Part shown: positions 1-64,000 of the stretch, piece after piece
Numbering within the stretch: position 1 is the first letter of the stretch
Layout: every line of letters starts with the position of its first letter
Made by a program: the position numbers and the translations under genes
Virus record (IMG/VR): IMGVR_UViG_3300022866_000322
Location: 1-64,000 of that record
Reading direction: 5' to 3' (one strand)
Length of the DNA: 64,000 nt
Notes under the pieces: generated by a model
Told to the model about the DNA's origin: nothing
What the model saw: only the letters and a program-made list of their open reading frames with translations
The model's database searches: none

Positions 1-181
1 TCCTATGTCACTGATGCTACAGCATCTGTTGATGTGCTACAAGTATGGGTTGAAGCAGTTGTACTATTTTAATACATACGACGGGCAAGGCGAAGTAAAC
101 ATCGACGCACTAGGTGAATCAAAACAGCAAGAACTTGATAGGTTGGAATATCAAGAAGAATGCGAGAGTTGCGTAATTTGA
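1..181 (+). CDS. nrdA: Ribonucleotide reductase class Ia alpha subunit, C-terminal fragment (truncated by window edge)
   Basis: Frame from nt 2 reads [25 protein letters not shown]...EECESCVI*: conserved YY pair and C-terminal CxxC; directly upstream of nrdB. Confidence 0.93.
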
Positions 182-191
182 GAGAAAAAAT

Positions 192-1319
192 ATGAGTGTA
201 TTTAATATTAACAGTAATAAAGATCACACCAAGTCTTTGGCATTTCTTGACAAAGCAGGCACACCAGCAATACAGCGATTTGACACACTAAAGTATCGTC
301 AATTTGACAAGTTAACAGATAAACAGTTGGGATTCTTTTGGAGACCTGAAGAAGTTGATGTGTTGCGTGATGCAAAAGACTTTAAGGAACTTACTGAGTA
401 CGAAAAGCATATCTTCACCAGTAACCTTAAAAGACAGATCCTACTGGATAGTGTCCAAGGACGCTCTCCTAATCTAGCATTTTTACCTATTGCTACTATT
501 CCAGAACTAGAAACTTGGATTGAAACTTGGGCGTTTAACGAAACGATTCATAGTCGCAGTTACACACACATTATTCGTAATGTGTACAGTGACCCAAGTG
601 TAGTGTTTGATGGACTACGTGATATCAAAGAAATTGCAGATTGCGCTAAAGACATTAGCCACTACTATGATGACTTGATTGAATCTGTACAATATTATAA
701 TTTACTTGGTGTAGGCAAGCACAAGGTCAACGGCAAGGAAGTTGTAGTTGATCGTTATGCCTTGAAGCGGAAACTATGGTTGTGCTTAAACAATGTCAAT
801 GCACTAGAAGGTATCAGATTCTATGTATCATTTGCTTGCAGTTGGGCATTTGCTGAGCTTAAGAAGATGGAAGGCAATGCTAAAATTATTAAACTGATTG
901 CACGTGATGAAAACTTGCACCTAGCAAGCACACAAACACTTATTAAGTTGTTGCCGTCAGACGACAAGGACTTTGCAAAGATCCGCGAAGAAACCAAAGG
1001 GGAATGTGAAACAATGTTCCTCAATGCCGCGTCACAAGAAAAAGATTGGGCCAAGTACTTGTTTAAAGATGGAAGCATGATTGGACTCAATACAGAACTA
1101 TTGTGTCAGTACATAGATTGGTTGACCTGCAAGCGTATGTCAGCCGTGGGACTTAGCTGTGGCATTAAAACAGGAAGTAACCCACTGCCGTGGACACAAA
1201 AGTGGATTGCCGGTGCAGAAGTGCAGGTGGCACCACAGCAAACTCAAATATCATCATATATAATTGGTGGAACCAAACAAGACGTGGACTCAAACACGTT
1301 CAGTGGCTTTACTCTTTAA
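192..1319 (+). CDS. nrdB: Ribonucleotide reductase class Ia beta subunit
   Basis: [41 protein letters not shown] diiron motifs; C-terminal VAPQ..ISSY. Confidence 0.97.
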
Positions 1320-2450
1320 ATGTGGAGTAACCCAGTTACAATTGACAATGAGATTATGTCTATGGCAAAAGCTCTCGATTGTAATTGGGTAGGAGCAGTT
1401 AAAGTTAACGCACAGTCTGCATACGAGTATAATAACTGCCATAACAATGTTAGAATACACTCTAGTATATACGGCGGCAAGAAAGTAATTGGCTATTATT
1501 TTATAAAGGGGTTCAATGTTGTGCAGGCCATAAGACACAGTGTATGGCAAGATAACACGTTAGTAGACGTAACACCATATAAAGATAACAGAGAACACAT
1601 TATTTTTGCGTTAAGTTCAGACCAATCCAACGATTACTCGATACCTAACTGTTACTCTCAGTCTCTTGCTAAATATTTAAAACAGGAGAGTGACCGAATG
1701 TATTATGTATATCAAATAGTGGATCCGAGAAATAACCAACCATTTTATATCGGCAAAGGTACAGGTGACAGAGCAACAACACATTTACGGACTGTGTCCG
1801 ACACTAGAAATGTTTACAAAGAAAATAAAATCGCGAGTATAAGAAAGTCCGGAGCAGAGCCAGTAATTGAATACATTGCTGAAAACATATTAGACGAGGA
1901 ATTAGCGTATGATATCGAGGCCACTGCAATTAAAAAGTATGGTAGAAAAGGATATGACAAGAATGGCATATTAACCAATATATGTCCTGATGCCCGCCCA
2001 CCTAATCAGAAAGGTAGAACATACGAAGAAATATACGGGGTTAACAAAGCAAAGCAACAACGAGAATTAAGATCACGCCTTCAGAAAGAGAGAGGTGGAT
2101 ATGGCCCTAAGCAACACAGCATCGAAACACGAAAACGATTTAGTGAATTAAATTCTGGTGCCGGAAACCCAATGTACGGTAAAACACAAAAAGAAAGTAC
2201 CAAGGCATTAATTAGCAAAAAAGCAAAGTTGCGAATCGGTAAAAAAAATAAAAATAGCCACACTTACAGACTAACATCTCCAACAGGGGATGAGCACATA
2301 TTATACGGCGGTGAATCTACTGATTTCTGTAAAACACATAATTTAAGTTGGAGTACTCTTAAAATGCAAATTGAAAAGAAATGGGGTATTCCAAAAAAAG
2401 GCAAAACTAAAGGTTGGAAGTTAGAAGACTTAACAGCTACTAGAACATAA
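1320..2450 (+). CDS. Free-standing GIY-YIG (LEM3-like) homing endonuclease with NUMOD3, fused in frame to an unknown N-terminal domain; internal start at 1698
   Basis: YVYQIVDPRNNQPFYIGKG and LTN motifs; NPMYGKTQKESTKALISKK NUMOD3-like; internal AGGAG RBS and ATG at 1698. Confidence 0.85.
   Translation: MWSNPVTIDNEIMSMAKALDCNWVGAVKVNAQSAYEYNNCHNNVRIHSSIYGGKKVIGYYFIKGFNVVQAIRHSVWQDNTLVDVTPYKDNREHIIFALSSDQSNDYSIPNCYSQSLAKYLKQESDRMYYVYQIVDPRNNQPFYIGKGTGDRATTHLRTVSDTRNVYKENKIASIRKSGAEPVIEYIAENILDEELAYDIEATAIKKYGRKGYDKNGILTNICPDARPPNQKGRTYEEIYGVNKAKQQRELRSRLQKERGGYGPKQHSIETRKRFSELNSGAGNPMYGKTQKESTKALISKKAKLRIGKKNKNSHTYRLTSPTGDEHILYGGESTDFCKTHNLSWSTLKMQIEKKWGIPKKGKTKGWKLEDLTATRT
1662..1689 (+). 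promoter_or_regulatory. Hairpin with late-promoter motif in loop and RBS in 3' arm
   Basis: tctcttg (1662-1668) pairs with caggaga (1683-1689); TAAATA at 1670-1675. Confidence 0.6.
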
Positions 2451-2525
2451 ATGAAAATAGACAGAGGAATATACGTAGGTGGCTACAGCTTGGTACCAGA
2501 TCAACTAATTAGGACTAATCGGGGT

Positions 2526-2553
2526 TTGACAAATAATTTTTAACAAGTATAAT
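2526..2553 (+). promoter_or_regulatory. Sigma70-type promoter
   Basis: TTGACA-16nt-TATAAT, ATG 7 nt downstream. Confidence 0.7.
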
Positions 2554-2560
2554 TAAGCGT

Positions 2561-2806
2561 ATGATTACAATATATTCAAAAAACAATTGTCCTTTTTGCA
2601 CAAAGGCCAAAGCACTACTAGAGATCAAAGGTATAAAGTACACCGAAGTAAACATTGAACAAGATGCAGATGCAAGGAAACGCATCGTTGACGCTGGCTT
2701 GCGTACAGTACCTCAGATTTATATCAATGAACAACTGCTACCTGGAGGATACAATGGGTTAGCAGATCAAACAACTGAATTTTTCGATAAGCTCAAGGAG
2801 AGTTAA
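2561..2806 (+). CDS. Glutaredoxin
   Basis: CPFC active site, RTVPQI, GGY; next to nrdAB. Confidence 0.93.
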   Translation: MITIYSKNNCPFCTKAKALLEIKGIKYTEVNIEQDADARKRIVDAGLRTVPQIYINEQLLPGGYNGLADQTTEFFDKLKES

Positions 2807-2807
2807 C

Positions 2808-3104
2808 ATGTTATTAGAAAATAGTAAATGGGAAGGACAGATCTGCGCACTAAAACTAATCACTGGGGAAGAGATAGTTGCAAAGATTACCAGCGAAACA
2901 GCAGATCACTACAACGTCGAGAAGGCATGCAATGTAGTACCTGGTCAGCAAGGTGTTGGATTAATTCAAGCACTGTTCACAGCAGATCCACATACCAGTG
3001 CGTCTATTCAAAAAAATCATGTTGTTATGATTGCTGAATGCATTGATCAAATCAAAACACACTATATCAAGACCACAACTGGGTTGGAAATTGTTAGGCC
3101 TTAA
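2808..3104 (+). CDS. Conserved phage protein, possible Sm-like/SH3 fold
   Basis: LKLITGEEIVAK motif; AGGAG RBS. Confidence 0.55.
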   Translation: MLLENSKWEGQICALKLITGEEIVAKITSETADHYNVEKACNVVPGQQGVGLIQALFTADPHTSASIQKNHVVMIAECIDQIKTHYIKTTTGLEIVRP

Positions 3105-3410
3105 CTAGCCGCCGGCAAACACAGTAGGTGATCCGCTTATCATAGCACCGGCGTCGGCACTATCACCTATTCTACCTACTCCAATACCATTGAGGAAAAC
3201 ACTACCTGAACCAGCATTTAAAAATGCCACGTGAGGTACGCATGAATCTCCACTGGGTATTAGGTGAGATACTGTCGGAGCACCAACTACTATAATGTCA
3301 ATACCGTTAGCATGAACAGTGCCGTCGTTGTTTGGCGAAGCAATGGTTGTTGTGGTATCACATCCATGTCCGGTTGTTAGTGTGTCACCTACTCTACATA
3401 TTGCTGGCAT
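3105..3410 (-). CDS. PAAR-motif spike tip protein (gp5.4-like)
   Basis: PAICRVGD...GH, GSGSVFLNGIGVGRIGD, SGSPTVFAG. Confidence 0.9.
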   Translation of the reverse strand: MPAICRVGDTLTTGHGCDTTTTIASPNNDGTVHANGIDIIVVGAPTVSHLIPSGDSCVPHVAFLNAGSGSVFLNGIGVGRIGDSADAGAMISGSPTVFAGG

Positions 3411-3526
3411 AATATGTATTTATACCAAAAAATTTGATTATACCCCACTATTATAGTATAATAGCAGTTGTTAACTTACATCCGACTCGCTTTTAAATAC
3501 TGGATGCGGTAAGATAGGAGAAAAAC

Positions 3527-4153
3527 ATGAAGCAAGATCTAACCAAATGGTCAAGATTAGTAACATTTTTTCTAGGAACGTGGCTGGTAGTATATGCAAT
3601 TATTGCAGTCACTAGTAATGTTAAAGCGCCAGCAAACCAAGCAGTGGGCGCAGAAACTATCGAAATTATTAACACAGCAGTAAAGCAATCGCCTGTTGAC
3701 ATGAGACAGGTTAGGCGAGAATTGGATTGCCTTGCTAGGAACATATACTGGGAAGCTCGTAGTGAGCCAGTTGAAGGTATGATTGCTGTGGCACAGGTCA
3801 CTCTTAACCGAGTGGCACACAACAGTTTCCCTGATGATATATGTGATGTGGTATATCAAGGCCCAACCAAAGCATCCTGGAAAGACAAGAGTGTATATTA
3901 TCCTGTAAAACATCGTTGCCAATTCAGTTGGTACTGTGATGGTAAATCAGATCGCATTTCGTCAGTTAATCAAACTATCTTTGACCGTTGCTATGAAGTA
4001 GCCAGACAGGTATTAATTGAAGGCAAAAGATTACCTGGCTTAAAACAAGCAGTATTCTATCATGCAGATTATGTTAGCCCTGTCTGGCGTTATCCTAAAT
4101 TGGCTAAAATAGGCACACACATATTTTACGGTGATAGAAACAGCCAAAACTAA
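3527..4153 (+). CDS. Cell wall hydrolase, SleB/Hydrolase_2 family, N-terminal membrane anchor
   Basis: CLARNIYWEARSE, VAQVTLNRV, CQFSWYCDGK, FYHADYVSP, IGTHIFY. Confidence 0.93.
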   Translation: MKQDLTKWSRLVTFFLGTWLVVYAIIAVTSNVKAPANQAVGAETIEIINTAVKQSPVDMRQVRRELDCLARNIYWEARSEPVEGMIAVAQVTLNRVAHNSFPDDICDVVYQGPTKASWKDKSVYYPVKHRCQFSWYCDGKSDRISSVNQTIFDRCYEVARQVLIEGKRLPGLKQAVFYHADYVSPVWRYPKLAKIGTHIFYGDRNSQN

Positions 4154-4196
4154 ACTGCTAACATAGTAGCCAAATAAATACTATTGGAGGTTTAGT

Positions 4197-4628
4197 ATGT
4201 CAAAGATTTTATTTTTTCTATTGTTTATTCCCACATTGTTATTCTCAGCTGATCTTCATCAGATGAACGAAAATGATCTGGCACTAGATATTACGAACTC
4301 AGACACAGTACAAAATGGTCGAGAGTGGTACGACAGACGTTGTTCCTTCTGTCATGGTGGCCAAGGCAAAGGTGGCAAAGGTCCTTGCTTAACATGTGGC
4401 AAGTTTACATACAGTTCAAATACCAACATGGGTATATTCACAACCATTAGTGTGGGCATTACCAATCAGAGTTTAGGCGGCACAATGGGTGCATTTGGTA
4501 CAACCATTGACGGTATGGATATAGTTGCTATTGTAACTTACTTACGGTCAGAAGAAAGACGCAGAATTGAGTCTGGTGAAATTAAAGATCCATACATTGT
4601 GCAAGAACAGATGGTCTTCCCGGAATAA
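4197..4628 (+). CDS. Periplasmic c-type cytochrome, cytochrome cL (MxaG/XoxG)-like
   Basis: Signal peptide, CSFCH heme motif, GKGP.L..KFTYSSNTNMGIFTTI, GTMGAFG distal Met. Confidence 0.75.
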   Translation: MSKILFFLLFIPTLLFSADLHQMNENDLALDITNSDTVQNGREWYDRRCSFCHGGQGKGGKGPCLTCGKFTYSSNTNMGIFTTISVGITNQSLGGTMGAFGTTIDGMDIVAIVTYLRSEERRRIESGEIKDPYIVQEQMVFPE

Positions 4629-4639
4629 AGGATAGTAGA

Positions 4640-4867
4640 ATGAGCAAGCCTATTGCAGATGATTTTGAAGTAATCGAAGCGCAACAAGAGCAAGACATAG
4701 ATGCAGAAGACTATGGCTTTGTATTTGATTCAGACGGCAACTTGAAGTATGCCTTTGTCCCAGAAGCAATTTTTGACAATAATCCGCCGAAAATTATCAA
4801 ACAAATTATGAAACTGTTGGATGTTACTGACCTTGAACAGTTTAATAACGACATTACCCTGCACTAA
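4640..4867 (+). CDS. Hypothetical acidic protein
   Basis: ORF with AAGGA RBS in operon context. Confidence 0.6.
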   Translation: MSKPIADDFEVIEAQQEQDIDAEDYGFVFDSDGNLKYAFVPEAIFDNNPPKIIKQIMKLLDVTDLEQFNNDITLH

Positions 4868-4964
4868 AACCACAACAAAGTGACACCAAACAGCCCAATC
4901 CTGGGCTGAAACCACTCTAAAAACACTCCAAAAAGTCTTTGTATACAATGACGTATAGTTTTGG

Positions 4965-5029
4965 TTGACGGCTTGTCCAAAAACATCTATAATACGTAGT
5001 ATATTAACTAGTAACAGCAAGGGGCTAAT
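4965..5029 (+). promoter_or_regulatory. Repeated early promoter/leader, copy 1
   Basis: TTGACG-17-TATAAT followed by acgtagtatattaactagtaa. Confidence 0.85.
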
Positions 5030-5173
5030 ATGTATAAAGTAGATTTTTACAGCTTTGGTTATTCAAAACAGTTTGACACCTTAGAGCAAGCGGTTGAGAA
5101 CGCTACAAAATCTGGCTTTTCGTGTACTGTTTGGTTAGGTGATGCATTACTCCGTTGTTTCAAAACAATCTAA
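5030..5173 (+). CDS. Small hypothetical early protein (47 aa, not in ORF track)
   Basis: MYKVDFYSFGYSKQF...CFKTI* directly behind promoter copy 1 and aagggg RBS. Confidence 0.6.
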   Translation: MYKVDFYSFGYSKQFDTLEQAVENATKSGFSCTVWLGDALLRCFKTI

Positions 5174-5183
5174 GTTGTTGATT
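5171..5183 (-). promoter_or_regulatory. IHF consensus site
   Basis: Reverse complement AATCAAcaacTTA matches WATCAAN4TTR; just upstream of promoter copy 2. Confidence 0.5.
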
Positions 5184-5201
5184 ACAAAGGATTTTTTTTG
5201 G

Positions 5202-5261
5202 TTGACGGTTTGTCCAAAAACATCTATAATACTACGTATATTAACTAATAAGGAGCTAAAG
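5202..5261 (+). promoter_or_regulatory. Repeated early promoter/leader, copy 2
   Basis: TTGACG-17-TATAAT, gtatattaactaataaggagct. Confidence 0.85.
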
Positions 5262-5492
5262 ATGCAGTTAACAGTTAAAGAGTTTGTAAATTACTGCAAC
5301 GACTTTTACGGTATGGGTGGCTTATACGACATGGCCTTTACTAAAAAAGAAATAGCCCATGCAGTAGACATTTACTTTAGTCGCATGTCAGACCAAGTAA
5401 ATTGGGGCGGTGGTGATACTGTAGACCGTGAACGTGTTTACGAGATTATGCGTGAAATTTATACTTTTGAATACAAAGTGGAGGTAGCGTAA
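5262..5492 (+). CDS. Hypothetical early protein, paralogue of 41176..41403
   Basis: ATG 5262 after AAGGAG; F.NYC..FYG.GG.YD and WG.GD.VDRERV shared with paralogue. Confidence 0.75.
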   Translation: MQLTVKEFVNYCNDFYGMGGLYDMAFTKKEIAHAVDIYFSRMSDQVNWGGGDTVDRERVYEIMREIYTFEYKVEVA

Positions 5493-5665
5493 TGACCAAT
5501 AAAGAAATGGTACACTTTATTAATTCAATTGAGTACGATCTTATTTGTGCTGGTACAGAACAAGATAAGATGGACTTGCGTAAGAAATTAACTTTTAAAC
5601 GTGAACAACTTGAACGTGAAATTCAATTAGAACAGCATCACTTCGATACACAACTGTCTTACTAA
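5492..5665 (+). CDS. Small hypothetical protein (57 aa)
   Basis: TAATG overlap with previous gene, GGAGG RBS. Confidence 0.6.
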   Translation: MTNKEMVHFINSIEYDLICAGTEQDKMDLRKKLTFKREQLEREIQLEQHHFDTQLSY

Positions 5666-5674
5666 GAGGGCAAG

Positions 5675-5989
5675 ATGTACAAGTTTATAATTTATCAGAT
5701 GGAACGTGATAGTGACTTGTATCACAACAAGAGTTTTTATGGAAGAGATAGCCTGTTCTTCAACAAGGATCATGCAAGGCAGGCAATGGCTAAACGACAA
5801 TATAAAAGGGTGGCATGTATACACGCTCATAATTTAAACGAAGTGCGGCACAAGGCCACCACTTCAGGCTACTTGCTCGATCATGTAGCCAAATTAGAAA
5901 TTGGCTACATGATAGAAAGTGAAACATATGGCAATCAGTACATTGTTGCTAATGCCGGGTTTGACAGTTTGAACGAAATTATTTTATAA
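5675..5989 (+). CDS. Hypothetical protein
   Basis: ORF with GAGG RBS. Confidence 0.6.
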   Translation: MYKFIIYQMERDSDLYHNKSFYGRDSLFFNKDHARQAMAKRQYKRVACIHAHNLNEVRHKATTSGYLLDHVAKLEIGYMIESETYGNQYIVANAGFDSLNEIIL

Positions 5990-6004
5990 ACAAGGAGAAC
6001 CAGT

Positions 6005-6223
6005 ATGTCCAAAATTGCAGGAAGGTCAGACAAAGCAATCGAAGTATGCGGCGGCGATCAGTATTTACTGATACTGATGGCATCACAAAGGACTCGCGAG
6101 ATTGCACAAGGTGCCGAGCCTAGAGTTACGGAAATCCAAGACGAAAAGGCAGCCAGTACTGCTATTAGAGAGATCGAACAAGGTTTGTATACAGTGGATG
6201 AATATAATCAAGATTCTAAATAA
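6005..6223 (+). CDS. rpoZ: RNA polymerase omega subunit homologue
   Basis: DQYLLILMASQRTREI...EP.V...EKAASTAIREIEQGL parallels omega NRFDLVLVAARRARQ...DKTTVIALREIEEGL. Confidence 0.8.
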   Translation: MSKIAGRSDKAIEVCGGDQYLLILMASQRTREIAQGAEPRVTEIQDEKAASTAIREIEQGLYTVDEYNQDSK

Positions 6224-6236
6224 CAGGAGAAACATT

Positions 6237-6416
6237 ATGGCTAATTATGCTATGGCACCAAGAAAACGTTGGTATGTTGCAGAAGATGGTAAGGTAATTA
6301 CACAACCATTTCCTAATAATCAGTATCAATGTGAACTTATAATAACGCAGTTAAACAATGGGTTAGAAGAAACTGCACTTCGCAATCTAACTGTCGAATC
6401 GGAGGTAATTGAATAA
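6237..6416 (+). CDS. Hypothetical protein
   Basis: ATG 6237 after AGGAG (ORF-track start is overextended). Confidence 0.6.
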   Translation: MANYAMAPRKRWYVAEDGKVITQPFPNNQYQCELIITQLNNGLEETALRNLTVESEVIE

Positions 6417-6613
6417 TGACTGACGTTTTAGAGTTTATATATGAGTTAAAGAAAATCAAACACTCTATTCACCCCAACATGACTTTGCAGGAACAGGCAA
6501 TGATCAAAGAAGATATTGATAGACTCATTGATACATACAACTCAGTAGCTGATGATTATAATGCCTGGGGCAATCAAGAAGCACTCAAAATGACTTACAG
6601 GGAAACAACATGA
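6416..6613 (+). CDS. Hypothetical protein
   Basis: TAATG coupling, GGAGG RBS. Confidence 0.6.
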   Translation: MTDVLEFIYELKKIKHSIHPNMTLQEQAMIKEDIDRLIDTYNSVADDYNAWGNQEALKMTYRETT

Positions 6614-6695
6614 GCTTTAAAGAAATACTAAAAGCCGCAGAGCAAAGTACTCAAGACAGCTTGTATCAAATATATCTTTAAAAGGAGAAAACAAC

Positions 6696-6812
6696 ATGAA
6701 CAAAGATATGAACTTTGAAAACATGAACATCGAAGAAACAAAGAAAGAAGCAGAGCAAGGTCATGCCACGGCTAAACAATCTTTAAAAGGAATGCCCGGT
6801 GAATTTATATGA
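6696..6812 (+). pseudogene. Possible Sel1-repeat gene remnant
   Basis: AGGAG RBS; ...KKEAEQGHATAKQSL resembles a Sel1 repeat start; AQYNL fragment at 7125-7139. Confidence 0.35.
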
Positions 6813-6836
6813 GATACACAAAACAATGAGGAAAAA

Positions 6837-7115
6837 ATGAATATGTTTAAATATCCAGTCACTTTAACGAAAGATGGCGACACCATCTTGGCGACATTTC
6901 GGGATGTTCCAGAAGCCATTACTTTTGGTGCTGATAAAGAAGAGGCGTTACTCAATGCCGTTGATGCTTTAGAGGCTGGGTTATCTTTTTACGTTGAGGC
7001 GAATAAAACTCTACCCGTACCGAGCAAGGTCAAGCGCAACGAGGTGACGGTGTGCCCATCCGCTTTAGCGTGTGCAAAATTGGGTGTATACCAAGCCATG
7101 ACTGCGGATAGATAG
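6837..7115 (+). CDS. hicB: HicB-family antitoxin, N-terminal domain only (orphan)
   Basis: YPVTL..DGDTILATFRDVPEAITFG....EAL..A.DAL......Y......LPVPS; ends before a DNA-binding domain; no hicA nearby. Confidence 0.85.
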   Translation: MNMFKYPVTLTKDGDTILATFRDVPEAITFGADKEEALLNAVDALEAGLSFYVEANKTLPVPSKVKRNEVTVCPSALACAKLGVYQAMTADR

Positions 7116-7216
7116 CGGTCTGGTGCTCAATACAATTTAAGACCAGGAGAAGCTAGGGCAATCGAGAAGCACTTAAATACCTAGACTAAAAATTATTAAC
7201 CTTACTAAGTATTATT

Positions 7217-7528
7217 ATGCAGATATTATACAAAAAAGAACTAGAGCAATTGCTGGATAAAATTGCTACAGGAAAAACTGACGTTAACCGGCTCCAAGAG
7301 GACGAACTAGAGGAGTTGATGGACTACATTCACGAGCGAGCTGAGGAGTTGGATGATCCTGACTATGACGAGATTAAGCAGCAGTTACTCCAGTTGTTTG
7401 ACCTGCTCGGACATGTTATTGATAACAGGATTGAAGCGGAAGATAATGAAAAGTTTATAGACTCTATACGAGGAAGTATACAAAGAGGCAATTTTTACTT
7501 TGAATTGGGCAGTTTTATAGTGCATTAA
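7217..7528 (+). CDS. Hypothetical acidic protein
   Basis: ORF. Confidence 0.55.
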   Translation: MQILYKKELEQLLDKIATGKTDVNRLQEDELEELMDYIHERAEELDDPDYDEIKQQLLQLFDLLGHVIDNRIEAEDNEKFIDSIRGSIQRGNFYFELGSFIVH

Positions 7529-7634
7529 CTAAATATACCAAAATCAGTTAAACTGTCACATAACTACTCTCTTATTCCTTTAAATATCCTGTAGCCGCAA
7601 TTTAATCGCGGCTCATTAAATGGAGATATAAAAA

Positions 7635-7868
7635 ATGGAAATATTAGCCACAATCAAAACGTGGGCAGGTGAATTAGCTGAAGTAGTTGTTTCAGTCCTA
7701 GCATTAAGTATTGTTTTAGAACTATTAATGGGCAACTCAGCAATTCCGTTCTTGCCAACCCCAAGTGTTATCGGTAACGTGACAGATGTTGTTAACACAT
7801 TGGGTGGTCAAGGTCTAGTAGGCTTGTTAGCTGTTTGGGTCTTGTATACCGTTTGGAAAGCTAAGTAA
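7635..7868 (+). CDS. Small membrane protein
   Basis: Two hydrophobic segments; GGAG RBS. Confidence 0.7.
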   Translation: MEILATIKTWAGELAEVVVSVLALSIVLELLMGNSAIPFLPTPSVIGNVTDVVNTLGGQGLVGLLAVWVLYTVWKAK

Positions 7869-7895
7869 TCGCTTTTTAAATTTTTCAAGTTAATC

Positions 7896-7924
7896 AATAA
7901 ACCCGCTGGAGCGGGTTTATTTTT
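7896..7924 (+). terminator. Intrinsic terminator
   Basis: aataaacccgc-tgga-gcgggtttattttt. Confidence 0.75.
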
Positions 7925-7938
7925 GACTAAATATTAGT

Positions 7939-8286
7939 ATGAGAATAACAGACATTATACGCACTGTGCTAGACATAGTTGACCAAGCAGAACAGCCAGC
8001 ACAGGAACCTATGATTGCTATCGCTGTCAGTGAGCCAGACCAAGAGACCATGGACATGCAAACACTAGCTGGCATATTAAAAGTAGGCGATGATGGCGCA
8101 TGTGATGTCTGCGGACGTGATCCATGTGGTTGCGACAATGCAGGATATGCCAACGAGCCTAAGGAAATTATCGCTCCTATGCAAGCCGCATTTCCTTCAG
8201 GTGACGATGTACACAAGGCTAAGAACCCTGCAGACATTAGAACTGATGCAACCAGCATGTATCCAGATTACCAAGCAAGGAAATAA
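7939..8286 (+). CDS. Hypothetical late protein with CxxC-x3-CxC motif
   Basis: TAAATA-N5-ATG; CDVCGRDPCGC. Confidence 0.65.
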   Translation: MRITDIIRTVLDIVDQAEQPAQEPMIAIAVSEPDQETMDMQTLAGILKVGDDGACDVCGRDPCGCDNAGYANEPKEIIAPMQAAFPSGDDVHKAKNPADIRTDATSMYPDYQARK

Positions 8287-8289
8287 CAC

Positions 8290-8727
8290 ATGGCCAACAT
8301 TACCATCACAGTCAAAGGTCTCACAGGTAGACAAATACCTATAACACTAGACGACGGGTTACAGCTTGACGACGTCCCAGCACTGATCAGAGCACAGGAA
8401 GAAGAAAGTGCAAGTTTAACTGACGCCATGTACGGTGATATCTTTCTAAACACCAACCCACTCATAAACATTACCAACAATGGTACTGATACATTAGCAA
8501 CTCTTGGGTTTGGTACTGGTACGTTCTTGATATGCAAGGCCAAAGCAGACGGTACACTGGAAGCTCGCCAAATACAGAAACTAGAAATTGCATCAGCCAA
8601 ACGAGAATTCTTAGGTGACCCTGCTACATACGACAGAACTGAGTTACCTACAAGATATGTTGGCAACAACGTGGTCGACAATGCCAACTCAGGTGGATTG
8701 TTGTTAGGCCGACCTTGGGCAGAGTAA
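8290..8727 (+). CDS. Protein with N-terminal ubiquitin-like (beta-grasp) domain and C-terminal ...GGL..GRPW domain
   Basis: ITITVKGLTGRQIPITL...V.A.I...E aligns without gaps to ubiquitin 1-34; TLATLGF..GTFL echoes TLSDYNI..ESTL. Confidence 0.55.
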   Translation: MANITITVKGLTGRQIPITLDDGLQLDDVPALIRAQEEESASLTDAMYGDIFLNTNPLINITNNGTDTLATLGFGTGTFLICKAKADGTLEARQIQKLEIASAKREFLGDPATYDRTELPTRYVGNNVVDNANSGGLLLGRPWAE

Positions 8728-8730
8728 CCA

Positions 8731-9456
8731 ATGGCCAATATGGCAAATAGAAAGTACTTTGACTTTAGCGCCGCAATAGCACTTGACGATACTGGTGGCA
8801 ACTCAGTACAGAATATTTTTGGCTACCAGACAGCCGCAACCACAGCCTTTAGAGCACTATGGGGCAAAACCGCAACATACGTTTTTCCTCCTGCCGCACA
8901 ACAGATGCAGATCAAAAGCACCGAAAGCGCCGACACTATGCAGGTTCTACTTATCGGTCTTGATGCTAACTATGATGCCATCCAAGACACAGTTACACTG
9001 GCAGGCACAGCAGTGCAAACAACCACAGCAAGTTTTTTTAGAATCAACACCGCAATTATTCTTACAGGATCAAATGCAGGAACCATAGACATAGGTAACG
9101 ACCTTGGGGGCTCTGCTACATTCTACAAAACCATACTGCCAGGAAATGGCAGATGCCAAGAGAGTTTTTATACAGTACCGAGAAATCATTGTTTCTTGTT
9201 GTATCGCATCGACGCATTCAGTGCTGATAGTACTGCTGGTAAACCTGCTATCTTTAGAAATTATGTTAGCAATGCGGCAGGTAGAGTATTGAACGTAGCA
9301 CGAACTACTTTTGCTGACAACATGCACATCCAACGTCAGATGCCTTTCAAGTACGACGAGAAGTCTGATATACAGTTCCAAGCGGCCACCGCAAGCGGCT
9401 CACACGAAATCGCAGTGTTTGGCGAAGGTGTGTTGCATAACCTAACGCAGGTTTAA
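8731..9456 (+). CDS. Hypothetical, probably virion-associated beta-rich protein
   Basis: A/T/G-rich; in late operon. Confidence 0.55.
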   Translation: MANMANRKYFDFSAAIALDDTGGNSVQNIFGYQTAATTAFRALWGKTATYVFPPAAQQMQIKSTESADTMQVLLIGLDANYDAIQDTVTLAGTAVQTTTASFFRINTAIILTGSNAGTIDIGNDLGGSATFYKTILPGNGRCQESFYTVPRNHCFLLYRIDAFSADSTAGKPAIFRNYVSNAAGRVLNVARTTFADNMHIQRQMPFKYDEKSDIQFQAATASGSHEIAVFGEGVLHNLTQV

Positions 9457-9528
9457 TTGGCAAAAAATTCAGTTGACTAACTGCCCTGTTCCTTATATAA
9501 TTAGTCAACTACCCAATAAATATACACT

Positions 9529-10890
9529 ATGCTATTAGCCATACTTACATTCGTTACAGCAATATCCATTTCGTTCATTGCGGCTTGGTACAGTATTGCT
9601 GGCTTGATTGCAGTGTTCAGTGCCGCAGTCATGCCTGTGATTATCATGGGTGGCGCACTAGAAACTGGTAAGATTGTTGCTACAGTTTGGTTACACCAAA
9701 ATTGGCATCGTGCACCAAGACTGTTTAAATGGTACTTGATCCCGGCAATTACTGTGTTGATGTTTATCACCTCAATGGGTATTTTTGGCTTCCTGAGTAA
9801 AGCACACATTGAACAGACTTCACTAAGTGAAGAACAGGTAGCACAGATCAAATCGCTTGAGAGTAAAATGACTCGTTCGGAAGCCAAGATAGTTCGTTGG
9901 ACCGACGAGCTTACCCGGTTATCTAAAGGTGAAGATGTACGTGTGGACAACCTGGTTGATCGTGACAACGATGCACTAAAAGAAATCCGTGTGCAAGTTA
10001 ACAAAGAAAAAACCAATGCTCGTGCTGATGCAGAAAAGCAAATACAGTTACAGAATGATAGATTAGTACAAGCCGCAGAGCGCAAGTCAGCAGACATAGC
10101 CGCCGCACAAGAACGTAAGACAGCAAACATCGCCACAGCACAAGCCCGTAAGACAGCAGACATTGGCGCCGCCCAGGCTCGATATGAAAACTCCTTTAGT
10201 AAAAAAGGCCTAGATGAAGCAGTAGCCAATGCCAAGAAGATTGAGTTAGAAGCAACAGAGCAAGCCAAGAAGATTGAGTTAGAAGCAACACAGCAGGCCA
10301 AAGCAAATGAGCTTTCAGTTGCCAGTGCGGCACAGCGTGAGATCAAAAGTATCAACGCCAAGTTAACAGAAACACTTAGCAGTATTGATGCCAAGTACGG
10401 ATCAGAATTACAATCAGTTAATAATAGAATACAAAAACTACGTGACCAGTCAAACACTAAAACTGTAGATATTGACGGTAGGGTAGAAGAACTTGAGAAT
10501 TTTGTTGACAAAGAACAAACGGAGATTGATCAAATACGTGAAGAAGTTTTTGTGTTCGAAAAAGAATACAGGAAACTAGAAGCAGAAGTAGGACCAATAA
10601 AATACATTGCCGCATTTATATACGACCAAAGTCCAGATCAAAACCTACTGGAAAAAGCAGTACGCTGGGTCATAGTGTTGTTGGTTGTTGTGTTTGATCC
10701 ACTAGCACTTACACTTATACTTGCTAGTACCAAACAGTTTGAATGGGCTCGCAATAAAAAAACACACGGTGCTGACACTGTAATAGTTAAAGAAGTATAT
10801 GTAGAACAGAATCTAAAAACAGGCGCACCTGACGATATAGCAGAACTAGAGCGTAACGTAGACGACAAACTAAGGAAAAAGAATGGCTAA
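9529..10890 (+). CDS. Membrane-anchored long coiled-coil protein
   Basis: N-terminal TM helices, long helical middle, C-terminal VFDPLA TM. Confidence 0.75.
   Translation: MLLAILTFVTAISISFIAAWYSIAGLIAVFSAAVMPVIIMGGALETGKIVATVWLHQNWHRAPRLFKWYLIPAITVLMFITSMGIFGFLSKAHIEQTSLSEEQVAQIKSLESKMTRSEAKIVRWTDELTRLSKGEDVRVDNLVDRDNDALKEIRVQVNKEKTNARADAEKQIQLQNDRLVQAAERKSADIAAAQERKTANIATAQARKTADIGAAQARYENSFSKKGLDEAVANAKKIELEATEQAKKIELEATQQAKANELSVASAAQREIKSINAKLTETLSSIDAKYGSELQSVNNRIQKLRDQSNTKTVDIDGRVEELENFVDKEQTEIDQIREEVFVFEKEYRKLEAEVGPIKYIAAFIYDQSPDQNLLEKAVRWVIVLLVVVFDPLALTLILASTKQFEWARNKKTHGADTVIVKEVYVEQNLKTGAPDDIAELERNVDDKLRKKNG
10231..10296 (+). repeat. 33-bp in-frame tandem repeat (AKKIELEATEQ x2)
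   Basis: gccaagaagattgagttagaagcaaca at 10231 and 10264. Confidence 0.9.
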
Positions 10891-11068
10891 ACCACAACAG
10901 GAAATTGATGAAATTTGGGCAAAGTACAAGAATGCCCTATCACAACTCAACGAGGCTTTGGACGAGAATGAAGCACTGCAAAGTGAACTTGATCTTGACT
11001 TTACAATGCCAGCAGATATTGCTGAGCTTGAGGCAAAAGTTGAAGCACGACTAGGAACTAATGCCTAA
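10883..11068 (+). CDS. Hypothetical protein
   Basis: Overlapping ORF; P.DIAELE..V motif also ends the upstream protein. Confidence 0.6.
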   Translation: MAKPQQEIDEIWAKYKNALSQLNEALDENEALQSELDLDFTMPADIAELEAKVEARLGTNA

Positions 11069-11669
11069 CGACTACCAGGAGTCAGTAAACCAACTCTGGG
11101 ACAAATATAGATTAGCACTACAAAGACTTGATTGGGCACTTGATCAATTAGACAAGCAAAAGCCCAATCAAATCGTTGCGGAGCCAAAGCCCAGTCCAGC
11201 AGAAGTGTCAATAGACGATTTTGTTATAGGTGAAGAAGAAGCAACAGATCCTAATATCGCTATAAAGCGTGGCTTGGATGATGTAGTCAAGTATCAAAAA
11301 AAGAACTACAACATAGAAGCATTCAAAGCATTGCATCCATTACTTCCTATTTACAGTGTTAAGGTAAGAGCTGATAACGATACTGTGGTGAACACAGCCG
11401 AGTGTGGATTTGGAAACCAGTTTCCGATTAGGCCAAACAAAGGTGATATGTATATTAGGACAGATTTCTTACCAAATAAATTGTATAAATGGAACAATAA
11501 GAAGTGGATAGAGCTTGACAAATCAACGACAGACAGTTATACTTACAATGAGGCGTACATACAGCATTTGATTGATAAATTGCAGTCGGGAGAATATACC
11601 GCAGATGATTTAAGTGACGCCGAACTAGAACAAATACAACAGATAGTGGGGAAAGATGGATTACAGTAA
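11061..11669 (+). CDS. Hypothetical protein
   Basis: Overlapping ORF; FP..P.KGDMYIRTD..PNKLYKWN motif. Confidence 0.65.
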   Translation: MPNDYQESVNQLWDKYRLALQRLDWALDQLDKQKPNQIVAEPKPSPAEVSIDDFVIGEEEATDPNIAIKRGLDDVVKYQKKNYNIEAFKALHPLLPIYSVKVRADNDTVVNTAECGFGNQFPIRPNKGDMYIRTDFLPNKLYKWNNKKWIELDKSTTDSYTYNEAYIQHLIDKLQSGEYTADDLSDAELEQIQQIVGKDGLQ

Positions 11670-12015
11670 TTTTATAACACCACCAGATTTTGTAGAAGAC
11701 GATTTTCACACAGTAACAGTAGTTGATGCGTCTCCTAAGGATGTTGAACTATTAGGCCAAATAGCCAAAGGTACAAACAATGCATACAATGTATATTTGT
11801 ACCATCAGGGCATGGATGATACTGATTGGTTGGCTAAAGCAATTGAAAAAAGTGACGCCGTGATTGTTAATACCGCGGAACCTTACGACAACGAGGATCT
11901 TTGCAAAAACAGCAACGTTTATTACTACGGACCAAAGACTTACATTACTGATGCAACTAAAGTCGACACACCATTTGACTATTTTGCACAGCTCGAAAAA
12001 CAACAAACTAAATAA
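11656..12015 (+). CDS. Hypothetical protein
   Basis: Overlapping ORF. Confidence 0.6.
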   Translation: MDYSNFITPPDFVEDDFHTVTVVDASPKDVELLGQIAKGTNNAYNVYLYHQGMDDTDWLAKAIEKSDAVIVNTAEPYDNEDLCKNSNVYYYGPKTYITDATKVDTPFDYFAQLEKQQTK

Positions 12016-12021
12016 AAAACT

Positions 12022-12270
12022 ATGGCAACCAACTTTGAAAAAAAACCAGGCAGACCTTTTGGCAATAAGGTAATAGTCCAGTACGACAATGTAGAAAAAG
12101 CTATGCGTAAACTAAAGAAAAAAGTTAGCGAAAGCGGAGTACTACAAACTTTACGCTCAAAAGAATCTTTTGAAAAACCCACTACAAGACGCAAGCGGAA
12201 ACATGCCGCCGCAGTTCGCAGATGGAAAAAGCAACTACTAGAAGAGCAGTTGCCTAAAAAGATGTACTAA
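12022..12270 (+). CDS. rpsU: Ribosomal protein bS21
   Basis: NVEKAMRKLKKKV...G.L..LR..E.FEKPT.RRKRK..AA.RR. Confidence 0.92.
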   Translation: MATNFEKKPGRPFGNKVIVQYDNVEKAMRKLKKKVSESGVLQTLRSKESFEKPTTRRKRKHAAAVRRWKKQLLEEQLPKKMY

Positions 12271-12513
12271 ATGCATATCCAGTGGGTCCTTCCACGTGCA
12301 AATGGAATACATGCAGTGGGATGGGCTCGCACTGAAATAGAATACGATGTTAGGACTTGGGCTGAAAAACACGATATAGATATCAAACACATTGGTATTA
12401 AGAACTGGTGTGTTCAATTGTGTTTGTCTACAGAACAAGACTATGTGGATTTTTTAGTATCATTTAATCCAGAACACTCCCGAAGTGAATCGTATGAACT
12501 AATAAGAGATTGA
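12271..12513 (+). CDS. Hypothetical protein
   Basis: Abuts rpsU stop. Confidence 0.5.
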   Translation: MHIQWVLPRANGIHAVGWARTEIEYDVRTWAEKHDIDIKHIGIKNWCVQLCLSTEQDYVDFLVSFNPEHSRSESYELIRD

Positions 12514-12543
12514 CATCTAGTCTTGTATCCTGTATAAATATAC

Positions 12544-12612
12544 TTGTAGTGCCGATTATCGGGCTACAACATCACAAGTCATAACTTGCTTAACATAAAG
12601 GAGAAAACTATG
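12544..12612 (+). promoter_or_regulatory. ROSE-like RNA thermometer leader of the sHSP gene
   Basis: 5' hairpin ttgtag..ccga-tta-tcgg.ctacaa; CTTGCTT (12585-12591) pairs with AAGGAG with bulged G. Confidence 0.55.
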
Positions 12613-13068
12613 ACATCATACAAACTTAGTACGACCAACCTTCCCGGATTTACTGCTTCACTTAATCGTCATGCCATCGGCTTTGACAACTTGTTTAATG
12701 AACTGACCCGAACACACTTGGGCAATTCAAAAGCAGATAATTATCCTCCATACAACATCATCAAAATTGACGAACACAACTGGGCGATCCAGGTTGCAGT
12801 TGCAGGGTTTGGTGAAGATGAGTTGAACATTGAATTCAAAAGCAATGTGTTGACTATCACCGGGGAGAAGCAGGAAGCAGAAGCAGAAGAACACGAATAC
12901 CTGCACAAAGGTATTAGTGCTCGCACATTCACTCGCACATTTACTCTCAACGAGAATGTTGAGATCAAAGGTGCAACAGTAGTAAATGGCATCCTGGCAG
13001 TCAGCTTAGAGCATGTTGTTCCGGACGAACAAAAGCCTAAAAAGATTGCAATTACCTTTACTAAGTAA
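12610..13068 (+). CDS. Small heat shock protein Hsp20/IbpA
   Basis: AIGFD, NYPPYNI, VAVAGF, YLHKGISARTF.RTF.L, NGILAVSL; start 12610 after AAGGAG. Confidence 0.95.
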   Translation: MTSYKLSTTNLPGFTASLNRHAIGFDNLFNELTRTHLGNSKADNYPPYNIIKIDEHNWAIQVAVAGFGEDELNIEFKSNVLTITGEKQEAEAEEHEYLHKGISARTFTRTFTLNENVEIKGATVVNGILAVSLEHVVPDEQKPKKIAITFTK

Positions 13069-13089
13069 TATAATATAGTTATAAACGCC

Positions 13090-13109
13090 GGGGGGAGGCA
13101 ACTCCCCCC
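13090..13109 (+). terminator. GC-rich hairpin
   Basis: ggggggag-gcaa-ctcccccc; weak U-tract. Confidence 0.5.
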
Positions 13110-13141
13110 ACTTACTAACTAGATGACCGAGAGTGTAAGCT

Positions 13142-13447
13142 ATGAGTGAAAAAACTGAAGTAAAACAATCTACAAAATCTAAAACAAGTATCAAACCACC
13201 TAATCTTTACAATGTAATCTACCTCAATGACAATAAGACCACAGTAGAGTTTGTTGTAGAGAGTCTGAAAGTAATTTTCCATCATAGTGAAGAAATAGCA
13301 AAAGAATTAACTGTTAAGATTCATAACGACGGTAGTAGCGTAGTAAAAACACTTACATATGAAGTTGCTGAGCAAAAAGGTGTAGAAGTAACAATGCTTG
13401 CTCGTAACAACGGATTCCCCCTCGAAGTTAAACTACAGCCAGCATAA
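13142..13447 (+). CDS. clpS: N-degron adaptor ClpS
   Basis: PNLYNVIYLNDNKTTVEFVVE.L...F, IH..G, E.AEQK, FPL. Confidence 0.93.
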   Translation: MSEKTEVKQSTKSKTSIKPPNLYNVIYLNDNKTTVEFVVESLKVIFHHSEEIAKELTVKIHNDGSSVVKTLTYEVAEQKGVEVTMLARNNGFPLEVKLQPA

Positions 13448-13455
13448 AAAATATT

Positions 13456-13989
13456 ATGGATATAATGTTAGATATTGAGACGTTAGGTACTCGTCCGCAG
13501 AGTGTCGTGTTGACTGTGGGTGCTGTTAAGTTTGACCCATACGCATCGGATGTGAATACAGACGACGGATTGTATGTTAGGATAGATGTAGACGAACAAA
13601 TAGCACTAGGCAGACATGTACACCAGGATGTAATTGATTGGTGGGGCAAGCAAGCAGAAGATGTTCGAGAAGAAGCCCTCGGTGATCACGAACGTGACAG
13701 TGTATCATCTTTTTTAGGAAAACTTAATAAGTTCCTAGTAGGGACTGATAACATATGGTGCCAAGGGCCTGCATTTGATGCAGTTATTCTTGAAGATTTG
13801 TATCGTGACATGGATACGCCCATGCCGTGGAACTTTTGGCAGATAAGAGATAGTCGTACATTGTTTAAAACTTTTGGAGATCCTAGAGATAAGGACGCTA
13901 AAGGTGCACACAATGCTTTAATAGATTGTTATTATCAAGCAACAGCAGTTCAACAAATTTATAAACAACAAGGATTGAAGAAACGATGA
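13456..13989 (+). CDS. DEDDh 3'-5' exonuclease (Rv2179c/DUF5051-like)
   Basis: MLDIETLG, FD.VILE, RDSRTL, HNAL.D. Confidence 0.88.
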   Translation: MDIMLDIETLGTRPQSVVLTVGAVKFDPYASDVNTDDGLYVRIDVDEQIALGRHVHQDVIDWWGKQAEDVREEALGDHERDSVSSFLGKLNKFLVGTDNIWCQGPAFDAVILEDLYRDMDTPMPWNFWQIRDSRTLFKTFGDPRDKDAKGAHNALIDCYYQATAVQQIYKQQGLKKR

Positions 13990-14318
13990 ATATTGTATGG
14001 GAACAACCCACAGACGAGATGTTTGAAAAGTATCTCATCTTAGAATTAGAGCCAAATGTGATTGATGGTAATCTATTAGACACATGGTGTGTAGTAGAAG
14101 CAACCAAGGTACCACTAGCAGAAGTTGTAATGTTGGATCATTGGAAGAAATTACATGGCGATTTCGTGCAAGCAAACAAAGACGGTGATGCTAAACTATG
14201 TAATGACCTAGCAGAACACTTGACTGGTAAGTTTGGTGGAGAGTTGGATACGTTCTATGAAGAAATTTGTAAACGTTACAATCAGTCCACTAAAATCGTA
14301 CTCCAAGACCAATCTTAA
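13986..14318 (+). CDS. Hypothetical protein
   Basis: ATGA overlap. Confidence 0.65.
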   Translation: MNIVWEQPTDEMFEKYLILELEPNVIDGNLLDTWCVVEATKVPLAEVVMLDHWKKLHGDFVQANKDGDAKLCNDLAEHLTGKFGGELDTFYEEICKRYNQSTKIVLQDQS

Positions 14319-14655
14319 CGTTATTAATAGAAGCCGCTCCATTAACTACTAGCCTAGTCATCAAGTACACAGGTCTGTGTTCCCCTTGAAAATAATCTGT
14401 CAGGTAGTAGTGTGTAACATAGTTTACTAGAAAAAACAAATCCACTGTATCCTTGTCTGGGTGCTCTCCCAGCACTGGATTGCGTTCCCGATATCCTTCA
14501 TCATATCTACTAGCCATATCTCTTGTGGTCAAGTGGTCAACTGCAATAGCTGTGGTTGACATCCAGAATAATTCTTTATCGTATTTGTCCCAGTCTGCGT
14601 ATTCTGCTTGTGCTATAAATGGCACTAACAGCAGTAATAGTAGTAGTTTTCTCAT
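14290..14655 (-). CDS. Exported/membrane hypothetical protein
   Basis: Start 14655 (TAAATA-N5-ATG); signal peptide MRKLLLLLLLVPFIAQA; D..TT...E.NP motif. Confidence 0.65.
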   Translation of the reverse strand: MRKLLLLLLLVPFIAQAEYADWDKYDKELFWMSTTAIAVDHLTTRDMASRYDEGYRERNPVLGEHPDKDTVDLFFLVNYVTHYYLTDYFQGEHRPVYLMTRLVVNGAASINNVKIGLGVRF

Positions 14656-14725
14656 GTAATTATTTATAGCCCATGAGTAAACTGTAAAAATTTGGGTAAA
14701 TACACTAAAGAAGGAGCTATTCAAA

Positions 14726-15007
14726 ATGACAGAAATACTTCAATTGATTGCCGAAGTTGGTTTTCCTATCGCCGCGGCACTGGCCGGCGGGTACTTTGTA
14801 TTCCTTACTATGCGCTTTATCCTTGACGGTGTAATGGGCAGTGTAAAAGGACTTACAGGAATAATTAACGCATTGGACAATCGTGTTAAGACCATGAACC
14901 ATGACGTGATTCGTATTGACACACTCATGAGCAATGCATTTGGGGTAACACCAGACTTGAACCGTATTGCTAGAGCAGACGGCAAGAACGATGCTCGTCG
15001 CGACTAG
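14726..15007 (+). CDS. Small single-TM protein with GFPI motif and coiled coil (YvrJ/holin-like)
   Basis: EVGFPIAAALAGGYFVF; paralogue of next gene. Confidence 0.7.
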   Translation: MTEILQLIAEVGFPIAAALAGGYFVFLTMRFILDGVMGSVKGLTGIINALDNRVKTMNHDVIRIDTLMSNAFGVTPDLNRIARADGKNDARRD

Positions 15008-15023
15008 AATGAGAGGCTACTAA

Positions 15024-15353
15024 ATGGACATTGATGTAGCCGGCGCAATAAACCAATATGGTTTTCCGATTATAGCCGCGTGTGGGTTAGGGTACTTTGT
15101 ATATTACATATGGACCTGGGCAACAAAAGAAATTGATCCTGTACTAAGCGAAGCACAAATGACGCTGATTGCGTTGATTGACAGAATTCGTATGCTTGAT
15201 AACGATTTAATTAGACTGAACCAAAAGTTAAACATGATTCTTGAACTAGATGCAAAAGCTAGAGCAAATTTACAAAAAGCACAAGAATTAGAACTAAAAC
15301 TAAAACAGGTCAAGGACCAAGGAGCTAAAACAAAAAATGAATCATCAAAGTAG
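15024..15353 (+). CDS. Small single-TM protein with GFPI motif and coiled coil
   Basis: QYGFPIIAACGLGYFVY; shared L.DR....D.D.IRL. Confidence 0.7.
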   Translation: MDIDVAGAINQYGFPIIAACGLGYFVYYIWTWATKEIDPVLSEAQMTLIALIDRIRMLDNDLIRLNQKLNMILELDAKARANLQKAQELELKLKQVKDQGAKTKNESSK

Positions 15354-15879
15354 TTATGAAAAGGCAGCCTGGCAGAAGTTTAAAAAGTCCAACCCAGTAA
15401 CCTATACTATATCAACAGTGTTGAGTTTTGGCTTTTGGAGTTTTATTATGGGATTCCTTGTGGGCATGTTTTTTATCAGTGCGGCAACAGCAGGCGACTT
15501 AACTTATAAGTTTAATAACCCTAGTTTTAACGGTATAGGCTACAGTAGTCATGTGTTGACCATTGAAAACCTAACACACACTAGAAGAGCAGAAATCAAA
15601 TCTAAGTTAGAGTCCGCGGCAAGAGAAATTGAGCGTGAAAAAGAAAACTCTAATGTTAATAAGTTCTTGGCTAATTTAGAAAGTAGAATCTATGCTGAAC
15701 TTAGTAAGCAAATTTCAGACAAACTGTTTGGGGAAAATCCACAAAGTAGTGGTACTATTGATCTACTAGGCAATACAGTGGCTTATGAAATGACCGACGA
15801 CCTAGTAACATTAAACGTAACGCAAACAGATGGATCAGTTACGAAGGTTGAAATTCCTGTTGCCAGTTTTGCCTTTTAA
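15337..15879 (+). CDS. csgF: Curli assembly protein CsgF-like
   Basis: LTYKFNNPSFNG N-terminal motif; F..NLESRIYA.LS; immediately before csgG. Confidence 0.8.
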   Translation: MNHQSSYEKAAWQKFKKSNPVTYTISTVLSFGFWSFIMGFLVGMFFISAATAGDLTYKFNNPSFNGIGYSSHVLTIENLTHTRRAEIKSKLESAAREIEREKENSNVNKFLANLESRIYAELSKQISDKLFGENPQSSGTIDLLGNTVAYEMTDDLVTLNVTQTDGSVTKVEIPVASFAF

Positions 15880-15888
15880 AGGAGATGC

Positions 15889-16707
15889 ATGCTAGGTAGA
15901 ATATGTGTGGCGTTATTGGTTTTTTTGTTAGTTGGTTGCGCCTCGACTAATCCAAAACTTGGCAGACCAGCTGAGCTTGCTGAAACCCCAGTCAAGAAAC
16001 ATTTAATTAATTTCCCTGCAATTAAAGGCGGACAGCCTGTGACAGTTGCAATATACAGTTTCCAAGATAAGACTGGACAACGTAAACCAGCAGATAACAT
16101 TGCCAACATCAGTACAGCAGTAACACAAGGTGCAGAAGTATACTTAATAGATGCACTAATGGCACTAGCAGATGGTGAGTTTTTTGATGTTGTAGAGCGC
16201 AATGGCCTGGACAACCTAATCAAAGAAAGACAGATTATACGTAATGCACGAAGTGAGTTTGATGAGAAACAGAAATTGGGTGCAATGAAGTTTGCTGGTA
16301 TTATAATCGAAGGCGGCATTATTGGTTATGATACAAACAAATTTACAGGTGGTATTGGCGCCAGGGTTATGGGCATTGGTGCACAACAAGAATGGCGTGT
16401 AGATGTAGTCACAATAGGGCTTAGAGCGGTAAGTGTACTGTCGGGAGAAGTATTGCTAAATGTGAGCACCGAAAAGACGATTTTAAGCACTAGTCTTGGC
16501 ATAAACGTGTTTAAATTCTACGATCAAGGCACACAAGTTCTAGAGGTAGAGTCAGGTACCAGTACCAATGAACCAGTTAATTATGCAGTAAAACAGGCAG
16601 TTGAACAAGCAGTAATTGAGTTAACCAAAGAAGGAAAACGTAAAAAACTATGGGATTACACTATGCTAGATGATAAATCAACAGGATGGAGTAATTACGT
16701 AGACTAG
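15889..16707 (+). CDS. csgG: Curli secretion channel CsgG/HfaB-family lipoprotein
   Basis: Lipobox LVGC; VAIYSFQDKTGQRKP, STAVTQGA, VVER.GL.NL.KERQIIR, EGGIIGYD. Confidence 0.93.
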   Translation: MLGRICVALLVFLLVGCASTNPKLGRPAELAETPVKKHLINFPAIKGGQPVTVAIYSFQDKTGQRKPADNIANISTAVTQGAEVYLIDALMALADGEFFDVVERNGLDNLIKERQIIRNARSEFDEKQKLGAMKFAGIIIEGGIIGYDTNKFTGGIGARVMGIGAQQEWRVDVVTIGLRAVSVLSGEVLLNVSTEKTILSTSLGINVFKFYDQGTQVLEVESGTSTNEPVNYAVKQAVEQAVIELTKEGKRKKLWDYTMLDDKSTGWSNYVD

Positions 16708-16816
16708 CGTATAACATACATATTTAATGATAGCAACTTATTATTTAAATACTAACGTGCGATAATACTAAGATATTGGCACGTATAATGGGGACCACCC
16801 AAAAGGAGCGACACAC

Positions 16817-17515
16817 ATGACAAGGATAGCATTAGCATTCATGTCTTTATTAATAAGCAGTCCGGCATGGGCTGACAACTTGATCTATATTGATCAGGTT
16901 GGATCATCAGCCACAATCACTATAGATCAAGACGGTTCTGGAAACAGCGTTGGCGCAAGCGGTGACGACAGCAAGAGCGATGGCGCCAGCACCATATTAG
17001 ACATTGACCAAGTTGGATCAAGCAATGCATTAGATTACGATGTTTACGGCGACAACGCCAGTGTAACAGCAACCACTAATGGCAATAGTTCAGACATTGA
17101 CATACAGGTAGGTACTACAGGAGGCACCAACGGTGGCAGTGATGATGTTACAATCAGCATCACCAATCCAGGCAACACAAACACTGTTGGTGTAAACGTT
17201 GGCGCTACACAAAGTCTTGTTGACGATGTTAACGTAGACATTGACCTAACCAGCGGCAGTGGCAGTAATACTATAACAGTAACTGAGGATTCCACAGCAA
17301 CTAGTATCCTAGACAAAACCACAGACATTGACATTGACGGCAGTACCAACACCGTTACAGTTACCCACAGTGGTGCTTCACAACACGACACTCTGCTTAA
17401 TCATACCGGCAGCAGTTCAACTCTAAGTATTACTCAATCAGGTGCAGAGGCGAGTACAGTAGATGTTAACACAAATGGTTCAACTTCTAGCGTTACTATT
17501 AACGTTTCAGATTAG
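16817..17515 (+). CDS. Secreted curlin-repeat-like beta-solenoid protein
   Basis: Signal peptide; repeated IDQxGxxN / xxGxxN units rich in S, T, G, N, D. Confidence 0.75.
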   Translation: MTRIALAFMSLLISSPAWADNLIYIDQVGSSATITIDQDGSGNSVGASGDDSKSDGASTILDIDQVGSSNALDYDVYGDNASVTATTNGNSSDIDIQVGTTGGTNGGSDDVTISITNPGNTNTVGVNVGATQSLVDDVNVDIDLTSGSGSNTITVTEDSTATSILDKTTDIDIDGSTNTVTVTHSGASQHDTLLNHTGSSSTLSITQSGAEASTVDVNTNGSTSSVTINVSD

Positions 17516-18530
17516 TACGTGTTATGCAGGGATCGGTACAGTTGAAAAACAAACCGGCCCTGCACAACTTACACGCGATAATGACAAAATCACAGTAGAA
17601 AAAGATCTGGGTGTAGAGATGCTGGACACAATAAGCACCGCCGACGGTATTATTGGTATTGGCTTCAATGATGATACCAAAATACAAATTGAAAAACACA
17701 GCAAATTAATCATTGATGATTTCATATATGATGCCGCTGACCCTACAAAAAGTAAGCTCAAGATGAAAGTGGGCTTGGGCACAGTTAAGTATGCATCAGG
17801 TAAGATTGCTAAAAACAACAGACAAAGCGTAGACATACAAACACCAACAGCACGTATTGGTGTGCGTGGTACTGCATTCAGCATGACCGTAGACGAAATA
17901 GGCAGGAGTCTTGTTATACTGTTGCCCAACGCAGATGGCACTGTGGGAGAGATATCTGTTGAAAGCGATATAGGGCAGGTAATACTTAACCAGGCATATC
18001 AAGCAACAATGGTCAACACACGAGAAAATGTACCAACACCACCTGTCCTATTGGACCTAGATGTAAATCAAATTAACAACCTGTTAATTGTACAAAAGCC
18101 AAAAGAAAAAGAGGACGAGACTCAGGCTGAACGTGAACAGTCCATATTAGATTTTAATGAACTTGACGTTAATCTTCTTGACAACAATGAATTAGATGAA
18201 GACGAGTTAGTGTTCACAAGACTAGACTTTAACCTACTTGATGTTGATATGTTGGGTAATATTTTAGATTTAATGAATGCAAAACTGCTTAAAGAGGTAG
18301 ACTCGTTCTCAACTAATCCTATTAGGCCAGGAGCATATGAACAAGGTAACACACAGATTGTGCTGGATGGTGAGTGGCTTATATATAGAAACGTTGACGG
18401 TAGGATTTTTAGCATTACACTTGACCAAAACAGCAGTACACAAATGAACTTGAATCAAGCAGGTAGCCCAATAACATTACACACAACGGAGAACGCAAGT
18501 GACACGGTTATTACTATTAATCAAAATTAG
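17463..18530 (+). CDS. FecR-domain periplasmic protein
   Basis: D.I.T.DG...I.F.D.T, L.IDDF.YD, TPTA.IGVRGTAF. Confidence 0.85.
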   Translation: MLTQMVQLLALLLTFQISTCYAGIGTVEKQTGPAQLTRDNDKITVEKDLGVEMLDTISTADGIIGIGFNDDTKIQIEKHSKLIIDDFIYDAADPTKSKLKMKVGLGTVKYASGKIAKNNRQSVDIQTPTARIGVRGTAFSMTVDEIGRSLVILLPNADGTVGEISVESDIGQVILNQAYQATMVNTRENVPTPPVLLDLDVNQINNLLIVQKPKEKEDETQAEREQSILDFNELDVNLLDNNELDEDELVFTRLDFNLLDVDMLGNILDLMNAKLLKEVDSFSTNPIRPGAYEQGNTQIVLDGEWLIYRNVDGRIFSITLDQNSSTQMNLNQAGSPITLHTTENASDTVITINQN

Positions 18531-18837
18531 TTTAGTTTTACTATTAGGTGCATGTGTACCGCATCATGTTTATGATCAACCACACTCATACTATGATGGT
18601 ACCATGAAAATTGTAATCATGGATCCAGAAACCATACAAACCACATGGGAACAGTATACTGGAAAAACCACAAAGGTTAAAGGATGGGCTCGCTGGAGTG
18701 TAACAGAAGAAGGCAAGAAATGGTGTGAGGTATTTGTACCTTATGTGCAGCCAGATCTTGACATGCGTGTGTGGTTGCACGAAATGCGTCACTGCACAGA
18801 AGGACACTTCCACAAAGGGCCAGCAGAGTATGAATAA
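18499..18837 (+). CDS. Small lipoprotein with HExxH motif
   Basis: Lipobox LGAC; WLHEMRHC. Confidence 0.6.
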   Translation: MTRLLLLIKISLVLLLGACVPHHVYDQPHSYYDGTMKIVIMDPETIQTTWEQYTGKTTKVKGWARWSVTEEGKKWCEVFVPYVQPDLDMRVWLHEMRHCTEGHFHKGPAEYE

Positions 18838-19603
18838 ACTGCTACTATTACTATCGTTAATTATTAGCACAGCAAGTGCTGATAACTTAATATCTATTGA
18901 CCAAGTAACCAGCGGAAACTCTAATAGCATAACGGTCACTGTGGATGGTAGTGATAACGAAATTGATTACAGTTTTGGTGGTGCCAGTAATACTGTGGCT
19001 ATAGATCAGAAGGGCGATGATGCTTATGTTGGGTATACAGCTACATGGGGCAGTGGTGCTGGATGGGGAGGCGACCTAGACGGTGACTCCAACGATATGG
19101 ACATTAAACAGTTATGCAACCAATTAGCATGCGAAGGCGACAGGTTTGAATTCCATGTTGCTGGTAACAACAACAGTATTAAAATAGGGCAGGGATATCA
19201 TGTGCAGGCCGACGGTACTTTTCAATCACCTGACAGTGTAGAATACGGTGGCCACAATATAAGATTGGATGTACACGGATCAAACAACAGTTTCATAGGA
19301 AGTCAACGAGCAGGCGGCGACAACCATAGTAATATTACTAACATTTATGGTAGCTATAATGACGTTTACGCAAGACAAGAATACAACTTTGACAAATCTA
19401 TAGACCTAACAATATCAAACAGCAACAATGATGTAGATATCATACAAGGTGGAAGTGCTAGTCATTCAGCAACAATTTCCCTGTCAGGCACATACGGAAC
19501 AGATTTAGATTTGACACAATACAGTAGCACAGCACAAACATATAGCCTATCGCAATCATGTGCGACAGTAGGCGGATGTTCTGTGTCAGTTACCCAAAAC
19601 TAA
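18830..19603 (+). CDS. Second secreted curlin-repeat-like protein
   Basis: Start 18830 gives signal peptide MNKLLLLLSLIISTASA; IDQ, GxxN repeats. Confidence 0.72.
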   Translation: MNKLLLLLSLIISTASADNLISIDQVTSGNSNSITVTVDGSDNEIDYSFGGASNTVAIDQKGDDAYVGYTATWGSGAGWGGDLDGDSNDMDIKQLCNQLACEGDRFEFHVAGNNNSIKIGQGYHVQADGTFQSPDSVEYGGHNIRLDVHGSNNSFIGSQRAGGDNHSNITNIYGSYNDVYARQEYNFDKSIDLTISNSNNDVDIIQGGSASHSATISLSGTYGTDLDLTQYSSTAQTYSLSQSCATVGGCSVSVTQN

Positions 19604-19624
19604 ATACCTAGTCAAGGAAAAAAC

Positions 19625-21715
19625 ATGAAAAAATGGTTAGTGGCGTTGATCGCCCTGGGTGCGGTATTGAGTATTAGGTGGACGGATCCGTGGATAGTAG
19701 AAGTTATCCGCCTCAAAGCACTGGACACACATCAACGTAGTGTCCCACAAGAAACAATTCAGTTAGACAGCGACATTCCTATTGCTGTGGTTAGAATAGA
19801 CAACGATGATATTGACCGCAACGGACAGTGGCCTTGGCCTCGTGACATACTAGCCAATGAAATTATACGACTATACGAGAATGGTGCGGGGCTTGTGGTA
19901 CTGCCCATGCTGTTTGCTGAGGAAGATCGCTTTGGTGGCGACCCTGCATTTATAGATTTGTTACAGAATGCACCTGTTATTGTTGGGCAAGTTCCTGCGC
20001 TGAGAGGCAAGGGTGTACCAGTACCACGTGGCATTGCTATTAAGGACAACAGCACAACAGGCAAAGCATGGGAAGATTGGCTATTCCGTTATGGACAAGC
20101 AATAGGTCCAACAAAAGAAATTGGTGAGAGTGCTTGGGGCGTTGGTATGATGTTGAGCAGTACAGAAGCTGATGGAGTTGTACGTAAACTTCCGCTTGTT
20201 GTTCGCATACCCAGCAAAGAGCCTACAGACAGCGCACAGATATTTCCCAGCATACCCACAGAGATTGTGCGTGTACTGGCAGGTGACATCAGTTACCAAA
20301 TGAAGCTGGGTGACGCAGGTGTGGAAGCAGTGCGTATCCCACAGTTTAGCACAATTAAGACAGACGCAAACGGTAGCATCTACGTAGACTACAAATACAA
20401 AGTACAGGAGTTTGCATTTGACAATTTGCCCAACTTCAATGGCGGTATTGTTATACTAAGTTTAACAGCGTCGGGGTTGGACAACACCATTGCAACTCCA
20501 GTTGGCAGAAGTTATGATCATGATTTAATTGCCGCAAGTGTTTACACAATAGTTAATGGTATCAACATAAGTCGCCCATGGTGGTCAGACCTTGGTGAAC
20601 TGGCAACAGCACTGGCAATAAGTTTGGTAGTAATGATACTGGTACTTAAACTAAACTGGTACTTTGGTGTTGGTGGCATTGTGGTATCATTAGGTGGCAT
20701 ATTCTACGGTAGTAGGACAGCATACTTGAACGATGGCTATTTGCTGGATTGGAGTTTCCCAATATTTGCAGTGTTCCTCACATGGAGTATAGCGGCATTC
20801 CTGCGCTTCATGGATGAGTTTAGACAAAAGCAAGAAATCAAAAAACAGTTTGCAGGCTATGCAAGTCCTACAGTGGTACGTATGCTTCAAGAGAATCCAG
20901 GTCTAATCAAGGATGGCATGAAGCGTGAAATCAGTATTTGTTTTAGTGACCTACGTGGCTTTACTCCACTAGGTGAAAGTTTTGGCGATGATGTAAAAGG
21001 ACTTACCAACTTGATGAACGGCTACATGGATGCTATTACGCAACCAGTACTGGATCGTGACGGAATGATCATAAAGTACATTGGTGATGCGTCAATGCAT
21101 GTACACAATGCACCCAACGATGATCCACGCCACCATCACTCAGCAGTTAAAACAGGATTGGACATGCTTACAGCAGTGGAAAAGTTCAATGATAAAATTG
21201 TAGCAGAAGGAAGACCACCGATTGGCATGGGTGCTGGCATTAATAGCGGACTAGGTTACTTGGGTGAAATGGGTAGTACGTCAAGACACAGTTATGATGT
21301 GTTAGGCGATGCTGTTAGTACTGCGGCACGTATTGAGAGCAAGTGTAAAGAATATGGATGTTTGTTACTTGTAGGCGAAACCACATACGATGCAACCAAG
21401 AATGATTTCTTTTACTTAAAGGTAGACGAACTTGCAGTAAAAGGTAAAACTGTGGGCATACGCATCTACACTGTACTAGGTGAAAAAGAACAAACAACTG
21501 CATGGCAAGCAAGCAAACAGTTACACATCGAAATGCATCAATATTATAGAGAGCAGAGTTTTAACAAAGCAATCACTTTATGCAACAAACTAAAAGGCTC
21601 ATTTGATGGACAAATAGATGGGTATTATGATATGTGGATTGAACGCTGTGAATATATGCTAACACAAGATCTACCTGCTGCCTGGGACGGAATATTTGTG
21701 GCTACAACCAAGTAG
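19625..21715 (+). CDS. CHASE2-domain class III adenylate/guanylate cyclase
   Basis: GQWPWPR and DGVVRK (CHASE2), TM bundle, FSDLRGFT, KYIGDA, GDAVSTAARIES, VKGK. Confidence 0.95.
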   Translation: MKKWLVALIALGAVLSIRWTDPWIVEVIRLKALDTHQRSVPQETIQLDSDIPIAVVRIDNDDIDRNGQWPWPRDILANEIIRLYENGAGLVVLPMLFAEEDRFGGDPAFIDLLQNAPVIVGQVPALRGKGVPVPRGIAIKDNSTTGKAWEDWLFRYGQAIGPTKEIGESAWGVGMMLSSTEADGVVRKLPLVVRIPSKEPTDSAQIFPSIPTEIVRVLAGDISYQMKLGDAGVEAVRIPQFSTIKTDANGSIYVDYKYKVQEFAFDNLPNFNGGIVILSLTASGLDNTIATPVGRSYDHDLIAASVYTIVNGINISRPWWSDLGELATALAISLVVMILVLKLNWYFGVGGIVVSLGGIFYGSRTAYLNDGYLLDWSFPIFAVFLTWSIAAFLRFMDEFRQKQEIKKQFAGYASPTVVRMLQENPGLIKDGMKREISICFSDLRGFTPLGESFGDDVKGLTNLMNGYMDAITQPVLDRDGMIIKYIGDASMHVHNAPNDDPRHHHSAVKTGLDMLTAVEKFNDKIVAEGRPPIGMGAGINSGLGYLGEMGSTSRHSYDVLGDAVSTAARIESKCKEYGCLLLVGETTYDATKNDFFYLKVDELAVKGKTVGIRIYTVLGEKEQTTAWQASKQLHIEMHQYYREQSFNKAITLCNKLKGSFDGQIDGYYDMWIERCEYMLTQDLPAAWDGIFVATTK

Positions 21716-21716
21716 A

Positions 21717-22943
21717 CTAACTGAGCATTAAGTTTCGTACTTGCTCATAGTTAATTACGTCACTTGGTAAGCGATGTCGTTCTATGCGATCATGGTTATA
21801 CCAATTGACCTGTTTCTTGAAGTTACCTAACAGTTCATCTACGATTATTTCTTTGAACTTTCCGTAAAAGTGTTGATGATTATATTCCAACACTTCTTGC
21901 ATTTGTTCCTGCTGTTGTGCAATGTCTTTGTTTTTAAGTTTAGACAATTGCTCTACAATCATGTTGATACGCAATGTTGGATCTTGTTCTTGGTCGTAAC
22001 TTTCATCTATCCATTGATCGAATGTACGAAAGCCATAACGTTTCAAGTATGCCAAGTTACCAGGTGCGCCCACAAGTATGAAAGGACGCTTGCTTACAAT
22101 TGGTTTGAATATTTTTTCAGTAAGGTGTAAACTATCACCATAGTATACAGTTTCTGTTACCACGTGCCACAGTGCATCATATCCGTAAGATGTTAAATCA
22201 GCACTAGCATTGTTGTAGTCAACAGTATCAAGCACACTAGGAGTTGCTTGTTTAGCCAGGTGTTTAAATATGTGCTTCTTGGCGTCAACTGGTAATCTAC
22301 TGTTGGTGTTGAACAGTTCATTCTTAACTAAATCACTTGTTAACAGAGGGGCTGAAATGTGTCCAAGATCTGTTAAGCCTCTTTGACTTATCTGCGAAAG
22401 CAAGTATAATCTGTAGTTACGATTATTAGTCAACAAGTGATTTAAACAAATAAATAGTTTTGTAGGTTTTACGTATGAATAGTCAAGATACTTATAGTTC
22501 CTAAACCAATCAAGAGCCGCAAATCCATGAAAAAAGAAATACCAATCTGCTACACCCCATTCCCTAAGGTACTTTCGTTTTTGTTGACTGACTTCAGAGT
22601 TAGCTAATACATGAAAGTTAACATCAGATATCATCATATTAACTGAAGGGTGTGACGGACTTGACGGCCATATATAGTTTTCAGTTGGGTGACCGGGATC
22701 AATGGTATGCGTATGGTACGCATCAAAGTAACGAACTTGATCTAAGTCATTGTAACTTAGTGGTTCTTCATGCCACCAAATACAACGTCCAACAGTTGAA
22801 CCGTAAAAGTCTTCGCAATGCTGGGAGTACATAAAATGTTCGATGTTAGTACTGAAACTTGGAAAGAACCCAGCGTCGTACAACGACAGTGGTTTTAATA
22901 ACTGTTCATATAAAAATAAACTAAACTTATCAACGGAGATCAT
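21717..22943 (-). CDS. Glycosyltransferase-like protein, paralogue of 35966..37066
   Basis: VVTET...LTEKIFKPI..KRPF...G..G.L..L..YGF.TF...IDESYD. Confidence 0.65.
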   Translation of the reverse strand: MISVDKFSLFLYEQLLKPLSLYDAGFFPSFSTNIEHFMYSQHCEDFYGSTVGRCIWWHEEPLSYNDLDQVRYFDAYHTHTIDPGHPTENYIWPSSPSHPSVNMMISDVNFHVLANSEVSQQKRKYLREWGVADWYFFFHGFAALDWFRNYKYLDYSYVKPTKLFICLNHLLTNNRNYRLYLLSQISQRGLTDLGHISAPLLTSDLVKNELFNTNSRLPVDAKKHIFKHLAKQATPSVLDTVDYNNASADLTSYGYDALWHVVTETVYYGDSLHLTEKIFKPIVSKRPFILVGAPGNLAYLKRYGFRTFDQWIDESYDQEQDPTLRINMIVEQLSKLKNKDIAQQQEQMQEVLEYNHQHFYGKFKEIIVDELLGNFKKQVNWYNHDRIERHRLPSDVINYEQVRNLMLS

Positions 22944-22945
22944 TA

Positions 22946-24181
22946 ATGCAAATAGGTTTTATAGGGTTAGGTAAATTAGGGCTTCCATGTGCTGAAGCAA
23001 TGGCCACACAGTATTCTGTGACTGGCTACGATATTTACAACAAAACAAGTGACACCATAAAAATATCACCCTCACTGGAAGGTGCAGTTAAAGGCAAAGA
23101 CATTGTATTCGTAGCAGTGCAAACTCCACACGATCCTGTGTACGACGGAAGTCGACCTATTACACATTTAGCAAACAAAGACTTTGACTATACTATAGTT
23201 AAACAAGTTTTAACAGACATAAACCAACATGTTGGACAGGAAACACTAGTAGTGCTAATCAGCACAGTATTACCCGGCACTACAAGGACACAGTTGCGTG
23301 ATTGTGTGTCAGAAGCACGTTTTGTTTACAACCCCTACCTTATTGCTATGGGTAGCGTTGCATGGGATATGGTTAATCCTGAAATGGTTATTATTGGTAC
23401 AGAAGATGGATCAGAAACAGGTGACGCAAAAGAACTTATTAACTTTTATAAGCCGTTAATGGAAAATGATCCCAAGTATAATGTTGGCACATGGGATGAA
23501 GCAGAAAGCATAAAGATATTTTACAACACATTCATCAGCACAAAAATTGGCCTGGTAAACATGATACAGGATGTTGCAGTGAAGAACGGTAACATTGATG
23601 TTGATGTGGTTACAGAAGCATTAGCAGGTAGCACACTGCGTATTGTAAGTCCCAAGTACATGAAAGCAGGCATGGGAGATGCAGGACCTTGCCACCCAAG
23701 AGACAACATTGCACTGCGTTGGTTAGCAGAAAGATTAGATCTCGGATACGATATATTTGACACTGTGATGCATGCTAGGGAAAAACAAGCAGAAAATGTT
23801 GCCAGTTACCTAACAGCACTGCAAAAGAAAAACAACATGCCGGTACGCATCATGGGCAAAGCATACAAGCCCGACGTTGATATACTGGATGGCAGTTATA
23901 GTTTGTTGATTGGGTATTACCTGGAAAAACAAGGTACAGACTTTGCTTATGTTGATCCGCTTACTAACGATATAGCAACCGATACCGACCAACCTGTTAT
24001 AGCATTCCTGGCGCACAACAGACAAGTCACATATGGATATACTGGAAATAAAAAGCGACAAGAATTCTATTGTGATGTTGCTACAGGAAGCATCATAGTT
24101 GATCCATGGAGAACATATCCGAAAATAGACAACAACTATAAAGTAATACATTATGGAAACACTAGATTTAAAACAGTTTAA
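22946..24181 (+). CDS. UDP-glucose/GDP-mannose dehydrogenase family
   Basis: GFIGLGKLG, AVQTP, STVLPGT, AESIKIFYN, GPCHPRD, AYKP. Confidence 0.92.
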   Translation: MQIGFIGLGKLGLPCAEAMATQYSVTGYDIYNKTSDTIKISPSLEGAVKGKDIVFVAVQTPHDPVYDGSRPITHLANKDFDYTIVKQVLTDINQHVGQETLVVLISTVLPGTTRTQLRDCVSEARFVYNPYLIAMGSVAWDMVNPEMVIIGTEDGSETGDAKELINFYKPLMENDPKYNVGTWDEAESIKIFYNTFISTKIGLVNMIQDVAVKNGNIDVDVVTEALAGSTLRIVSPKYMKAGMGDAGPCHPRDNIALRWLAERLDLGYDIFDTVMHAREKQAENVASYLTALQKKNNMPVRIMGKAYKPDVDILDGSYSLLIGYYLEKQGTDFAYVDPLTNDIATDTDQPVIAFLAHNRQVTYGYTGNKKRQEFYCDVATGSIIVDPWRTYPKIDNNYKVIHYGNTRFKTV

Positions 24182-24677
24182 TATTGATAGCAATATCATT
24201 GATGATGAGTACAAAAACTTAGATTACGTCATTGAAAAGTTCAATGATAGTGCAACACTAGAACATTGGCGCAATATGGGGTACAATGGGACTATCGGTG
24301 GGCAATTATGTGATATGCGTTCCCCACAACCAACCTGGAACAACCAAATAGTTAACACATTTGAGAAACTGTTTAACTGGAAAGATGTTTGTACCAGTTA
24401 CTATAAAATGTGGCCAGGCTCAAGTTTGCCTAAGCACCAAGACACGTACAAAAAGTATATAGAAATCTTTAATCTAAAAGGACAAGAGCAGTCAATTTGG
24501 AGATCCATAGTGTTTTTGGAAGACTGGCAAAGTGGACATTATCTTGAAATAGATAACGTCCCGCACACAGGCTGGAGTAAAGGATCTGTGATAACTTGGC
24601 AGTACAACACACCACATATTGCGGCTAACTTGGGCATGACGCCGCGTTATACACTACAGGTAACAGGACATACATGA
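24153..24677 (+). CDS. Cupin/2OG-Fe(II) oxygenase-like protein
   Basis: PG..LPKHQD, PH.AAN.G..PRYTLQVT. Confidence 0.7.
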   Translation: METLDLKQFNIDSNIIDDEYKNLDYVIEKFNDSATLEHWRNMGYNGTIGGQLCDMRSPQPTWNNQIVNTFEKLFNWKDVCTSYYKMWPGSSLPKHQDTYKKYIEIFNLKGQEQSIWRSIVFLEDWQSGHYLEIDNVPHTGWSKGSVITWQYNTPHIAANLGMTPRYTLQVTGHT

Positions 24678-25600
24678 TACACACCTATAACGAATGGGAC
24701 AAACTACAGGAAATAGTAGTTGGTCGTGCAGATTGTGCTAACTGGCCCACAGATGATCCTGTGTTTGCTAAAGAAAGCGAAAAGACACTGTGGAAAGAAA
24801 CCCCAGTGCCCACAGGCCCAGTACCACAGTGGGTTATTGATGAGGCCAATGCGGATCTGGATAACCTCGCTGGATTTCTAACACAGTGGGGAGTTACTGT
24901 ACATAGACCCACTGACATGAACTTCCAAAAACTTGGTGGTATGTACAACTACTGTCCCAGGGACAGACTGTTGGTGTACGGTGATAAGATTATTGATTGT
25001 GCTATGATGTATCCCTGTAGGGATATGGAAATAGAAGCACTGGGCATGGTCACTGAAGGACACGAAGTTATTCGCATGCCACGCGATCAAGGCATGGTAC
25101 TTGACGCTGCCAATGTTTGTCGCCTTGGTGATACACTGTTGGTGTTGGAAAGTGAAAGCGGAAATAAAAGAGCAATTTCCTGGTTGGCAAAACAGTTGCC
25201 TGATGCTATTATACAAACATGCAATTTTTACAGCGGAGTGCATATAGACAGCACCATTACCCCACTGCAAGAAGGCATAGTCATAGTCAACGGCAACAGA
25301 GTTAACAAGGATAACCTACCAAGTGTATTTAAAGACTGGGAAGTTATCTTTGTTAACGAAGTTGTTCCTCAAAGTTTTTATCAATACCCATACGCAAGTA
25401 AATGGATCGCAATGAACATGTTAGTAGTACAACCTGGTACGGTCATTGTGGATCGGGCGCAAACTGAACTAATAGAGTTACTTGAAAACAAATATAAAAT
25501 GATTGTAATTCCCATGCAGTTGAGACATTCAAGAACGCTAGGGGGCGGATTCCACTGTGTTACACTGGATATAAATCGCACATTGCTAATAAATAGTTAA
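24674..25600 (+). CDS. Amidinotransferase (glycine / inosamine-phosphate amidinotransferase family)
   Basis: NEWD.L.EI.VG, CPRD, DAAN, HIDST, GGGFHC.TLD catalytic Cys. Confidence 0.92.
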   Translation: MIHTYNEWDKLQEIVVGRADCANWPTDDPVFAKESEKTLWKETPVPTGPVPQWVIDEANADLDNLAGFLTQWGVTVHRPTDMNFQKLGGMYNYCPRDRLLVYGDKIIDCAMMYPCRDMEIEALGMVTEGHEVIRMPRDQGMVLDAANVCRLGDTLLVLESESGNKRAISWLAKQLPDAIIQTCNFYSGVHIDSTITPLQEGIVIVNGNRVNKDNLPSVFKDWEVIFVNEVVPQSFYQYPYASKWIAMNMLVVQPGTVIVDRAQTELIELLENKYKMIVIPMQLRHSRTLGGGFHCVTLDINRTLLINS

Positions 25601-25650
25601 TATACATAATAACTAAAAAAGAAGTAGACCAAAGCGAACCAGGTGGCAGA

Positions 25651-26394
25651 ATGAAATTTGAATCATATACTGGGTGTTTATTGAATGCATATGAGCACCA
25701 TGTTAGGCAAGCAGATGTAGTAAAGCGTAAACAGGAAATACTGTCGGGCGTAGGAGAGTTCTACAACATAGTACCTGACACTATTTTATACATTGGATTT
25801 AGTCCTGCTATTTTAGTTCAGCAAGCGGGACAGATTTACGTTACACACGTAAACGAACAGGTTTTAAATTTTTTAACAGAACGAAAAGTTCCGTTTATAC
25901 ATATACCAGAAGACCAGTTAGTCGACTACAAAAACAATTTCCAAGTTGTAGTAGCACTAGATGAGTACTTTACGTTTGCTGAGTCAGACGAGGGACAGAA
26001 ACTATCAGTGGCTGAGATTTGTAACCTAGCCACGGAATACTTGATAACTACATGTAAGGATTACAAGAATCAAAGTTTCAAGGATCGTGAGTTTAGTGTT
26101 CCTGCACTGATTAGAAACAGTGGCAAGAACCAAATATTCTTAGAGTTACACGATTATGATTTACAAGATAGAAACAGTTGGAAAACCACAGTACATGAGA
26201 TACTTGGTAGTGATATAAATGTTGCAGGACCATTTGCACGACGTGCAATGTTTTTTAAGCAATTGGCAAAGTTTGCTTATGATGCAGGAGCAACTAATTT
26301 CACAGTACATAAGAATTTAATGTACAAGAGTTTAATCAAGAAAAATTACGAACATGTAATTTCAATTCAATTTGACGGTGAGCATGGATCTTAA
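25651..26394 (+). CDS. Hypothetical protein
   Basis: Long ORF with AGGTGG RBS. Confidence 0.7.
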   Translation: MKFESYTGCLLNAYEHHVRQADVVKRKQEILSGVGEFYNIVPDTILYIGFSPAILVQQAGQIYVTHVNEQVLNFLTERKVPFIHIPEDQLVDYKNNFQVVVALDEYFTFAESDEGQKLSVAEICNLATEYLITTCKDYKNQSFKDREFSVPALIRNSGKNQIFLELHDYDLQDRNSWKTTVHEILGSDINVAGPFARRAMFFKQLAKFAYDAGATNFTVHKNLMYKSLIKKNYEHVISIQFDGEHGS

Positions 26395-27628
26395 TACACA
26401 AATAACTGATATAGTAGACGGAATAGTAAAACAAGTAGAAGCAGGTGTAGCAAAAAAAGTTGATCAGTTAATAGCTGATTCAATTAAAGCTCGCTTATCT
26501 ACCTTTAACTTTACTGATGCAATCCAAAAAGCGGCCACAGAAGCACTGGATAGAAAAGCCTCCGAGTATAATGTTGATAGCAAAAAACTTGAAACACGTA
26601 TTTTTGACCGGATCAACGAGACTATTACGGAAGTACAAAAACAAACAGATCAAACTGTTAAAGAAACAGTGGCTCAACGTATCCAAGAAATAGACTTTGG
26701 TAAAGCAGTAGTTAACGCAACTAGTATAGTAGTCAAAGATCAATTGAATGAAGTTATATTTCCTGATTCAAGTATTAAACCTGAATCGTTAGATTTGTCT
26801 ACATTTAAGTTTAGTGGAGACAACATACACGGTGGTATAATCACAGAATTCAGCAGTACTGGTATCGACGATCGTGCTACCAACATTGCAGTTACTATAT
26901 TAGATGATGTAACAGTTGTTGAAAACAATTTGCTTACAAAAGATTTAACTGTACAAGGTAACGTAACCATAAATGGAACACTGGACAAGGATTGTAGTTT
27001 TTATCAAGAACTGATTGATACTACATCAACCAACACTGTTAGTAAACTTAACAAAACCTTATTTGATGGATTTAGTAAAACTGTGTTTAATACAATTAAA
27101 GACAAAGGACTTGACCTAAACAAAATAACCATAAACGGCAAAGATGTTGTTATTGGTAATGCACTAGGATCCAACATAACCAATAGTAATTTACAAGAAC
27201 TGGGTATGCTCAAAGAATTGCAAGTGTCCGGCGAAGCATTTTTGAGTGGATCATTGTATACTGTTAAGGGTCGCGTAGGCGTTAACACGTTTGAACCAAG
27301 TGCGGCGTTAGCAGTATGGGACCAAGAAATTGAAATTACTACAGGTAAGAAGGAAACAGACATAGGACGCATAGGAACTCCTAGGAAACAGTCGTTGGTG
27401 CTTAGTGCAAACAACAAAAACAATATTGTGTTAAACACAGACGGAAGTACAAAAGTTGACGATTTACGCATAGGGCAAGCCATGCGATTTACAGAAGGCA
27501 ATCGAGCGCCAAACTATGCCAGTACAAAAGGACATGTAGTCTGGAACAACAACCCTAGTCTTGGCGGACCAATGGGATGGATCTGTTTAGGGTTAGCCAA
27601 CTGGGCAAACTTTGGCATAATTGACTAG
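26372..27628 (+). CDS. Hypothetical, possible fibre-like virion protein (start probably 26384)
   Basis: N-terminal helical region; beta-rich C-terminus ending GWIC...W..FG. Confidence 0.6.
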   Translation: MTVSMDLNTQITDIVDGIVKQVEAGVAKKVDQLIADSIKARLSTFNFTDAIQKAATEALDRKASEYNVDSKKLETRIFDRINETITEVQKQTDQTVKETVAQRIQEIDFGKAVVNATSIVVKDQLNEVIFPDSSIKPESLDLSTFKFSGDNIHGGIITEFSSTGIDDRATNIAVTILDDVTVVENNLLTKDLTVQGNVTINGTLDKDCSFYQELIDTTSTNTVSKLNKTLFDGFSKTVFNTIKDKGLDLNKITINGKDVVIGNALGSNITNSNLQELGMLKELQVSGEAFLSGSLYTVKGRVGVNTFEPSAALAVWDQEIEITTGKKETDIGRIGTPRKQSLVLSANNKNNIVLNTDGSTKVDDLRIGQAMRFTEGNRAPNYASTKGHVVWNNNPSLGGPMGWICLGLANWANFGIID

Positions 27629-28932
27629 TGGCCAATCAAAAAGTATTTTGCAGTGTACCTTGGAGCAATCATCACTTCTACTGGGATGGTTCCTACGGTG
27701 TATGTAGTAGCGAAAGTAAGCGGCCCAACAAAGGCGAAAGTTTAAACAACACAAGTTTAGTACAATGGTATGACAGCGATACTATGCAAGACTTTAGACG
27801 CAGAGTATTGTCGGATCAACCGTTAGAAGAATGCAGTGTATGTTATAAAGAAGAAGCACAAGGTTACCAAAGTCGTAGGATCAAAGAGAACTACAAACTG
27901 GGCATATTTACAGAACATACCAGTAATGCATTCCAACAAAGTTTTGAACAAAGTACATGGCGCGAAAAGTTTCATGCGGACGGAACTACTGATGTGTTAC
28001 CTATAGACTGGCATATAGACTTGGGAAACGAATGCAACTTTGCATGTAAGATGTGCATTCCAGAGGCTAGTAGTAAAATAGCAAGTGCATATAGATCCTG
28101 GGATATCGAGTACAATAAGAAACCGAACTGGGTTATAGATAAACAAAGTTGGGAACAGTTGCTAACTAACTTAGACACTGTTAAAGATCGCCTTAACAGA
28201 GTGCATGTCATTGGTGGCGAGCCTTTGATAAACAAAAGATTCCATCAACTTATAGACTGGTTACTGGAAAATAATTATCACCATATTAGTATAAGCACAG
28301 TGACCAACGGCACTAATGTAAATTTAGAGCTAGTAGAAAAACTTAAACAGTTTAGATTAGCACATTTAGAAATAAGCGCAGAAAGTATTAACCAAACAAA
28401 TGATTACATTCGTCAAGGTTGCGATTACGTTGGACTGTGGAAAACTATACACGAACTTGTTGAGTTGCAATCAGACAAGTTTCAGGTAGTACTTAGATCA
28501 GCGCCACAGTTGCTTAGTGTGAATGATTATTATCAGTATTTAGATAAAGCATATAGTCTAGGGCTTGCTGTTGATAGTGTGCCACTAACTTACCCTTCAT
28601 ACATGGCAGTGAATGTGCTACCTTGGGATATCAGACAACAACTAAAACCTAAGTATCAACAGCTACTAGATAAATTGCAAACAAATGTAGATCAAACAAG
28701 TTTCGAAACTTTAGCAGTAGGAAGGGATACATCTAGGCTTTCACAAAAGTTAGCCAGAGAATGCCGCGGAGTGATCACAATGTTAGATAGTGAAGCACCC
28801 CATAACGTAGAAGAACTAAGAGTAGAGCTGATTCAATGGCTACAGCGTTGGGACAAAAAATACAACTATAACGCTATTGCACTTTACCCACAGTACAAAG
28901 ATTTTTTGAAAAGTTATGGATACTCTGTATAA
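27628..28932 (+). CDS. Radical SAM enzyme with N-terminal twitch/SPASM-like cysteines
   Basis: FCSVPW, CSVC, CNFACKMC, GGEPL, TNGT. Confidence 0.9.
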   Translation: MANQKVFCSVPWSNHHFYWDGSYGVCSSESKRPNKGESLNNTSLVQWYDSDTMQDFRRRVLSDQPLEECSVCYKEEAQGYQSRRIKENYKLGIFTEHTSNAFQQSFEQSTWREKFHADGTTDVLPIDWHIDLGNECNFACKMCIPEASSKIASAYRSWDIEYNKKPNWVIDKQSWEQLLTNLDTVKDRLNRVHVIGGEPLINKRFHQLIDWLLENNYHHISISTVTNGTNVNLELVEKLKQFRLAHLEISAESINQTNDYIRQGCDYVGLWKTIHELVELQSDKFQVVLRSAPQLLSVNDYYQYLDKAYSLGLAVDSVPLTYPSYMAVNVLPWDIRQQLKPKYQQLLDKLQTNVDQTSFETLAVGRDTSRLSQKLARECRGVITMLDSEAPHNVEELRVELIQWLQRWDKKYNYNAIALYPQYKDFLKSYGYSV

Positions 28933-29371
28933 CGTAAACATTGAGGTTTGTGTTAACCCCATAATACACAAGACTGTGCCACGCATCAGTTACGGGTTCG
29001 ACAACACAACAATCAACACCATAGATCTAAGAACCCCTTGCATGCTGTCTCTTAACCATGACTTTGACAAAGGACCACACAGTTTTTGGGTACAGTTCCT
29101 GAACAAAGACTACAGCGAAAGCAAACCAGACCAAGGTATTGACATGGCCGTGGAAATTGACAGCGTAGCTATCCATGACATCAAATTGGACAGGCTCAAA
29201 TGGGCAGGCAAGTTTTATCCAATGTATCCGAAAGATTGTGAACACAATGACCCAGTATTACAGCCACATACCTACTTGGGCTGGAACGGAAAATGGGTAA
29301 TAGAGTTTTATACACCAGTGTTTACCTGGATTCACCGCTTGGAAAACCTAGGTTGGCTATATTCTACTTGA
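28916..29371 (+). CDS. Hypothetical protein
   Basis: Overlaps radical SAM gene. Confidence 0.65.
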   Translation: MDTLYNVNIEVCVNPIIHKTVPRISYGFDNTTINTIDLRTPCMLSLNHDFDKGPHSFWVQFLNKDYSESKPDQGIDMAVEIDSVAIHDIKLDRLKWAGKFYPMYPKDCEHNDPVLQPHTYLGWNGKWVIEFYTPVFTWIHRLENLGWLYST

Positions 29372-29427
29372 CTTTTTAGTTAAATACTAGTATACTGTTT
29401 TATTCTAAACAACTTCTATAAGCAACT

Positions 29428-29718
29428 ATGTCTGATCAATTGACGATCCATAAAGACGGTAAAACCAAAAAAGTAGAATTCAGTTGGGACCGTAGTAACA
29501 GATTCAGCCTCGAAGAACCATTCGACGATGACATGCCAGACTACTATATCATAATACATGATTTTCAATGGTGGCTAGACAACGAACTTGAAGTCTGTGG
29601 GTGGATGGATAACAACTTGCCCAAAGGCAGCAGACATAGGGAAGGCGCATTGATAGTGGTACCAACAGTAGCAGACGCAAGCAAGTTCTTGCTCAGATGG
29701 CAAGGCAAAAAAGGATAA
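29428..29718 (+). CDS. Hypothetical protein
   Basis: ORF. Confidence 0.55.
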   Translation: MSDQLTIHKDGKTKKVEFSWDRSNRFSLEEPFDDDMPDYYIIIHDFQWWLDNELEVCGWMDNNLPKGSRHREGALIVVPTVADASKFLLRWQGKKG

Positions 29719-30092
29719 CAATGTTAGCATTGTTATCAACAAAAAGGGTAACAATAATGTTAAAACAATTATTATTAGTAGTTGCTGTACTTGCGATACC
29801 ACATGCTCATGCACAGCAGAGAGAAAGAACGCACCTGGAACAGTTTGCGCAACCTGAATTGTGTGTATACAAAGCCAAACTTGCCGCGGCAGGTGCTTGG
29901 TTAAGAATTGAGAAGCATGCCACAACCTGTGACAATATCAAATACTTCTGGCATGGTGATGAAACTGAATACGAAATAACCCTAGTTAAAGAAGCAACCT
30001 GCAAAGGATTTGAAATAGTCTTGGAGCTAAAGTCAGATCCGATGAAGGCGGGTGATGCTGCTTACTTAGATTGCATGGCAAAGGCCCCATAA
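29697..30092 (+). CDS. Exported hypothetical protein (start likely 29757)
   Basis: Signal peptide MLKQLLLVVAVLAIPHAHA. Confidence 0.55.
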   Translation: MARQKRITMLALLSTKRVTIMLKQLLLVVAVLAIPHAHAQQRERTHLEQFAQPELCVYKAKLAAAGAWLRIEKHATTCDNIKYFWHGDETEYEITLVKEATCKGFEIVLELKSDPMKAGDAAYLDCMAKAP

Positions 30093-30117
30093 AAAACAAC
30101 TGTACGGAGAATAGATA

Positions 30118-30834
30118 ATGCGTGTGAAAATTGGAAATTATATAAATGATTTTGGCCCATACCAACTAGCAGAACTACTTTGCTTTTGGACAAAAGACGT
30201 AGAAGACGAATGCGGAATGAAAGGTAAACCTGTCTGGGTTCGCAATTTTGGTGAATGGCTTGCTCACGGTAGTGTAGAACCTGCTGCAGAGGTTGGTGAT
30301 ATTACCAGTTGGGATCGAGGTCGACACAACACTTTGCTATCTAAGTTCTTAGCTTGGATTCACAGCAAAAAAGAGCAAACAGTCCAAGTACACATTGATC
30401 GGTGGGATACCTGGAGTATGGATCACACACTGGCGCATATTGTGCTACCTATGCTCAAGCAACTTAAAGAAACCAAACACGGCGGCCCTTGTGTTGACCT
30501 AAAGGATGTGCCAAAAGAACTGCACGGTAAGAAACTAACCAAGAAGCAACGTGCAAGTGGTGAAGTTGACGACAAGTATTTTGAACGGTGGGACTGGGTA
30601 TTAAATGAAATGATCTTTGCGTTTGATAGCAAGATCAATGACGACTGGGGAGAACAGTTTCAATCTGGGGTAAGTGACATACAGTGGAAGAAACTAGAAG
30701 GCGGCGCCAGTGAATTGATGAACGGACCCAATCATACTATGGTTTATGACCACGACGGAATGAAATTACACGAAGCTCGTATACAAAATGGATTCCGCCT
30801 GTTTGGAGTCTACCTCCAGAACTTGTGGGATTAG
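30118..30834 (+). CDS. Conserved phage hypothetical protein
   Basis: DTWSMDHTLA..., W..VL.EMIFAF, GFRLFG...LWD. Confidence 0.75.
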   Translation: MRVKIGNYINDFGPYQLAELLCFWTKDVEDECGMKGKPVWVRNFGEWLAHGSVEPAAEVGDITSWDRGRHNTLLSKFLAWIHSKKEQTVQVHIDRWDTWSMDHTLAHIVLPMLKQLKETKHGGPCVDLKDVPKELHGKKLTKKQRASGEVDDKYFERWDWVLNEMIFAFDSKINDDWGEQFQSGVSDIQWKKLEGGASELMNGPNHTMVYDHDGMKLHEARIQNGFRLFGVYLQNLWD

Positions 30835-31337
30835 AGATGAAGAAAATACTGGTCACAGTTCTTGTTGTCATTGGCTTTGTAATTGGAGTTGGCCTGACAG
30901 ATGAAAATTTGGAAAAGAATCTCCTTGAACAAGCATCACAAGATTTGGGAATAGAAATACCCAGTTTTACGTCAGACAAATATCCTCATGTCATGATAGT
31001 CCCACGTGATCAAGTTGAATCGGTGGTGTGCAATAATAAATGTGATGCACTTGCCGCCCAGTGGGGCAACATAGTCTACATCGCAGACGAAGTGGATTTA
31101 AACACAGTAGAAGGACAAAGCATAATGTACCATGAAATGATACATGCACTACAATATGCAAAGTACGGTAAAGCACCTAGTTGCCAGGAATGGTCCAGAA
31201 GAGAAATAGAAGCTTATGTACTGCAGGATCAATGGGTACAAAAACAAGGCGAAGATATTCCTTGGTTAAGAGAGATACTACCGTCGCTGGAAGTACGATG
31301 TCGACTTATTTCCAACCAACTAAGAAACGCAGAATAA
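30825..31337 (+). CDS. Membrane-anchored HExxH metallopeptidase-like protein
   Basis: N-terminal TM; YHEMIHALQ...E.EAY. Confidence 0.65.
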   Translation: MGLEMKKILVTVLVVIGFVIGVGLTDENLEKNLLEQASQDLGIEIPSFTSDKYPHVMIVPRDQVESVVCNNKCDALAAQWGNIVYIADEVDLNTVEGQSIMYHEMIHALQYAKYGKAPSCQEWSRREIEAYVLQDQWVQKQGEDIPWLREILPSLEVRCRLISNQLRNAE

Positions 31338-31769
31338 GTTATTCTGCTTGACCCAACGTATTCTTCTATCATACTTGAATGTATCTTGTGTAACTATTTG
31401 TGTTGACCCCATTTCTGTGTCAACAATACTAGGGCAACTGTAAACAGTTTTTCCTGCGTTTGCGAGAGTTGTAAAACTTGGATTTGATGGGTCATGTAAA
31501 CACATGTCCCATGCGGCACCGCCTACTAGGAATGTTTCCCCTACTAATTCTGTTACCGTTTTAACTACAGTTATGTTATTTTGAAAGTGTTCATAGAAGC
31601 ACTCATGTGTTCTATAATCTTGGTTTGCGAAAAAGTATACATTATCAAAAGAATATTCAGATATGAACTTGATAATGTTTTGGTAAAACTGACGAGCTTT
31701 GTAATTCTTGCTCACATGGATCCATTTATCTTCCCAACAGTCCACGAGCAACAGCCCGTCGAATTTCAT
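31320..31769 (-). CDS. Hypothetical protein (weak cysteine-hydrolase-like start)
   Basis: LLLVDCW; overlaps upstream minus-strand gene. Confidence 0.5.
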   Translation of the reverse strand: MKFDGLLLVDCWEDKWIHVSKNYKARQFYQNIIKFISEYSFDNVYFFANQDYRTHECFYEHFQNNITVVKTVTELVGETFLVGGAAWDMCLHDPSNPSFTTLANAGKTVYSCPSIVDTEMGSTQIVTQDTFKYDRRIRWVKQNNLFCVS

Positions 31770-32197
31770 CTACAAATTTTGCTAATGTGTTCTTGCTGTA
31801 TAAAACTTACTTCGGACCAATCCATCCACTCTTCAGTGCCAGGTGGGATCAAGTAAATCTTAATCATGTTGCCTCTGTCGTCACCTAGTGCAATAGTACT
31901 TAGAGCAACATGTACAGGCTTGCTGTCAGGAAAGTTTTCTGGTGAACAATCCACAAAGAACAACATTCTACGCATATGAACTTCGGGATTGTTGATGTAT
32001 GGCCCATTTATTTCCCAGTAACCTTCAAATACACCAGGCTTACCTAAAACTTCATCAATTTCCTCATGCCTGAATGTTAATTCGTCCATTGGTTCGTGAA
32101 TATGTAGAGCAGGATCATCAATGTATTCACGTTGTGCTAAACTGCATAAAGGTAATAACAATGCTAGGGCAATTACTAACTGCTTGATTTGATTCAT
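31766..32197 (-). CDS. Exported hypothetical protein
   Basis: Start 32197 after GAGGA; signal peptide. Confidence 0.55.
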   Translation of the reverse strand: MNQIKQLVIALALLLPLCSLAQREYIDDPALHIHEPMDELTFRHEEIDEVLGKPGVFEGYWEINGPYINNPEVHMRRMLFFVDCSPENFPDSKPVHVALSTIALGDDRGNMIKIYLIPPGTEEWMDWSEVSFIQQEHISKICR

Positions 32198-32266
32198 AAA
32201 ATATCCTCTCGATGTATTACTTATTTGCGCATTGACAACAGATAAAAAAACCAGTATAATACACGC

Positions 32267-33313
32267 ATGTTTACACAAAATCTAAAACGTATTGGCTTTG
32301 CATGTAAGTACTTGGATCCTGATCAAACGCAGAAGAAAAAAGTACTTGAAGAGATTCAGCGTCCATTCAATACCAAGTCAACTACTGTGTCCTGGCTAGA
32401 TAGGCAAACACGTGATGTCGCAGAACAACGACTGTGGGATATTATGGTACACAACATACAGTCGTATTACAACCTAATAGAATATGTAGGAGGATTACCT
32501 GATGAGCTACGGATGGTCAGACTTGGCAGTGATTGTCTTCCAGTATACACTCATGATAAATGGTCTTATTACTGGAGGAATCCTGATGTACGTGAGTACT
32601 GCTCAACTGCGTTTGCGAAAGTCGGTGACTTGGCTCGCCTTTTGGATGTGCGGATTAGTTTTCATCCTGGCCAGTTTACTGTTCTTGCAAGCGATAACCC
32701 GGATATTGTACGTCGCAGTATAGAAGAGTTTGAGTACCACACTGACATGGCCAGATGGATGGGCTTTGGTAAACAGTTCCAGGACTTTAAATGTAATGTG
32801 CATATATCAGGTAGGCAAGGTCCAGATGGTGTAAGACAAGCATACAAAAAACTTAGCCCAGAAGCACGTAACATAATTACCATTGAGAACGAAGAAAACT
32901 CGCATGGACTTGATACTTGTCTTGAACTAGCAGACCTTTTACCTATTGTGTTGGACATACATCATCATTGGTGTAGAGAAGGTGAGTACATTGATCCAAG
33001 TGACGAAAGAGTTAAACGTGTAGTGGACAGTTGGCGTGGTGTCCGCCCAACCATGCACTACAGTTACAGTCGTGATGAACACTTACCTGATAACTTCGAA
33101 CATGATGTGTTACCCGACATGAAATTATTATTAGACACAGGGTACAAAAAACAAAAACTGCGAGCTCATAGCGATTTCTATCCTAATCAGACTGTGAATG
33201 CATGGGCACTGAGTTTCCACGATAGGTTTGATATCATGGGTGAGTCAAAGATGAAAAACTTGGCAAGTTTTGCCTTACATAATCAACATAAATATACACA
33301 TGAAAACTTATAG
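32267..33313 (+). CDS. uvsE: UV-damage endonuclease
   Basis: RIGFAC, RLGSD, SFHPGQF.VL.S, IENEE, VLDIHHH, HYS, RAHSD. Confidence 0.93.
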   Translation: MFTQNLKRIGFACKYLDPDQTQKKKVLEEIQRPFNTKSTTVSWLDRQTRDVAEQRLWDIMVHNIQSYYNLIEYVGGLPDELRMVRLGSDCLPVYTHDKWSYYWRNPDVREYCSTAFAKVGDLARLLDVRISFHPGQFTVLASDNPDIVRRSIEEFEYHTDMARWMGFGKQFQDFKCNVHISGRQGPDGVRQAYKKLSPEARNIITIENEENSHGLDTCLELADLLPIVLDIHHHWCREGEYIDPSDERVKRVVDSWRGVRPTMHYSYSRDEHLPDNFEHDVLPDMKLLLDTGYKKQKLRAHSDFYPNQTVNAWALSFHDRFDIMGESKMKNLASFALHNQHKYTHENL

Positions 33314-33938
33314 TAACTTATTGTCGTTAAAAGAGTGCGATGATTTCAAAATGTTCTGGGAACAAAATAAGAGCAATTCTTATGTAAACTGGGAGATAGA
33401 AAACGAAGTACTAGATAGAAGGTTAGACGTTACTCCTGACCATACAGAACAATGGAGTATTATAAAACGCATAACAGACCAAGTTTTCAATGAAACATAC
33501 GATATTTGGTCCGCCTACCAAGAACAATCTTTTTGTCACGATATTCATATAGACGATTGCATGAAAGATCGGTTAGAATATCAGAGATATACTATTATTT
33601 TAAGTTTAGATAGTGTACCTCAATTTAAAACTATAGTTTGGCAAGACGAGTGTGTTGATAACGAAGAACTATTGAAAAAAATAAGGCTGTGGGAATTAAA
33701 AAAGAACAAAAAAATAAGTAGCATTAGCGAGCATCAAGACTTAGAACATACAATCGAGCATAATGAAAATTACTTTTGCGACTATCTAAATCTAGATGGT
33801 ATCTATACTTACGAGCAGGGCGGTGGCGCGGCATTCAAAGCAACACAAATCCATTGCACTAGTAATTGGAAAAAATACAAACAATTTACTAGTAGACAAC
33901 TGTTACAGATACACGTACTAGCAGATCACATACAATAA
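33300..33938 (+). CDS. Cupin/2OG oxygenase-like hypothetical protein
   Basis: TAAATA-N5-ATG at 33300; HxD motif (IHID) and distal IHC. Confidence 0.5.
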
Positions 33939-33982
33939 AAATTTGCCCTATTATCGGGTTTACTGGCGCAATAAATACGTGC

Positions 33983-35545
33983 ATGAATACTATACTTGGC
34001 CGCATGGCTTCCCTTAAGAATGATACACTATCCGGTTTAACAGTTGCACTAGCATTAGTTCCAGAAGCAGTTGCTTTTGCATTTGTTGCAGGAGTTGGAC
34101 CACTGGTAGGACTTTACGCCGCTTTTATTGTAGGATTAATCACAGCAGTTATGGGCGGTAGACCCGGAATGATCAGTGGAGCAACAGGAGCACTAGCAGT
34201 GGTTATGGTGGCACTGGTTGCGAATCACGGTGTTGAATATTTGTTTGCCACTGTGGTTCTCATGGGCATGATTCAGATACTTGCAGGCGCACTCAAAGCA
34301 GGTAAACTGATACGCATAGTACCTTACCCTGTTATGCTGGGTTTTGTTAATGGACTTGCTATTGTTATCTTCCTAGCACAGTTAAAACAGTTTGGTGTAG
34401 ATGGTGAACCTGGATGGTTAGCCAACACATTCCTAGCAGGATCAATTGTTGACGTAGCATGGTTACAAGGATCAACCATGTACTTGCTGTTGGCTCTGAT
34501 TGGTGTAACCATGTTGATAATTCAGTACTTGCCACGACTAACAGGAGCAATACCTTCGTCACTGGGAGCAATACTGGTTGTGTCTATTTTGGTTTGGGCA
34601 TTTGCGCTGGACACAAGAGTAGTAGGAGACATTGCAAGTATCAGTGGCGGATTACCTAGTTTCCATATACCAGCAGTTCCTTTTAACTTCGAAACACTTA
34701 TGATTATTTGGCCTTACTCAGTTGTGTTGGCCGCTATAGGATTGATTGAATCTTTGCTCACACTTCGCCTAATAGATGAAATGACACAAACACGTGGGCG
34801 TGGCAACAAAGAGTGTGTAGCGCAAGGTGTTGCTAACACTGTTACAGGGTTCTTTGGTGGTATGGGTGGTTGTGCAATGATTGGACAGAGCATGATCAAC
34901 ATCACATCAGGCGGACGTGGACGTTGGTCTGGTATAAGTGCTAGTCTGTTCCTGCTGTTGTTTATACTAGCGGCGGCACCACTTATCGAACAGATACCAA
35001 TTGCGGCACTGTTGGGTGTTATGTTTATTGTGGTAATTAAAACATTTGAATGGTCCAGTTTTCGTATAATCAAACGTGTACCACGTAGCGATGCATTTGT
35101 GTTGATAACTGTGAGTGCTGTTACAGTGTTTACTGACCTGGCATTTGCTGTTATGGTTGGTGTTATTATAAGTGCATTGGTATTCAGTTGGCAACATGCC
35201 AAACACATTAGTGTTACAGCACGTGAGAATCACTACGGTAGTACAGTATACGCAGTGCATGGTCCTTTGTACTTTGGATCAGTAACATCATTCTTAGAAG
35301 GCTTTAATCCTAGCAAGGATAACAATCATGTTGTGATTGATTTTGCTGACAGCAGAGTTATTGACCACTCAGGACTAGAAGCAATTGATACACTAAGCGA
35401 ACGTTACATAAGCGCAAACAAAAAACTATCCCTAGTGCATCTCAGCCCAGACTGCAAGCAGTTGTTAGAACGTGCAGGCAATCTAGTTGAAATAAATGTT
35501 ATCGAAGATCCTAACTACTTTGTAGCAGAAGACAAACTGGACTAA
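33983..35545 (+). CDS. SulP/SLC26 anion permease with STAS domain
   Basis: [46 protein letters not shown]. Confidence 0.95.
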
Positions 35546-35676
35546 TTTCTTTTGACAAGAGCATATCTCATATGCTATAACTACGTATAATATTTGTTGC
35601 GTCACAGCATAAATACCATTGTACATCGATCATGTACAAGTTCTTTTAACAACACAGGAGGTTACAAACAAGAAGA

Positions 35677-35796
35677 ATGATAGAAAGTCTACTAGAAAAA
35701 CTCAAAAAGTTTTACAATAAATTATTACAAGCACAGAAGTACAGAGCAAGAGCAAAATTATCAAGGTCTAAACATTTAGGTGGCTACGTATGGTAA
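35677..35796 (+). CDS. Small basic protein (39 aa)
   Basis: AGGAGG upstream; overlaps next ORF. Confidence 0.45.
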   Translation: MIESLLEKLKKFYNKLLQAQKYRARAKLSRSKHLGGYVW

Positions 35797-35933
35797 AGAT
35801 ACTTAAAGCAATCAAAAGTTGGTTTGACGATTCGGACCGTGCCGCACTAGAAAGATACCTAGGCCAAGCACAAAACTACGCAGATCTAGAAGATAGAATG
35901 CGCAAGTGGCAAAGCAGAAGCACATTCGTATAA
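35790..35933 (+). CDS. DUF3563-like small protein (47 aa)
   Basis: ERYLGQAQNYADLEDRMR motif. Confidence 0.55.
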   Translation: MVKILKAIKSWFDDSDRAALERYLGQAQNYADLEDRMRKWQSRSTFV

Positions 35934-35939
35934 AACACT

Positions 35940-35967
35940 AAAAGGCGATTAAAAGATCGCCTTTTTT
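35940..35967. terminator. Bidirectional intrinsic terminator
   Basis: aaaaggcgat-taaaag-atcgcctttttt between convergent genes. Confidence 0.75.
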
Positions 35968-37066
35968 AATCTACATAAGGAAGCAATTCGCTTTCTAGTA
36001 GCCTGCTTACCTCATTATACCAGTCATGCGTAAAAATAAGATTCTTATTATGATCAACAATAGGTTTAACCTGTTCAAGTATAACCTCAGGATCCTGCTG
36101 GCACAACCACTCGCATTGTTGCATAGCCATGGACCAACGCTTCTCTGGGTTTGGCTCTGTATCGTAGCTCTCATCAATGATACTATCAAACGTTTTAAAA
36201 CCAAACGTTCTCAGATTCTTTAAGTAGTATTGTCCTGCAAGTGCAACAAATAATCTACCTGCCATAAGTGGTTTGGTAACTTTCTCTGTGTAGAAACTAA
36301 AATCATTCTCTGCATTAGTTTCTGCAATTAAGCTGTAGTTGGTTTGATTGTATATCTTGGTTGGTATTATTTGACTTATGCCCAACTCATGCCCATGATA
36401 CTTTACCCTATCCACACTGTGGTTAAGTGTGCCGTTTTCGATAGTTTCAATACCATCTTCGTTCATATCAAATCCAGACTGGGATAGTGGTTGATCAATC
36501 CTGTGATAGTATGTTGTATAGTAAAGATCCACATTAAGACTTGCACGTATAAAGAAATATGCAAAGTCTCTATGATCTCGTTGGGCTCCTAACAGCACAT
36601 CAAACATTTTGTCTTTGGATCCTGATGCTAGTTTTTGTTCCAGGAGTCCAGGTTTTATGTCTTTGTAGAAATGCAATGGCTGACTAAACCAATCCATCCA
36701 CGGATACACTTTTGCGTGAACAAACTTATGCTGAAATATACCATTCACATATATGCTAATTTTTGGTTTGTCTAAGCGTGTAAGTTGTTCTGCTGTAGCA
36801 CGATGTAATTCACTACAGAACACAAACAAATGATCAACCTGTTCATAACATTGCTTTAGTCTAACCATCCATTCGCTTTGATCCGGGAACGGAACATGGA
36901 AACTAGCAAGTTTTACTTCGTGTCTGCTGGCCAGGAAACGGCCAAAAGAAACGGCACCTTGGTAATAGTGCCGTTCTTCATTAAACCTAACATTAGGTAA
37001 CTGGTTAAAATGATATTGACTTACTCCACCACCGTCGTGGAACACTCCAACATCCTCAGTGATCAT
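35966..37066 (-). CDS. Glycosyltransferase-like protein, paralogue of 21717..22943
   Basis: SLIAET...FYTEKVTKPL..GRLF...G..YL..LR.FGFKTF..IIDESYD. Confidence 0.65.
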   Translation of the reverse strand: MITEDVGVFHDGGGVSQYHFNQLPNVRFNEERHYYQGAVSFGRFLASRHEVKLASFHVPFPDQSEWMVRLKQCYEQVDHLFVFCSELHRATAEQLTRLDKPKISIYVNGIFQHKFVHAKVYPWMDWFSQPLHFYKDIKPGLLEQKLASGSKDKMFDVLLGAQRDHRDFAYFFIRASLNVDLYYTTYYHRIDQPLSQSGFDMNEDGIETIENGTLNHSVDRVKYHGHELGISQIIPTKIYNQTNYSLIAETNAENDFSFYTEKVTKPLMAGRLFVALAGQYYLKNLRTFGFKTFDSIIDESYDTEPNPEKRWSMAMQQCEWLCQQDPEVILEQVKPIVDHNKNLIFTHDWYNEVSRLLESELLPYVD

Positions 37067-37380
37067 TTGCTAGGTTTTTTAGTAGTAGTCTTTTTGGTTT
37101 TTGTTGTCGTGGCTTTGGCTTTGGCTTTAGCTGGAGCCTTCTTTTTTGTGGCTGTTGTAGCTTTTTTTGCTTTTGGTTTTCTTGTAACCTTGGGTGCTTC
37201 TTTGGTTTTTTCAAAATCGTCTGCTACAGGAAAGGGCCAGGCTGCAAGCTCACCTGACTTGGATTTCTTTTGTTTGAGCATGACGTGACCTGTGTCTTTA
37301 TCCATCTCCCATTCGTTCTTATTACTAAATAACCAATTAAATAACTTTGAAAGCATTTGTTTCTCCTTGAATATATTCAT
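37063..37380 (-). CDS. Protein with K/A/T-rich histone-H1-like tail
   Basis: KAKKATTATKKKAPAKAKAKATTTKTKKTTTKK. Confidence 0.6.
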   Translation of the reverse strand: MNIFKEKQMLSKLFNWLFSNKNEWEMDKDTGHVMLKQKKSKSGELAAWPFPVADDFEKTKEAPKVTRKPKAKKATTATKKKAPAKAKAKATTTKTKKTTTKKPSK

Positions 37381-37723
37381 AAGTATTTATTTTTTACTCA
37401 ATTGGTTGAATAAAAATATTAACAAAAACAACCAGCCTCAACAGATAAGAAATAACATCTCCAAAACTCCATGATTATCGTTTAGTTGTCCAAAAAGGAT
37501 ATGTTTTAATTGACATAGCCTTTTTTCTATGCTACTATAACTCTGTTATTAACAAACCTTAAACAATGACTAACATGACTAAACTAAACAGAGCCGCAGA
37601 CGAAGCAGTATATATTTTGCAACTTAGTTCACAGCAGGCTAAACGGTACATACAGCGCAATGCACGATGTACTGAAAAAGAAGCCAGCCTTGCGTTTTCT
37701 CAAACAGTTACATTTCACAAGTC

Positions 37724-38017
37724 GTGATTGATTGGATTGGTGCAATTGTACTAGTCGCAGTGGTTACTATTTCATTAACTGCATCAGGTTGCGCAACAGA
37801 AAAGTCAAGCAAACTGTCCAATATGGACAAGTGGCAAGCTAATTGCGCCAATGCTGGCGTCGAACGCCAGCTGTTCCTAAAAAACATTATATTACTTGAG
37901 CGATCGGATCTAGAGGCAGATGCGTTGTCGAGAGAAAAGGTTGCACGTTTAAATGAACTGTTATTAGAATCGGATAGACTATGCGGCGTAAATGGATTTT
38001 ATTCACAGCAATCCTAG
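37724..38017 (+). CDS. Putative lipoprotein
   Basis: Hydrophobic N-terminus ending ASGC. Confidence 0.55.
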   Translation: MIDWIGAIVLVAVVTISLTASGCATEKSSKLSNMDKWQANCANAGVERQLFLKNIILLERSDLEADALSREKVARLNELLLESDRLCGVNGFYSQQS

Positions 38018-38316
38018 TTTCTATTACAGGGTGCCAATCAGTAAGCAACATAACAAAAACTGAAGCACGTTTAACAACAGACCAACTTGAATACTATGAA
38101 ATTGATTGTGATAGTAAAAATCAACTAGCTATGTTAGAAACTCAAAGAGTTTCGAGAACAGACTACATGAAAAATCAATTATTGATCAGAAGTCCTATTG
38201 GTTGGACCATGAGTTTGTTAGACGGAACACTTGATGAGAGATACAAGATAGATAAAGGGCAAAGAACAGCAGTGCAACGTCTAGCGGAATATCAGCATAG
38301 GTCTTGGTGTCAATGA
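37981..38316 (+). CDS. Putative lipoprotein
   Basis: Lipobox ITGC. Confidence 0.65.
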   Translation: MRRKWILFTAILVSITGCQSVSNITKTEARLTTDQLEYYEIDCDSKNQLAMLETQRVSRTDYMKNQLLIRSPIGWTMSLLDGTLDERYKIDKGQRTAVQRLAEYQHRSWCQ

Positions 38317-38912
38317 AAAAACTTTTATTTTTAGTTTGTATTTTTACATTTCAAAGTGTTTATGCTGATTGCTACTTTAGACGAGAAGTACTAAGTGTTG
38401 GGGGCTTGCCTGTTGCAGACGAACGTGAATCAGCAGTACTACAAGGTAATGATGTATACGAATGCACCTATGCCTTTAAAGTTTTAGTAAATGGTGTGTG
38501 GACACAGGCAGAGCGTACTGGGATCCACGTTAACAAAACACATGCATGTTTAATAGCACGGGATCAGGCTAGAACGTTCGTACTTACAGCAGTACCAGAT
38601 GAGTACGAAGTTGATGTATTACAAAACACAGAAATGGTGTGTGACTCTCGCAAACAAGAACGCCAACTGTACGTGGACATTGGACAAGTGGTTAACTTGA
38701 GTGATTTAATAATTGACCCAAGATTTATTAAAAATGGGCAAATACAATTGATAACACCATATGATGCACCTCACATGAGTTGTGCTATATTTTTAGAAAA
38801 CGTAATACGCAAAGATGGTGTAGCAATACAAAACAAAGGTTATGCCTGTGCAACAGGTAATGCATGGACAGTTTGGAAGAAATGGGAAGCCGCAAGGATT
38901 GACAATTCATAA
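38313..38912 (+). CDS. Exported Cys-rich protein
   Basis: Signal peptide MKKLLFLVCIFTFQSVYA. Confidence 0.65.
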   Translation: MKKLLFLVCIFTFQSVYADCYFRREVLSVGGLPVADERESAVLQGNDVYECTYAFKVLVNGVWTQAERTGIHVNKTHACLIARDQARTFVLTAVPDEYEVDVLQNTEMVCDSRKQERQLYVDIGQVVNLSDLIIDPRFIKNGQIQLITPYDAPHMSCAIFLENVIRKDGVAIQNKGYACATGNAWTVWKKWEAARIDNS

Positions 38913-39062
38913 AGTTTAATGTATAGTAGGTATATCATGACAGGACAAACAAAATTTTTAATCGCCTTGGGACTACTTTTTATACTTGGTTACTACACAG
39001 TATCCAGTGAAGAAGTAAGACAAGAAGTTTTAACTGAAACTATCTCAATTGAGGAGTAGAAT

Positions 39063-39614
39063 ATGACTAGAGTAATTGCTTTAGGGCTATCTTTGTTGTT
39101 AGGTGCATGTGCTTCAACAAAAGACCCTATGATGGTAGAAATTGAAGAAGCAAAAGATCGGCGAGCTGATACCGTTGAAGCGGTACTAGACACACAGCCA
39201 GACTGGTACAAGAAAGGTTGTACGCAGATTAGCGAAATTGCATGTGCAATGGCTATAGGTGAAAGCACAAGCCTGCAAGCCAGCGAAGATATTGCAATGG
39301 AAATTGCCAAAGGCAAGATTTGTGATACAGCAGGTGGTACCGTGGATAAAGTGTCCAAAACCTATAGAACAATTGATGGTGGAGATGCTACAATAAACAG
39401 TAGAACCAGTATCAGGAGTGTGTGCGACAGTGTAGATGTGTCAGGAATACTTGTTGGTAACAAAGAAGTGTTTGCTCTAAACGACAAATACATGACCTAC
39501 ATTGAGCTTAAGATTCTACTAGAAGGTAACAGTTTTAGGGATCGTAAGCAACGAGCGCAGGTAGGAGCAAGTGCTGAAGCTAACGCTGATGCAATGTTAG
39601 AAGAACTAGAGTAA
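39063..39614 (+). CDS. LPP20-like lipoprotein
   Basis: Lipobox LGAC; PDWY; A.G.S...Q...D.A...AK. Confidence 0.7.
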   Translation: MTRVIALGLSLLLGACASTKDPMMVEIEEAKDRRADTVEAVLDTQPDWYKKGCTQISEIACAMAIGESTSLQASEDIAMEIAKGKICDTAGGTVDKVSKTYRTIDGGDATINSRTSIRSVCDSVDVSGILVGNKEVFALNDKYMTYIELKILLEGNSFRDRKQRAQVGASAEANADAMLEELE

Positions 39615-39632
39615 CTCAAGTTAATAATTTGG

Positions 39633-39666
39633 ACGCTCCTACGATGTTAAATACTTGTAGGAGCGT
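39633..39666 (+). promoter_or_regulatory. RBS-sequestering hairpin with TAAATA in loop
   Basis: Perfect 10-bp stem acgctcctac/gtaggagcgt; TAAATA 39648-39653. Confidence 0.75.
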
Positions 39667-39671
39667 TTTCA

Positions 39672-40157
39672 ATGAATATACTCAGATCAATAATGGAGCG
39701 TCCGCTTCCAAAGATTACTTTCCAAAAAAGGAAAATGTACCGACCTAGTATGGATGAAACAATATATACGTATAGATTGATCAACTACTATATATTTGAT
39801 AACGCACTAACAATGCCTGACATCACACTAGGACAACCACAAAAAACCTGGGCCTACTGTCTTTGGTATCACGAGTTACAGTCCAAAGGCACGTTTTGCA
39901 CAATACATCTCAATAAGAACTGGATTTGCAGGCAGTGGTTTGTGAACGTACTTGCACACGAAATGGTGCATCAGTGGCAATGGGACGTTTACCGTCCAAC
40001 AAAAAATCCAAACTATAACAAGTACACCCACGAAAGTTTAGCACATGGTCCTAGTTTCTTTTCGTGGAGAGATACGTTTGCAGAACACAGCATGTGTCTA
40101 AAGCGAACATTTGGTCAAAAACGTTGGTACAAACATCAGAATTTTAATAAGTGCTAA
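39672..40157 (+). CDS. SprT-like metalloprotease
   Basis: VLAHEMVHQWQ, HGPSF. Confidence 0.85.
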   Translation: MNILRSIMERPLPKITFQKRKMYRPSMDETIYTYRLINYYIFDNALTMPDITLGQPQKTWAYCLWYHELQSKGTFCTIHLNKNWICRQWFVNVLAHEMVHQWQWDVYRPTKNPNYNKYTHESLAHGPSFFSWRDTFAEHSMCLKRTFGQKRWYKHQNFNKC

Positions 40158-40173
40158 AGCGATAAATATCATA

Positions 40174-40560
40174 ATGCACATTAAAGATATCATAAACGAA
40201 AGTACACTATCCGATCACGAAGATGAACTACGAGACTTTGTAAAATGGACTTGTGATAAACTAAAGATCAAAAAAATGCCACGTCTAGAGTTTCAAGATT
40301 CAAAAGAATCAGGTGATCAAAAGAAAACAGCACACTTTGATATGCAGGACGGTATGATTTGGATATACACAGGTAATCGTAACCTTGCTGATATTATGCG
40401 CAGTGTTGCGCACGAACTAACACACTACAAGCAGGACGAAAAAGGACAGGTGTCTCCAGATCAGAGTTATCCAGGATCACCTATAGAACAGCAAGCAGAC
40501 GCAGTTGCTGGATACTTGATGAAACTATACTTAGACAAAGAGCCAGGAGCGTTAGAATGA
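40174..40560 (+). CDS. HExxH metallopeptidase-like protein
   Basis: TAAATA-N5-ATG; VAHELTHYKQ, E..ADA.AG. Confidence 0.75.
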   Translation: MHIKDIINESTLSDHEDELRDFVKWTCDKLKIKKMPRLEFQDSKESGDQKKTAHFDMQDGMIWIYTGNRNLADIMRSVAHELTHYKQDEKGQVSPDQSYPGSPIEQQADAVAGYLMKLYLDKEPGALE

Positions 40561-40874
40561 GAGCAAGCGAGCTGTACGAATCACAAAAACTAAGTTTAGA
40601 AGAACTTAAAGCCGCTATAGACAGTGGACAAGCACCCAAGGTACAGCCAGCTGGTTGGTCTGCTCGAATGAACAGCTTTGGTGAACTAGCTGAATTAGGC
40701 TACATGACTTCAGACGAAACACCAATGCGTGGTGGCAGGGACCGCAACGCCAATGACTGGGTGGTTACACAACAGTATGTAGGTCCTGGCCCAGTAACAC
40801 TGGTACGCAGTGACGGCACAGAGGAAGTTATAAACTCTGGATGGACAAATCAGGTAGAAGTAGATAGATCATGA
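40557..40874 (+). CDS. Hypothetical protein
   Basis: ATGA coupling. Confidence 0.6.
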   Translation: MRASELYESQKLSLEELKAAIDSGQAPKVQPAGWSARMNSFGELAELGYMTSDETPMRGGRDRNANDWVVTQQYVGPGPVTLVRSDGTEEVINSGWTNQVEVDRS

Positions 40875-41068
40875 GAGCCCGTGAATTTGTAATAGAAAAC
40901 TTTGCTGACGGTAAAGTAAAAGGCAAAAGCAGACCAGGCAGAGTTAAAAAGTCTGGTGCTAGTTGCAAAGGCTCAGTCACTAGTTTACGAGCAAAAGCCA
41001 AGAAGTATTCAGGCGAACGTGCCAAAATGTATCATTGGTGCGCCAATATGAAGTCCGGCCGCAAATAA
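40871..41068 (+). CDS. Small basic phage protein
   Basis: ENFADGK..., HWCANMK.GRK; ATGA coupling. Confidence 0.65.
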   Translation: MRAREFVIENFADGKVKGKSRPGRVKKSGASCKGSVTSLRAKAKKYSGERAKMYHWCANMKSGRK

Positions 41069-41079
41069 AACTCTTTATA

Positions 41080-41092
41080 AATCAATAACTTA
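41080..41092 (+). promoter_or_regulatory. IHF consensus site
   Basis: AATCAAtaacTTA upstream of promoter copy 3. Confidence 0.5.
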
Positions 41093-41111
41093 CACTCCAA
41101 TTAAAAAACGG

Positions 41112-41175
41112 TTGACCTGTTGTCCAAAATAGTCTATAATACGTAAGTATATTAACTAGTAACAAGGGCTAACAA
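41112..41175 (+). promoter_or_regulatory. Repeated early promoter/leader, copy 3
   Basis: TTGACC-17-TATAAT, acgtaagtatattaactagtaa. Confidence 0.85.
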
Positions 41176-41403
41176 ATGACACAGACACAACAAAAAACAT
41201 TTATAAATTACTGCTACGAGTTTTACGGTATCGGTGGTATTTACGATTTGGGTGTTACCATAGAGGACGTCGCAGATGCGGTTGCATTATATAAAGTTAA
41301 GTGTAATCGTTACCCAGAAATGTGGGGCGATGGTGATAGTGTAGACCGTGAAAGAGTTCGTGATATCCTGGTTGTGTTATTTCATAATAAGGAGTTTGCA
41401 TAA
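41176..41403 (+). CDS. Hypothetical early protein, paralogue of 5262..5492
   Basis: FINYCYEFYGIGGIYD, WGDGDSVDRERV. Confidence 0.75.
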   Translation: MTQTQQKTFINYCYEFYGIGGIYDLGVTIEDVADAVALYKVKCNRYPEMWGDGDSVDRERVRDILVVLFHNKEFA

Positions 41404-41404
41404 T

Positions 41405-41689
41405 ATGACACCATTTGCTAAAGAAGATTTTAACTGGGACGGTGACTATCTAACTTATTCCGGTGCCTATAACGGTTGCAAAATGATGATGCAAGTAAAT
41501 CCAAACGCACATCCTAGTTGGGAAGGTAAGAGATACCCAAAATTTGTTGCTAGGTTCAAAAACAACAAAGGTCAAAGGCGCCGCTTTCAAAAGTTCTTAA
41601 TTGAAAACTTTAGGTGTGAAGAATACTTCAAAGCCGCAGAAGCTACTTCACCTCTTCAAGCGTTAATGGCCAAAGGGTTTACTAGTTAG
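41405..41689 (+). CDS. Hypothetical protein
   Basis: ATG 41405 after AAGGAG. Confidence 0.65.
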   Translation: MTPFAKEDFNWDGDYLTYSGAYNGCKMMMQVNPNAHPSWEGKRYPKFVARFKNNKGQRRRFQKFLIENFRCEEYFKAAEATSPLQALMAKGFTS

Positions 41690-41722
41690 TTTCTGTAGTT
41701 TAATTTTAATAGGAGAGTAAAC

Positions 41723-41884
41723 ATGGGTTATTTTAGTGAACTTGAAACAGATGTACTTGACATGTATTGTGCTGAAGTTCCAGTTGAGCAAATTGCTGAA
41801 GAATTTGGTATCAGTACCGAGTTGGTAGAAAAGATCGGCCGCAAATGGGAAAAGGACAACGATAACGCTCTAGACTATGCATAA
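41723..41884 (+). CDS. Small HTH-like protein (53 aa)
   Basis: AGGAG RBS; VEQIAEEFGISTELVEKI. Confidence 0.6.
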   Translation: MGYFSELETDVLDMYCAEVPVEQIAEEFGISTELVEKIGRKWEKDNDNALDYA

Positions 41885-41892
41885 TATTTTGG

Positions 41893-41956
41893 TTGACCTT
41901 TACGTCAAAAGAGTCTATAATACGAAGTATATTAACTAGCAAGAGAGGCATACAAT
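41893..41956 (+). promoter_or_regulatory. Repeated early promoter/leader, copy 4
   Basis: TTGACC-17-TATAAT, acgaagtatattaactag. Confidence 0.8.
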
Positions 41957-42121
41957 ATGGAATACGACATAAACTTGGTAGAAGTACTTATGAGACCAAC
42001 CCAAGATTTAGAAGAAGCAGTTTGTAAAGTAATGAAGTATTTCAAGTGCGATGAGGATCAAGCAGTTAGTATGGTGAATGGAGTAATGGCACATTACGAT
42101 ATGGAGGCACAGAATGATTAA
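41957..42121 (+). CDS. Small hypothetical protein (54 aa)
   Basis: Behind promoter copy 4 with GAGG RBS. Confidence 0.55.
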   Translation: MEYDINLVEVLMRPTQDLEEAVCKVMKYFKCDEDQAVSMVNGVMAHYDMEAQND

Positions 42122-42242
42122 TTTTGTTGCAGGTATTGTAGTAGGTATCATTATTAGTAGTGTTGGGTTTACAGTTATTGCCGAAAAAGTTGACCAAGGC
42201 ATTGGTGTGGTCCAAGAGAGTGTTAAAAAAGCAGTAGAGTAA
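42114..42242 (+). CDS. Small membrane protein (42 aa)
   Basis: MINFVAGIVVGIIISSVGF; GGAGG RBS. Confidence 0.55.
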   Translation: MINFVAGIVVGIIISSVGFTVIAEKVDQGIGVVQESVKKAVE

Positions 42243-42328
42243 AAACGGTTGACATAAGAAGTAAATGGTAGTATAATCGAAGATGTATTATTTGTTTTTT
42301 AATTTTAATTTTTTAGGAGTTATTGACT

Positions 42329-42670
42329 ATGACTAATAAAACTTTCGCAGTAGCAGGTGTTTCTACGCTTAAAGGTGTTACTAAGGTACGTTTCGCAAAT
42401 GATATGACACGTGTTAAAATCCTTGTTAAGGATAGGCATGAGAATATCGATCTTGTTTCACTTACAGATGCGATGAGCAAAGGTGAAGCAGTAAAAGCTC
42501 TAATGGGTATGGACACAATGATGAGTGATCCGCTCAATGCAGAAGCAATCCGTGCCGCAGATGCCAAGTACAATGGCAGTGTTAAGGTTACTAAACAAGA
42601 AGTAAGTTTGGATAGCATTAAGGCACGTGTACTAGAAGGCAGTGTAGCAGTTGAATCTGAAATGGCTTAA
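42329..42670 (+). CDS. Conserved phage hypothetical protein
   Basis: F.VAGVS...G..KVRFAND; AGGAG RBS. Confidence 0.7.
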   Translation: MTNKTFAVAGVSTLKGVTKVRFANDMTRVKILVKDRHENIDLVSLTDAMSKGEAVKALMGMDTMMSDPLNAEAIRAADAKYNGSVKVTKQEVSLDSIKARVLEGSVAVESEMA

Positions 42671-42687
42671 TACACTACACACCTAGT

Positions 42688-42709
42688 AAAAGGGCCTCTG
42701 GGCCCTTTT
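42688..42709 (+). terminator. Intrinsic terminator
   Basis: aaaagggcc-tctg-ggccctttt. Confidence 0.75.
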
Positions 42710-42725
42710 CTAGTAAATACAAGTT

Positions 42726-42990
<265 letters not shown>

Positions 42991-43015
42991 GCAGGGCTTT
43001 CGGGCCCTGCTTTTT
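42991..43015 (+). terminator. Intrinsic terminator of tmRNA
   Basis: gcagggc-tttcgg-gccctgc-ttttt. Confidence 0.85.
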
Positions 43016-43035
43016 CTTTAGTTCTAGGATTTAAA

Positions 43036-43512
43036 ATGGCTATAGCGATGCAATCATTACCATATGTTTATAAACTACCCGATGGTACATATATTCACGT
43101 TACTATGCGACAGTATGGCGGTATTGCGTTAAGTGGAGAAGCACTTGAGGACTTTAACAGTGACATGGCTAGATTAAACGTAGTAGAAAAGGCCCATTTA
43201 GGCAAATACCAAGTACAAAGAGAAACAATAGAAGGAACCGTTAACATAAACGGACAGTCTTACCCTAAAGTACCACTATTAAAATCTACGTATCCTAATG
43301 AATCAGAGTTGCCAGACTTCAGTGATGATTACTTTAGTATTATGTGGAAATGGGGTACTATAATGACACAAGACCCCAATATTAGGTACCATGCTCCAGG
43401 AGCATCAGGTAATAGTTACGTCAATGAAAAAGATCCCTGCATCAAAGAAGTTGGCACATATGGCGACAAGCATAAAATGTGTACATGGTCAACTATTACT
43501 AATGTACAGTAA
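43036..43512 (+). CDS. Hypothetical protein
   Basis: ORF. Confidence 0.55.
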   Translation: MAIAMQSLPYVYKLPDGTYIHVTMRQYGGIALSGEALEDFNSDMARLNVVEKAHLGKYQVQRETIEGTVNINGQSYPKVPLLKSTYPNESELPDFSDDYFSIMWKWGTIMTQDPNIRYHAPGASGNSYVNEKDPCIKEVGTYGDKHKMCTWSTITNVQ

Positions 43513-43555
43513 AAATAATAAATACGTTATATATATGCTTTAGGAGAGAAAACAA

Positions 43556-43930
43556 ATGGCTTACATATTCATAGCTAATGATTTAATATACACACATGAT
43601 GATGCTACTACTACACAGTTTGAATGTAGAGACTACGGTACGGTTAAAGGATTAACTGGCTCAGACTTATCTACAATGAACGCTAGATTCGGCGCTTATG
43701 ATACTGCAATGCAACCACTAATTGATGCAGGAACCTTAGTTGTTGAGGGTAGTCCAGCTGATTCAGCGGTGTTGTACAAAAAGTACACATTTACTACAGA
43801 CCCAGTACCAAGCGAAGATTGGTTTGCTGACATAGTAGCAAATGACGCAGATGCTCAGTCCGTTAATGACGAAATGCAGGCTGATGCTAACGTCACCTGG
43901 ACAACAAGATCTTGGACAGATAGAACTTAG
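43556..43930 (+). CDS. Hypothetical late protein
   Basis: TAAATA upstream, AGGAG RBS. Confidence 0.65.
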   Translation: MAYIFIANDLIYTHDDATTTQFECRDYGTVKGLTGSDLSTMNARFGAYDTAMQPLIDAGTLVVEGSPADSAVLYKKYTFTTDPVPSEDWFADIVANDADAQSVNDEMQADANVTWTTRSWTDRT

Positions 43931-44000
43931 TATCTTCAATCAATACTTATTGAGAACTGGGCTATAGAGATATAGCCTAGACTCTATACTCAACCATATT

Positions 44001-45206
44001 ATGAATAAAACTTTCTGTATCCTTCCTTGGACGCATTTCTTTCACGACGCTACCGGTAAAGTCTCGCCCTGTTGTAATGCTAATTGTAGCAGAACGGACG
44101 GCGATCAAACCTCTGATTACGGGAACATGCGAGATTATGATACTCACATGGACATAATGAATCAGGACAACTTTAATACGTTACGACTTAATATGTTGGA
44201 AGGTAAAGAGACTACTGAATGCCAGCCCTGTTACGACATAGAAAAGCATGGTGGAAAAAGTTTTAGACAAAGCAAGAACACAATGTTGGATCAAATGATC
44301 ACCATGGACGAGATTGAAGAAATGACCAATCCAGATGGTAGTCTCAAAGACTTTAACATGCGATATTGGGACATTAGGTTTAGCAACGTATGTAATCTAA
44401 GTTGTCGTATGTGTGGTCCAGAATACAGCCATACCTGGGCAAAAGAAGTTGATAAACGATTCAATGGTAAACACATAGTCAAAGCACACGAGTCAGAAGA
44501 ATGGTCCGACATGATCAGTAAGTATGGCCCATTGGATGAGTTATATGACATATACTTTGCTGGTGGTGAAGTTATGTTCCAGAAAGAACACTGGCAGATG
44601 CTGGATCACCTAATAGACATTGGTAAAACAGATGTTATGGTGATGTATGTTACCAATTTAACCAAGTTGGATTACGATGGATACAAGTTACTAGACTACG
44701 TACCCAAGTTCCGCGACGTGACATTTACTGTTAGTATGGACGGCACAGGCGACCTATTGGAGTATATTAGGTGGGGTAGCAAATGGGACCAGATAGTTAA
44801 GAATCTAGATACTGTTAACAATTTGCCTAACGTACACTTGCGAGTAAATCATGTTACCATGTGGTACAATGTTCTTGCATTACCTAAAACGTTAGACTTT
44901 TTGTATGGTAACGGTTATCTCAAAGAACCGTACCAATTGGATCTATGCATTGCACAAGAACCTGAGAATCATGTGGGTGCTCTACCTGAGGATCTCAAAT
45001 TAGTAGCAATAGACAAAATAAAGCATAGCACGTACTATGTCAATGGATTGTTAAAAGACAAACTAGATGCAATATGCAATGCAATGATGACTGTGGAATA
45101 TCCTTTACCAATCGAACATACCGAGACCTTAGACACACGTCGCGGTTGTAATATCGTAGACGTTCTGCCAGAGATTGAACCTTATTACTTAATTGGTGAA
45201 AATTAA
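44001..45206 (+). CDS. Radical SAM enzyme with N-terminal twitch/SPASM-like cysteines
   Basis: FCILPW, PCC, CQPC, CNLSCRMC, AGGE, TNLT. Confidence 0.92.
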   Translation: MNKTFCILPWTHFFHDATGKVSPCCNANCSRTDGDQTSDYGNMRDYDTHMDIMNQDNFNTLRLNMLEGKETTECQPCYDIEKHGGKSFRQSKNTMLDQMITMDEIEEMTNPDGSLKDFNMRYWDIRFSNVCNLSCRMCGPEYSHTWAKEVDKRFNGKHIVKAHESEEWSDMISKYGPLDELYDIYFAGGEVMFQKEHWQMLDHLIDIGKTDVMVMYVTNLTKLDYDGYKLLDYVPKFRDVTFTVSMDGTGDLLEYIRWGSKWDQIVKNLDTVNNLPNVHLRVNHVTMWYNVLALPKTLDFLYGNGYLKEPYQLDLCIAQEPENHVGALPEDLKLVAIDKIKHSTYYVNGLLKDKLDAICNAMMTVEYPLPIEHTETLDTRRGCNIVDVLPEIEPYYLIGEN

Positions 45207-45256
45207 ATTGACACAAGGGTAGTAATACCATATAGTATATACTCAAAGGAGGTGTT

Positions 45257-45505
45257 ATGTTATATGAACTTATTCTAGTAACCAACCTAGGTATCAACCC
45301 TGTGGCCGTTTACGACAACGAATACGAGTGCATGATGGGAGCAGAAGATTGGAAAGAACAAAACATAGCGGCAGGATGCGTACCTAAAATATCCCCAGAA
45401 GATGCATTTGAAAGACTGTTAAATATTATGAACGAGTTCGATCAAATAATCAATGATGGCTCTGCGCAGGGTATAATAAACGAATTACCGGAACAAGTCG
45501 AATAA
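45257..45505 (+). CDS. Hypothetical protein
   Basis: AGGAGG RBS. Confidence 0.6.
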   Translation: MLYELILVTNLGINPVAVYDNEYECMMGAEDWKEQNIAAGCVPKISPEDAFERLLNIMNEFDQIINDGSAQGIINELPEQVE

Positions 45506-45516
45506 AGGACATTCAA

Positions 45517-45735
45517 ATGGGCATGGGTATTACTATACAAACACTAGACAGAATTAAACAGTCAGATCCAGATAAGCATGATCTATTACATAAATTATGG
45601 CAAAACAGTTTTGGTGAAGGAGCCACAATTGGATTTGTAGAAGCACAATGTGACGCCGCTGGTCTCAACAACACAGGCAACGAAGATATTGACTTTGTTA
45701 TATCTGCTATTAAGCTCAACATCAGTAACCAGTAA
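45517..45735 (+). CDS. Hypothetical protein
   Basis: ORF with AAGGA RBS. Confidence 0.5.
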   Translation: MGMGITIQTLDRIKQSDPDKHDLLHKLWQNSFGEGATIGFVEAQCDAAGLNNTGNEDIDFVISAIKLNISNQ

Positions 45736-45738
45736 AAT

Positions 45739-46488
45739 GTGAAAAACAATATTGAACTGGTAATAAGCCATTACGAAGGTTCTGGCGGAAACTTTTTAGG
45801 CAGACTGTATGCCGGCAAAAATCTAGACTCACAACCAGACTTTCGTGTTGACACGAATCGTGACCCTTACTCTCTGCCTATTAACGGTAGGGACAATTGG
45901 TATGAAGAACTAGAACAGGATCTAGTAGATCACACAGTGCTGATAACGCACAACTACGATCGTGAACTTATAACGAACACCTTTCCCACTGCTAAACTAA
46001 TACAACTATACCCTTGTAGACAAGTTGGCAACTGTCTGTATAATATATCCTATAAAAAACTATCTTTAAGCATGTCTAACGCAGTAGATAACCATTATAT
46101 ACAGATCCAAGATTGGTATGAACACTACACCAAGCATACGCCAGAATACCCTTGTGTTGACCCTGTAGACCTGTCTAATAAGCCGTTTGTTGAGCAGTTA
46201 TTAGGCGTTCAGTTTACTGTAGAACAAGATAGATACTTTAACAAATACTGGAGTAATCAACTCAAGTATCGGTTGTCTATCCCCACTAAACCCTTGTCAA
46301 TGCTAGATTTGGTTAATCTTTGGGCTATTCAGAACTGGTGTACAGAATGGTCAGTAGCATTCCTACTGTATGTGTACGAGCTAACACATGATCTGTTTGA
46401 TCGTAGGAAATGGAGCATAGATCAACAGGACCTTACTAGTTGGGATAGCGTGTATCTCCTTGAAAAACAATACAATTTTATTGGTTGA
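45739..46488 (+). CDS. Hypothetical, weak sulfotransferase/P-loop-like N-terminus
   Basis: ISHYEGSGGNFL. Confidence 0.5.
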   Translation: MKNNIELVISHYEGSGGNFLGRLYAGKNLDSQPDFRVDTNRDPYSLPINGRDNWYEELEQDLVDHTVLITHNYDRELITNTFPTAKLIQLYPCRQVGNCLYNISYKKLSLSMSNAVDNHYIQIQDWYEHYTKHTPEYPCVDPVDLSNKPFVEQLLGVQFTVEQDRYFNKYWSNQLKYRLSIPTKPLSMLDLVNLWAIQNWCTEWSVAFLLYVYELTHDLFDRRKWSIDQQDLTSWDSVYLLEKQYNFIG

Positions 46489-46548
46489 CCATCTGCCCAA
46501 AAGGCTCTATAATACGTAAGTATATTAACTAGTAAGGAGCTAAACAAG
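46485..46548 (+). promoter_or_regulatory. Repeated early promoter/leader, copy 5
   Basis: TTGACC-17-TATAAT, acgtaagtatattaactagtaaggagctaaacaag. Confidence 0.88.
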
Positions 46549-46899
46549 ATGACTGCAACGATCGAAACATACAATGTAGAGCTGGTGCACCAAGAAGCCC
46601 TGCAAGCGGCTAACACGGCGGCTCAGGAGTTTGCTAACAGTCACTTTAACGGTGACGACGGTGGGGCTTGTGGCTTCAGCTGGGTTGATGTCTACGGCGT
46701 ACGTAGCAACAGCAAGCTGGGCAAGGCCCTGCAGACAGTGGGCTTCCGTAAGAGCTACTCAGGCTCCTTGCAACTGTGGAACAAGTGGTACATGGGCCAG
46801 AGCGTTGATGCTAGCGGAGCAGGTGCAGACGCATACGCTACCTTATTAAAAGACAAGCTGGGCTTGGACAAGTGCTACGCAGGAAGCAGGTTAGATTAA
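46549..46899 (+). CDS. Conserved phage early protein
   Basis: ACGFSWV, QS......A.AYA..L, SRLD. Confidence 0.75.
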   Translation: MTATIETYNVELVHQEALQAANTAAQEFANSHFNGDDGGACGFSWVDVYGVRSNSKLGKALQTVGFRKSYSGSLQLWNKWYMGQSVDASGAGADAYATLLKDKLGLDKCYAGSRLD

Positions 46900-46904
46900 A
46901 TTGA

Positions 46905-46963
46905 TTGACAGTTTGTCCGAAAACCTCTATAATACGTAGTATATTAACTAGTAAGGAGCTGGT
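46905..46963 (+). promoter_or_regulatory. Repeated early promoter/leader, copy 6
   Basis: TTGACA-17-TATAAT, acgtagtatattaactagtaaggagct. Confidence 0.88.
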
Positions 46964-48097
46964 ATGGCACAATTTGTTTTAGAATACAAAGATATAACTC
47001 GAAAGCCTAACCCTATGCGGATTCTAAATCCGTTAGCAAAGGCTAGCAACGAAGTGGTAGATCTACTTGATAGGGTTGAAACACTAGAGCGCAGTAATGC
47101 TTGGAAAAAATTAATTAAACAGTGGCAAGAACAAGATAAGATGCTGGATCCAAATCTGCTTCCTAAGGTGGCTAGAATGGGGTTAGGCAAACTGGACATT
47201 GCTAACGATATTCAACGACAACTAGACGCTAAACATTGTGCTAAGACTATTGCTGATCCTGCAAGATTTATGGAGCAGTTGGTGCAGGCACTAAATTGTG
47301 TTGTTACTAGCGACGGTAAATGGTTGAGTATAGATGGACAGCACACTGCTACAGTACTTGCATCTTTAATCAGAGCAGGACTTGTAAAAGGAGTTGATGC
47401 AGATAACTGGCGTGACTTTGAAGTTAATGTACTCTACGTAGAAACAGATGATTTGGCTTTTGCAAGAAAGGCGTTTGGTATTCTTAACGGTAAAGGTAAG
47501 AAGCGACAAAGTGCGTACAGTGATTTGCGCACAAGCGTTTATGTAGTTCGTATTGACAAGAACACAGACGACGAAGAGGATGTTGCTATAGAACGTAAGG
47601 TAGCTATTGCAGAAAAGTATGATTGCTATCCTGTTGAAGAAAAGAGTGCCTTAAACAAACATCCAGGCACGTTTACTAACGTGGGTATCTTTAAAGCAAG
47701 AAGCGATAAAGTCATCGAAGAAGCGTGTAAATGGCATAACACATACTTTCATCAAGACAATATACACGTATCATTGTTCTTTATGCTTGATGAACTTGCA
47801 AAAAATAAAGCAAAACTTACGGATAAGTTTTTGCGTGAGATTGCGGGTTTAATACAAAATATATTTGTTGACTTGGACGGTTATGCAGGAGCAGTTCATA
47901 AAGCATTCAAACTGTTCACTGAAAAGCAGTACGGTGAAGCTATGCCGTGGCGAGACGATGCGTATATCATTGGACTGTTACAGTTATACAAAGAACTAGG
48001 TGGCACTGAACGGGTTCCGCAGTTGTTGTTAGACACATATAGCGATTTACATCTTTACTTTGGTGATGAGATCGTTGAATACGCAAAGGCGGCGTAA
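46964..48097 (+). CDS. ParB/Srx-superfamily (DGQH-type) protein
   Basis: IQRQL and IDGQHT motifs; F..LN. Confidence 0.65.
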   Translation: MAQFVLEYKDITRKPNPMRILNPLAKASNEVVDLLDRVETLERSNAWKKLIKQWQEQDKMLDPNLLPKVARMGLGKLDIANDIQRQLDAKHCAKTIADPARFMEQLVQALNCVVTSDGKWLSIDGQHTATVLASLIRAGLVKGVDADNWRDFEVNVLYVETDDLAFARKAFGILNGKGKKRQSAYSDLRTSVYVVRIDKNTDDEEDVAIERKVAIAEKYDCYPVEEKSALNKHPGTFTNVGIFKARSDKVIEEACKWHNTYFHQDNIHVSLFFMLDELAKNKAKLTDKFLREIAGLIQNIFVDLDGYAGAVHKAFKLFTEKQYGEAMPWRDDAYIIGLLQLYKELGGTERVPQLLLDTYSDLHLYFGDEIVEYAKAA

Positions 48098-48450
48098 TGA
48101 CTAACTACTACTTCTACATTGTACAGAACTTACGTGGTAGGCTTGGCTTTGGTATTGCTAAGGACTATGTTGAACGCAATAAACAGTATAGTGCGCATAG
48201 TGGTGATTTAATAGCGTTCCCTTTGCTGTATGCTGGTCCCGAGATGAAGTGTAAAGCACTAGAACGTCAGTTTAAGAAATATACTATAGACGATATTTGG
48301 CTTGTGGATGAGTGGCGTACAGAATGGTGGAACGATTACGTCACATTGGACGATGTTAAGAACATGGTTGCTGATGCTATAGAACGTAAGCGATTACTAG
48401 AAGTAAAGTTGTTCACAACAGATTATAACTTTGAACAAGGATATTTGTAA
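48097..48450 (+). CDS. Possible GIY-YIG/T5orf172-like nuclease
   Basis: YFYIV......GFGI.....R..QY...LE; TAATG coupling. Confidence 0.5.
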   Translation: MTNYYFYIVQNLRGRLGFGIAKDYVERNKQYSAHSGDLIAFPLLYAGPEMKCKALERQFKKYTIDDIWLVDEWRTEWWNDYVTLDDVKNMVADAIERKRLLEVKLFTTDYNFEQGYL

Positions 48451-48460
48451 GTCGTTGATT
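48448..48460 (-). promoter_or_regulatory. IHF consensus site
   Basis: Reverse complement AATCAAcgacTTA upstream of promoter copy 7. Confidence 0.5.
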
Positions 48461-48512
48461 ATAAAGAGAAAAATTTGTTAGTAAGTCTTTGTCTTTACAG
48501 GATTTTCTTTGG

Positions 48513-48576
48513 TTGACTTGTTGTCCAAAAGGCTCTATAATACGTAAGTATATTAACTAGTAAGGAGCTAAACAAG
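48513..48576 (+). promoter_or_regulatory. Repeated early promoter/leader, copy 7
   Basis: TTGACT-17-TATAAT; downstream leader identical to copy 5. Confidence 0.88.
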
Positions 48577-48972
48577 ATGGCATACATTTCAAAAGAAGAC
48601 GTTAAAGCAATCAGAGACGAACTTAAAGCAACCTTTCCTAAGTTCAAGTTTGGTGTTCGTAAAGCAACTGGTAGCATGAGTGTTACAGTTACTGTCAAGC
48701 AAGGGCCTACCGACTTTTCAGCTTTACTACGTGAATATAGAAATGACTATGTGCAGATTAATCCTTACCACACTAACAGATACGGTGAGCACTCTAAGTT
48801 CTTTGAGAAGATTGTTGAGATCATCAAGACTGCTCCTATTAAAGGTGAAGGTTACCATAAAGGAACTGGTCACTATGATAGATCCGACGCCCAGGTTGAC
48901 TATTTTGATACTGCCTACTACATGTCTATTAATGTAGGTGACTGGGACAAACCATATGCATGTTCTAAATAA
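48577..48972 (+). CDS. LPD29-like early protein
   Basis: K.IR.ELK..FP..KF.VR; D.SD.Q.DYF. Confidence 0.6.
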   Translation: MAYISKEDVKAIRDELKATFPKFKFGVRKATGSMSVTVTVKQGPTDFSALLREYRNDYVQINPYHTNRYGEHSKFFEKIVEIIKTAPIKGEGYHKGTGHYDRSDAQVDYFDTAYYMSINVGDWDKPYACSK

Positions 48973-48982
48973 GGAGAATCAT

Positions 48983-49162
48983 ATGTTACTGAATACAGTT
49001 GATTTGATGCACATTAGGTTTGATGACGATACCAGTTACTATTTTAAGCCAGGCACTTTCTGTTTACTTGAAGCAGGTTGGGACACAGTTAGAGACTACG
49101 AAAGAGTTACTGTTCCCAACAATGAGTACGAAGCAAAGAAAGCAGGGGTCGCAGTTGTGTAG
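48983..49162 (+). CDS. Hypothetical protein
   Basis: ATG after AAGGAG. Confidence 0.5.
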   Translation: MLLNTVDLMHIRFDDDTSYYFKPGTFCLLEAGWDTVRDYERVTVPNNEYEAKKAGVAVV

Positions 49163-49221
49163 TTTGTTATTAGGTGTTTTGATTTTGATTCTTTTTGTTA
49201 TTATTGTTAGGATGGGGTAAG

Positions 49222-49464
49222 ATGAAGGCACTCAGAGAAAAAACAGTGTACAAGGACTTTACTACACCTGATCATGTATACTATGTTGAAGGCAACAAAC
49301 TGTATGCCTACAAGGTTAAGGATAAGCCCGTGCATGTTTACTCAACTCCACTACAGTTTAACCAAAATGGACGCAAGTTTGACGAGCTTGTGAATGACTT
49401 TATGCTAGAAGACCCAGGTGCAGTGGTATGCAGTATGTCGGTGAATGGAGAGGTGACCAAATGA
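49222..49464 (+). CDS. Hypothetical protein
   Basis: ORF (MKALREKT...). Confidence 0.5.
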   Translation: MKALREKTVYKDFTTPDHVYYVEGNKLYAYKVKDKPVHVYSTPLQFNQNGRKFDELVNDFMLEDPGAVVCSMSVNGEVTK

Positions 49465-49527
49465 TTTCAAAGGGAGAAAGATAATGAGCAATGAACTCGG
49501 TGAATGGAAAGATTGTGAGAAAATAAA

Positions 49528-50034
49528 ATGAGTAATTATAAATTACACGCAGAGCGAGAGTTTCGAGCCGCCGGTTGGCTAGACGCTGACGGTAAATATT
49601 GCGACGAGATGCAAGAAGCGATTTGCAATAACGTGTTGAAACTATTAGAGGTGTTTTCTGACGAAGGACATTCGGGGTCATCGGCACCTTACGCCATAGG
49701 ATTGTTCTCGGAACTTGCAAAATTTAAGCCACTCAAGCCACTCACAGGTGAAGATTGGGAGTGGCTTGCGGTTGGTGAGGGTATGTATCAGAACATACGT
49801 TGCGGAACTGTGTTCAAACAACCAGATCGGTTCAGCGGACAACCTTATGATATAAACGGAAAAGTTTTCTGGGAATGGTATGCGGATGATGGCGGCGAAG
49901 TGTCTAAGGATTCCTACACGAACGGGGAATCAGCTGTTCCGATTGAATTCCCTTACAAACAAAAAACGGAATATGTGTTTGTGCCCACTCCAGAATATCC
50001 AAACGAATCGTTTACCTTGGAGAAAATAAAATGA
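49528..50034 (+). CDS. Conserved phage hypothetical protein
   Basis: EGHSG.SA, PL.PLTGEDWEW, QN.RC..VFK. Confidence 0.7.
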   Translation: MSNYKLHAEREFRAAGWLDADGKYCDEMQEAICNNVLKLLEVFSDEGHSGSSAPYAIGLFSELAKFKPLKPLTGEDWEWLAVGEGMYQNIRCGTVFKQPDRFSGQPYDINGKVFWEWYADDGGEVSKDSYTNGESAVPIEFPYKQKTEYVFVPTPEYPNESFTLEKIK

Positions 50035-50291
50035 ATAAAGAATTAATTATGGAAATTGCTAACAAGTCCGGCATGCTTGAAATACTCAAAGACCACGCCG
50101 CAGAATATGGAAACGGTACGCTTGAGAATACCCCATATTTAGAATTAGAAAAGTTCGCCGAGTTGATTGTTCGGGAATGTGTCATGTTTATTGATGTAGG
50201 TGCGTCAAAATTCAGTGACGGCGAATGGCTGAGATCCAGTATTAGAGATATCGGTGACATGATTAAAGAACATCTTGGGGTTGAAGAATGA
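50031..50291 (+). CDS. Hypothetical protein
   Basis: LEKFAELIVREC motif; ATGA coupling. Confidence 0.65.
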   Translation: MNKELIMEIANKSGMLEILKDHAAEYGNGTLENTPYLELEKFAELIVRECVMFIDVGASKFSDGEWLRSSIRDIGDMIKEHLGVEE

Positions 50292-50476
50292 GAACACCTA
50301 GATTCTATGTCGCTGATGAAATCAACAACTGGAGTGTCCGCAGTCCTGATAGTCTTGGTTTTTGGAAATGTGTGAGACCTATGAGTTGGCCCGGGATCAA
50401 TATCAGAAAACGATTAAAAATGGCCTGGTGGGTATTTACAGGTAAGGGTGATGTTCTTATGTGGGAGATTGAATAA
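50288..50476 (+). CDS. Hypothetical protein
   Basis: ATGA coupling. Confidence 0.55.
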   Translation: MRTPRFYVADEINNWSVRSPDSLGFWKCVRPMSWPGINIRKRLKMAWWVFTGKGDVLMWEIE

Positions 50477-51849
50477 TGAGCGGTGACCATAATCAATATC
50501 AAAAAGCAACTGGATGTGAAATGATGAGAACACAACCACAGGACATTATTGCCAGGCTAGAAGCAGACAATAGCAGACTTGCCAAAGAGGCTGTGCTGGC
50601 AGACGCAATGAACCAAGGCTTGGACGAGTTCTTTGCGGGTCTTAAAATGTGTTTGGACAAGTTATACACATTTGGTGTTAAACAGGTTCCTGAAAAAAGC
50701 CAGAATGAAGGACAAGGGTTAACTTGGGACGTTTTCTTAGACCTAGCACATGAGCTCAATGCCAGAGTTCTTACGGGCCATGCGGCACGTGATGCTATTC
50801 AGTTGTGCATGGATGTTGCTACACAAGAACAATGGAACAAGTTCTATAGACGTATCCTTATTAAGGATCTTCGTTGTGGTGTGTCAGAAAAGACAGTAAA
50901 CACCGTGGCTAAAAAACAAAAGCGTCCTGAGTATGCTGTACCGGTATTCACTTGCCAACTAGCACACGACAGTGCCAACCACGAAAAGAAGATGGCTGGT
51001 GAAAAACAAATTGAAGTTAAACTAGATGGTGTTAGGGTTATTACTTTTGTAAAGCCCAATGGCGTTGTTGAAATGTTTAGTCGTAATGGTAAACAGTTTC
51101 ATAACTTCGGACATATCTGCGAACAGATCAGTGCAGTAGTCAGACAAGTGTCATTTGATATTCCTATGGTGTTAGATGGAGAAGTAATGAGTGCTAACTT
51201 CCAAGACTTAATGAAACAGGTACACCGCAAAGATAACGTTGCGGCAAATGATGCTGTACTACACTTATTTGATATGATCCCTGCAGGGTTCTTTAGTAAA
51301 GGTTTGTGGGACAAGCCACAGCACGAGCGAAGTGCTATGGTTAAAGCATGGGTCAAGTCAAACAGTCAACAGTTACCTAATGTAGAAGTTTTAGATTGGG
51401 AAACTTTAGATTTAAATACACAACAAGGACAAAGCCGTTTTGTGGAACTTAATAAAGCGGCTGTGGATGGTGGCTACGAAGGCGTAATGATTAAGGACAT
51501 AGATGCACCTTATGAATGTAAACGCAGTCATGCTTGGTTGAAAGCCAAACCGTTTATTGAAGTTACCTTAGAAGTAACTGAGATAGAGCAAGGCACGGGG
51601 AGAAACGAAGGCAGACTAGGTGCATTTGTCTGTCAGGGGGAAGATGATGGGAAGGAAATCCAAGTTAATGTGGGAAGTGGATTCACAGATGCTGACCGCG
51701 ATGAATTTTGGCAAGGACGAGATTCTATTATTAATCATTTGGTGGAAGTACGTGCTGACGCAGTAACACAAAATCAGGATGGTACTTTCAGTTTACGATT
51801 CCCACGGTTCTTAAGATTCCGTGGATTTAACATTAAGGAAAAAGTATGA
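50476..51849 (+). CDS. ATP-dependent DNA ligase
   Basis: KLDGVR, SRNGK, LDGE, FD, EGVMIK, KR...WLK.K, VGSG, SLRFP.F. Confidence 0.96.
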   Translation: MSGDHNQYQKATGCEMMRTQPQDIIARLEADNSRLAKEAVLADAMNQGLDEFFAGLKMCLDKLYTFGVKQVPEKSQNEGQGLTWDVFLDLAHELNARVLTGHAARDAIQLCMDVATQEQWNKFYRRILIKDLRCGVSEKTVNTVAKKQKRPEYAVPVFTCQLAHDSANHEKKMAGEKQIEVKLDGVRVITFVKPNGVVEMFSRNGKQFHNFGHICEQISAVVRQVSFDIPMVLDGEVMSANFQDLMKQVHRKDNVAANDAVLHLFDMIPAGFFSKGLWDKPQHERSAMVKAWVKSNSQQLPNVEVLDWETLDLNTQQGQSRFVELNKAAVDGGYEGVMIKDIDAPYECKRSHAWLKAKPFIEVTLEVTEIEQGTGRNEGRLGAFVCQGEDDGKEIQVNVGSGFTDADRDEFWQGRDSIINHLVEVRADAVTQNQDGTFSLRFPRFLRFRGFNIKEKV

Positions 51850-52094
51850 GTAAGTATATTGAGTTTATTAAATGGTGTATCGGTGGTATCAGTCTCAGAG
51901 ATGAAGTAACCAGGATGTCGTTGTTTATTGGTATTGCATTCTTTGGATCATTGGCATTTGGAAATCCTGCGTATTGGTTCTTTGGATTTGCAGTTGCTAT
52001 CATAGTGGACCTTAGTATTGGCATGGTGCAATGGAAGTACCGAGACTTCTTACGTGAAACGCAAGACGGAGATCCAATGGATTTAGATGGCTAA
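51846..52094 (+). CDS. Small membrane protein
   Basis: Two hydrophobic segments; ATGA coupling. Confidence 0.6.
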   Translation: MSKYIEFIKWCIGGISLRDEVTRMSLFIGIAFFGSLAFGNPAYWFFGFAVAIIVDLSIGMVQWKYRDFLRETQDGDPMDLDG

Positions 52095-52141
52095 GTAAGC
52101 AATGGGCCTTGTCAGAAACGGCAAGTGCCCGACCTATCACA

Positions 52142-52654
52142 ATGATACCCGAAAGACATAATAACCCAGATCTGGATACTTGGCGAGATCGCCAAGTACT
52201 GAGTCTCAATGAATACAAACAAGATACTGTACTAGAGCAGGAAAAAATAATGTTAGACTTTGTTAGCCAATTCCCTGGTGTACATTGGACTTGGCGAGCA
52301 GAAAAAGGACTTTTCTATAATATTTGTAGGAAACACGTAAACATTGATAAACAAGTTAATTACAACGGCATAATTGTTTTTGGAAATGGCATTGCTGTAA
52401 CGACTACTAGGACGTTGGTACACAGGATTAGAAACTTAGTGCAAAATGCCAGTACGGCTTATGTTGGTATTAATAGGTTTACTATTAGAGAGCATAATAT
52501 AGACTTCGAGTTACCTGACAGCATAGAACAATCGTTGGACCTAATTATGAAACATTGTGATCCTAGGTTTAAAAGACTACACACCTTTAATAGGGTCGAC
52601 GGTAACCATATGGTATTTGCACATCCAATGGATTGTTACGGCCTATGCAAATAA
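52142..52654 (+). CDS. Hypothetical protein
   Basis: ORF. Confidence 0.55.
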   Translation: MIPERHNNPDLDTWRDRQVLSLNEYKQDTVLEQEKIMLDFVSQFPGVHWTWRAEKGLFYNICRKHVNIDKQVNYNGIIVFGNGIAVTTTRTLVHRIRNLVQNASTAYVGINRFTIREHNIDFELPDSIEQSLDLIMKHCDPRFKRLHTFNRVDGNHMVFAHPMDCYGLCK

Positions 52655-53199
52655 TAAAATCCTACTCTACTGCTGGTGGTCTTTCCCGAACACAACAGTT
52701 CAGACTGTTTCACATTGCAAGACCTAGCGTGTTGCTATGGAGAAAGACCAGATTTGGTTCCGCTTTTCCGTTGGATAATATTGACATCTGGATTACAAAT
52801 AATATTCTAGACAAAAATATCACTGTGGTTGACTTTGCGGGATGGTATTTACAAGACTTTGGCTTCAACACAACTTGTATAGAGTCTGATACTATTGCTA
52901 AACAGTATTACCATGATTGCCTAATAGAAAATAATATAGCAAAGCATAGACCTGCTTATATTAGTGATTCTGATCCGATAATTCTTAGACATCCAGTAAG
53001 TTTGAAATACAAAAGCGTAAATGATTTTGTGCATTTCCTGAACACGTGGACTAAAAGTTTATTAGTACTGAACTTCGATCCGAAATTAATATTGCATAAT
53101 CATTTAAAATTTAAACTAATTGACTTGGTTAAACAAAAAACCAATTTACATATGCAAGAAATTCTACCGAATTTATGGAAGGTATCAATTAATGGATAA
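52645..53199 (+). CDS. Hypothetical protein
   Basis: ORF overlapping neighbours. Confidence 0.55.
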   Translation: MQIIKSYSTAGGLSRTQQFRLFHIARPSVLLWRKTRFGSAFPLDNIDIWITNNILDKNITVVDFAGWYLQDFGFNTTCIESDTIAKQYYHDCLIENNIAKHRPAYISDSDPIILRHPVSLKYKSVNDFVHFLNTWTKSLLVLNFDPKLILHNHLKFKLIDLVKQKTNLHMQEILPNLWKVSING

Positions 53200-53437
53200 A
53201 CCTTTGCTTAGATTAACTGTGTACGCGGCCTTACTAGACTTAGTAAGTGACCCCGATTACTATTACCACAGCTCAGTTGGTAAAGAATATAGTCACTTTT
53301 CGGACAAAGGCAAGCAAGCAATTGTGGACTTTGTTGAAATCTTTGCTCATACTATGTTAGAAGTTAAGCATGAAGAAGACATAGAACGAAGCAAGGGTAT
53401 TTTGTTAAGCGAACTAAAAGGTAAACATGACTATTAA
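53192..53437 (+). CDS. Hypothetical protein
   Basis: ATG 53192 overlapping upstream stop. Confidence 0.6.
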   Translation: MDKPLLRLTVYAALLDLVSDPDYYYHSSVGKEYSHFSDKGKQAIVDFVEIFAHTMLEVKHEEDIERSKGILLSELKGKHDY

Positions 53438-54588
53438 ACTTGATATCTTTTAGCTATATTATAGAATTCAGGCATATAGTCCTTTAGACTTATATTTTTC
53501 AATCGATCTTGTTCCTGCAGTTCCTTAATAGCCAAACGGAAGTTAGCCAAGTCTTTTCCCCCTTGGACCTTGGGTATAGAAGAAAGATCTATACTATTTT
53601 TTACCTCTATAGGTAGTGCATATGGAGAGAAGTAAGGAGGATCGAAAACCATATTATGATTGAAAGGTAACTTCTGACTGTTGAACCATTCAACAGTTTC
53701 TTTATAGTACATAACGTTTACATTACTAACTAGGTAACTTACACTCAACATATAGTTTAGTTCTCTAAAGAATTTAATATTATCAAGCAGTACTGACCAC
53801 TTCAACGGATGCCGCATATATTCAAAGCGTTTTTCTATACCGTCTATGCTGAGGCATATATTAACATTTCTAAACTGTGACAATATATTTTTTTGATCAT
53901 CAGTCAGCACAACACTACCGTTACTAACCAAACTTATAAAACAGTTGGTATTATTGTGCTTTAATAGTTGTTCCAATGCCTGAAAGTTTTTCTTCTCTAA
54001 TAGAGGTTCGCCTCCAACAAATGACAACATTACTAGATCTTTGTAATTGATATCATCAAACACATTTTTTGGTACAAAGTTAATGTAGGTTTCTTTTTGT
54101 TGTGCTTTACCTTTTAACCATTCTAAATGTTCCGACCAAACTTTAGCACCTGCATTATCATCTGGGTCCAGACTACGCAATCTTTCCTGGGTTTCGTTTA
54201 ACAAATATGATCCATCGTCACTTCTGAGGTTGGCCCAAAGACTACTGGCAAGACCATTACAAGTTACACAAGTGCTATTACAAAGATTGGATGTGTGCAG
54301 TTTAACGATTCTGGTGCTGTAATTGTCGTCTCTGCATTCAGCTTCAACGGCATTGATATCTTTGTCTGCATAGAAGTCAAAGATCTCATTTTTAATTTGT
54401 CTATCACTCTTAGCACCTCGATCTTCTAAGTGCCAACATTTACTACAGGCGGAGCTACGCTGGCCACCCAGCATGTCACGTTTTACTTGTTCGACATTGG
54501 TTCCTGTAGGTAATAGACAACAAGGAGTAGTCTCGGGCTTCTTGAATTCTTTGGCATAAAATGGTAAAACACAAAAGTAGTTATTCAT
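53434..54588 (-). CDS. Radical SAM enzyme with N-terminal twitch/SPASM-like cysteines
   Basis: FCVLPF, PCC, CSKC, CNSTCVTC, GGEPL, SNGS. Confidence 0.9.
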   Translation of the reverse strand: MNNYFCVLPFYAKEFKKPETTPCCLLPTGTNVEQVKRDMLGGQRSSACSKCWHLEDRGAKSDRQIKNEIFDFYADKDINAVEAECRDDNYSTRIVKLHTSNLCNSTCVTCNGLASSLWANLRSDDGSYLLNETQERLRSLDPDDNAGAKVWSEHLEWLKGKAQQKETYINFVPKNVFDDINYKDLVMLSFVGGEPLLEKKNFQALEQLLKHNNTNCFISLVSNGSVVLTDDQKNILSQFRNVNICLSIDGIEKRFEYMRHPLKWSVLLDNIKFFRELNYMLSVSYLVSNVNVMYYKETVEWFNSQKLPFNHNMVFDPPYFSPYALPIEVKNSIDLSSIPKVQGGKDLANFRLAIKELQEQDRLKNISLKDYMPEFYNIAKRYQV

Positions 54589-54640
54589 TGCATTTCTATT
54601 TATATTGTGCTATACTTGTCGAAACTATTAAGAGGCATAT

Positions 54641-54934
54641 ATGAACACAGTTAAGTTTAATGAAGAAACAGTAGATCAAAGAAGAGACATTATCAAATCC
54701 ATGTTGAGTGAAGGTGTATACCGTGTTACCTTTACTAAGATTAATGGTGAAACAAGAGAGATGCCTTGTACACTTAACACAGACATGCTACCACCACAAA
54801 AGGTAGTAGAAGACGAAGAAAAAACAGAACGTAAAACAAACACAGAGAATTTGTCAGTGTGGTGTACTGATAAAAATGGCTGGCGTAGTTTTAAACTAGC
54901 CAATGTAGTAGAAGTAGCACCAATTCAACCTTAA
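54641..54934 (+). CDS. SH3-beta-barrel (WYL-like) phage protein
   Basis: VTFTK.NGE.R.M.CTL, WRSFK. Confidence 0.8.
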   Translation: MNTVKFNEETVDQRRDIIKSMLSEGVYRVTFTKINGETREMPCTLNTDMLPPQKVVEDEEKTERKTNTENLSVWCTDKNGWRSFKLANVVEVAPIQP

Positions 54935-54944
54935 GGAGAAAACT

Positions 54945-55106
54945 ATGTTAGATTGGATCCAAGATCGTTTTGCAGAACGCACTAGTTTAGACGGCGTAGC
55001 ACTTATTGCCGTTGGTGTAGTTGTTTTGATCTTTAGCCCACTTGCCACAATTGTGTCTTATGCCGCAATCCTGTATGGTATTTGGACTTTGGTTAAATCA
55101 GAGTAG
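54945..55106 (+). CDS. Small two-TM protein (53 aa)
   Basis: AAGGAG RBS; W...R..ERTSLDG followed by hydrophobic helices. Confidence 0.7.
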   Translation: MLDWIQDRFAERTSLDGVALIAVGVVVLIFSPLATIVSYAAILYGIWTLVKSE

Positions 55107-55114
55107 GAATACTC

Positions 55115-55166
55115 TTGACAATGTGTTAAGAGTTGCCTATACTATAGGCATGCTACAGTGTAGCAT
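55115..55166 (+). promoter_or_regulatory. Sigma70 promoter with palindrome at +1
   Basis: TTGACA-17-TATACT; atgctaca-g-tgtagcat at 55150-55166. Confidence 0.65.
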
Positions 55167-55188
55167 TTAAATTAACAGGAGAAATATA

Positions 55189-55458
55189 TTGTTTAATCTA
55201 AAAACAAAGCAAGGCAAATTATTCAAAGCTCTCGTCCTTGACGGTGAGTCACTTTCCGCTAGTCAGATTACAAAGCGGTTCGCAATTAAGAACCCGACGG
55301 CTACCGTGAGTGATATTCGTTACGCAGGATTTCCAATCTATGCGAACACACGAAAAGCTGGAAATGGCGTTCGGGTCACCGAATATGCACATGGTCGAGC
55401 AAGCCGCAAGTTGGTGGCTGCTGGATACCGTGCCATGCAAATGGGTCTCGTTGATTAA
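55189..55458 (+). CDS. Winged-HTH DNA-binding protein
   Basis: LSASQITKRFAIKNPTATVSDIR..G.PIY; AGGAG RBS, TTG start. Confidence 0.7.
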   Translation: MFNLKTKQGKLFKALVLDGESLSASQITKRFAIKNPTATVSDIRYAGFPIYANTRKAGNGVRVTEYAHGRASRKLVAAGYRAMQMGLVD

Positions 55459-55482
55459 TTCTAATCCAACTTGAGGCAAGTA

Positions 55483-55516
55483 AAGGGCGGCGCAATGTCG
55501 CCCTTTTTTATTGACT
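55483..55516 (+). repeat. 34-bp direct repeat, copy 1 (terminator plus -35 box)
   Basis: aagggcggcgcaatgtcgcccttttttattgact. Confidence 0.92.
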
Positions 55517-55642
55517 TTTTTACCAAAAAGATTGACTTCTCTTCGCAAAAACTTTAATATACTAAGGTAGGTATAAGACCTACCAAATGTAAAATGACTG
55601 AGGTCATTGTTACATGTTTGAAGATAACTTAAGGAGATAATT

Positions 55643-56713
55643 ATGTCAAACACAAACCTATCAGTGGTCTCTAATGACCTATTTGAATTCCAAGAAGAAC
55701 CAACATTTGAACTAACAGACTTCCCAATGCCGTCAGAAAGCACAACGATAGATCTAATAGAGTTCTTAAAAGTTCCAACATTTCCAATTAACCGTGATGT
55801 AGAGCATCGTGCTAAGAAAGCAGTAACACGCTTGACTAAAGCAATGCACAAACACGCAGAAGTTGACCTGTTACATTATACAGGACCAACTACTTCGAAA
55901 CCTGCATTTTTTAAGAATGGTTCGACATATGTTTTAGACGGAAACACTCGTCAGCACATTTGGAAGAAGCATTACTCAGACGAACAAGTAGTCAACACAA
56001 ATGTAAAGTTAATTCCAGTGCCAAAAGAAGTTGCAGTACGTACATACGAAATTAGTGATCCATATGAAGCGTGTTCGTTGTACTATATTATTGACAGCGT
56101 AGATGCTGTTGAAACAAAAGCAGACAAAATTACTGGCGCATTCCGTGCTAAGAATTTGCTGGATCGTTTTAAGAATTCAAAACTAAAAAGAGGTTCAATT
56201 GGTACAGCCCTTAATATAGGTTGTCCATATGGAGGCAAGAGCATGTTCCAGACTCCAGGTGTAAAAGATCTACACGATCAAGTAGACAAACTTGCTGATG
56301 CATTAGTGCTTATGGATAAACTAGATGCTCCAGGTAATGGACACTTTCACGTACAACCTGCAACAGGTGTTGCTATTCTAGCAGGACTTGCAATGGATTG
56401 TAGTGATGAATGGATAGAAACTGTTGATGAACTTGCTAGTACAGATATTAAACTGTATGGATACGAAGACAGTAACTTTAGTTCTAGTGCAGTCGATGCA
56501 TTAGTAAAAGGCAATGTACAAAATCCAGTAGGCGCACACAATGCTCTACCATATGACATTGGTTATGGACAAAACCGTGCGGTAGTACTTAACTATCTAG
56601 CATATTGCTGGAACTGCATTATCAAAGGCGAAGAAGTTGTCGAAGATATTACAGAAGAAATTATTGCAAATGAGTATTCTGAGCTTTTGAGAAGCGTCTA
56701 TATGGCAGACTAA
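55643..56713 (+). CDS. ParB/Srx-like (DGNTR) protein
   Basis: NRD and VLDGNTR motifs; AAGGAG RBS. Confidence 0.6.
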   Translation: MSNTNLSVVSNDLFEFQEEPTFELTDFPMPSESTTIDLIEFLKVPTFPINRDVEHRAKKAVTRLTKAMHKHAEVDLLHYTGPTTSKPAFFKNGSTYVLDGNTRQHIWKKHYSDEQVVNTNVKLIPVPKEVAVRTYEISDPYEACSLYYIIDSVDAVETKADKITGAFRAKNLLDRFKNSKLKRGSIGTALNIGCPYGGKSMFQTPGVKDLHDQVDKLADALVLMDKLDAPGNGHFHVQPATGVAILAGLAMDCSDEWIETVDELASTDIKLYGYEDSNFSSSAVDALVKGNVQNPVGAHNALPYDIGYGQNRAVVLNYLAYCWNCIIKGEEVVEDITEEIIANEYSELLRSVYMAD

Positions 56714-56720
56714 TACAATT

Positions 56721-56754
56721 AAGGGCGGCGCAATGTCGCCCTTTTTTATTGACT
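56721..56754 (+). repeat. 34-bp direct repeat, copy 2
   Basis: Identical to 55483-55516. Confidence 0.92.
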
Positions 56755-56783
56755 AACCATTTTAATACAAGTATAATCATATT

Positions 56784-57476
56784 ATGAATTATGTATTTGA
56801 TGTGGACGGCACACTTACCCCTAGCCGTAGTACAATGTATGGCCCATTTAAGGGTTGGTTCCTGGATTGGATCAAACACAAGAACGTGTACTTGATCACC
56901 GGAAGTGATTACGCTAAAACAGTAGAGCAGATTGGTGAAGATGTGGCCCACAGTGTGAACGCAGTTTACAATTGTGCTGGTAATAGCATATATGTACGTG
57001 GACAACTGGTTCACAAAAGTGACTGGCGCATAGGCGGAGATCTTGAACTATTTTTAAACGAATGGCTCGAATATAGCGCATATCCGACCCGTACAGGCAC
57101 ACATATTGAACACAGGATAGGTCTGTGTAACTTTAGTGTAGTAGGGCGCGGAGCAGACAAAACACAACGTACAGACTATGTAAAATGGGATACAGACAAC
57201 GGCGAGCGGTATGAAATAGCAGAAGCCATAACCAAGATGTTCCCGGACATAGATGCCACAGTAGCAGGTGAAACAGGCATAGACATTTACCAAAAAGGCA
57301 AAGACAAAGCTCAGGTTGCTGATGTGCTGTCGCCGTTTGTGTTCTTTGGTGACAAGACCGACCCAGGTGGCAATGACCATACCATTAGTTTACGTGCAGA
57401 AAAAGTTCACAGTGTGACCAGCTTTAGTGACACGTGGGAGATATTGCGTCTCAACTACTCTACAGAAAATACGTAG
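56784..57476 (+). CDS. HAD-IIB phosphomannomutase (eukaryotic PMM-like)
   Basis: FDVDGTLT, TGSD..K, IE.R....NFS..GR, FFGDK...GGND. Confidence 0.88.
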   Translation: MNYVFDVDGTLTPSRSTMYGPFKGWFLDWIKHKNVYLITGSDYAKTVEQIGEDVAHSVNAVYNCAGNSIYVRGQLVHKSDWRIGGDLELFLNEWLEYSAYPTRTGTHIEHRIGLCNFSVVGRGADKTQRTDYVKWDTDNGERYEIAEAITKMFPDIDATVAGETGIDIYQKGKDKAQVADVLSPFVFFGDKTDPGGNDHTISLRAEKVHSVTSFSDTWEILRLNYSTENT

Positions 57477-57594
57477 TAGTAAAACACGATTTTCAGTATG
57501 TACTTTTACCATTTTTACCAGTACAATATGCATAAGTAAAAAGTGTTAGAGACGTTCTAACACGATTATGAAACAACCTCAGAGGAGAATTACT

Positions 57595-57666
57595 ATGTGG
57601 ACAAAACCAGAATATACAGAAATGCGTTATGGCTTCGAAGTGACAATGTATTTTGCTAACCGCTAA
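57595..57666 (+). CDS. pqqA: Pyrroloquinoline quinone precursor peptide PqqA (23 aa; below ORF-track cutoff)
   Basis: [23 protein letters not shown], ExxxY core; GAGGAG RBS; own terminator. Confidence 0.95.
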
Positions 57667-57690
57667 TATACATTAATTTTTGAAGAAACA

Positions 57691-57718
57691 AAAAGTGCTC
57701 ACTTCGGTGGGCATTTTT
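57691..57718 (+). terminator. Intrinsic terminator after pqqA
   Basis: aaaagtgctcac-ttcg-gtgggcattttt. Confidence 0.8.
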
Positions 57719-57761
57719 ATTGACATTGGGTTTTGAAATAACGATTGGGATAAATAAATGT

Positions 57762-58232
57762 ATGAAACATATACATCACATTATTCCAAAATATCTAGGC
57801 GGCACTGACGATCCCGGAAACCTAGTAGAACTCACTGTAAACGACCACGCAGAAGCACACCGTAAGTTATATGAAGAACACAATAATTGGCAAGACTATT
57901 GCGCATGGCAAGCATTATCGGGTCGAATAGGCAAAGAGGAAATACTACGTATGAAACAAGGAATGGCAAACAAAGGACGCAAACGGACACCTGAACAACT
58001 GAAACGTATGTCAGAAGCACAATTGAAACGTGTCGCAAGAAACCGTGCCGACGGAACACTAGAACGTACTAGAAAGAAGCAAAGTGAAGCCCACAAAGGT
58101 AAAAAGAAATCCCCAGAGCATATGAAGAATTGGTCCGAGTCACGTAAGGGACACAAAGTCAGTGAAGACACCCGTGAAAAAATTAGGAAAACTTTGGCAG
58201 AAACTAGAGCCAAATTGGCTTTACAAAAATAG
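57762..58232 (+). CDS. HNH homing endonuclease with NUMOD3 repeats
   Basis: HHIIPK..GGTD...NLV.LT...H...H; KGRKRTPE, KGKKKSPE, KGHKVSEDTREKI. Confidence 0.88.
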   Translation: MKHIHHIIPKYLGGTDDPGNLVELTVNDHAEAHRKLYEEHNNWQDYCAWQALSGRIGKEEILRMKQGMANKGRKRTPEQLKRMSEAQLKRVARNRADGTLERTRKKQSEAHKGKKKSPEHMKNWSESRKGHKVSEDTREKIRKTLAETRAKLALQK

Positions 58233-58299
58233 TTTTTTATTGACTTGCTAATAACTCTTGTAGCATATCCAGAATTTAGAATGTCAAACAAGCTATAAG

Positions 58300-58323
58300 A
58301 AAAGCGGCTTCGGCCGCTTTTTT
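58300..58323. terminator. Intrinsic terminator
   Basis: aaaagcggc-ttcg-gccgctttttt. Confidence 0.8.
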
Positions 58324-58370
58324 ATTAAATAGTATTGTATTTCAATTATCTCTAGCGTATAATATCCTAT

Positions 58371-59072
58371 ATGAAACCAATTGTATTTGTTGGACACAGA
58401 CAAAATCTACATGATGTTCAGATGGTTGCAAAAGCCTGCAACAGACAAGTTGTGGGCCTATTAGACAAATACTTTTATGGCAACACAGACTCTGTATGTG
58501 GTGTTCCTGTGATAGGTGCAGACAGCATGCTAGAGGATACAGCATTCGTTGAAGATCATGATTTTTTCTTAACGTCTTGGTGGACCGGAAACGAAAACCT
58601 AAACAACCCAGAGCATTCAGGTGATAATTTACGCAAGACCAGAATAGATCTATTAGATCAACATGGGATTAAGTGTACTAATTTAATACATCCTAGCTGT
58701 ATAAGGATTGAGAGCAGTAAACTTGGTAATGGTATTATAGCAATGCCGCATACCGCAATAACAGATAATTGTGTTATTGGTGACTATACTGTAGTTGATT
58801 GGTATGCTCTAGTAGGGCATGATTGCAGTATTGGGCGTAATGTTATCATAGGTGCAAGAGCAACACTAGCAGGTGGTATTACTGTAGAAGATAACGTTAG
58901 GATAGGATTAAGTGCTACTGTGGTAGAAGGGCATGAACGAGACATAACACTGCACAAAAACAGTAAAATCTGGGCAGGAGCAGTTGTGTTTGACAGTGTT
59001 CCCGAGGACGCTAATTATACACACAATCATCGCATACTAAAAAGAATCAACAAGGAAAATCAAGATGTTTAA
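58371..59072 (+). CDS. Sugar O-acyltransferase, NeuD/PglD family
   Basis: G.PVIG, NLIHPS, VGHDC.IG, hexapeptide repeats, AGAVV. Confidence 0.85.
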   Translation: MKPIVFVGHRQNLHDVQMVAKACNRQVVGLLDKYFYGNTDSVCGVPVIGADSMLEDTAFVEDHDFFLTSWWTGNENLNNPEHSGDNLRKTRIDLLDQHGIKCTNLIHPSCIRIESSKLGNGIIAMPHTAITDNCVIGDYTVVDWYALVGHDCSIGRNVIIGARATLAGGITVEDNVRIGLSATVVEGHERDITLHKNSKIWAGAVVFDSVPEDANYTHNHRILKRINKENQDV

Positions 59073-59796
59073 AGAACGTGTAACTTGGACCCATCACTGG
59101 GGCGACAAAACATTTAGTTTTCGCACAACCAGGAATCAATCATTTAGGTTCAATGCTGGCGAGTTTGCCATGATTGGATTGGAAGCAGATGGAAAGAAAA
59201 TACTACGTGCGTACAGTATTGCCAGCGCACCATGGGAAGAAGAACTAGAATGGCTGAGTGTTAAGGTCCAAGACGGTGAACTGACTGGCAAACTGCAACA
59301 TCTTAAAGAAGGTGACGAGGTTATCATCATGCCCAAGTGTGTGGGCACACTACGTAACGAAGCACTCACACCAGGTGGTACACTGTGGATGTTAGCCACG
59401 GGTACTGGACTCGCTCCTTTTATGAGCCTAATACGTGATGTGGATACACTGGAACAATGGGACCAGATTAATATTGTACACAGTGTTAGACACAGATCAG
59501 AACTTGCGTACTATAAACAGTTAAACACCAACTTCATTGACACAGACATACACGAAATGGTAGCACCAGTATTGAAGTATCGTCCAATTGTTACAGGCGA
59601 GGGCGATGAAAGAATCACAGTGAAACTGTGGAGAGAAACACTACCTGTGCGCAATGATGATAAGGTTATGATCTGTGGCAACATGCGTTTCAACGAAGAC
59701 ATGATTAAATGGTGTAAGCACATGGGCATGTCAGAAGGCACACTTAAGAACCCAGGCGGGTATGTGCTAGAACGAGCCTTTATTGACCCGTCGTAA
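59065..59796 (+). CDS. fpr: Ferredoxin-NADP+ reductase (bacterial type)
   Basis: RAYSIAS, G.LT..L, ATGTGLAPF, MICG, ERAF. Confidence 0.93.
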   Translation: MFKERVTWTHHWGDKTFSFRTTRNQSFRFNAGEFAMIGLEADGKKILRAYSIASAPWEEELEWLSVKVQDGELTGKLQHLKEGDEVIIMPKCVGTLRNEALTPGGTLWMLATGTGLAPFMSLIRDVDTLEQWDQINIVHSVRHRSELAYYKQLNTNFIDTDIHEMVAPVLKYRPIVTGEGDERITVKLWRETLPVRNDDKVMICGNMRFNEDMIKWCKHMGMSEGTLKNPGGYVLERAFIDPS

Positions 59797-60676
59797 CATT
59801 CACAAATGTGAACTTGCTTATCAAACTAAAGTTGTTTGGTTGAACCATTATATCACCTAAGGGGTAACTACCTTGATAATCGGTTGGGCTTTTACCCAAC
59901 CATGACTTAAATTTATCATGTTGGAAAAATCTACTCCTGGAATCATCTATGTCTATTTCTAATCCACCAGAGATTATAGGTGGAGGTCTCACATCTGATT
60001 GTGCAGGGTCATCGTGATCTGCAAATGCAGTAATAAAATCCTTACCTAGTATATCCTTTTTAATCCAAACATTGTGCCCGTGCAATCTTAGGTCTTTCAT
60101 CATACTGTCGGGTATCTCTTGGTCTACATCATCTTGATAAACTGTGCAGTCGTCGTATTGTGATGCCACTGGTGTAACTTCTACGCTACCTAAGAAAATG
60201 TTGAAATCACTTCTATTAGGAGTTACAACATATTCTTCGAGCTTGTGAATAGTTTGATTTAGTAAATTAAACAGATAATTGATTTCTTGATTTTCCCATG
60301 GGATGTAATCGAATTGGGCATCACCTGTACTCTCCCATCTATCCCGAGACTCAGTTGCTGTTACTAGGTATCTATGCAGTCTATTGAGAAACTTCTGTGT
60401 TTCGATATCAAGTTTCTGTAAAAGTTGTTTGTCAACAGATTCAGGCAACGGTATAATAGAATTAACTTTGTCGAAGACTGCTGTCAATTGATTTATTGTA
60501 GTTTCTGTGGAATCATCTTTTGGTATTACATACGGCCAGTATCTTTTATTTGGGGTAAACTGATACTTTTTACTAACCTTTAAGAAATGTTCTAACCAAA
60601 AATTTGCGAAGTCGGTGTCTAATAGTTTAAATACAAATGGCCCTAAGTCAGTAGAAAAATTTATATACTTCGACAT
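59780..60676 (-). CDS. Hypothetical protein
   Basis: TAAATA-N5-ATG at 60676. Confidence 0.65.
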   Translation of the reverse strand: MSKYINFSTDLGPFVFKLLDTDFANFWLEHFLKVSKKYQFTPNKRYWPYVIPKDDSTETTINQLTAVFDKVNSIIPLPESVDKQLLQKLDIETQKFLNRLHRYLVTATESRDRWESTGDAQFDYIPWENQEINYLFNLLNQTIHKLEEYVVTPNRSDFNIFLGSVEVTPVASQYDDCTVYQDDVDQEIPDSMMKDLRLHGHNVWIKKDILGKDFITAFADHDDPAQSDVRPPPIISGGLEIDIDDSRSRFFQHDKFKSWLGKSPTDYQGSYPLGDIMVQPNNFSLISKFTFVNVTTGQ

Positions 60677-60724
60677 CCTAATATTTATTGACAACTAGTT
60701 TGCCAGGCACTAAAATAAAATTAT

Positions 60725-61909
60725 ATGAAAAAAACAAATTTGCATTGCGCCCTGTCTCATATGAACATGGCCATCCAAAATGAGACCGACTACTGTAGTT
60801 GTAACGTCAACACAGAGAGTTGGAAAGACAATCAACATGATGTTATGAGAGTACCCACGTCTCCACCAAAAACAGCGTGGAACAGTTACACAAGGAAAAT
60901 GATTAAAATTGCATTAGACAAGGGAGTTAAGCACCCTGGATGCAGTCCCTGTTGGCAAGCTGAAGATGCTGGTCGTGTATCGGTCCGACAACAGTTTAAT
61001 TTGGCACTAGACGGAATACAACCTTTAGAGAATCAACCCAGATCCATTATATTAAAACCAGGAAACGTGTGTAACATGGCTTGCCGTATGTGCAACCCTG
61101 CTACTAGCACCAGGTGGTATCAAGATGCATACAAGTTAGAAGAACCTGATGTTGACTACAACGAGTACACAAAGAAATTTGAAATAATTAGAAACAGTTT
61201 CGGAAAACAAAACACTGAATTTTGGGATACTCTTAAAGAATGGATACCTGAGTTACGTGTGATTTACATTTATGGCGGGGAACCATTCATGAATCCGCAA
61301 ACCTGGGATTGGTTAGAGCATGGTATTAAAGTAGGCGCCGCTAAAGATATATACATTGGTTTAACGACCAACCTAATGATATGGAATGAAAAATACTTAG
61401 ATATTTTAAAACAATATAAAGCAGTTGATTTAAACGTAAGCCTAGACTCATCGGATGCAACAGAAATGGAATATGTTAGGCACTTAGCAGATGCAGATAC
61501 CTTGTTCAGAAATGGCAAAAAGGTAAATGATTATTTTGCAAGTTACGATAATGTGTCTCCATGTATAACGTATACACTAACATCATTGAACATGCACAAT
61601 ATAGATTATCATGCGCAACGACTAAAAGAATTGACTGGAATAGACAAGTTGATATTCAATAATGTGTATACTCCCGAGATCTACGACTTTAGACACTTAC
61701 CAAACCCAATCAAAGAAGAACTAAAAAGTGAAATTAAAGACCCAGAAGTAAACAGCATAATAAATCAAATTATCCCAGGGTGTGATAAACTGTGGCCTGA
61801 ATTTTGTGCGCATACAGACAAGTTAGATGCAATACGAGGGCAAAGTTTTCGGGAGGCTTTTCCGGAGTGGTGGGCTAAGTTAGAACCATATTGGTATAAC
61901 TATGAGTAA
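60725..61909 (+). CDS. Radical SAM enzyme with N-terminal twitch/SPASM-like cysteines
   Basis: HCAL, CSC, CSPC, CNMACRMC, GGEPF, TTN. Confidence 0.9.
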   Translation: MKKTNLHCALSHMNMAIQNETDYCSCNVNTESWKDNQHDVMRVPTSPPKTAWNSYTRKMIKIALDKGVKHPGCSPCWQAEDAGRVSVRQQFNLALDGIQPLENQPRSIILKPGNVCNMACRMCNPATSTRWYQDAYKLEEPDVDYNEYTKKFEIIRNSFGKQNTEFWDTLKEWIPELRVIYIYGGEPFMNPQTWDWLEHGIKVGAAKDIYIGLTTNLMIWNEKYLDILKQYKAVDLNVSLDSSDATEMEYVRHLADADTLFRNGKKVNDYFASYDNVSPCITYTLTSLNMHNIDYHAQRLKELTGIDKLIFNNVYTPEIYDFRHLPNPIKEELKSEIKDPEVNSIINQIIPGCDKLWPEFCAHTDKLDAIRGQSFREAFPEWWAKLEPYWYNYE

Positions 61910-62456
61910 AACACTACTATACTGCACAGGATACAGTACGTCAGATCTTGATTGGGAAAAACGTTGGCGTAGATGGTACAACTATCACAAACAACAAGGC
62001 CTACAGTTTGATCAACTTTTAATAGTGGACAATGGTAGTCCAGAGCTTCCAGGCTGGGGCGATAACAGAATAATTTACAATCTTGATCGACCTTGGTTTG
62101 CAAACAAGGATATCATAATATATCGTTACGAAGATACGATAGATACTGATGACCACCTAATCAGATCTGCACAAGTTGCTAAAGAATATACCACACTGTA
62201 TGGTTTTGACAAATTGCTACACATGGAATCTGATGTGTACATTTTAAGCAAACGATTGGCTAAATTTATTAATGAACAAGACTTGGTAACTTTCCCTGGT
62301 GAACTATGTGCAGATTACATAGGAGACAACTACGGCCAGACTCATGACGTACTACCAAACAATATAGATTATGCTACTGGAATTGGTGAAGATTGGGACG
62401 ATGTACACCAAAAACATCTTGACAAGAAGCGTAATTACACATATAATAGAACTTAA
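61902..62456 (+). CDS. GT-A fold glycosyltransferase-like protein
   Basis: LLIVDNGS, LLHMESD. Confidence 0.55.
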   Translation: MSKTLLYCTGYSTSDLDWEKRWRRWYNYHKQQGLQFDQLLIVDNGSPELPGWGDNRIIYNLDRPWFANKDIIIYRYEDTIDTDDHLIRSAQVAKEYTTLYGFDKLLHMESDVYILSKRLAKFINEQDLVTFPGELCADYIGDNYGQTHDVLPNNIDYATGIGEDWDDVHQKHLDKKRNYTYNRT

Positions 62457-62482
62457 GAAATTAGGAAAGTTGTAGTAGTAAC

Positions 62483-62572
62483 GGAAGTGTGGCCGAGTGG
62501 CTTAAGGCGGGAGATTACTAATCTCTTGTACGTGCAAACGTACCGTGGGTTCGAATCCTACCACTTCCGCCA
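62483..62572 (+). tRNA. tRNA-Ser (anticodon ACT)
   Basis: GGAAGTG/CACTTCC acceptor, G73, CCA, long variable arm, loop TT-ACT-AA. Confidence 0.9.
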
Positions 62573-62602
62573 AATGTTTTAACAAGATACAATGGAGATA
62601 GT

Positions 62603-62758
62603 ATGACAGTTAATAAGAAGAACAGCCCATTAACATATGAATCAGGCAAGCTAAGACTCGGTCCATTAAGCACAGGAAAACTAGAAGAAATGTTGAAAAC
62701 TTGTAGACCAAGACACAAGAACAAAATTATTAACGAGATAGCAAAGAGAAGTAAATAA
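62603..62758 (+). CDS. Small basic protein (51 aa) between tRNAs
   Basis: GGAG RBS. Confidence 0.55.
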   Translation: MTVNKKNSPLTYESGKLRLGPLSTGKLEEMLKTCRPRHKNKIINEIAKRSK

Positions 62759-62764
62759 ACGCAT

Positions 62765-62841
62765 GCTGGTGTAGCTCAGTTGGTAGTAGCGCCTGCTTTG
62801 TAAGCAGGATGTCGGGAGTTCGAGTCTCTCCTCCAGCACCA
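62765..62841 (+). tRNA. tRNA-Thr (TGT)
   Basis: Cloverleaf, loop TT-TGT-AA, CCA; one T-T mismatch in acceptor stem. Confidence 0.92.
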
Positions 62842-62846
62842 ACCTT

Positions 62847-62921
62847 GTCCGGTTCGTCTATCGGTTAGGACTCGGGATTTTCATTCCCGCAAGAGGGGTT
62901 CGACTCCCCTACCGGATGCCA
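62847..62921 (+). tRNA. tRNA-Glu (TTC)
   Basis: Cloverleaf, loop TT-TTC-AT, CCA. Confidence 0.93.
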
Positions 62922-62938
62922 AGTATAAGGAAACACTA

Positions 62939-63163
62939 ATGAAAAATGGATTGCGTTGGTTCGGCTTCATACTAGCAATGGTTAGTGCTTTCCTTTTAAG
63001 CGGAGGTAATCCTGATGTGCAATGGATGGGCTGGGCAGTTGGTACAGTTAGTTCTGCAATGTGGGTTTACTTTGGTTTTAAGGATAGTGATACTCCTAGA
63101 GCATTAATGGAAGTAATGTATTTGTTACTTGCGATGAGAGGAATATATAATTGGGTAATCTAA
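62939..63163 (+). CDS. Small multi-TM protein (PnuC-like)
   Basis: Three hydrophobic segments, GIYNW end. Confidence 0.6.
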   Translation: MKNGLRWFGFILAMVSAFLLSGGNPDVQWMGWAVGTVSSAMWVYFGFKDSDTPRALMEVMYLLLAMRGIYNWVI

Positions 63164-63179
63164 ATAATAAAGGAACAGT

Positions 63180-63770
63180 ATGTCACTAGTACCAATGGTA
63201 ATTGAAACAACGTCAAAAGGCGAACGTGCTTATGATATCTACAGTAGATTACTCAAAGAGCGTATTATTATGCTGAATGGTCCTGTGGAAGATAACATGA
63301 GTAATTTAATTGTTAGCCAACTGCTGTTCCTAGAATCAGAAGACCCAGACAAGGATATTAATTTATTTGTTAACAGTCCAGGTGGTGTTATTACAGCAGG
63401 CATGGCTATATACGATACCATGCAGTTTATCAAATGTGATGTAGCAACCTATGTGATTGGACAAGCATGTTCAATGGGGTCATTCCTAGCACAAGCAGGA
63501 GCGCCAGGCAAGCGTCACATGTTGCCCTATGCTAGACACATGATTCATCAGCCCAGTGGCGGCACACGCGGTATGCAGAGTGATATAGAAATACAGTACA
63601 AAGAAATTACCAAGATGAAAGAAATACTCACAGAGTTGTATGTTAAACACAACACAGCAGGCAAGACATATGACGACTTTGAGATTGACATGGACCGTGA
63701 TACATTCATGAGTTCAGAAGAATCATTGGAATACGGATTAATAGACAAAATTATTGACAAAAGGCCATAA
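63180..63770 (+). CDS. clpP: ATP-dependent Clp protease proteolytic subunit
   Basis: [35 protein letters not shown]. Confidence 0.97.
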
Positions 63771-63791
63771 TAAACCCGGATTATTAGCTGA

Positions 63792-64000
63792 ATGGCAACT
63801 CAAGAGCAAAAAGAAAAACTGGTAGAAATACTCAAATTCACTTCATGTACATATACGATCAGTATCTCAGGATACGGCAGGGAGCACGTGGTTGGATGTA
63901 TTCCCAATCAGTCTAGTATCAAGTACCTAAAGGACAACAACATTCAGTGGGAGCATGCACTGTTTATGGATCTTGATGAGTGGGTAGACGATGGGCATAA
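63792..64000 (+). CDS. Hypothetical protein, truncated by window edge
   Basis: Open frame MATQEQKEKLVEILKFT... runs to the end. Confidence 0.6.
   Translation, partial: MATQEQKEKLVEILKFTSCTYTISISGYGREHVVGCIPNQSSIKYLKDNNIQWEHALFMDLDEWVDDGH

What the first reader, a model, noticed from the sequence alone, without database searches (positions are those of the whole stretch)
14726..21715. Contiguous curli-type secretion plus transmembrane signalling module: CsgF, CsgG, two curlin-like proteins, FecR, CHASE2 cyclase
Seen: nine co-oriented, often overlapping genes encoding an outer-membrane pore pair, two signal-peptide proteins with QxGxxN-type repeats, a periplasmic FecR domain and an inner-membrane CHASE2 class III cyclase, behind TAAATA motifs. 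Known: CsgG/F export amyloid curlins. I recall csgF/csgG being reported in marine myophages such as OM43 phage Melnitz, with a suggested lysis role. Inference: having candidate substrates and a cyclase argues instead for a surface fibre or sensor wired to cNMP output, for example superinfection sensing, lysis timing or aggregation of infected cells.
Basis: partly seen in the sequence, partly recalled or inferred. Interest (0 to 1): 0.85.

Follow-up and report, generated by a model that had tools for sequence, protein, structure and literature searches.

The report
Phage curli secretion module with cyclase
A large uncultivated T4-like phage carries a complete curli-type fibre-secretion gene set joined to a membrane sensor that probably makes cAMP; this kind of module was already described in marine phages in 2022, so this is a new, somewhat divergent member whose function is still untested.

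Summary
Window 14726-21715 holds nine co-oriented, mostly overlapping genes:
- two small single-pass membrane proteins
- CsgF
- CsgG
- a curlin-like beta-solenoid protein
- a secreted FecR-domain protein
- a small HExxH lipoprotein
- a second curlin-like protein
- a CHASE2 class III cyclase

The phage's most enriched upstream hexamer, TAAATA, precedes three of these genes.

The kind is not new. Melnitz and HTVC008M have the same gene order. Wittmers et al. 2022 (PMC9599517) described the viral T8SS with FecR and adenylate cyclase. At least 550 IMG/VR stretches encode the cyclase.

New here:
- Chromosomal operons in Henriciella and Caulobacteraceae MAGs have the same CsgF-CsgG-curlin-FecR-CHASE2 cyclase order. 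Their cyclases are sister to the viral clade. The paper said FecR and the cyclase lie outside bacterial T8SS operons.
- The two small membrane proteins are phage-only, always linked to the module, and show no kinase domain.
- Window-type cyclases carry a conserved paired active-site change, Asp558 plus Ser565.
- The HExxH lipoprotein was found only in near-identical copies of this module.

Best reading: a late-expressed fibre-secretion cassette with its own periplasm-to-cAMP signalling arm, taken whole from an alphaproteobacterium. Its role in infection is unknown.

The parts
14697..14702 (+). TAAATA late-promoter-like motif, 24 nt before the start of gene 1
   Evidence: It is the most enriched upstream hexamer of the genome. 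It is conserved upstream of TM1 in 28 of 33 viral relatives.
14726..15007 (+). TM1: a 93 aa single-pass membrane protein with an N-terminal helix and a C-terminal coiled segment
   Evidence: Hits phrog_18771 at 1e-30 and gives a weak holin PHROG hit at 1e-4. There is a weak YvrJ lead and no kinase domain. It is conserved in Melnitz and HTVC008M. Its nearest Atlas clusters are all viral. It was not found in the four bacterial genomes that hold the operon.
15024..15353 (+). TM2: a 109 aa paralogue of TM1
   Evidence: Hits phrog_18771 at 3e-30. It always travels with TM1 next to the module, upstream or convergent downstream.
15337..15879 (+). CsgF homologue with a signal peptide. The mature N-terminus is GDLTYKFNNPSFNG.
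   Evidence: PF10614 at 2e-18, covering profile positions 6-132 of 132. Hits phrog_35372. The N-terminal motif is shared with Melnitz and HTVC008M.
15889..16707 (+). CsgG outer-membrane lipoprotein pore (lipobox LVGC)
   Evidence: PF03783 at 7e-51. Matches E. coli CsgG chains at 1.9e-47 over residues 4-258. NCBIfam CsgG at 6.6e-51.
16746..16751 (+). TAAATA motif in the 109 nt gap before curlin A. A TATAAT lies further downstream.
   Evidence: Few relatives have TAAATA before curlin A (3 of 42).
16817..17515 (+). CurA: a secreted curlin-like beta-solenoid subunit, 232 aa
   Evidence: QxGxxN motifs are invariant across 42 homologues. The AlphaFold model has pLDDT 86.8 and is all-beta. The top hit of an unbiased PDB search is Pontibacter CsgA 8c50, Z 19.6, 20% identity. 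NCBIfam CsgA at 1.2e-6.
17463..18530 (+). Secreted FecR-domain protein: signal peptide, beta-sandwich domain (25-195), acidic disordered linker, and a small C-terminal beta domain (297-354)
   Evidence: PF04773 at 1.5e-8. AlphaFold model. Z 15.2 to the PupR periplasmic signalling domain 6ovk. There is no transmembrane or anti-sigma part.
18499..18837 (+). Lipo7: a 112 aa lipoprotein (lipobox LGAC) with HEMRHCTEGH, possibly a minimal zincin
   Evidence: Among the 80 viral loci it occurs only in the three that are 100% identical to the window. Only three homologue clusters were found. Atlas neighbours are viral and have zincin-like folds, which is a lead only. It is not homologous to the curlins.
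18830..19603 (+). CurB: a second curlin-like secreted protein, 257 aa, with a conserved C-terminal Cys pair
   Evidence: Curlin_rpt at 22.2 bits. It aligns with Melnitz gp103 and the HTVC008M homologue. NCBIfam CsgB at 1.5e-3.
19601..19606 (+). TAAATA motif overlapping the CurB stop codon, 24 nt before the cyclase start
   Evidence: TAAATA lies upstream of the cyclase in 29 of 41 viral relatives.
19625..21715 (+). Inner-membrane CHASE2 sensor fused to a class III cyclase, 696 aa
   Evidence: PF05226 at 9e-32 and PF00211 at 9e-18. The best solved relative is the P. aeruginosa CyaB catalytic domain. Metal-binding Asp442 and Asp488, Lys484, Asp558 and Arg569 are present, but the transition-state Asn is Ser565.

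Best explanation
This is a self-contained curli-type (type VIII) fibre-secretion cassette with its own periplasm-to-cytoplasm signalling arm. A T4-like phage lineage inherited it as one block from an alphaproteobacterial operon and expresses it late in infection.

Proposed working:
- Transcription starts at TAAATA late-type promoters before TM1, CurA and the cyclase.
- Sec exports CsgF, CsgG, CurA, CurB, the FecR-domain protein and the small lipoprotein.
- CsgG is lipidated and forms the outer-membrane pore.
- The conserved N-terminal peptide of CsgF sits in the pore.
- CurA and CurB pass through unfolded and fold outside into beta-solenoid fibres on the infected cell.
- The soluble FecR-domain protein has the fold that, in PupR/FecR, links an outer-membrane protein to an inner-membrane signaller. 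It binds the periplasmic CHASE2 domain and sets the activity of the cytoplasmic cyclase.
- The cyclase's substrate-specifying residues (Lys/Asp) predict cAMP. The cAMP would have to act on host receptors.

What is shown: gene identities, export signals, folds, conserved order, bacterial ancestry, the promoter motif, and presence in RNA libraries.

What is inferred: fibre formation, FecR-CHASE2 contact, cAMP output, and the benefit to the phage (aggregation, surface masking or timing).
For: Family and fold assignments.

Conserved order in phages:
- The same order is annotated in Melnitz and HTVC008M.
- It appears in most of 80 IMG/VR loci and in 212-333 kb phage contigs.
- At least 550 IMG/VR stretches encode the cyclase.

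Bacterial counterparts:
- Chromosomal loci L005/L006 (Caulobacteraceae MAGs) and L009/L010 (Henriciella MAGs) have CsgF-CsgG-curlin-FecR-CHASE2 cyclase in the same order.
- Their flanks are housekeeping genes.
- Their GC is host-like.
- In L005 a CpdA/SpdA-like phosphodiesterase gene lies just upstream.

Cyclase tree: the viral clade (support 99) is sister to these bacterial cyclases (99). Together (100) they stand apart from other CHASE2 cyclases.

FecR-CHASE2 adjacency: seen in 32 of 76 FecR-selected bacterial loci and reported in PMC9239204, PMC5192318 and PMC5498481.

Promoter motif: TAAATA is enriched genome-wide and conserved before TM1, CsgF and the cyclase.

RNA libraries: near-identical contigs in marine metatranscriptome runs cover pieces of every gene except CsgF, where only about 93%-identical contigs (probably a relative) align. 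Expression was also reported in PMC9599517.
Against: - No experiment shows fibres.
- The Melnitz authors saw no clumping of infected cultures (PMC9004378).
- No CsgE-like adaptor was found.
- CurA scores below the Curlin_rpt cut-off, and beta-solenoids in general match its model at Z 10-17.
- The cyclase has Ser where the transition-state Asn should be, so its activity is unproven.
- No cNMP-binding protein is encoded in the 221 kb held.
- RNA-library contigs can derive from contaminating DNA.
- In the tree the bacterial clade is sister to, not around, the viral clade, so the direction of transfer rests on context, not on topology.
Confidence: 0.55

Rival explanations
1. Pore-only lysis device, as proposed by Buchholz et al. 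2022 for Melnitz. CsgG, with or without CsgF, acts as a gated outer-membrane channel or pinholin-like trigger that times lysis. The repeat proteins are not substrates.
For: - The module sits behind late-type promoter motifs.
- TM1 gives a weak hit to a PHROG annotated as holin, at 1e-4.
- TM1/TM2 are phage-specific add-ons.
- No clumping was reported for Melnitz.
Against: - CurA travels with CsgG/CsgF in all phage and bacterial versions. It has curlin motifs and a CsgA-like solenoid model.
- CsgF is a full-length Pfam CsgF with the conserved N-terminal peptide.
- The same six-gene operon sits in bacterial chromosomes, where lysis timing makes no sense.
- A CsgG pore lies in the outer membrane, not the energised inner membrane.
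Confidence: 0.12
2. Signalling comes first. The FecR-domain protein and the CHASE2 cyclase sense an envelope or external cue and reset host physiology through cAMP. The fibres are secondary or serve only as the sensed ligand.
For: - FecR-CHASE2 pairs exist widely without any CsgG (PMC9239204, PMC5192318).
- The cyclase has its own conserved TAAATA motif.
- The catalytic core is otherwise intact and the paired D558/S565 change is conserved in 83 of 84 viral sequences.
- A phosphodiesterase gene lies next to the bacterial operon.
Against: - According to PMC9599517, FecR stays with the viral T8SS even where the cyclase is absent. That ties FecR to secretion at least as much as to the cyclase.
- No phage-encoded cAMP receptor was found.
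- The Asn-to-Ser change may lower activity.
Confidence: 0.18
3. Import channel. The ungated CsgG pore lets cofactors or iron compounds in, with FecR acting as an iron-related regulator. This is an alternative raised by Wittmers et al. and Zaragoza-Solas et al.
For: - No CsgE gate was found.
- The FecR domain family is best known from ferric-citrate signalling (PMC9599517).
Against: - The protein lacks the anti-sigma and transmembrane parts of FecR.
- No TonB-dependent transducer above cut-off and no ECF sigma factor are present in the 221 kb held.
- This reading does not explain two conserved curlin-like secreted proteins or CsgF.
Confidence: 0.07

Closest known systems
Viral T8SS (curli) module of pelagiphages and methylophage Melnitz (HTVC008M; Zaragoza-Solas 2020 PMC7029224; Buchholz 2022 PMC9004378; Wittmers 2022 PMC9599517)
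   Same: The gene order is the same: two small membrane proteins, CsgF, CsgG, curlin-like, FecR, curlin-like, CHASE2 cyclase. It also lies in the same variable region next to auxiliary genes.
   Different: - It is divergent: the cyclase is 53% identical to Melnitz, 35% to HTVC008M and 62% to the nearest IMG/VR relative.
- The genome is at least 221 kb and is held in full by salt-lake metagenome runs.
- It has an extra HExxH lipoprotein gene between FecR and the second curlin.
- The published 'histidine kinase' label for the small proteins is not supported here.
Chromosomal CsgF-CsgG-curlin-FecR-CHASE2 cyclase operons in Henriciella/Hyphomonas-like and Caulobacteraceae MAGs (found here: L005, L006, L009, L010)
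   Same: The six core genes are in the same order. The cyclases are sister to the viral clade.
   Different: - There is no TM1/TM2 pair.
- The cyclases keep the ancestral Ser/Thr558 plus Asn565.
- GC is 50-53% with housekeeping flanks.
- One locus has a neighbouring phosphodiesterase gene.
- The operon is rare: only 1 of 301 sampled genomes of the order has a close FecR.
Enterobacterial curli system csgBAC-csgDEFG
   Same: It shares the CsgG lipoprotein pore, CsgF, and secreted subunits with QxGxxN repeats predicted to form a beta-solenoid.
   Different: - No CsgE was found. No Pfam, PHROG or NCBIfam hit to CsgC or CsgD appeared among the nine module proteins; the rest of the genome was not searched for them.
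- The subunits are longer and only weakly similar.
- It has added FecR and CHASE2-cyclase genes.
FecR-domain protein plus CHASE2 signalling pairs in bacteria (Campylobacterota cAMP cluster PMC9239204; Burkholderia LysM-FecR + CHASE2 kinase PMC5192318; S. meliloti CyaD1/Clr/smc02177 PMC5498481)
   Same: A periplasmic FecR-domain protein is encoded next to a CHASE2 membrane sensor. This was seen in 32 of 76 loci here.
   Different: Those pairs are not joined to a secretion pore and fibre subunits. Their ligands and mechanism are also unknown.
FecR/PupR anti-sigma regulators of cell-surface signalling
   Same: The periplasmic domain has the same fold (Z 15.2 to 6ovk).
   Different: There is no cytoplasmic anti-sigma domain and no membrane anchor. 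No FecI-type sigma factor or TonB-dependent transducer partner was found.

Membership tests
Type VIII (curli) secretion system | CsgG outer-membrane lipoprotein pore | tested here: met
   PF03783 at 173 bits. Full-length match to E. coli CsgG at 1.9e-47, with an LVGC lipobox.
Type VIII (curli) secretion system | CsgF with an N-terminal peptide that inserts in the CsgG barrel | tested here: met
   PF10614 at 67 bits over the whole profile. The mature N-terminus YKFNNPSFNG is conserved in Melnitz and HTVC008M. Complex formation was not tested.
Type VIII (curli) secretion system | Secreted subunits made of curlin repeats (QxGxxN) that form a beta-solenoid | tested here: inconclusive
   - CurB is over the Curlin_rpt cut-off (22.2 bits) and CurA is under it (16.3 bits).
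- NCBIfam CsgA at 1.2e-6 is far below its cut-off.
- QxGxxN columns are invariant.
- The model's top structural hit is CsgA, Z 19.6, but with rmsd 8.6, and other solenoids score Z 16-17.
Type VIII (curli) secretion system | CsgE periplasmic adaptor/gate | tested here: not met
   No PF10627 match in the 221 kb held. CsgE is also reported absent from alphaproteobacterial systems (PMC9599517).
Type VIII (curli) secretion system | Extracellular amyloid fibres | not testable with these tools
   This needs expression with Congo red/ThT and EM.
FecR/PupR-type anti-sigma regulator | Periplasmic FecR domain | tested here: met
   PF04773 at 35.4 bits. Z 15.2 to the PupR C-terminal signalling domain.
FecR/PupR-type anti-sigma regulator | N-terminal cytoplasmic anti-sigma domain and a transmembrane helix | tested here: not met
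   The FecR domain follows a cleavable signal peptide directly.
FecR/PupR-type anti-sigma regulator | Partner ECF sigma factor and TonB-dependent transducer | tested here: not met
   No Sigma70_r2 match. The only TonB-receptor match is sub-threshold at 12.8 bits.
CHASE2-linked class III adenylate cyclase | Periplasmic CHASE2 domain between transmembrane helices | tested here: met
   PF05226 at 111 bits over residues 11-337.
CHASE2-linked class III adenylate cyclase | Catalytic residues: two metal-binding Asp, purine-specifying Lys and Asp/Thr, transition-state Asn and Arg | tested here: inconclusive
   Asp442, Asp488, Lys484, Asp558 and Arg569 are present. The Asn position is Ser565 in 83 of 84 viral sequences, whereas all 28 bacterial homologues and HTVC008M have Asn.
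Viral T8SS module of Wittmers et al. 2022 | Order: small 'HK' genes, CsgF, CsgG, CsgA/B-like, FecR, CsgA/B-like, cyclase | tested here: met
   The small proteins show no kinase domain in Pfam, NCBIfam or PHROGs.

The most novel reading that the evidence does not exclude
The secreted FecR-domain protein is the missing periplasmic adaptor of this CsgE-less secretion system and, at the same time, the ligand of the CHASE2 domain. The state of the pore or of the fibres at the cell surface would then be reported to the cytoplasm as cAMP.

In phages this outside-in signal, together with the phage-only TM1/TM2 pair, would let an infected cell adjust late events, such as lysis timing, to what happens at its surface.

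The rare bacterial operons would be the ancestral form of such a secretion-coupled second-messenger circuit.
Probability: 0.15. Interest if true: 0.8.

Novelty: new member of a known kind. Interest (0 to 1): 0.4.

Why it matters
Curli-type modules are among the most widespread auxiliary gene sets of marine phages. Their hosts are reported to lack curli genes, and no function has been shown for the modules.

This window adds a divergent member from a much larger phage genome. The comparison it prompted gives three practical leads:
- The bacterial chromosomal operon with the same six genes offers a cellular context in which to study the system, if a cultivable carrier can be found.
- The FecR-CHASE2 pair is a widespread signalling pair with no known ligand. 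Here it has an obvious candidate input, the secretion system.
- The conserved Asp558/Ser565 change marks a testable shift in the cyclase.

If fibres are made, phage infection would alter cell surfaces and aggregation of abundant plankton.

Tried and rejected
- Megablast of the region against GenBank phages found nothing. Protein-level search was needed.
- I considered that the 112 aa ORF was a split-off N-terminus of the second curlin gene. The alignment shows no homology, and Melnitz and HTVC008M lack it.
- The 'histidine kinase' identity of the two small proteins was rejected. No HisKA or HATPase hit appears at any threshold, only a weak YvrJ and a weak holin lead.
- Foldseek against PDB and Swiss-Prot models gave no significant match for CurA. 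Only the Foldseek-independent search put CsgA first.
- phmmer of CsgF against PDB chains missed E. coli CsgF. The Pfam profile finds it.
- I guessed that the 5ix9 'cell surface anchoring domain' matched the C-terminal domain of the FecR protein. It maps to residues 21-116, so the guess is dropped.
- No Rfam family occurs in 14000-22500. The CsgG-CurA spacer shows no significant RNA structure.
- The canonical TATAAATA is not enriched: 4 matches against 5.7 expected. The shorter TAAATA is enriched.
- No cNMP-binding, CsgE, ECF sigma or TonB-receptor gene was found in the 221 kb.
They were re-sent without those rows.

Full report
**What is there**

Window 14726-21715 contains nine + strand ORFs with short gaps or overlaps. 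Profile searches assign most of them:
- CsgF: PF10614, 2e-18, whole profile.
- CsgG: PF03783, 7e-51.
- FecR: PF04773, 1.5e-8.
- CHASE2 plus a class III cyclase domain: 9e-32 and 9e-18.
- Two signal-peptide proteins with weak Curlin_rpt matches.

PHROGs holds viral families for seven of the nine proteins; the two curlin-like proteins have none at this threshold.

Further detail on individual genes:
- CsgG aligns over its full length with E. coli CsgG (1.9e-47) and has a lipobox.
- The two leading genes are 93 and 109 aa paralogues, each with one N-terminal membrane helix (phrog_18771).
- The seventh gene is a 112 aa lipoprotein with an HExxH motif. It is unrelated to the curlin-like genes.
- The second curlin-like gene most likely starts at 18830.

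**The curlin-like proteins**

Across 42 homologues of CurA, the QxG and QxGxxN positions are invariant.
- An AlphaFold model built on that alignment is confident (pLDDT 86.8, pTM 0.82) and consists of about 19 strands.
- Foldseek found nothing significant.
- A search of 48,161 PDB representatives that does not rely on Foldseek put the curli subunit CsgA of Pontibacter korlensis first: Z 19.6, 194 residues aligned, 20% identity. The rmsd is high (8.6), and generic beta-helices follow at Z 16-17.
- The NCBIfam CsgA and CsgB models also match below their cut-offs (1.2e-6, 6.9e-5).

I take these proteins as curlin-like solenoid subunits. Amyloid behaviour is untested.

**The FecR protein and the cyclase**

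The FecR protein has four parts:
- a signal peptide
- a confident beta domain (25-195)
- an acidic disordered linker
- a small C-terminal beta domain

The first domain matches the periplasmic signalling domain of the anti-sigma regulator PupR at Z 15.2. There is no anti-sigma domain and no membrane anchor. The 221 kb genome shows no ECF sigma factor and no TonB-dependent receptor above cut-off.

The cyclase is closest to the catalytic domain of P. aeruginosa CyaB.
- It keeps both metal-binding aspartates, the Lys/Asp pair that specifies adenine, and the arginine.
- The transition-state asparagine is Ser565.
- This is not decay of one copy. 83 of 84 viral sequences have Asp558 with Ser565. HTVC008M and all 28 bacterial homologues have Ser/Thr558 with Asn565.

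**Promoters and expression**

TAAATA is the most frequent hexamer in the 65 nt upstream windows of 238 crude gene calls. It occurs before 52 genes on the sense strand against 10 antisense, and in 1.9% of random windows, with a median position of -27.
- Between 14000 and 22000 it occurs on the + strand only before TM1, CurA and the cyclase.
- In viral relatives it is conserved before TM1 (28 of 33), before CsgF where that gene leads (25 of 39), and before the cyclase (29 of 41). It is almost never found before CsgG, FecR or TM2.
- From established knowledge of T4-type late promoters (core TATAAATA), I infer late transcription. The full octamer itself is not enriched.

The region is held at 100% of sampled words by fourteen salt-lake metagenome runs, some of which may be the source sample. 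Short, near-identical contigs from marine metatranscriptome runs cover pieces of every gene of the module except CsgF. On CsgF only contigs about 93% identical, probably from a relative, align. This shows presence in RNA libraries, not proof of transcription. It agrees with the expression reported in PMC9599517.

**What is already known**

The same eight genes, in the same order, are annotated in methylophage Melnitz and pelagiphage HTVC008M.
- Zaragoza-Solas et al. 2020 reported the CsgF/CsgG cluster and the 'sibling capture' idea.
- Buchholz et al. 2022 proposed a lysis-timing pore and stated that fibre genes are missing.
- Wittmers et al. 2022 identified the CsgA/B-like genes, FecR, a 'histidine kinase' and the adenylate cyclase as parts of a viral T8SS shared by podo- and myophages. 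They also proposed an alphaproteobacterial origin and reported expression in metatranscriptomes.

The window's copy is a divergent member:
- Its cyclase is 53% identical to Melnitz, 35% to HTVC008M and 62% to the nearest IMG/VR relative.
- Three IMG/VR contigs carry identical copies.

**What the comparison added**

1. *A bacterial counterpart.* A scan of 185,579 species genomes with the FecR alignment, followed by my own HMM scan of the flanks, found the order CsgF-CsgG-curlin(1-2)-FecR-CHASE2 cyclase in four MAGs: two Caulobacteraceae and two Henriciella.
   - The flanks are housekeeping genes on contigs up to 396 kb.
   - GC is host-like.
   - In one lineage a CpdA/SpdA-like cyclic-nucleotide phosphodiesterase gene lies just upstream.
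   - In the cyclase tree these bacterial proteins form the sister clade of all viral ones. Together they are separated from other CHASE2 cyclases with full support.
   - This contradicts the statement that FecR and the cyclase are not within bacterial T8SS operons. It fits capture of the whole block, although the topology alone does not fix the direction.
   - The operon is rare: 1 of 301 sampled genomes of that order has a close FecR.
2. *A widespread FecR-CHASE2 pair.* FecR-CHASE2 adjacency is common in bacteria without CsgG (32 of 76 loci). This matches scattered reports.
3. *Phage-only small membrane proteins.* The TM1/TM2 pair is absent from the bacterial versions.
   - In GenBank phages it is found only in those with the module.
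   - It keeps company with the module even when moved to the other end on the opposite strand.
   - No kinase domain is detectable.
4. *A lineage-specific lipoprotein.* Among the 80 viral loci the HExxH lipoprotein was found only in the three identical to the window, and only near-identical homologues turned up. Its zincin-like nature is a lead only.
5. *Very large phage genomes.* Related modules without the second curlin sit on 212-333 kb phage contigs. The window's own record is 221 kb at an estimated 63% completeness.

**Mechanism and verdict**

The best-supported reading is a complete fibre-secretion cassette coupled to a FecR/CHASE2/cAMP arm, taken whole from an alphaproteobacterium and expressed late.
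- Secretion of fibres, FecR-CHASE2 contact and cAMP output are inferences.
- No cNMP-binding protein is encoded in the held genome, so any output must act on the host.
- The pore-only lysis idea, an import channel, and a signalling-first reading remain possible but fit the conserved gene set less well.
- The kind is known, so this is a new member, with modest added insight and an open function.

Noticed in passing
window 42697-43042 (+): A permuted (two-piece) tmRNA gene with tag peptide ANENSYFEEFALAA. It recalls the two-piece ssrA described in Melnitz.
   Followed up: no
window 62483-62921 (+): A cluster of three tRNA genes: Ser-ACT, Thr-TGT and Glu-TTC.
   Followed up: no
window 12022-13989 (+): Directly upstream of the module lie genes for ribosomal protein S21, an Hsp20 small heat-shock protein, the ClpS adaptor and an Rv2179c-like 3'-5' exoribonuclease. 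Together they form a run of host-like auxiliary genes.
   Followed up: partly
window 14290-14655 (-): A divergent minus-strand ORF whose likely start gives a 121 aa signal-peptide protein with no family hit. An exact TATAAATA sits on its strand at 14661-14668, only a few bases before that start.
   Followed up: partly
window 20885-21715 (cyclase residues 558 and 565): A paired active-site change, Asp558 plus Ser565, is fixed in 83 of 84 viral cyclases. HTVC008M and all 28 bacterial homologues have Ser/Thr plus Asn. Its effect on activity or nucleotide choice is unknown.
   Followed up: partly
window 18499-18837 (+): A small lipoprotein with HEMRHCTEGH is inserted in the module. Among the 80 viral loci scanned it occurs only in the three identical to the window. 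Atlas neighbours are viral clusters whose models resemble minimal zinc metalloproteases.
   Followed up: partly
G000 (whole record, 221,342 bases): CheckV rates the record 63% complete, which implies a genome well above 300 kb. The region is held in full by salt-lake metagenome runs, and near-identical pieces occur in marine metatranscriptome runs.
   Followed up: partly
L005 5797-6657 (+): In the Caulobacteraceae MAG, a metallophosphoesterase gene lies just upstream of CsgF. It matches the SpdA and CpdA cyclic-nucleotide phosphodiesterase models (2e-33, 4e-24, below cut-offs).
   Followed up: partly
L185-L188: Phage contigs of 212-333 kb carry TM1-TM2-CsgF-CsgG-CurA-FecR-cyclase without a second curlin gene. 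Their neighbours include a small OMP beta-barrel gene, a NUDIX gene and a Bax1-I gene.
   Followed up: no
window 21717-25600: Downstream of the module lie a 408 aa minus-strand ORF without any family hit, a UDP-glucose/GDP-mannose dehydrogenase-like gene and two further unassigned ORFs. These may be surface-sugar genes.
   Followed up: no

What the first reader, a model, noticed from the sequence alone, without database searches (positions are those of the whole stretch)
57540..57718. Stand-alone pqqA gene missed by the ORF track: with the cytochrome, a possible phage PQQ/methanol-oxidation booster
Seen: [23 protein letters not shown] with RBS, an upstream hairpin (gtgttaga/tctaacac) and its own terminator; no pqqB-E in the window. 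Known: PqqA is consumed stoichiometrically (Glu and Tyr of ExxxY) to make PQQ, so it is the component needing continuous synthesis. Inference: after host shut-off the phage supplies the consumable precursor and the electron acceptor (4197..4628) while using host PqqB-E. This suggests a methylotroph or other PQQ-dehydrogenase proteobacterial host. I cannot confirm how novel this is.
Basis: partly seen in the sequence, partly recalled or inferred. Interest (0 to 1): 0.85.

Follow-up and report, generated by a model that had tools for sequence, protein, structure and literature searches.

The report
Phage-borne PQQ precursor gene pqqA
It also carries the cytochrome that takes electrons from its host's PQQ-dependent alcohol dehydrogenase, so it probably props up that energy pathway during infection. 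Phage pqqA has been reported before.

Summary
Window 57595-57666 (+) encodes a 23-aa PqqA ([23 protein letters not shown]). It scores well above the curated cut-offs (Pfam 37.8 vs 21.1 bits; TIGR02107 45.9 vs 20). It has a GAGGAG ribosome-binding site, an upstream hairpin and a strong terminator.

No pqqB-E and no PQQ dehydrogenase were found in the whole 221-kb viral contig, which is about 63% complete.

The cytochrome at 4197-4628 is 73-74% identical to the cytochrome c that sits in a PQQ alcohol dehydrogenase / MoxJ-like / cytochrome cluster. That cluster belongs to a clade of small-genome marine betaproteobacteria (NCBI title 'Betaproteobacteria bacterium TMED22'). The same clade has pqqABC(D)E, a PqqA 21/23 identical to the phage's, and a SulP 77% identical to the phage's. 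It is therefore the probable host lineage.

Orphan pqqA is common in phages. It occurs in nine cultured Methylophilales phage records, mostly unannotated, and in at least 220 IMG/VR contigs, all intact.

A 2020 Lake Baikal paper already proposed viral pqqA as a booster of methanol oxidation. This is therefore a new member of a known kind. The cytochrome and the host lineage are the new elements. The function is inferred, not shown.

The parts
57595..57666 (+). pqqA: 23-aa PQQ precursor peptide ([23 protein letters not shown]), with Glu15 and Tyr19 of the E-x-x-x-Y motif; stop codon included
   Evidence: PF08042 37.8 bits (cut-off 21.1) and TIGR02107 45.9 bits (cut-off 20). It is the only match in the 221-kb record. 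It is 21/23 identical to the PqqA of the predicted host clade.
57582..57587 (+). Ribosome-binding site GAGGAG, 7 nt upstream of the ATG
   Evidence: Read from the sequence. The alternative in-frame ATG at 57568 has no such site.
57543..57563 (+). 8-bp hairpin gtgttaga-gacgt-tctaacac in the 5' leader of pqqA. Its role is unknown; an RNA processing or stabilising element is an inference.
   Evidence: -9.4 kcal/mol, z -2.5. On the minus strand the scan also reads it as terminator-like.
57691..57718 (+). Intrinsic terminator of the pqqA transcript: 12-bp stem, UUCG loop, U run
   Evidence: -14.9 kcal/mol, z -4.1, 0 of 200 shuffles as stable.
56749..56777 (+). Sigma-70-type promoter TTGACT-17-TATAAT (11 of 12). 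It probably drives the PMM-like gene and pqqA as one early transcript.
   Evidence: No terminator lies between 56784 and 57690 on the + strand. That it is an early promoter and that the two genes share a transcript are inferences.
56784..57476 (+). Phosphomannomutase-like HAD-IIB gene, in the same cassette as pqqA
   Evidence: PF03332 87.6 bits; TIGR01484.
56721..56743 (+). Stem-loop terminator closing the previous cassette. It is followed by TTTTATTGAC.
57715..57724 (+). TTTTATTGAC motif (end of the terminator plus a TTGACA -35 box) that opens the next cassette. It is one of four such motifs, all lying between 55506 and 58244.
   Evidence: 4 matches against 0.32 expected by chance, all on the + strand; sequence context.
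4197..4628 (+). Periplasmic monohaem cytochrome c: N-terminal hydrophobic leader, CSFCH haem site, conserved Met97. It is an orthologue of the cytochrome encoded beside a PQQ alcohol dehydrogenase in the predicted host clade (XoxG / cytochrome cL-like).
   Evidence: Cytochrome_CBB3 36 bits. 73-74% identical to the host-clade protein. Synteny in 6 of 6 genomes. Clade support 100/99. All invariant residues kept. Nearest solved sequences are cytochromes cL.
57720..58232 (+). HNH homing-endonuclease-like gene in the next cassette (likely start ATG 57759). It is a neighbour and a possible mobiliser, not part of the PQQ function.
   Evidence: PF01844 23.7 bits.

Best explanation
The gene is a functional, phage-encoded auxiliary copy of pqqA.

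**The phage (shown).** It is a T4-core jumbo myovirus: 221 kb recovered, about 63% complete, 40% GC, found in salt-lake and marine samples. It has no pqqB-E in the recovered part.

**The pqqA cassette (shown).** pqqA sits in a small self-contained expression cassette. The order is a sigma-70-type promoter at 56749, a PMM-like gene, a hairpin, a ribosome-binding site, pqqA, and a strong terminator at 57691.

**The mechanism (inferred).**
1. Host RNA polymerase transcribes the cassette early in infection.
2. Host PqqD and PqqE cross-link Glu15 to Tyr19 of the 23-aa peptide.
3. Host PqqB, PqqC and a peptidase finish the conversion to PQQ.
4. One PqqA molecule is destroyed for each PQQ made (established PQQ biochemistry). 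The peptide is therefore the one pathway component that must be made continuously. By supplying it, the phage keeps PQQ flowing to the periplasmic PQQ-dependent (lanthanide-type, XoxF/PedH-like) alcohol dehydrogenase while host gene expression declines.

**The second gene.** The same phage also carries the dedicated c-type cytochrome that accepts electrons from that dehydrogenase (4197-4628). Orthology and host gene context are shown; electron transfer is inferred. Together the two genes would sustain periplasmic alcohol oxidation and respiratory energy for phage replication.

**The host.** The probable host is the clade of small-genome (1.2-2.1 Mb) marine and estuarine betaproteobacteria typified by the MAG titled 'Betaproteobacteria bacterium TMED22'.
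For: **Identity and intactness.**
- HMM scores are above the curated cut-offs over the full model length, and the E-x-x-x-Y motif is present.
- The two residues that differ from the host-clade peptide (Tyr12, Phe20) both occur in the operon-encoded PqqA of another bacterium, L143.

**Expression signals.** Ribosome-binding site, terminator and upstream promoter are all present.

**Viral context.**
- T4-type DNA polymerase, portal and Gp23 capsid protein lie on the same contig.
- Three other IMG/VR contigs carry the same PMM-pqqA junction.
- 14 DNA runs hold the locus.

**Three phage genes point to one bacterial clade.**
- Cytochrome: 73-74% identical, clade support 100/99.
- PqqA: 21/23 identical.
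- SulP: 77% identical.

**The clade has what the model needs.**
- pqqA-B-C-(D)-E.
- Three PQQ alcohol dehydrogenases, one of them directly upstream of the MoxJ-like gene and the cytochrome. This layout is conserved in 6 of 6 genomes.
- The dehydrogenase next to the cytochrome has the DYD motif typical of lanthanide enzymes.

**Recurrence in phages, which argues for selection.**
- Intact orphan pqqA occurs in MEP301, MEP401, MEP402, Venkman, P19250A and four Melnitz records.
- It occurs in at least 120 plus 105 IMG/VR contigs. Only one of these has pqqB beside it.
- A related jumbo phage record carries a full XoxF 6 kb from its pqqA.

**Extra pqqA copies in bacteria.** The host clade itself keeps a second, orphan pqqA copy. 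This suggests that peptide supply is worth raising.

**Prior proposal.** PMC7678222 proposed the same role for a viral PqqA.
Against: - Nothing here shows that the peptide is made or converted to PQQ.
- The RNA evidence is thin. One 107-nt contig from a marine RNA library covers 57539-57624 in a variant phage, and the tool warns that DNA can be present in such libraries.
- PQQ is a stable cofactor, so it is not obvious that new synthesis matters within one infection cycle.
- pqqA and the cytochrome lie 53 kb apart. They do not co-occur in 18 other pqqA-bearing viral records.
- The cytochrome misses the curated cytochrome cL (MoxG) cut-off: 41 bits against 147.8. Its structure model gave only weak matches.
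- The substrate of the host dehydrogenase is unknown. It is closer to PedH than to XoxF.
- The host assignment rests on gene similarity alone, and the phage genes are 23-27% diverged from the bacterial ones.
- About 37% of the phage genome is unseen.
Confidence: 0.65

Rival explanations
1. Same gene, different purpose. The extra PQQ serves something other than alcohol oxidation. Candidates are a membrane glucose dehydrogenase with gluconate-driven phosphate solubilisation (the reading of a 2026 reservoir-sediment virome paper) or PQQ as an antioxidant. On this reading the cytochrome is an unrelated respiratory gene.
For: PMC13188868 lists viral pqqA, pqqD and pqqE as phosphate-solubilisation genes. 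pqqA occurs without any cytochrome or dehydrogenase in 17 of 18 large viral records, 8 of them at least 90% complete.
Against: The phage cytochrome's orthologues sit beside a PQQ alcohol dehydrogenase in 6 of 6 genomes. The phages that carry pqqA are overwhelmingly those of methylotrophic Methylophilaceae-type hosts, whose main PQQ enzyme is XoxF. A related phage carries xoxF next to pqqA.
Confidence: 0.12
2. Passenger gene. pqqA is neutral cargo. It was picked up from a host and moved around by the recombination-prone promoter/stem-loop cassettes and the neighbouring HNH endonuclease, and it gives the phage no benefit.
For: The locus is a run of four cassettes marked by TTTTATTGAC, and one of them is bounded by a 34-nt direct repeat. 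An HNH gene lies directly downstream. Related phages carry pqqA at a different genome position.
Against: All ORFs recovered in the two IMG/VR scans (120 and 105 contigs) and all 10 in true phage records are intact, with a start codon and a normal C-terminus. The gene has been acquired or kept in at least five unrelated phage types: podo-, sipho-, T4-like and jumbo. Neutral 72-bp inserts would decay.
Confidence: 0.1
3. Decoy. The phage peptide binds host PqqD or PqqE unproductively and shuts down host PQQ synthesis, or it diverts the radical-SAM enzyme.
For: None directly. It is conceivable only because the phage lacks the enzymes. The phage peptide differs from the host's at two positions.
Against: The reactive Glu and Tyr and the whole core are conserved exactly as in substrates. 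Both variant residues occur in a genuine operon-encoded PqqA. Carrying the electron acceptor of the PQQ enzyme, or the enzyme itself in a related phage, makes no sense alongside an inhibitor.
Confidence: 0.05
4. Artefact. The pqqA stretch is host DNA mis-joined into a viral contig.
For: Metagenome assemblies can be chimeric. One IMG/VR 'viral' contig with pqqA (L413) does carry pqqB and is probably bacterial.
Against: The same junctions occur in three other IMG/VR contigs from other samples and in 14 DNA runs. GC content is flat at about 40% across the window. The flanks are phage cassettes with the phage's own repeated motif. DNA identity to the nearest bacterial pqqA is only 56 of 69 bases.
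Confidence: 0.02

Closest known systems
Viral PqqA of the T4-like Lake Baikal phage population VP_266, predicted to infect Methylophilaceae (Coutinho et al. 2020, PMC7678222)
   Same: It is an orphan pqqA on a large T4-type phage of a PQQ-dependent betaproteobacterium, with no pqqB-E. It was interpreted as boosting PQQ supply for alcohol oxidation. It sits among other host-derived metabolic genes, including a cytidylyltransferase that this phage also has.
   Different: The Baikal phages carry the dehydrogenase itself, and no cytochrome is mentioned in that paper. This phage carries the cytochrome partner and no dehydrogenase in the 221 kb seen. The predicted host is a different, marine lineage whose PqqA ends in IANR rather than VMNK. 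The environment is salt lake and marine rather than freshwater.
Unannotated pqqA ORFs of cultured Methylophilales phages (Melnitz, Venkman, MEP301, MEP401/402, P19250A)
   Same: Intact 23-24-aa PqqA with its own ribosome-binding site, no pqqB-E, 68-74% identical to this peptide.
   Different: They are of the Methylophilaceae type (…EMRFGFEVTMYVMNK) and mostly lie on small podo- and siphoviruses. In GenBank they are either not annotated or, in Melnitz, covered by a call on the opposite strand. The papers on these phages do not mention pqq genes.
Bacterial pqqA of the pqqABCDE operon, and the extra orphan pqqA copies of betaproteobacterial methylotrophs
   Same: Same family, length and motif. 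The host clade has one copy ahead of pqqB and a second orphan copy about 5 kb away on the other strand.
   Different: The gene is encoded on a virus, under a phage promoter/terminator cassette, and separated from all the processing enzymes.
Cytochrome cL / XoxG (and PedF/ExaB), the dedicated electron acceptors of PQQ methanol and ethanol dehydrogenases
   Same: Periplasmic monohaem class I cytochrome. Orthologues are encoded after the dehydrogenase and a MoxJ-like protein, the xoxF-J-G order also described for OM43 (PMC5120137). The nearest solved sequences are cytochromes cL 2D0W and 2C8S.
   Different: It scores far below the curated MoxG cut-off and is shorter than the host protein at the N-terminus. 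No paper describing a phage-encoded XoxG turned up in the library search.
PeSL (promoter-early / stem-loop) cassettes of T4-type phages (recalled from the literature, not tested against it here)
   Same: Small accessory genes are each bracketed by a terminator stem-loop followed directly by a sigma-70-type -35 box. The repeated flanks could mediate shuffling.
   Different: Only the architecture was compared. No sequence relation to the T4 elements was tested.

Membership tests
PqqA (PF08042 / TIGR02107) | Match to the family profile above the curated cut-off, over the full length | tested here: met
   37.8 vs 21.1 bits (positions 1-19 of 19) and 45.9 vs 20 bits (positions 1-21 of 21)
PqqA (PF08042 / TIGR02107) | Conserved Glu-x-x-x-Tyr, whose side chains become PQQ | tested here: met
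   E15-V-T-M-Y19, read from the translation
PqqA (PF08042 / TIGR02107) | Free-standing peptide of about 20-40 aa with its own translation start | tested here: met
   23 aa, GAGGAG 7 nt upstream, own terminator
PqqA (PF08042 / TIGR02107) | Lies immediately upstream of pqqB-E | tested here: not met
   No pqqB, C, D or E in 221 kb. This is context rather than a family requirement: orphan copies also exist in the host clade.
PqqA (PF08042 / TIGR02107) | Bound by PqqD, cross-linked by PqqE and converted to PQQ | not testable with these tools
   Needs biochemistry or complementation
Cytochrome cL / XoxG-type acceptor of PQQ alcohol dehydrogenases | c-type haem site CxxCH plus an axial Met | tested here: met
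   C49, C52, H53 and M97 are invariant in a 29-sequence alignment and present in the phage protein. An N-terminal hydrophobic leader is read from the sequence; no signal-peptide predictor was run.
Cytochrome cL / XoxG-type acceptor of PQQ alcohol dehydrogenases | Encoded in a cluster with a PQQ methanol/ethanol-family dehydrogenase and a MoxJ-like protein | tested here: met
   True of the bacterial orthologues in 6 of 6 genomes, but not of the phage copy itself.
Cytochrome cL / XoxG-type acceptor of PQQ alcohol dehydrogenases | Match to the curated cytochrome cL equivalog TIGR03872 | tested here: not met
   41.4 bits vs cut-off 147.8. It is still the best functional hit, and the top solved-structure sequences are cytochromes cL at E 6e-7.
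Cytochrome cL / XoxG-type acceptor of PQQ alcohol dehydrogenases | Fold like solved cytochromes cL | tested here: inconclusive
   Model pLDDT 69. Best Foldseek E-values are 0.011-0.07, including cytochrome cL 7C90.
Phage auxiliary metabolic gene | Lies on a bona fide viral genome, flanked by viral genes | tested here: met
   T4-type polymerase, portal and Gp23 on the contig. The same junctions occur in other contigs and runs.
Phage auxiliary metabolic gene | Close homologue in the host lineage's own metabolism | tested here: met
   PqqA 21/23 identical, cytochrome 73-74%, SulP 77%, all to one bacterial clade
Phage auxiliary metabolic gene | Expressed during infection | tested here: inconclusive
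   Short contigs in two marine RNA libraries cover parts of the locus, including 57539-57624, but DNA carry-over is not excluded.

The most novel reading that the evidence does not exclude
Orphan pqqA may be a general, largely unannotated hallmark of phages that infect PQQ-dependent betaproteobacterial alcohol and methanol oxidisers.

- It occurs in every cultured Methylophilales phage record that the search returned, and in hundreds of uncultured contigs.
- The peptide variant tracks the host lineage.
- If this holds, supply of the sacrificial peptide is the step of PQQ-dependent energy metabolism that phages most often take over.

This jumbo phage would add what may be the first reported virus-encoded XoxG / cytochrome cL-type electron acceptor. 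Different phages would then carry different pieces (xoxF, the cytochrome, pqqA) of one periplasmic respiratory module.
Probability: 0.45. Interest if true: 0.7.

Novelty: new member of a known kind. Interest (0 to 1): 0.5.

Why it matters
- **Ecology.** Marine and freshwater C1 and alcohol oxidisers turn over a large flux of methanol and related compounds. If their phages routinely keep the PQQ-dependent dehydrogenase running by supplying the one consumable component, infected cells remain active methanol or alcohol sinks until lysis.
- **A host marker.** pqqA becomes a simple marker for predicting such hosts from viral sequence. Here the peptide variant, the cytochrome and SulP all pointed to the same uncultured lineage.
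- **Annotation.** The case shows how a 72-bp gene escapes notice. It is missing or called on the wrong strand in the GenBank records of all the cultured methylophages examined.
- **Testability.** The hypothesis can be tested now in existing OM43 and LD28 phage-host cultures.

Tried and rejected
**Searches that could not run or found nothing.**
- Megablast of the locus against cultured phages found nothing.
- Rfam found nothing above gathering score around the hairpin and terminator.

**Ideas tested and rejected.**
- A PqqE role for the phage's radical-SAM protein (G000 120470-122035). It does not match TIGR02109 and belongs to the twitch-domain family NF033640.
- 'Acinetobacter phage MD-2021a' as phage examples. 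Those records are bacterial contigs with pqqABCDE.
- OM43/Methylopumilus, UBA2675 and a Pseudomonadales MAG as host. UBA2675 has the most similar PqqA (22/23), but its locus is 54% GC, its cytochrome match is only 29% and its SulP match 43%.
- pqqA linked to the PMM-like gene in other phages. It is not: relatives with 45-50% identical PMM lack pqqA nearby.

**Inconclusive or uninformative.**
- The GTDB family of the TMED22 clade could not be obtained. The tools give no taxonomy for genomes reached through loci, and a literature search for the name was uninformative.
- A blastn of the phage tmRNA against candidate hosts was uninformative.
- The structure model of the cytochrome gave only weak fold matches.
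- Terminators after pqqA are not universal in other phages: strong in MEP301 and the Manatee Spring podovirus, weaker in Venkman (z -1.1) and P19250A, and absent in MEP402 and Melnitz.
- Selection could not be measured by substitution rates, because the pattern scans fix the amino acids.
Full report
**What is in the sequence**

Window 57595-57666 (+) is a 23-codon [26 protein letters not shown].
- It matches Pfam PqqA at 37.8 bits against a cut-off of 21.1. It matches NCBIfam TIGR02107 at 45.9 bits against a cut-off of 20. Both matches cover the full model.
- A six-frame scan of the whole record finds only this site, at E 4.1e-9.
- Glu15 and Tyr19, the residues that become PQQ according to established PQQ biochemistry, are present.
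- GAGGAG lies 7 nt before the ATG. The longer in-frame start at 57568 has no ribosome-binding site.
- The terminator (57691-57718) folds at -14.9 kcal/mol (z -4.1), and none of 200 shuffles folds as well.

**Where it sits**

The window is the first 64 kb of a 221,342-bp IMG/VR virus record that CheckV rates as 63% complete.
- The record encodes a T4-type DNA polymerase. The best match is 50.5% identity to Sinorhizobium phage Phosso, then 42-43% to Atu_ph07 and the 121Q group.
- It also encodes a portal, an SbcC-like nuclease and a Gp23 capsid protein. It is therefore a jumbo myovirus with a T4 core.
- GC content is an even 40% or so across the window.

PqqB, PqqC, PqqD, PqqE and PQQ-repeat models find nothing anywhere on the record. 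The one radical-SAM protein belongs to the twitch-domain family, not PqqE.

The local architecture is a run of small cassettes.
- The motif TTTTATTGAC occurs four times in the window, all on the + strand and all between 55506 and 58244. Only 0.32 matches are expected by chance.
- Three of the four follow a stem-loop terminator directly. The fourth, at 58235, follows a 5-bp inverted repeat that the scan called terminator-like only on the minus strand. Each lies just upstream of the next gene.
- pqqA shares its cassette with a phosphomannomutase-like gene. That cassette starts with TTGACT-17-TATAAT at 56749-56777 and ends at the pqqA terminator.
- I infer early transcription by host RNA polymerase. 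The internal hairpin may be a processing or stabilising element. Neither is shown.

**The cytochrome**

The ORF at 4197-4628 has an N-terminal hydrophobic leader, a CSFCH haem site and a conserved Met.
- It misses the curated cytochrome cL cut-off: 41 bits against 148.
- The most similar solved proteins are nevertheless cytochromes cL, at E 6e-7.

Genome context gives the decisive evidence.
- The phage protein is 73% identical (E 1e-62) to a protein of the MAG titled 'Betaproteobacteria bacterium TMED22' (G003). It is only 29-38% identical to anything in OM43, Methylopumilus, UBA2675 or a Pseudomonadales MAG.
- In G003 that gene follows a MoxJ-like binding protein and a PQQ methanol/ethanol-family dehydrogenase scoring 551 bits against a cut-off of 480.
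- The same three-gene layout holds in five further genomes, whose cytochromes are 55-74% identical to the phage's.
- In a tree rooted on paralogues, the phage protein and the eleven sequences from G003 and its ten nearest relatives form a clade with 100/99 support. The phage is sister to the eleven.
- The dehydrogenase has the DYD motif of lanthanide enzymes. It is closest to PedH (338 bits), then ExaA, then XoxF (300 bits).

The safe description is 'a lanthanide-type PQQ alcohol dehydrogenase'. Methanol as its substrate is not established.

**Host**

Three phage genes point to the same clade of 1.2-2.1 Mb genomes.
- The cytochrome, as above.
- PqqA. The clade's peptide is [23 protein letters not shown], 21/23 identical to the phage's, and there is a second copy beginning MWSKPEY.
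- A SulP permease, 77% identical to G024 and at most 43% elsewhere.

The clade has pqqA-pqqB-pqqC-(D)-pqqE: in G003:C4 these are at 70618, 70782-71687, 71756-72427 and 72758-73798.

The ecology fits.
- The phage locus is held at 99-100% by 14 salt-lake DNA runs, and in part by marine RNA libraries.
- A member of the bacterial clade is found in estuary, salt-marsh and seawater metagenomes.
- I could not obtain a family name for the clade.

**How common it is**

A tblastn of the peptide against 50,697 phage records returned 12 records.
- Nine are cultured phages of Methylophilales or Methylophilaceae: MEP301, MEP401, MEP402, Venkman, P19250A and four Melnitz records.
- One is an uncultured podovirus from Manatee Spring.
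- Two are mislabelled bacterial contigs that carry pqqABCDE.
- In the true phages the ORF is intact with a ribosome-binding site. It is not annotated, or a 'hypothetical protein' is called on the opposite strand.
- The papers describing these phages do not mention pqq genes.

Degenerate-pattern scans of IMG/VR extend this.
- A pattern for the TMED22-type core PEYTEMR[FY]GFEVTMY hit 105 contigs. Two of them had already been returned by the first scan.
- Every ORF is intact. Only one contig has pqqB alongside.
- The same first pattern in bacterial genomes hits almost only Methylophilaceae and unnamed Burkholderiales or betaproteobacterial MAGs, often in several copies per genome.
- Some pqqA-bearing viral contigs are relatives of this phage, with capsid protein 75-78% and portal about 55% identical. 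They carry pqqA beside the structural genes, which is a different position.
- Of 18 large pqqA-bearing viral records, none has a comparable cytochrome. One, a 72-kb fragment of a related jumbo phage, carries a full XoxF (HDEWDYDG, 608 bits) 6 kb from pqqA.

**Mechanism**

*Shown:*
- an intact orphan pqqA in an expression cassette on a phage;
- a phage cytochrome orthologous to the partner of a host PQQ dehydrogenase;
- a candidate host lineage with the processing enzymes;
- wide recurrence of intact orphan pqqA in phages.

*Established knowledge:* PqqA is consumed one-for-one in PQQ synthesis.

*Inferred:*
- The phage peptide is processed by host PqqB-E.
- This sustains PQQ supply to the periplasmic dehydrogenase while host expression fails.
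- The phage cytochrome carries the electrons onward.

The main weaknesses are the lack of expression or biochemical data, the stability of PQQ, and the 53-kb separation and poor co-occurrence of the two genes.

The RNA evidence is a 107-nt contig (depth 29) over 57539-57624 from a variant phage in one marine RNA library. DNA carry-over cannot be excluded.

**Rivals**
- PQQ serves another purpose, such as phosphate solubilisation (PMC13188868).
- pqqA is a neutral passenger moved by the cassettes and the HNH gene.
- The peptide is a decoy.
- The contig is an assembly chimera.

The integrity and recurrence data argue against the passenger and decoy readings. Independent contigs and runs argue against a chimera.

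**Novelty**

Coutinho et al. 2020 (PMC7678222) described T4-like Baikal phages of Methylophilaceae that carry methanol dehydrogenase and PqqA, and proposed the same booster idea. The kind is therefore known, and this is a new member.

Three things appear unreported in the library searched:
- a phage-encoded XoxG / cytochrome cL-type acceptor;
- the TMED22-like host lineage;
- the fact that the cultured methylophages all carry an overlooked pqqA.

Noticed in passing
window 55483-55516 and 56721-56754: The same 34-nt element (terminator stem-loop AAGGGCGGCGCAATGTCGCCCTT plus TTTTATTGACT) flanks the 356-aa ORF 55643-56713 as a direct repeat, 1238 bp apart. That ORF has no family match. RNA-library contigs of about 1267 nt show a joint from 56754 back to the start of the laid stretch (55602). 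I read this as an assembler loop through the repeat (1238 + k - 1), but a tandem or excised circular form is not excluded.
   Followed up: partly
window 42697-43042 (+): A phage-encoded tmRNA with tag peptide ANENSYFEEFALAA. A blastn against candidate hosts matched only a conserved 34-37-nt core. Three tRNAs (Ser, Thr, Glu) lie at 62483-62921.
   Followed up: partly
window 19625-21715 (+) and 33983-35545 (+): A CHASE2-sensor adenylate/guanylate cyclase and a SulP/STAS anion permease are encoded by the phage. The permease is 77% identical to a protein of the predicted host clade. A related pqqA-bearing jumbo phage fragment (L052 record) has a 36% identical cyclase.
   Followed up: partly
window 3105-3410 (-), 3527-4153 (+), 12586-13068 (+): A PAAR-like protein, a SleB-like cell-wall hydrolase directly upstream of the cytochrome, and an Hsp20 small heat-shock protein.
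   Followed up: no
window 58371-59072 (+) and 59065-59796 (+): A NeuD/PglB/VioB-family sugar acetyltransferase and a ferredoxin-NADP reductase-like flavoprotein follow the HNH gene. Together with the PMM-like gene and an epimerase at G000 143161-144144, they suggest a sugar-modification set.
   Followed up: no
G000 120470-122035 (L011:16470-18032): A 521-aa radical-SAM protein of the twitch-domain family NF033640 (250 bits). Pfam places a SPASM-like domain ahead of the radical-SAM core. It is not PqqE. Its substrate is unknown.
   Followed up: partly
L002 (Melnitz-1, MZ577095.1 74888-74953 +): In the Melnitz genomes the intact pqqA lies on the + strand just before tRNA-Leu. GenBank annotates a 'hypothetical protein' on the opposite strand over the same bases. 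In MEP301, MEP402, Venkman and P19250A the gene is not annotated at all.
   Followed up: yes
L322/L323 (IMGVR_UViG_3300025120_009955, 34049-35731): A related jumbo-phage fragment (72 kb, about 20% complete) encodes a full-length XoxF-type methanol dehydrogenase with HDEWDYDG, 6 kb from its pqqA. It is only about 30% identical to the dehydrogenases of the TMED22 clade.
   Followed up: partly
G003 relatives, e.g. G029:C1 1504330-1504392 (-) and 1509370-1509432 (+): The predicted host clade keeps two pqqA copies about 5 kb apart on opposite strands: MWTKPEY… ahead of pqqB, and MWSKPEY… as an orphan.
   Followed up: partly
L008 (CAKLQF020000010.1): Records named 'Acinetobacter phage MD-2021a' in the phage collection are bacterial chromosome contigs (pqqABCDE, fur, ppk), not phage.
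   Followed up: yes
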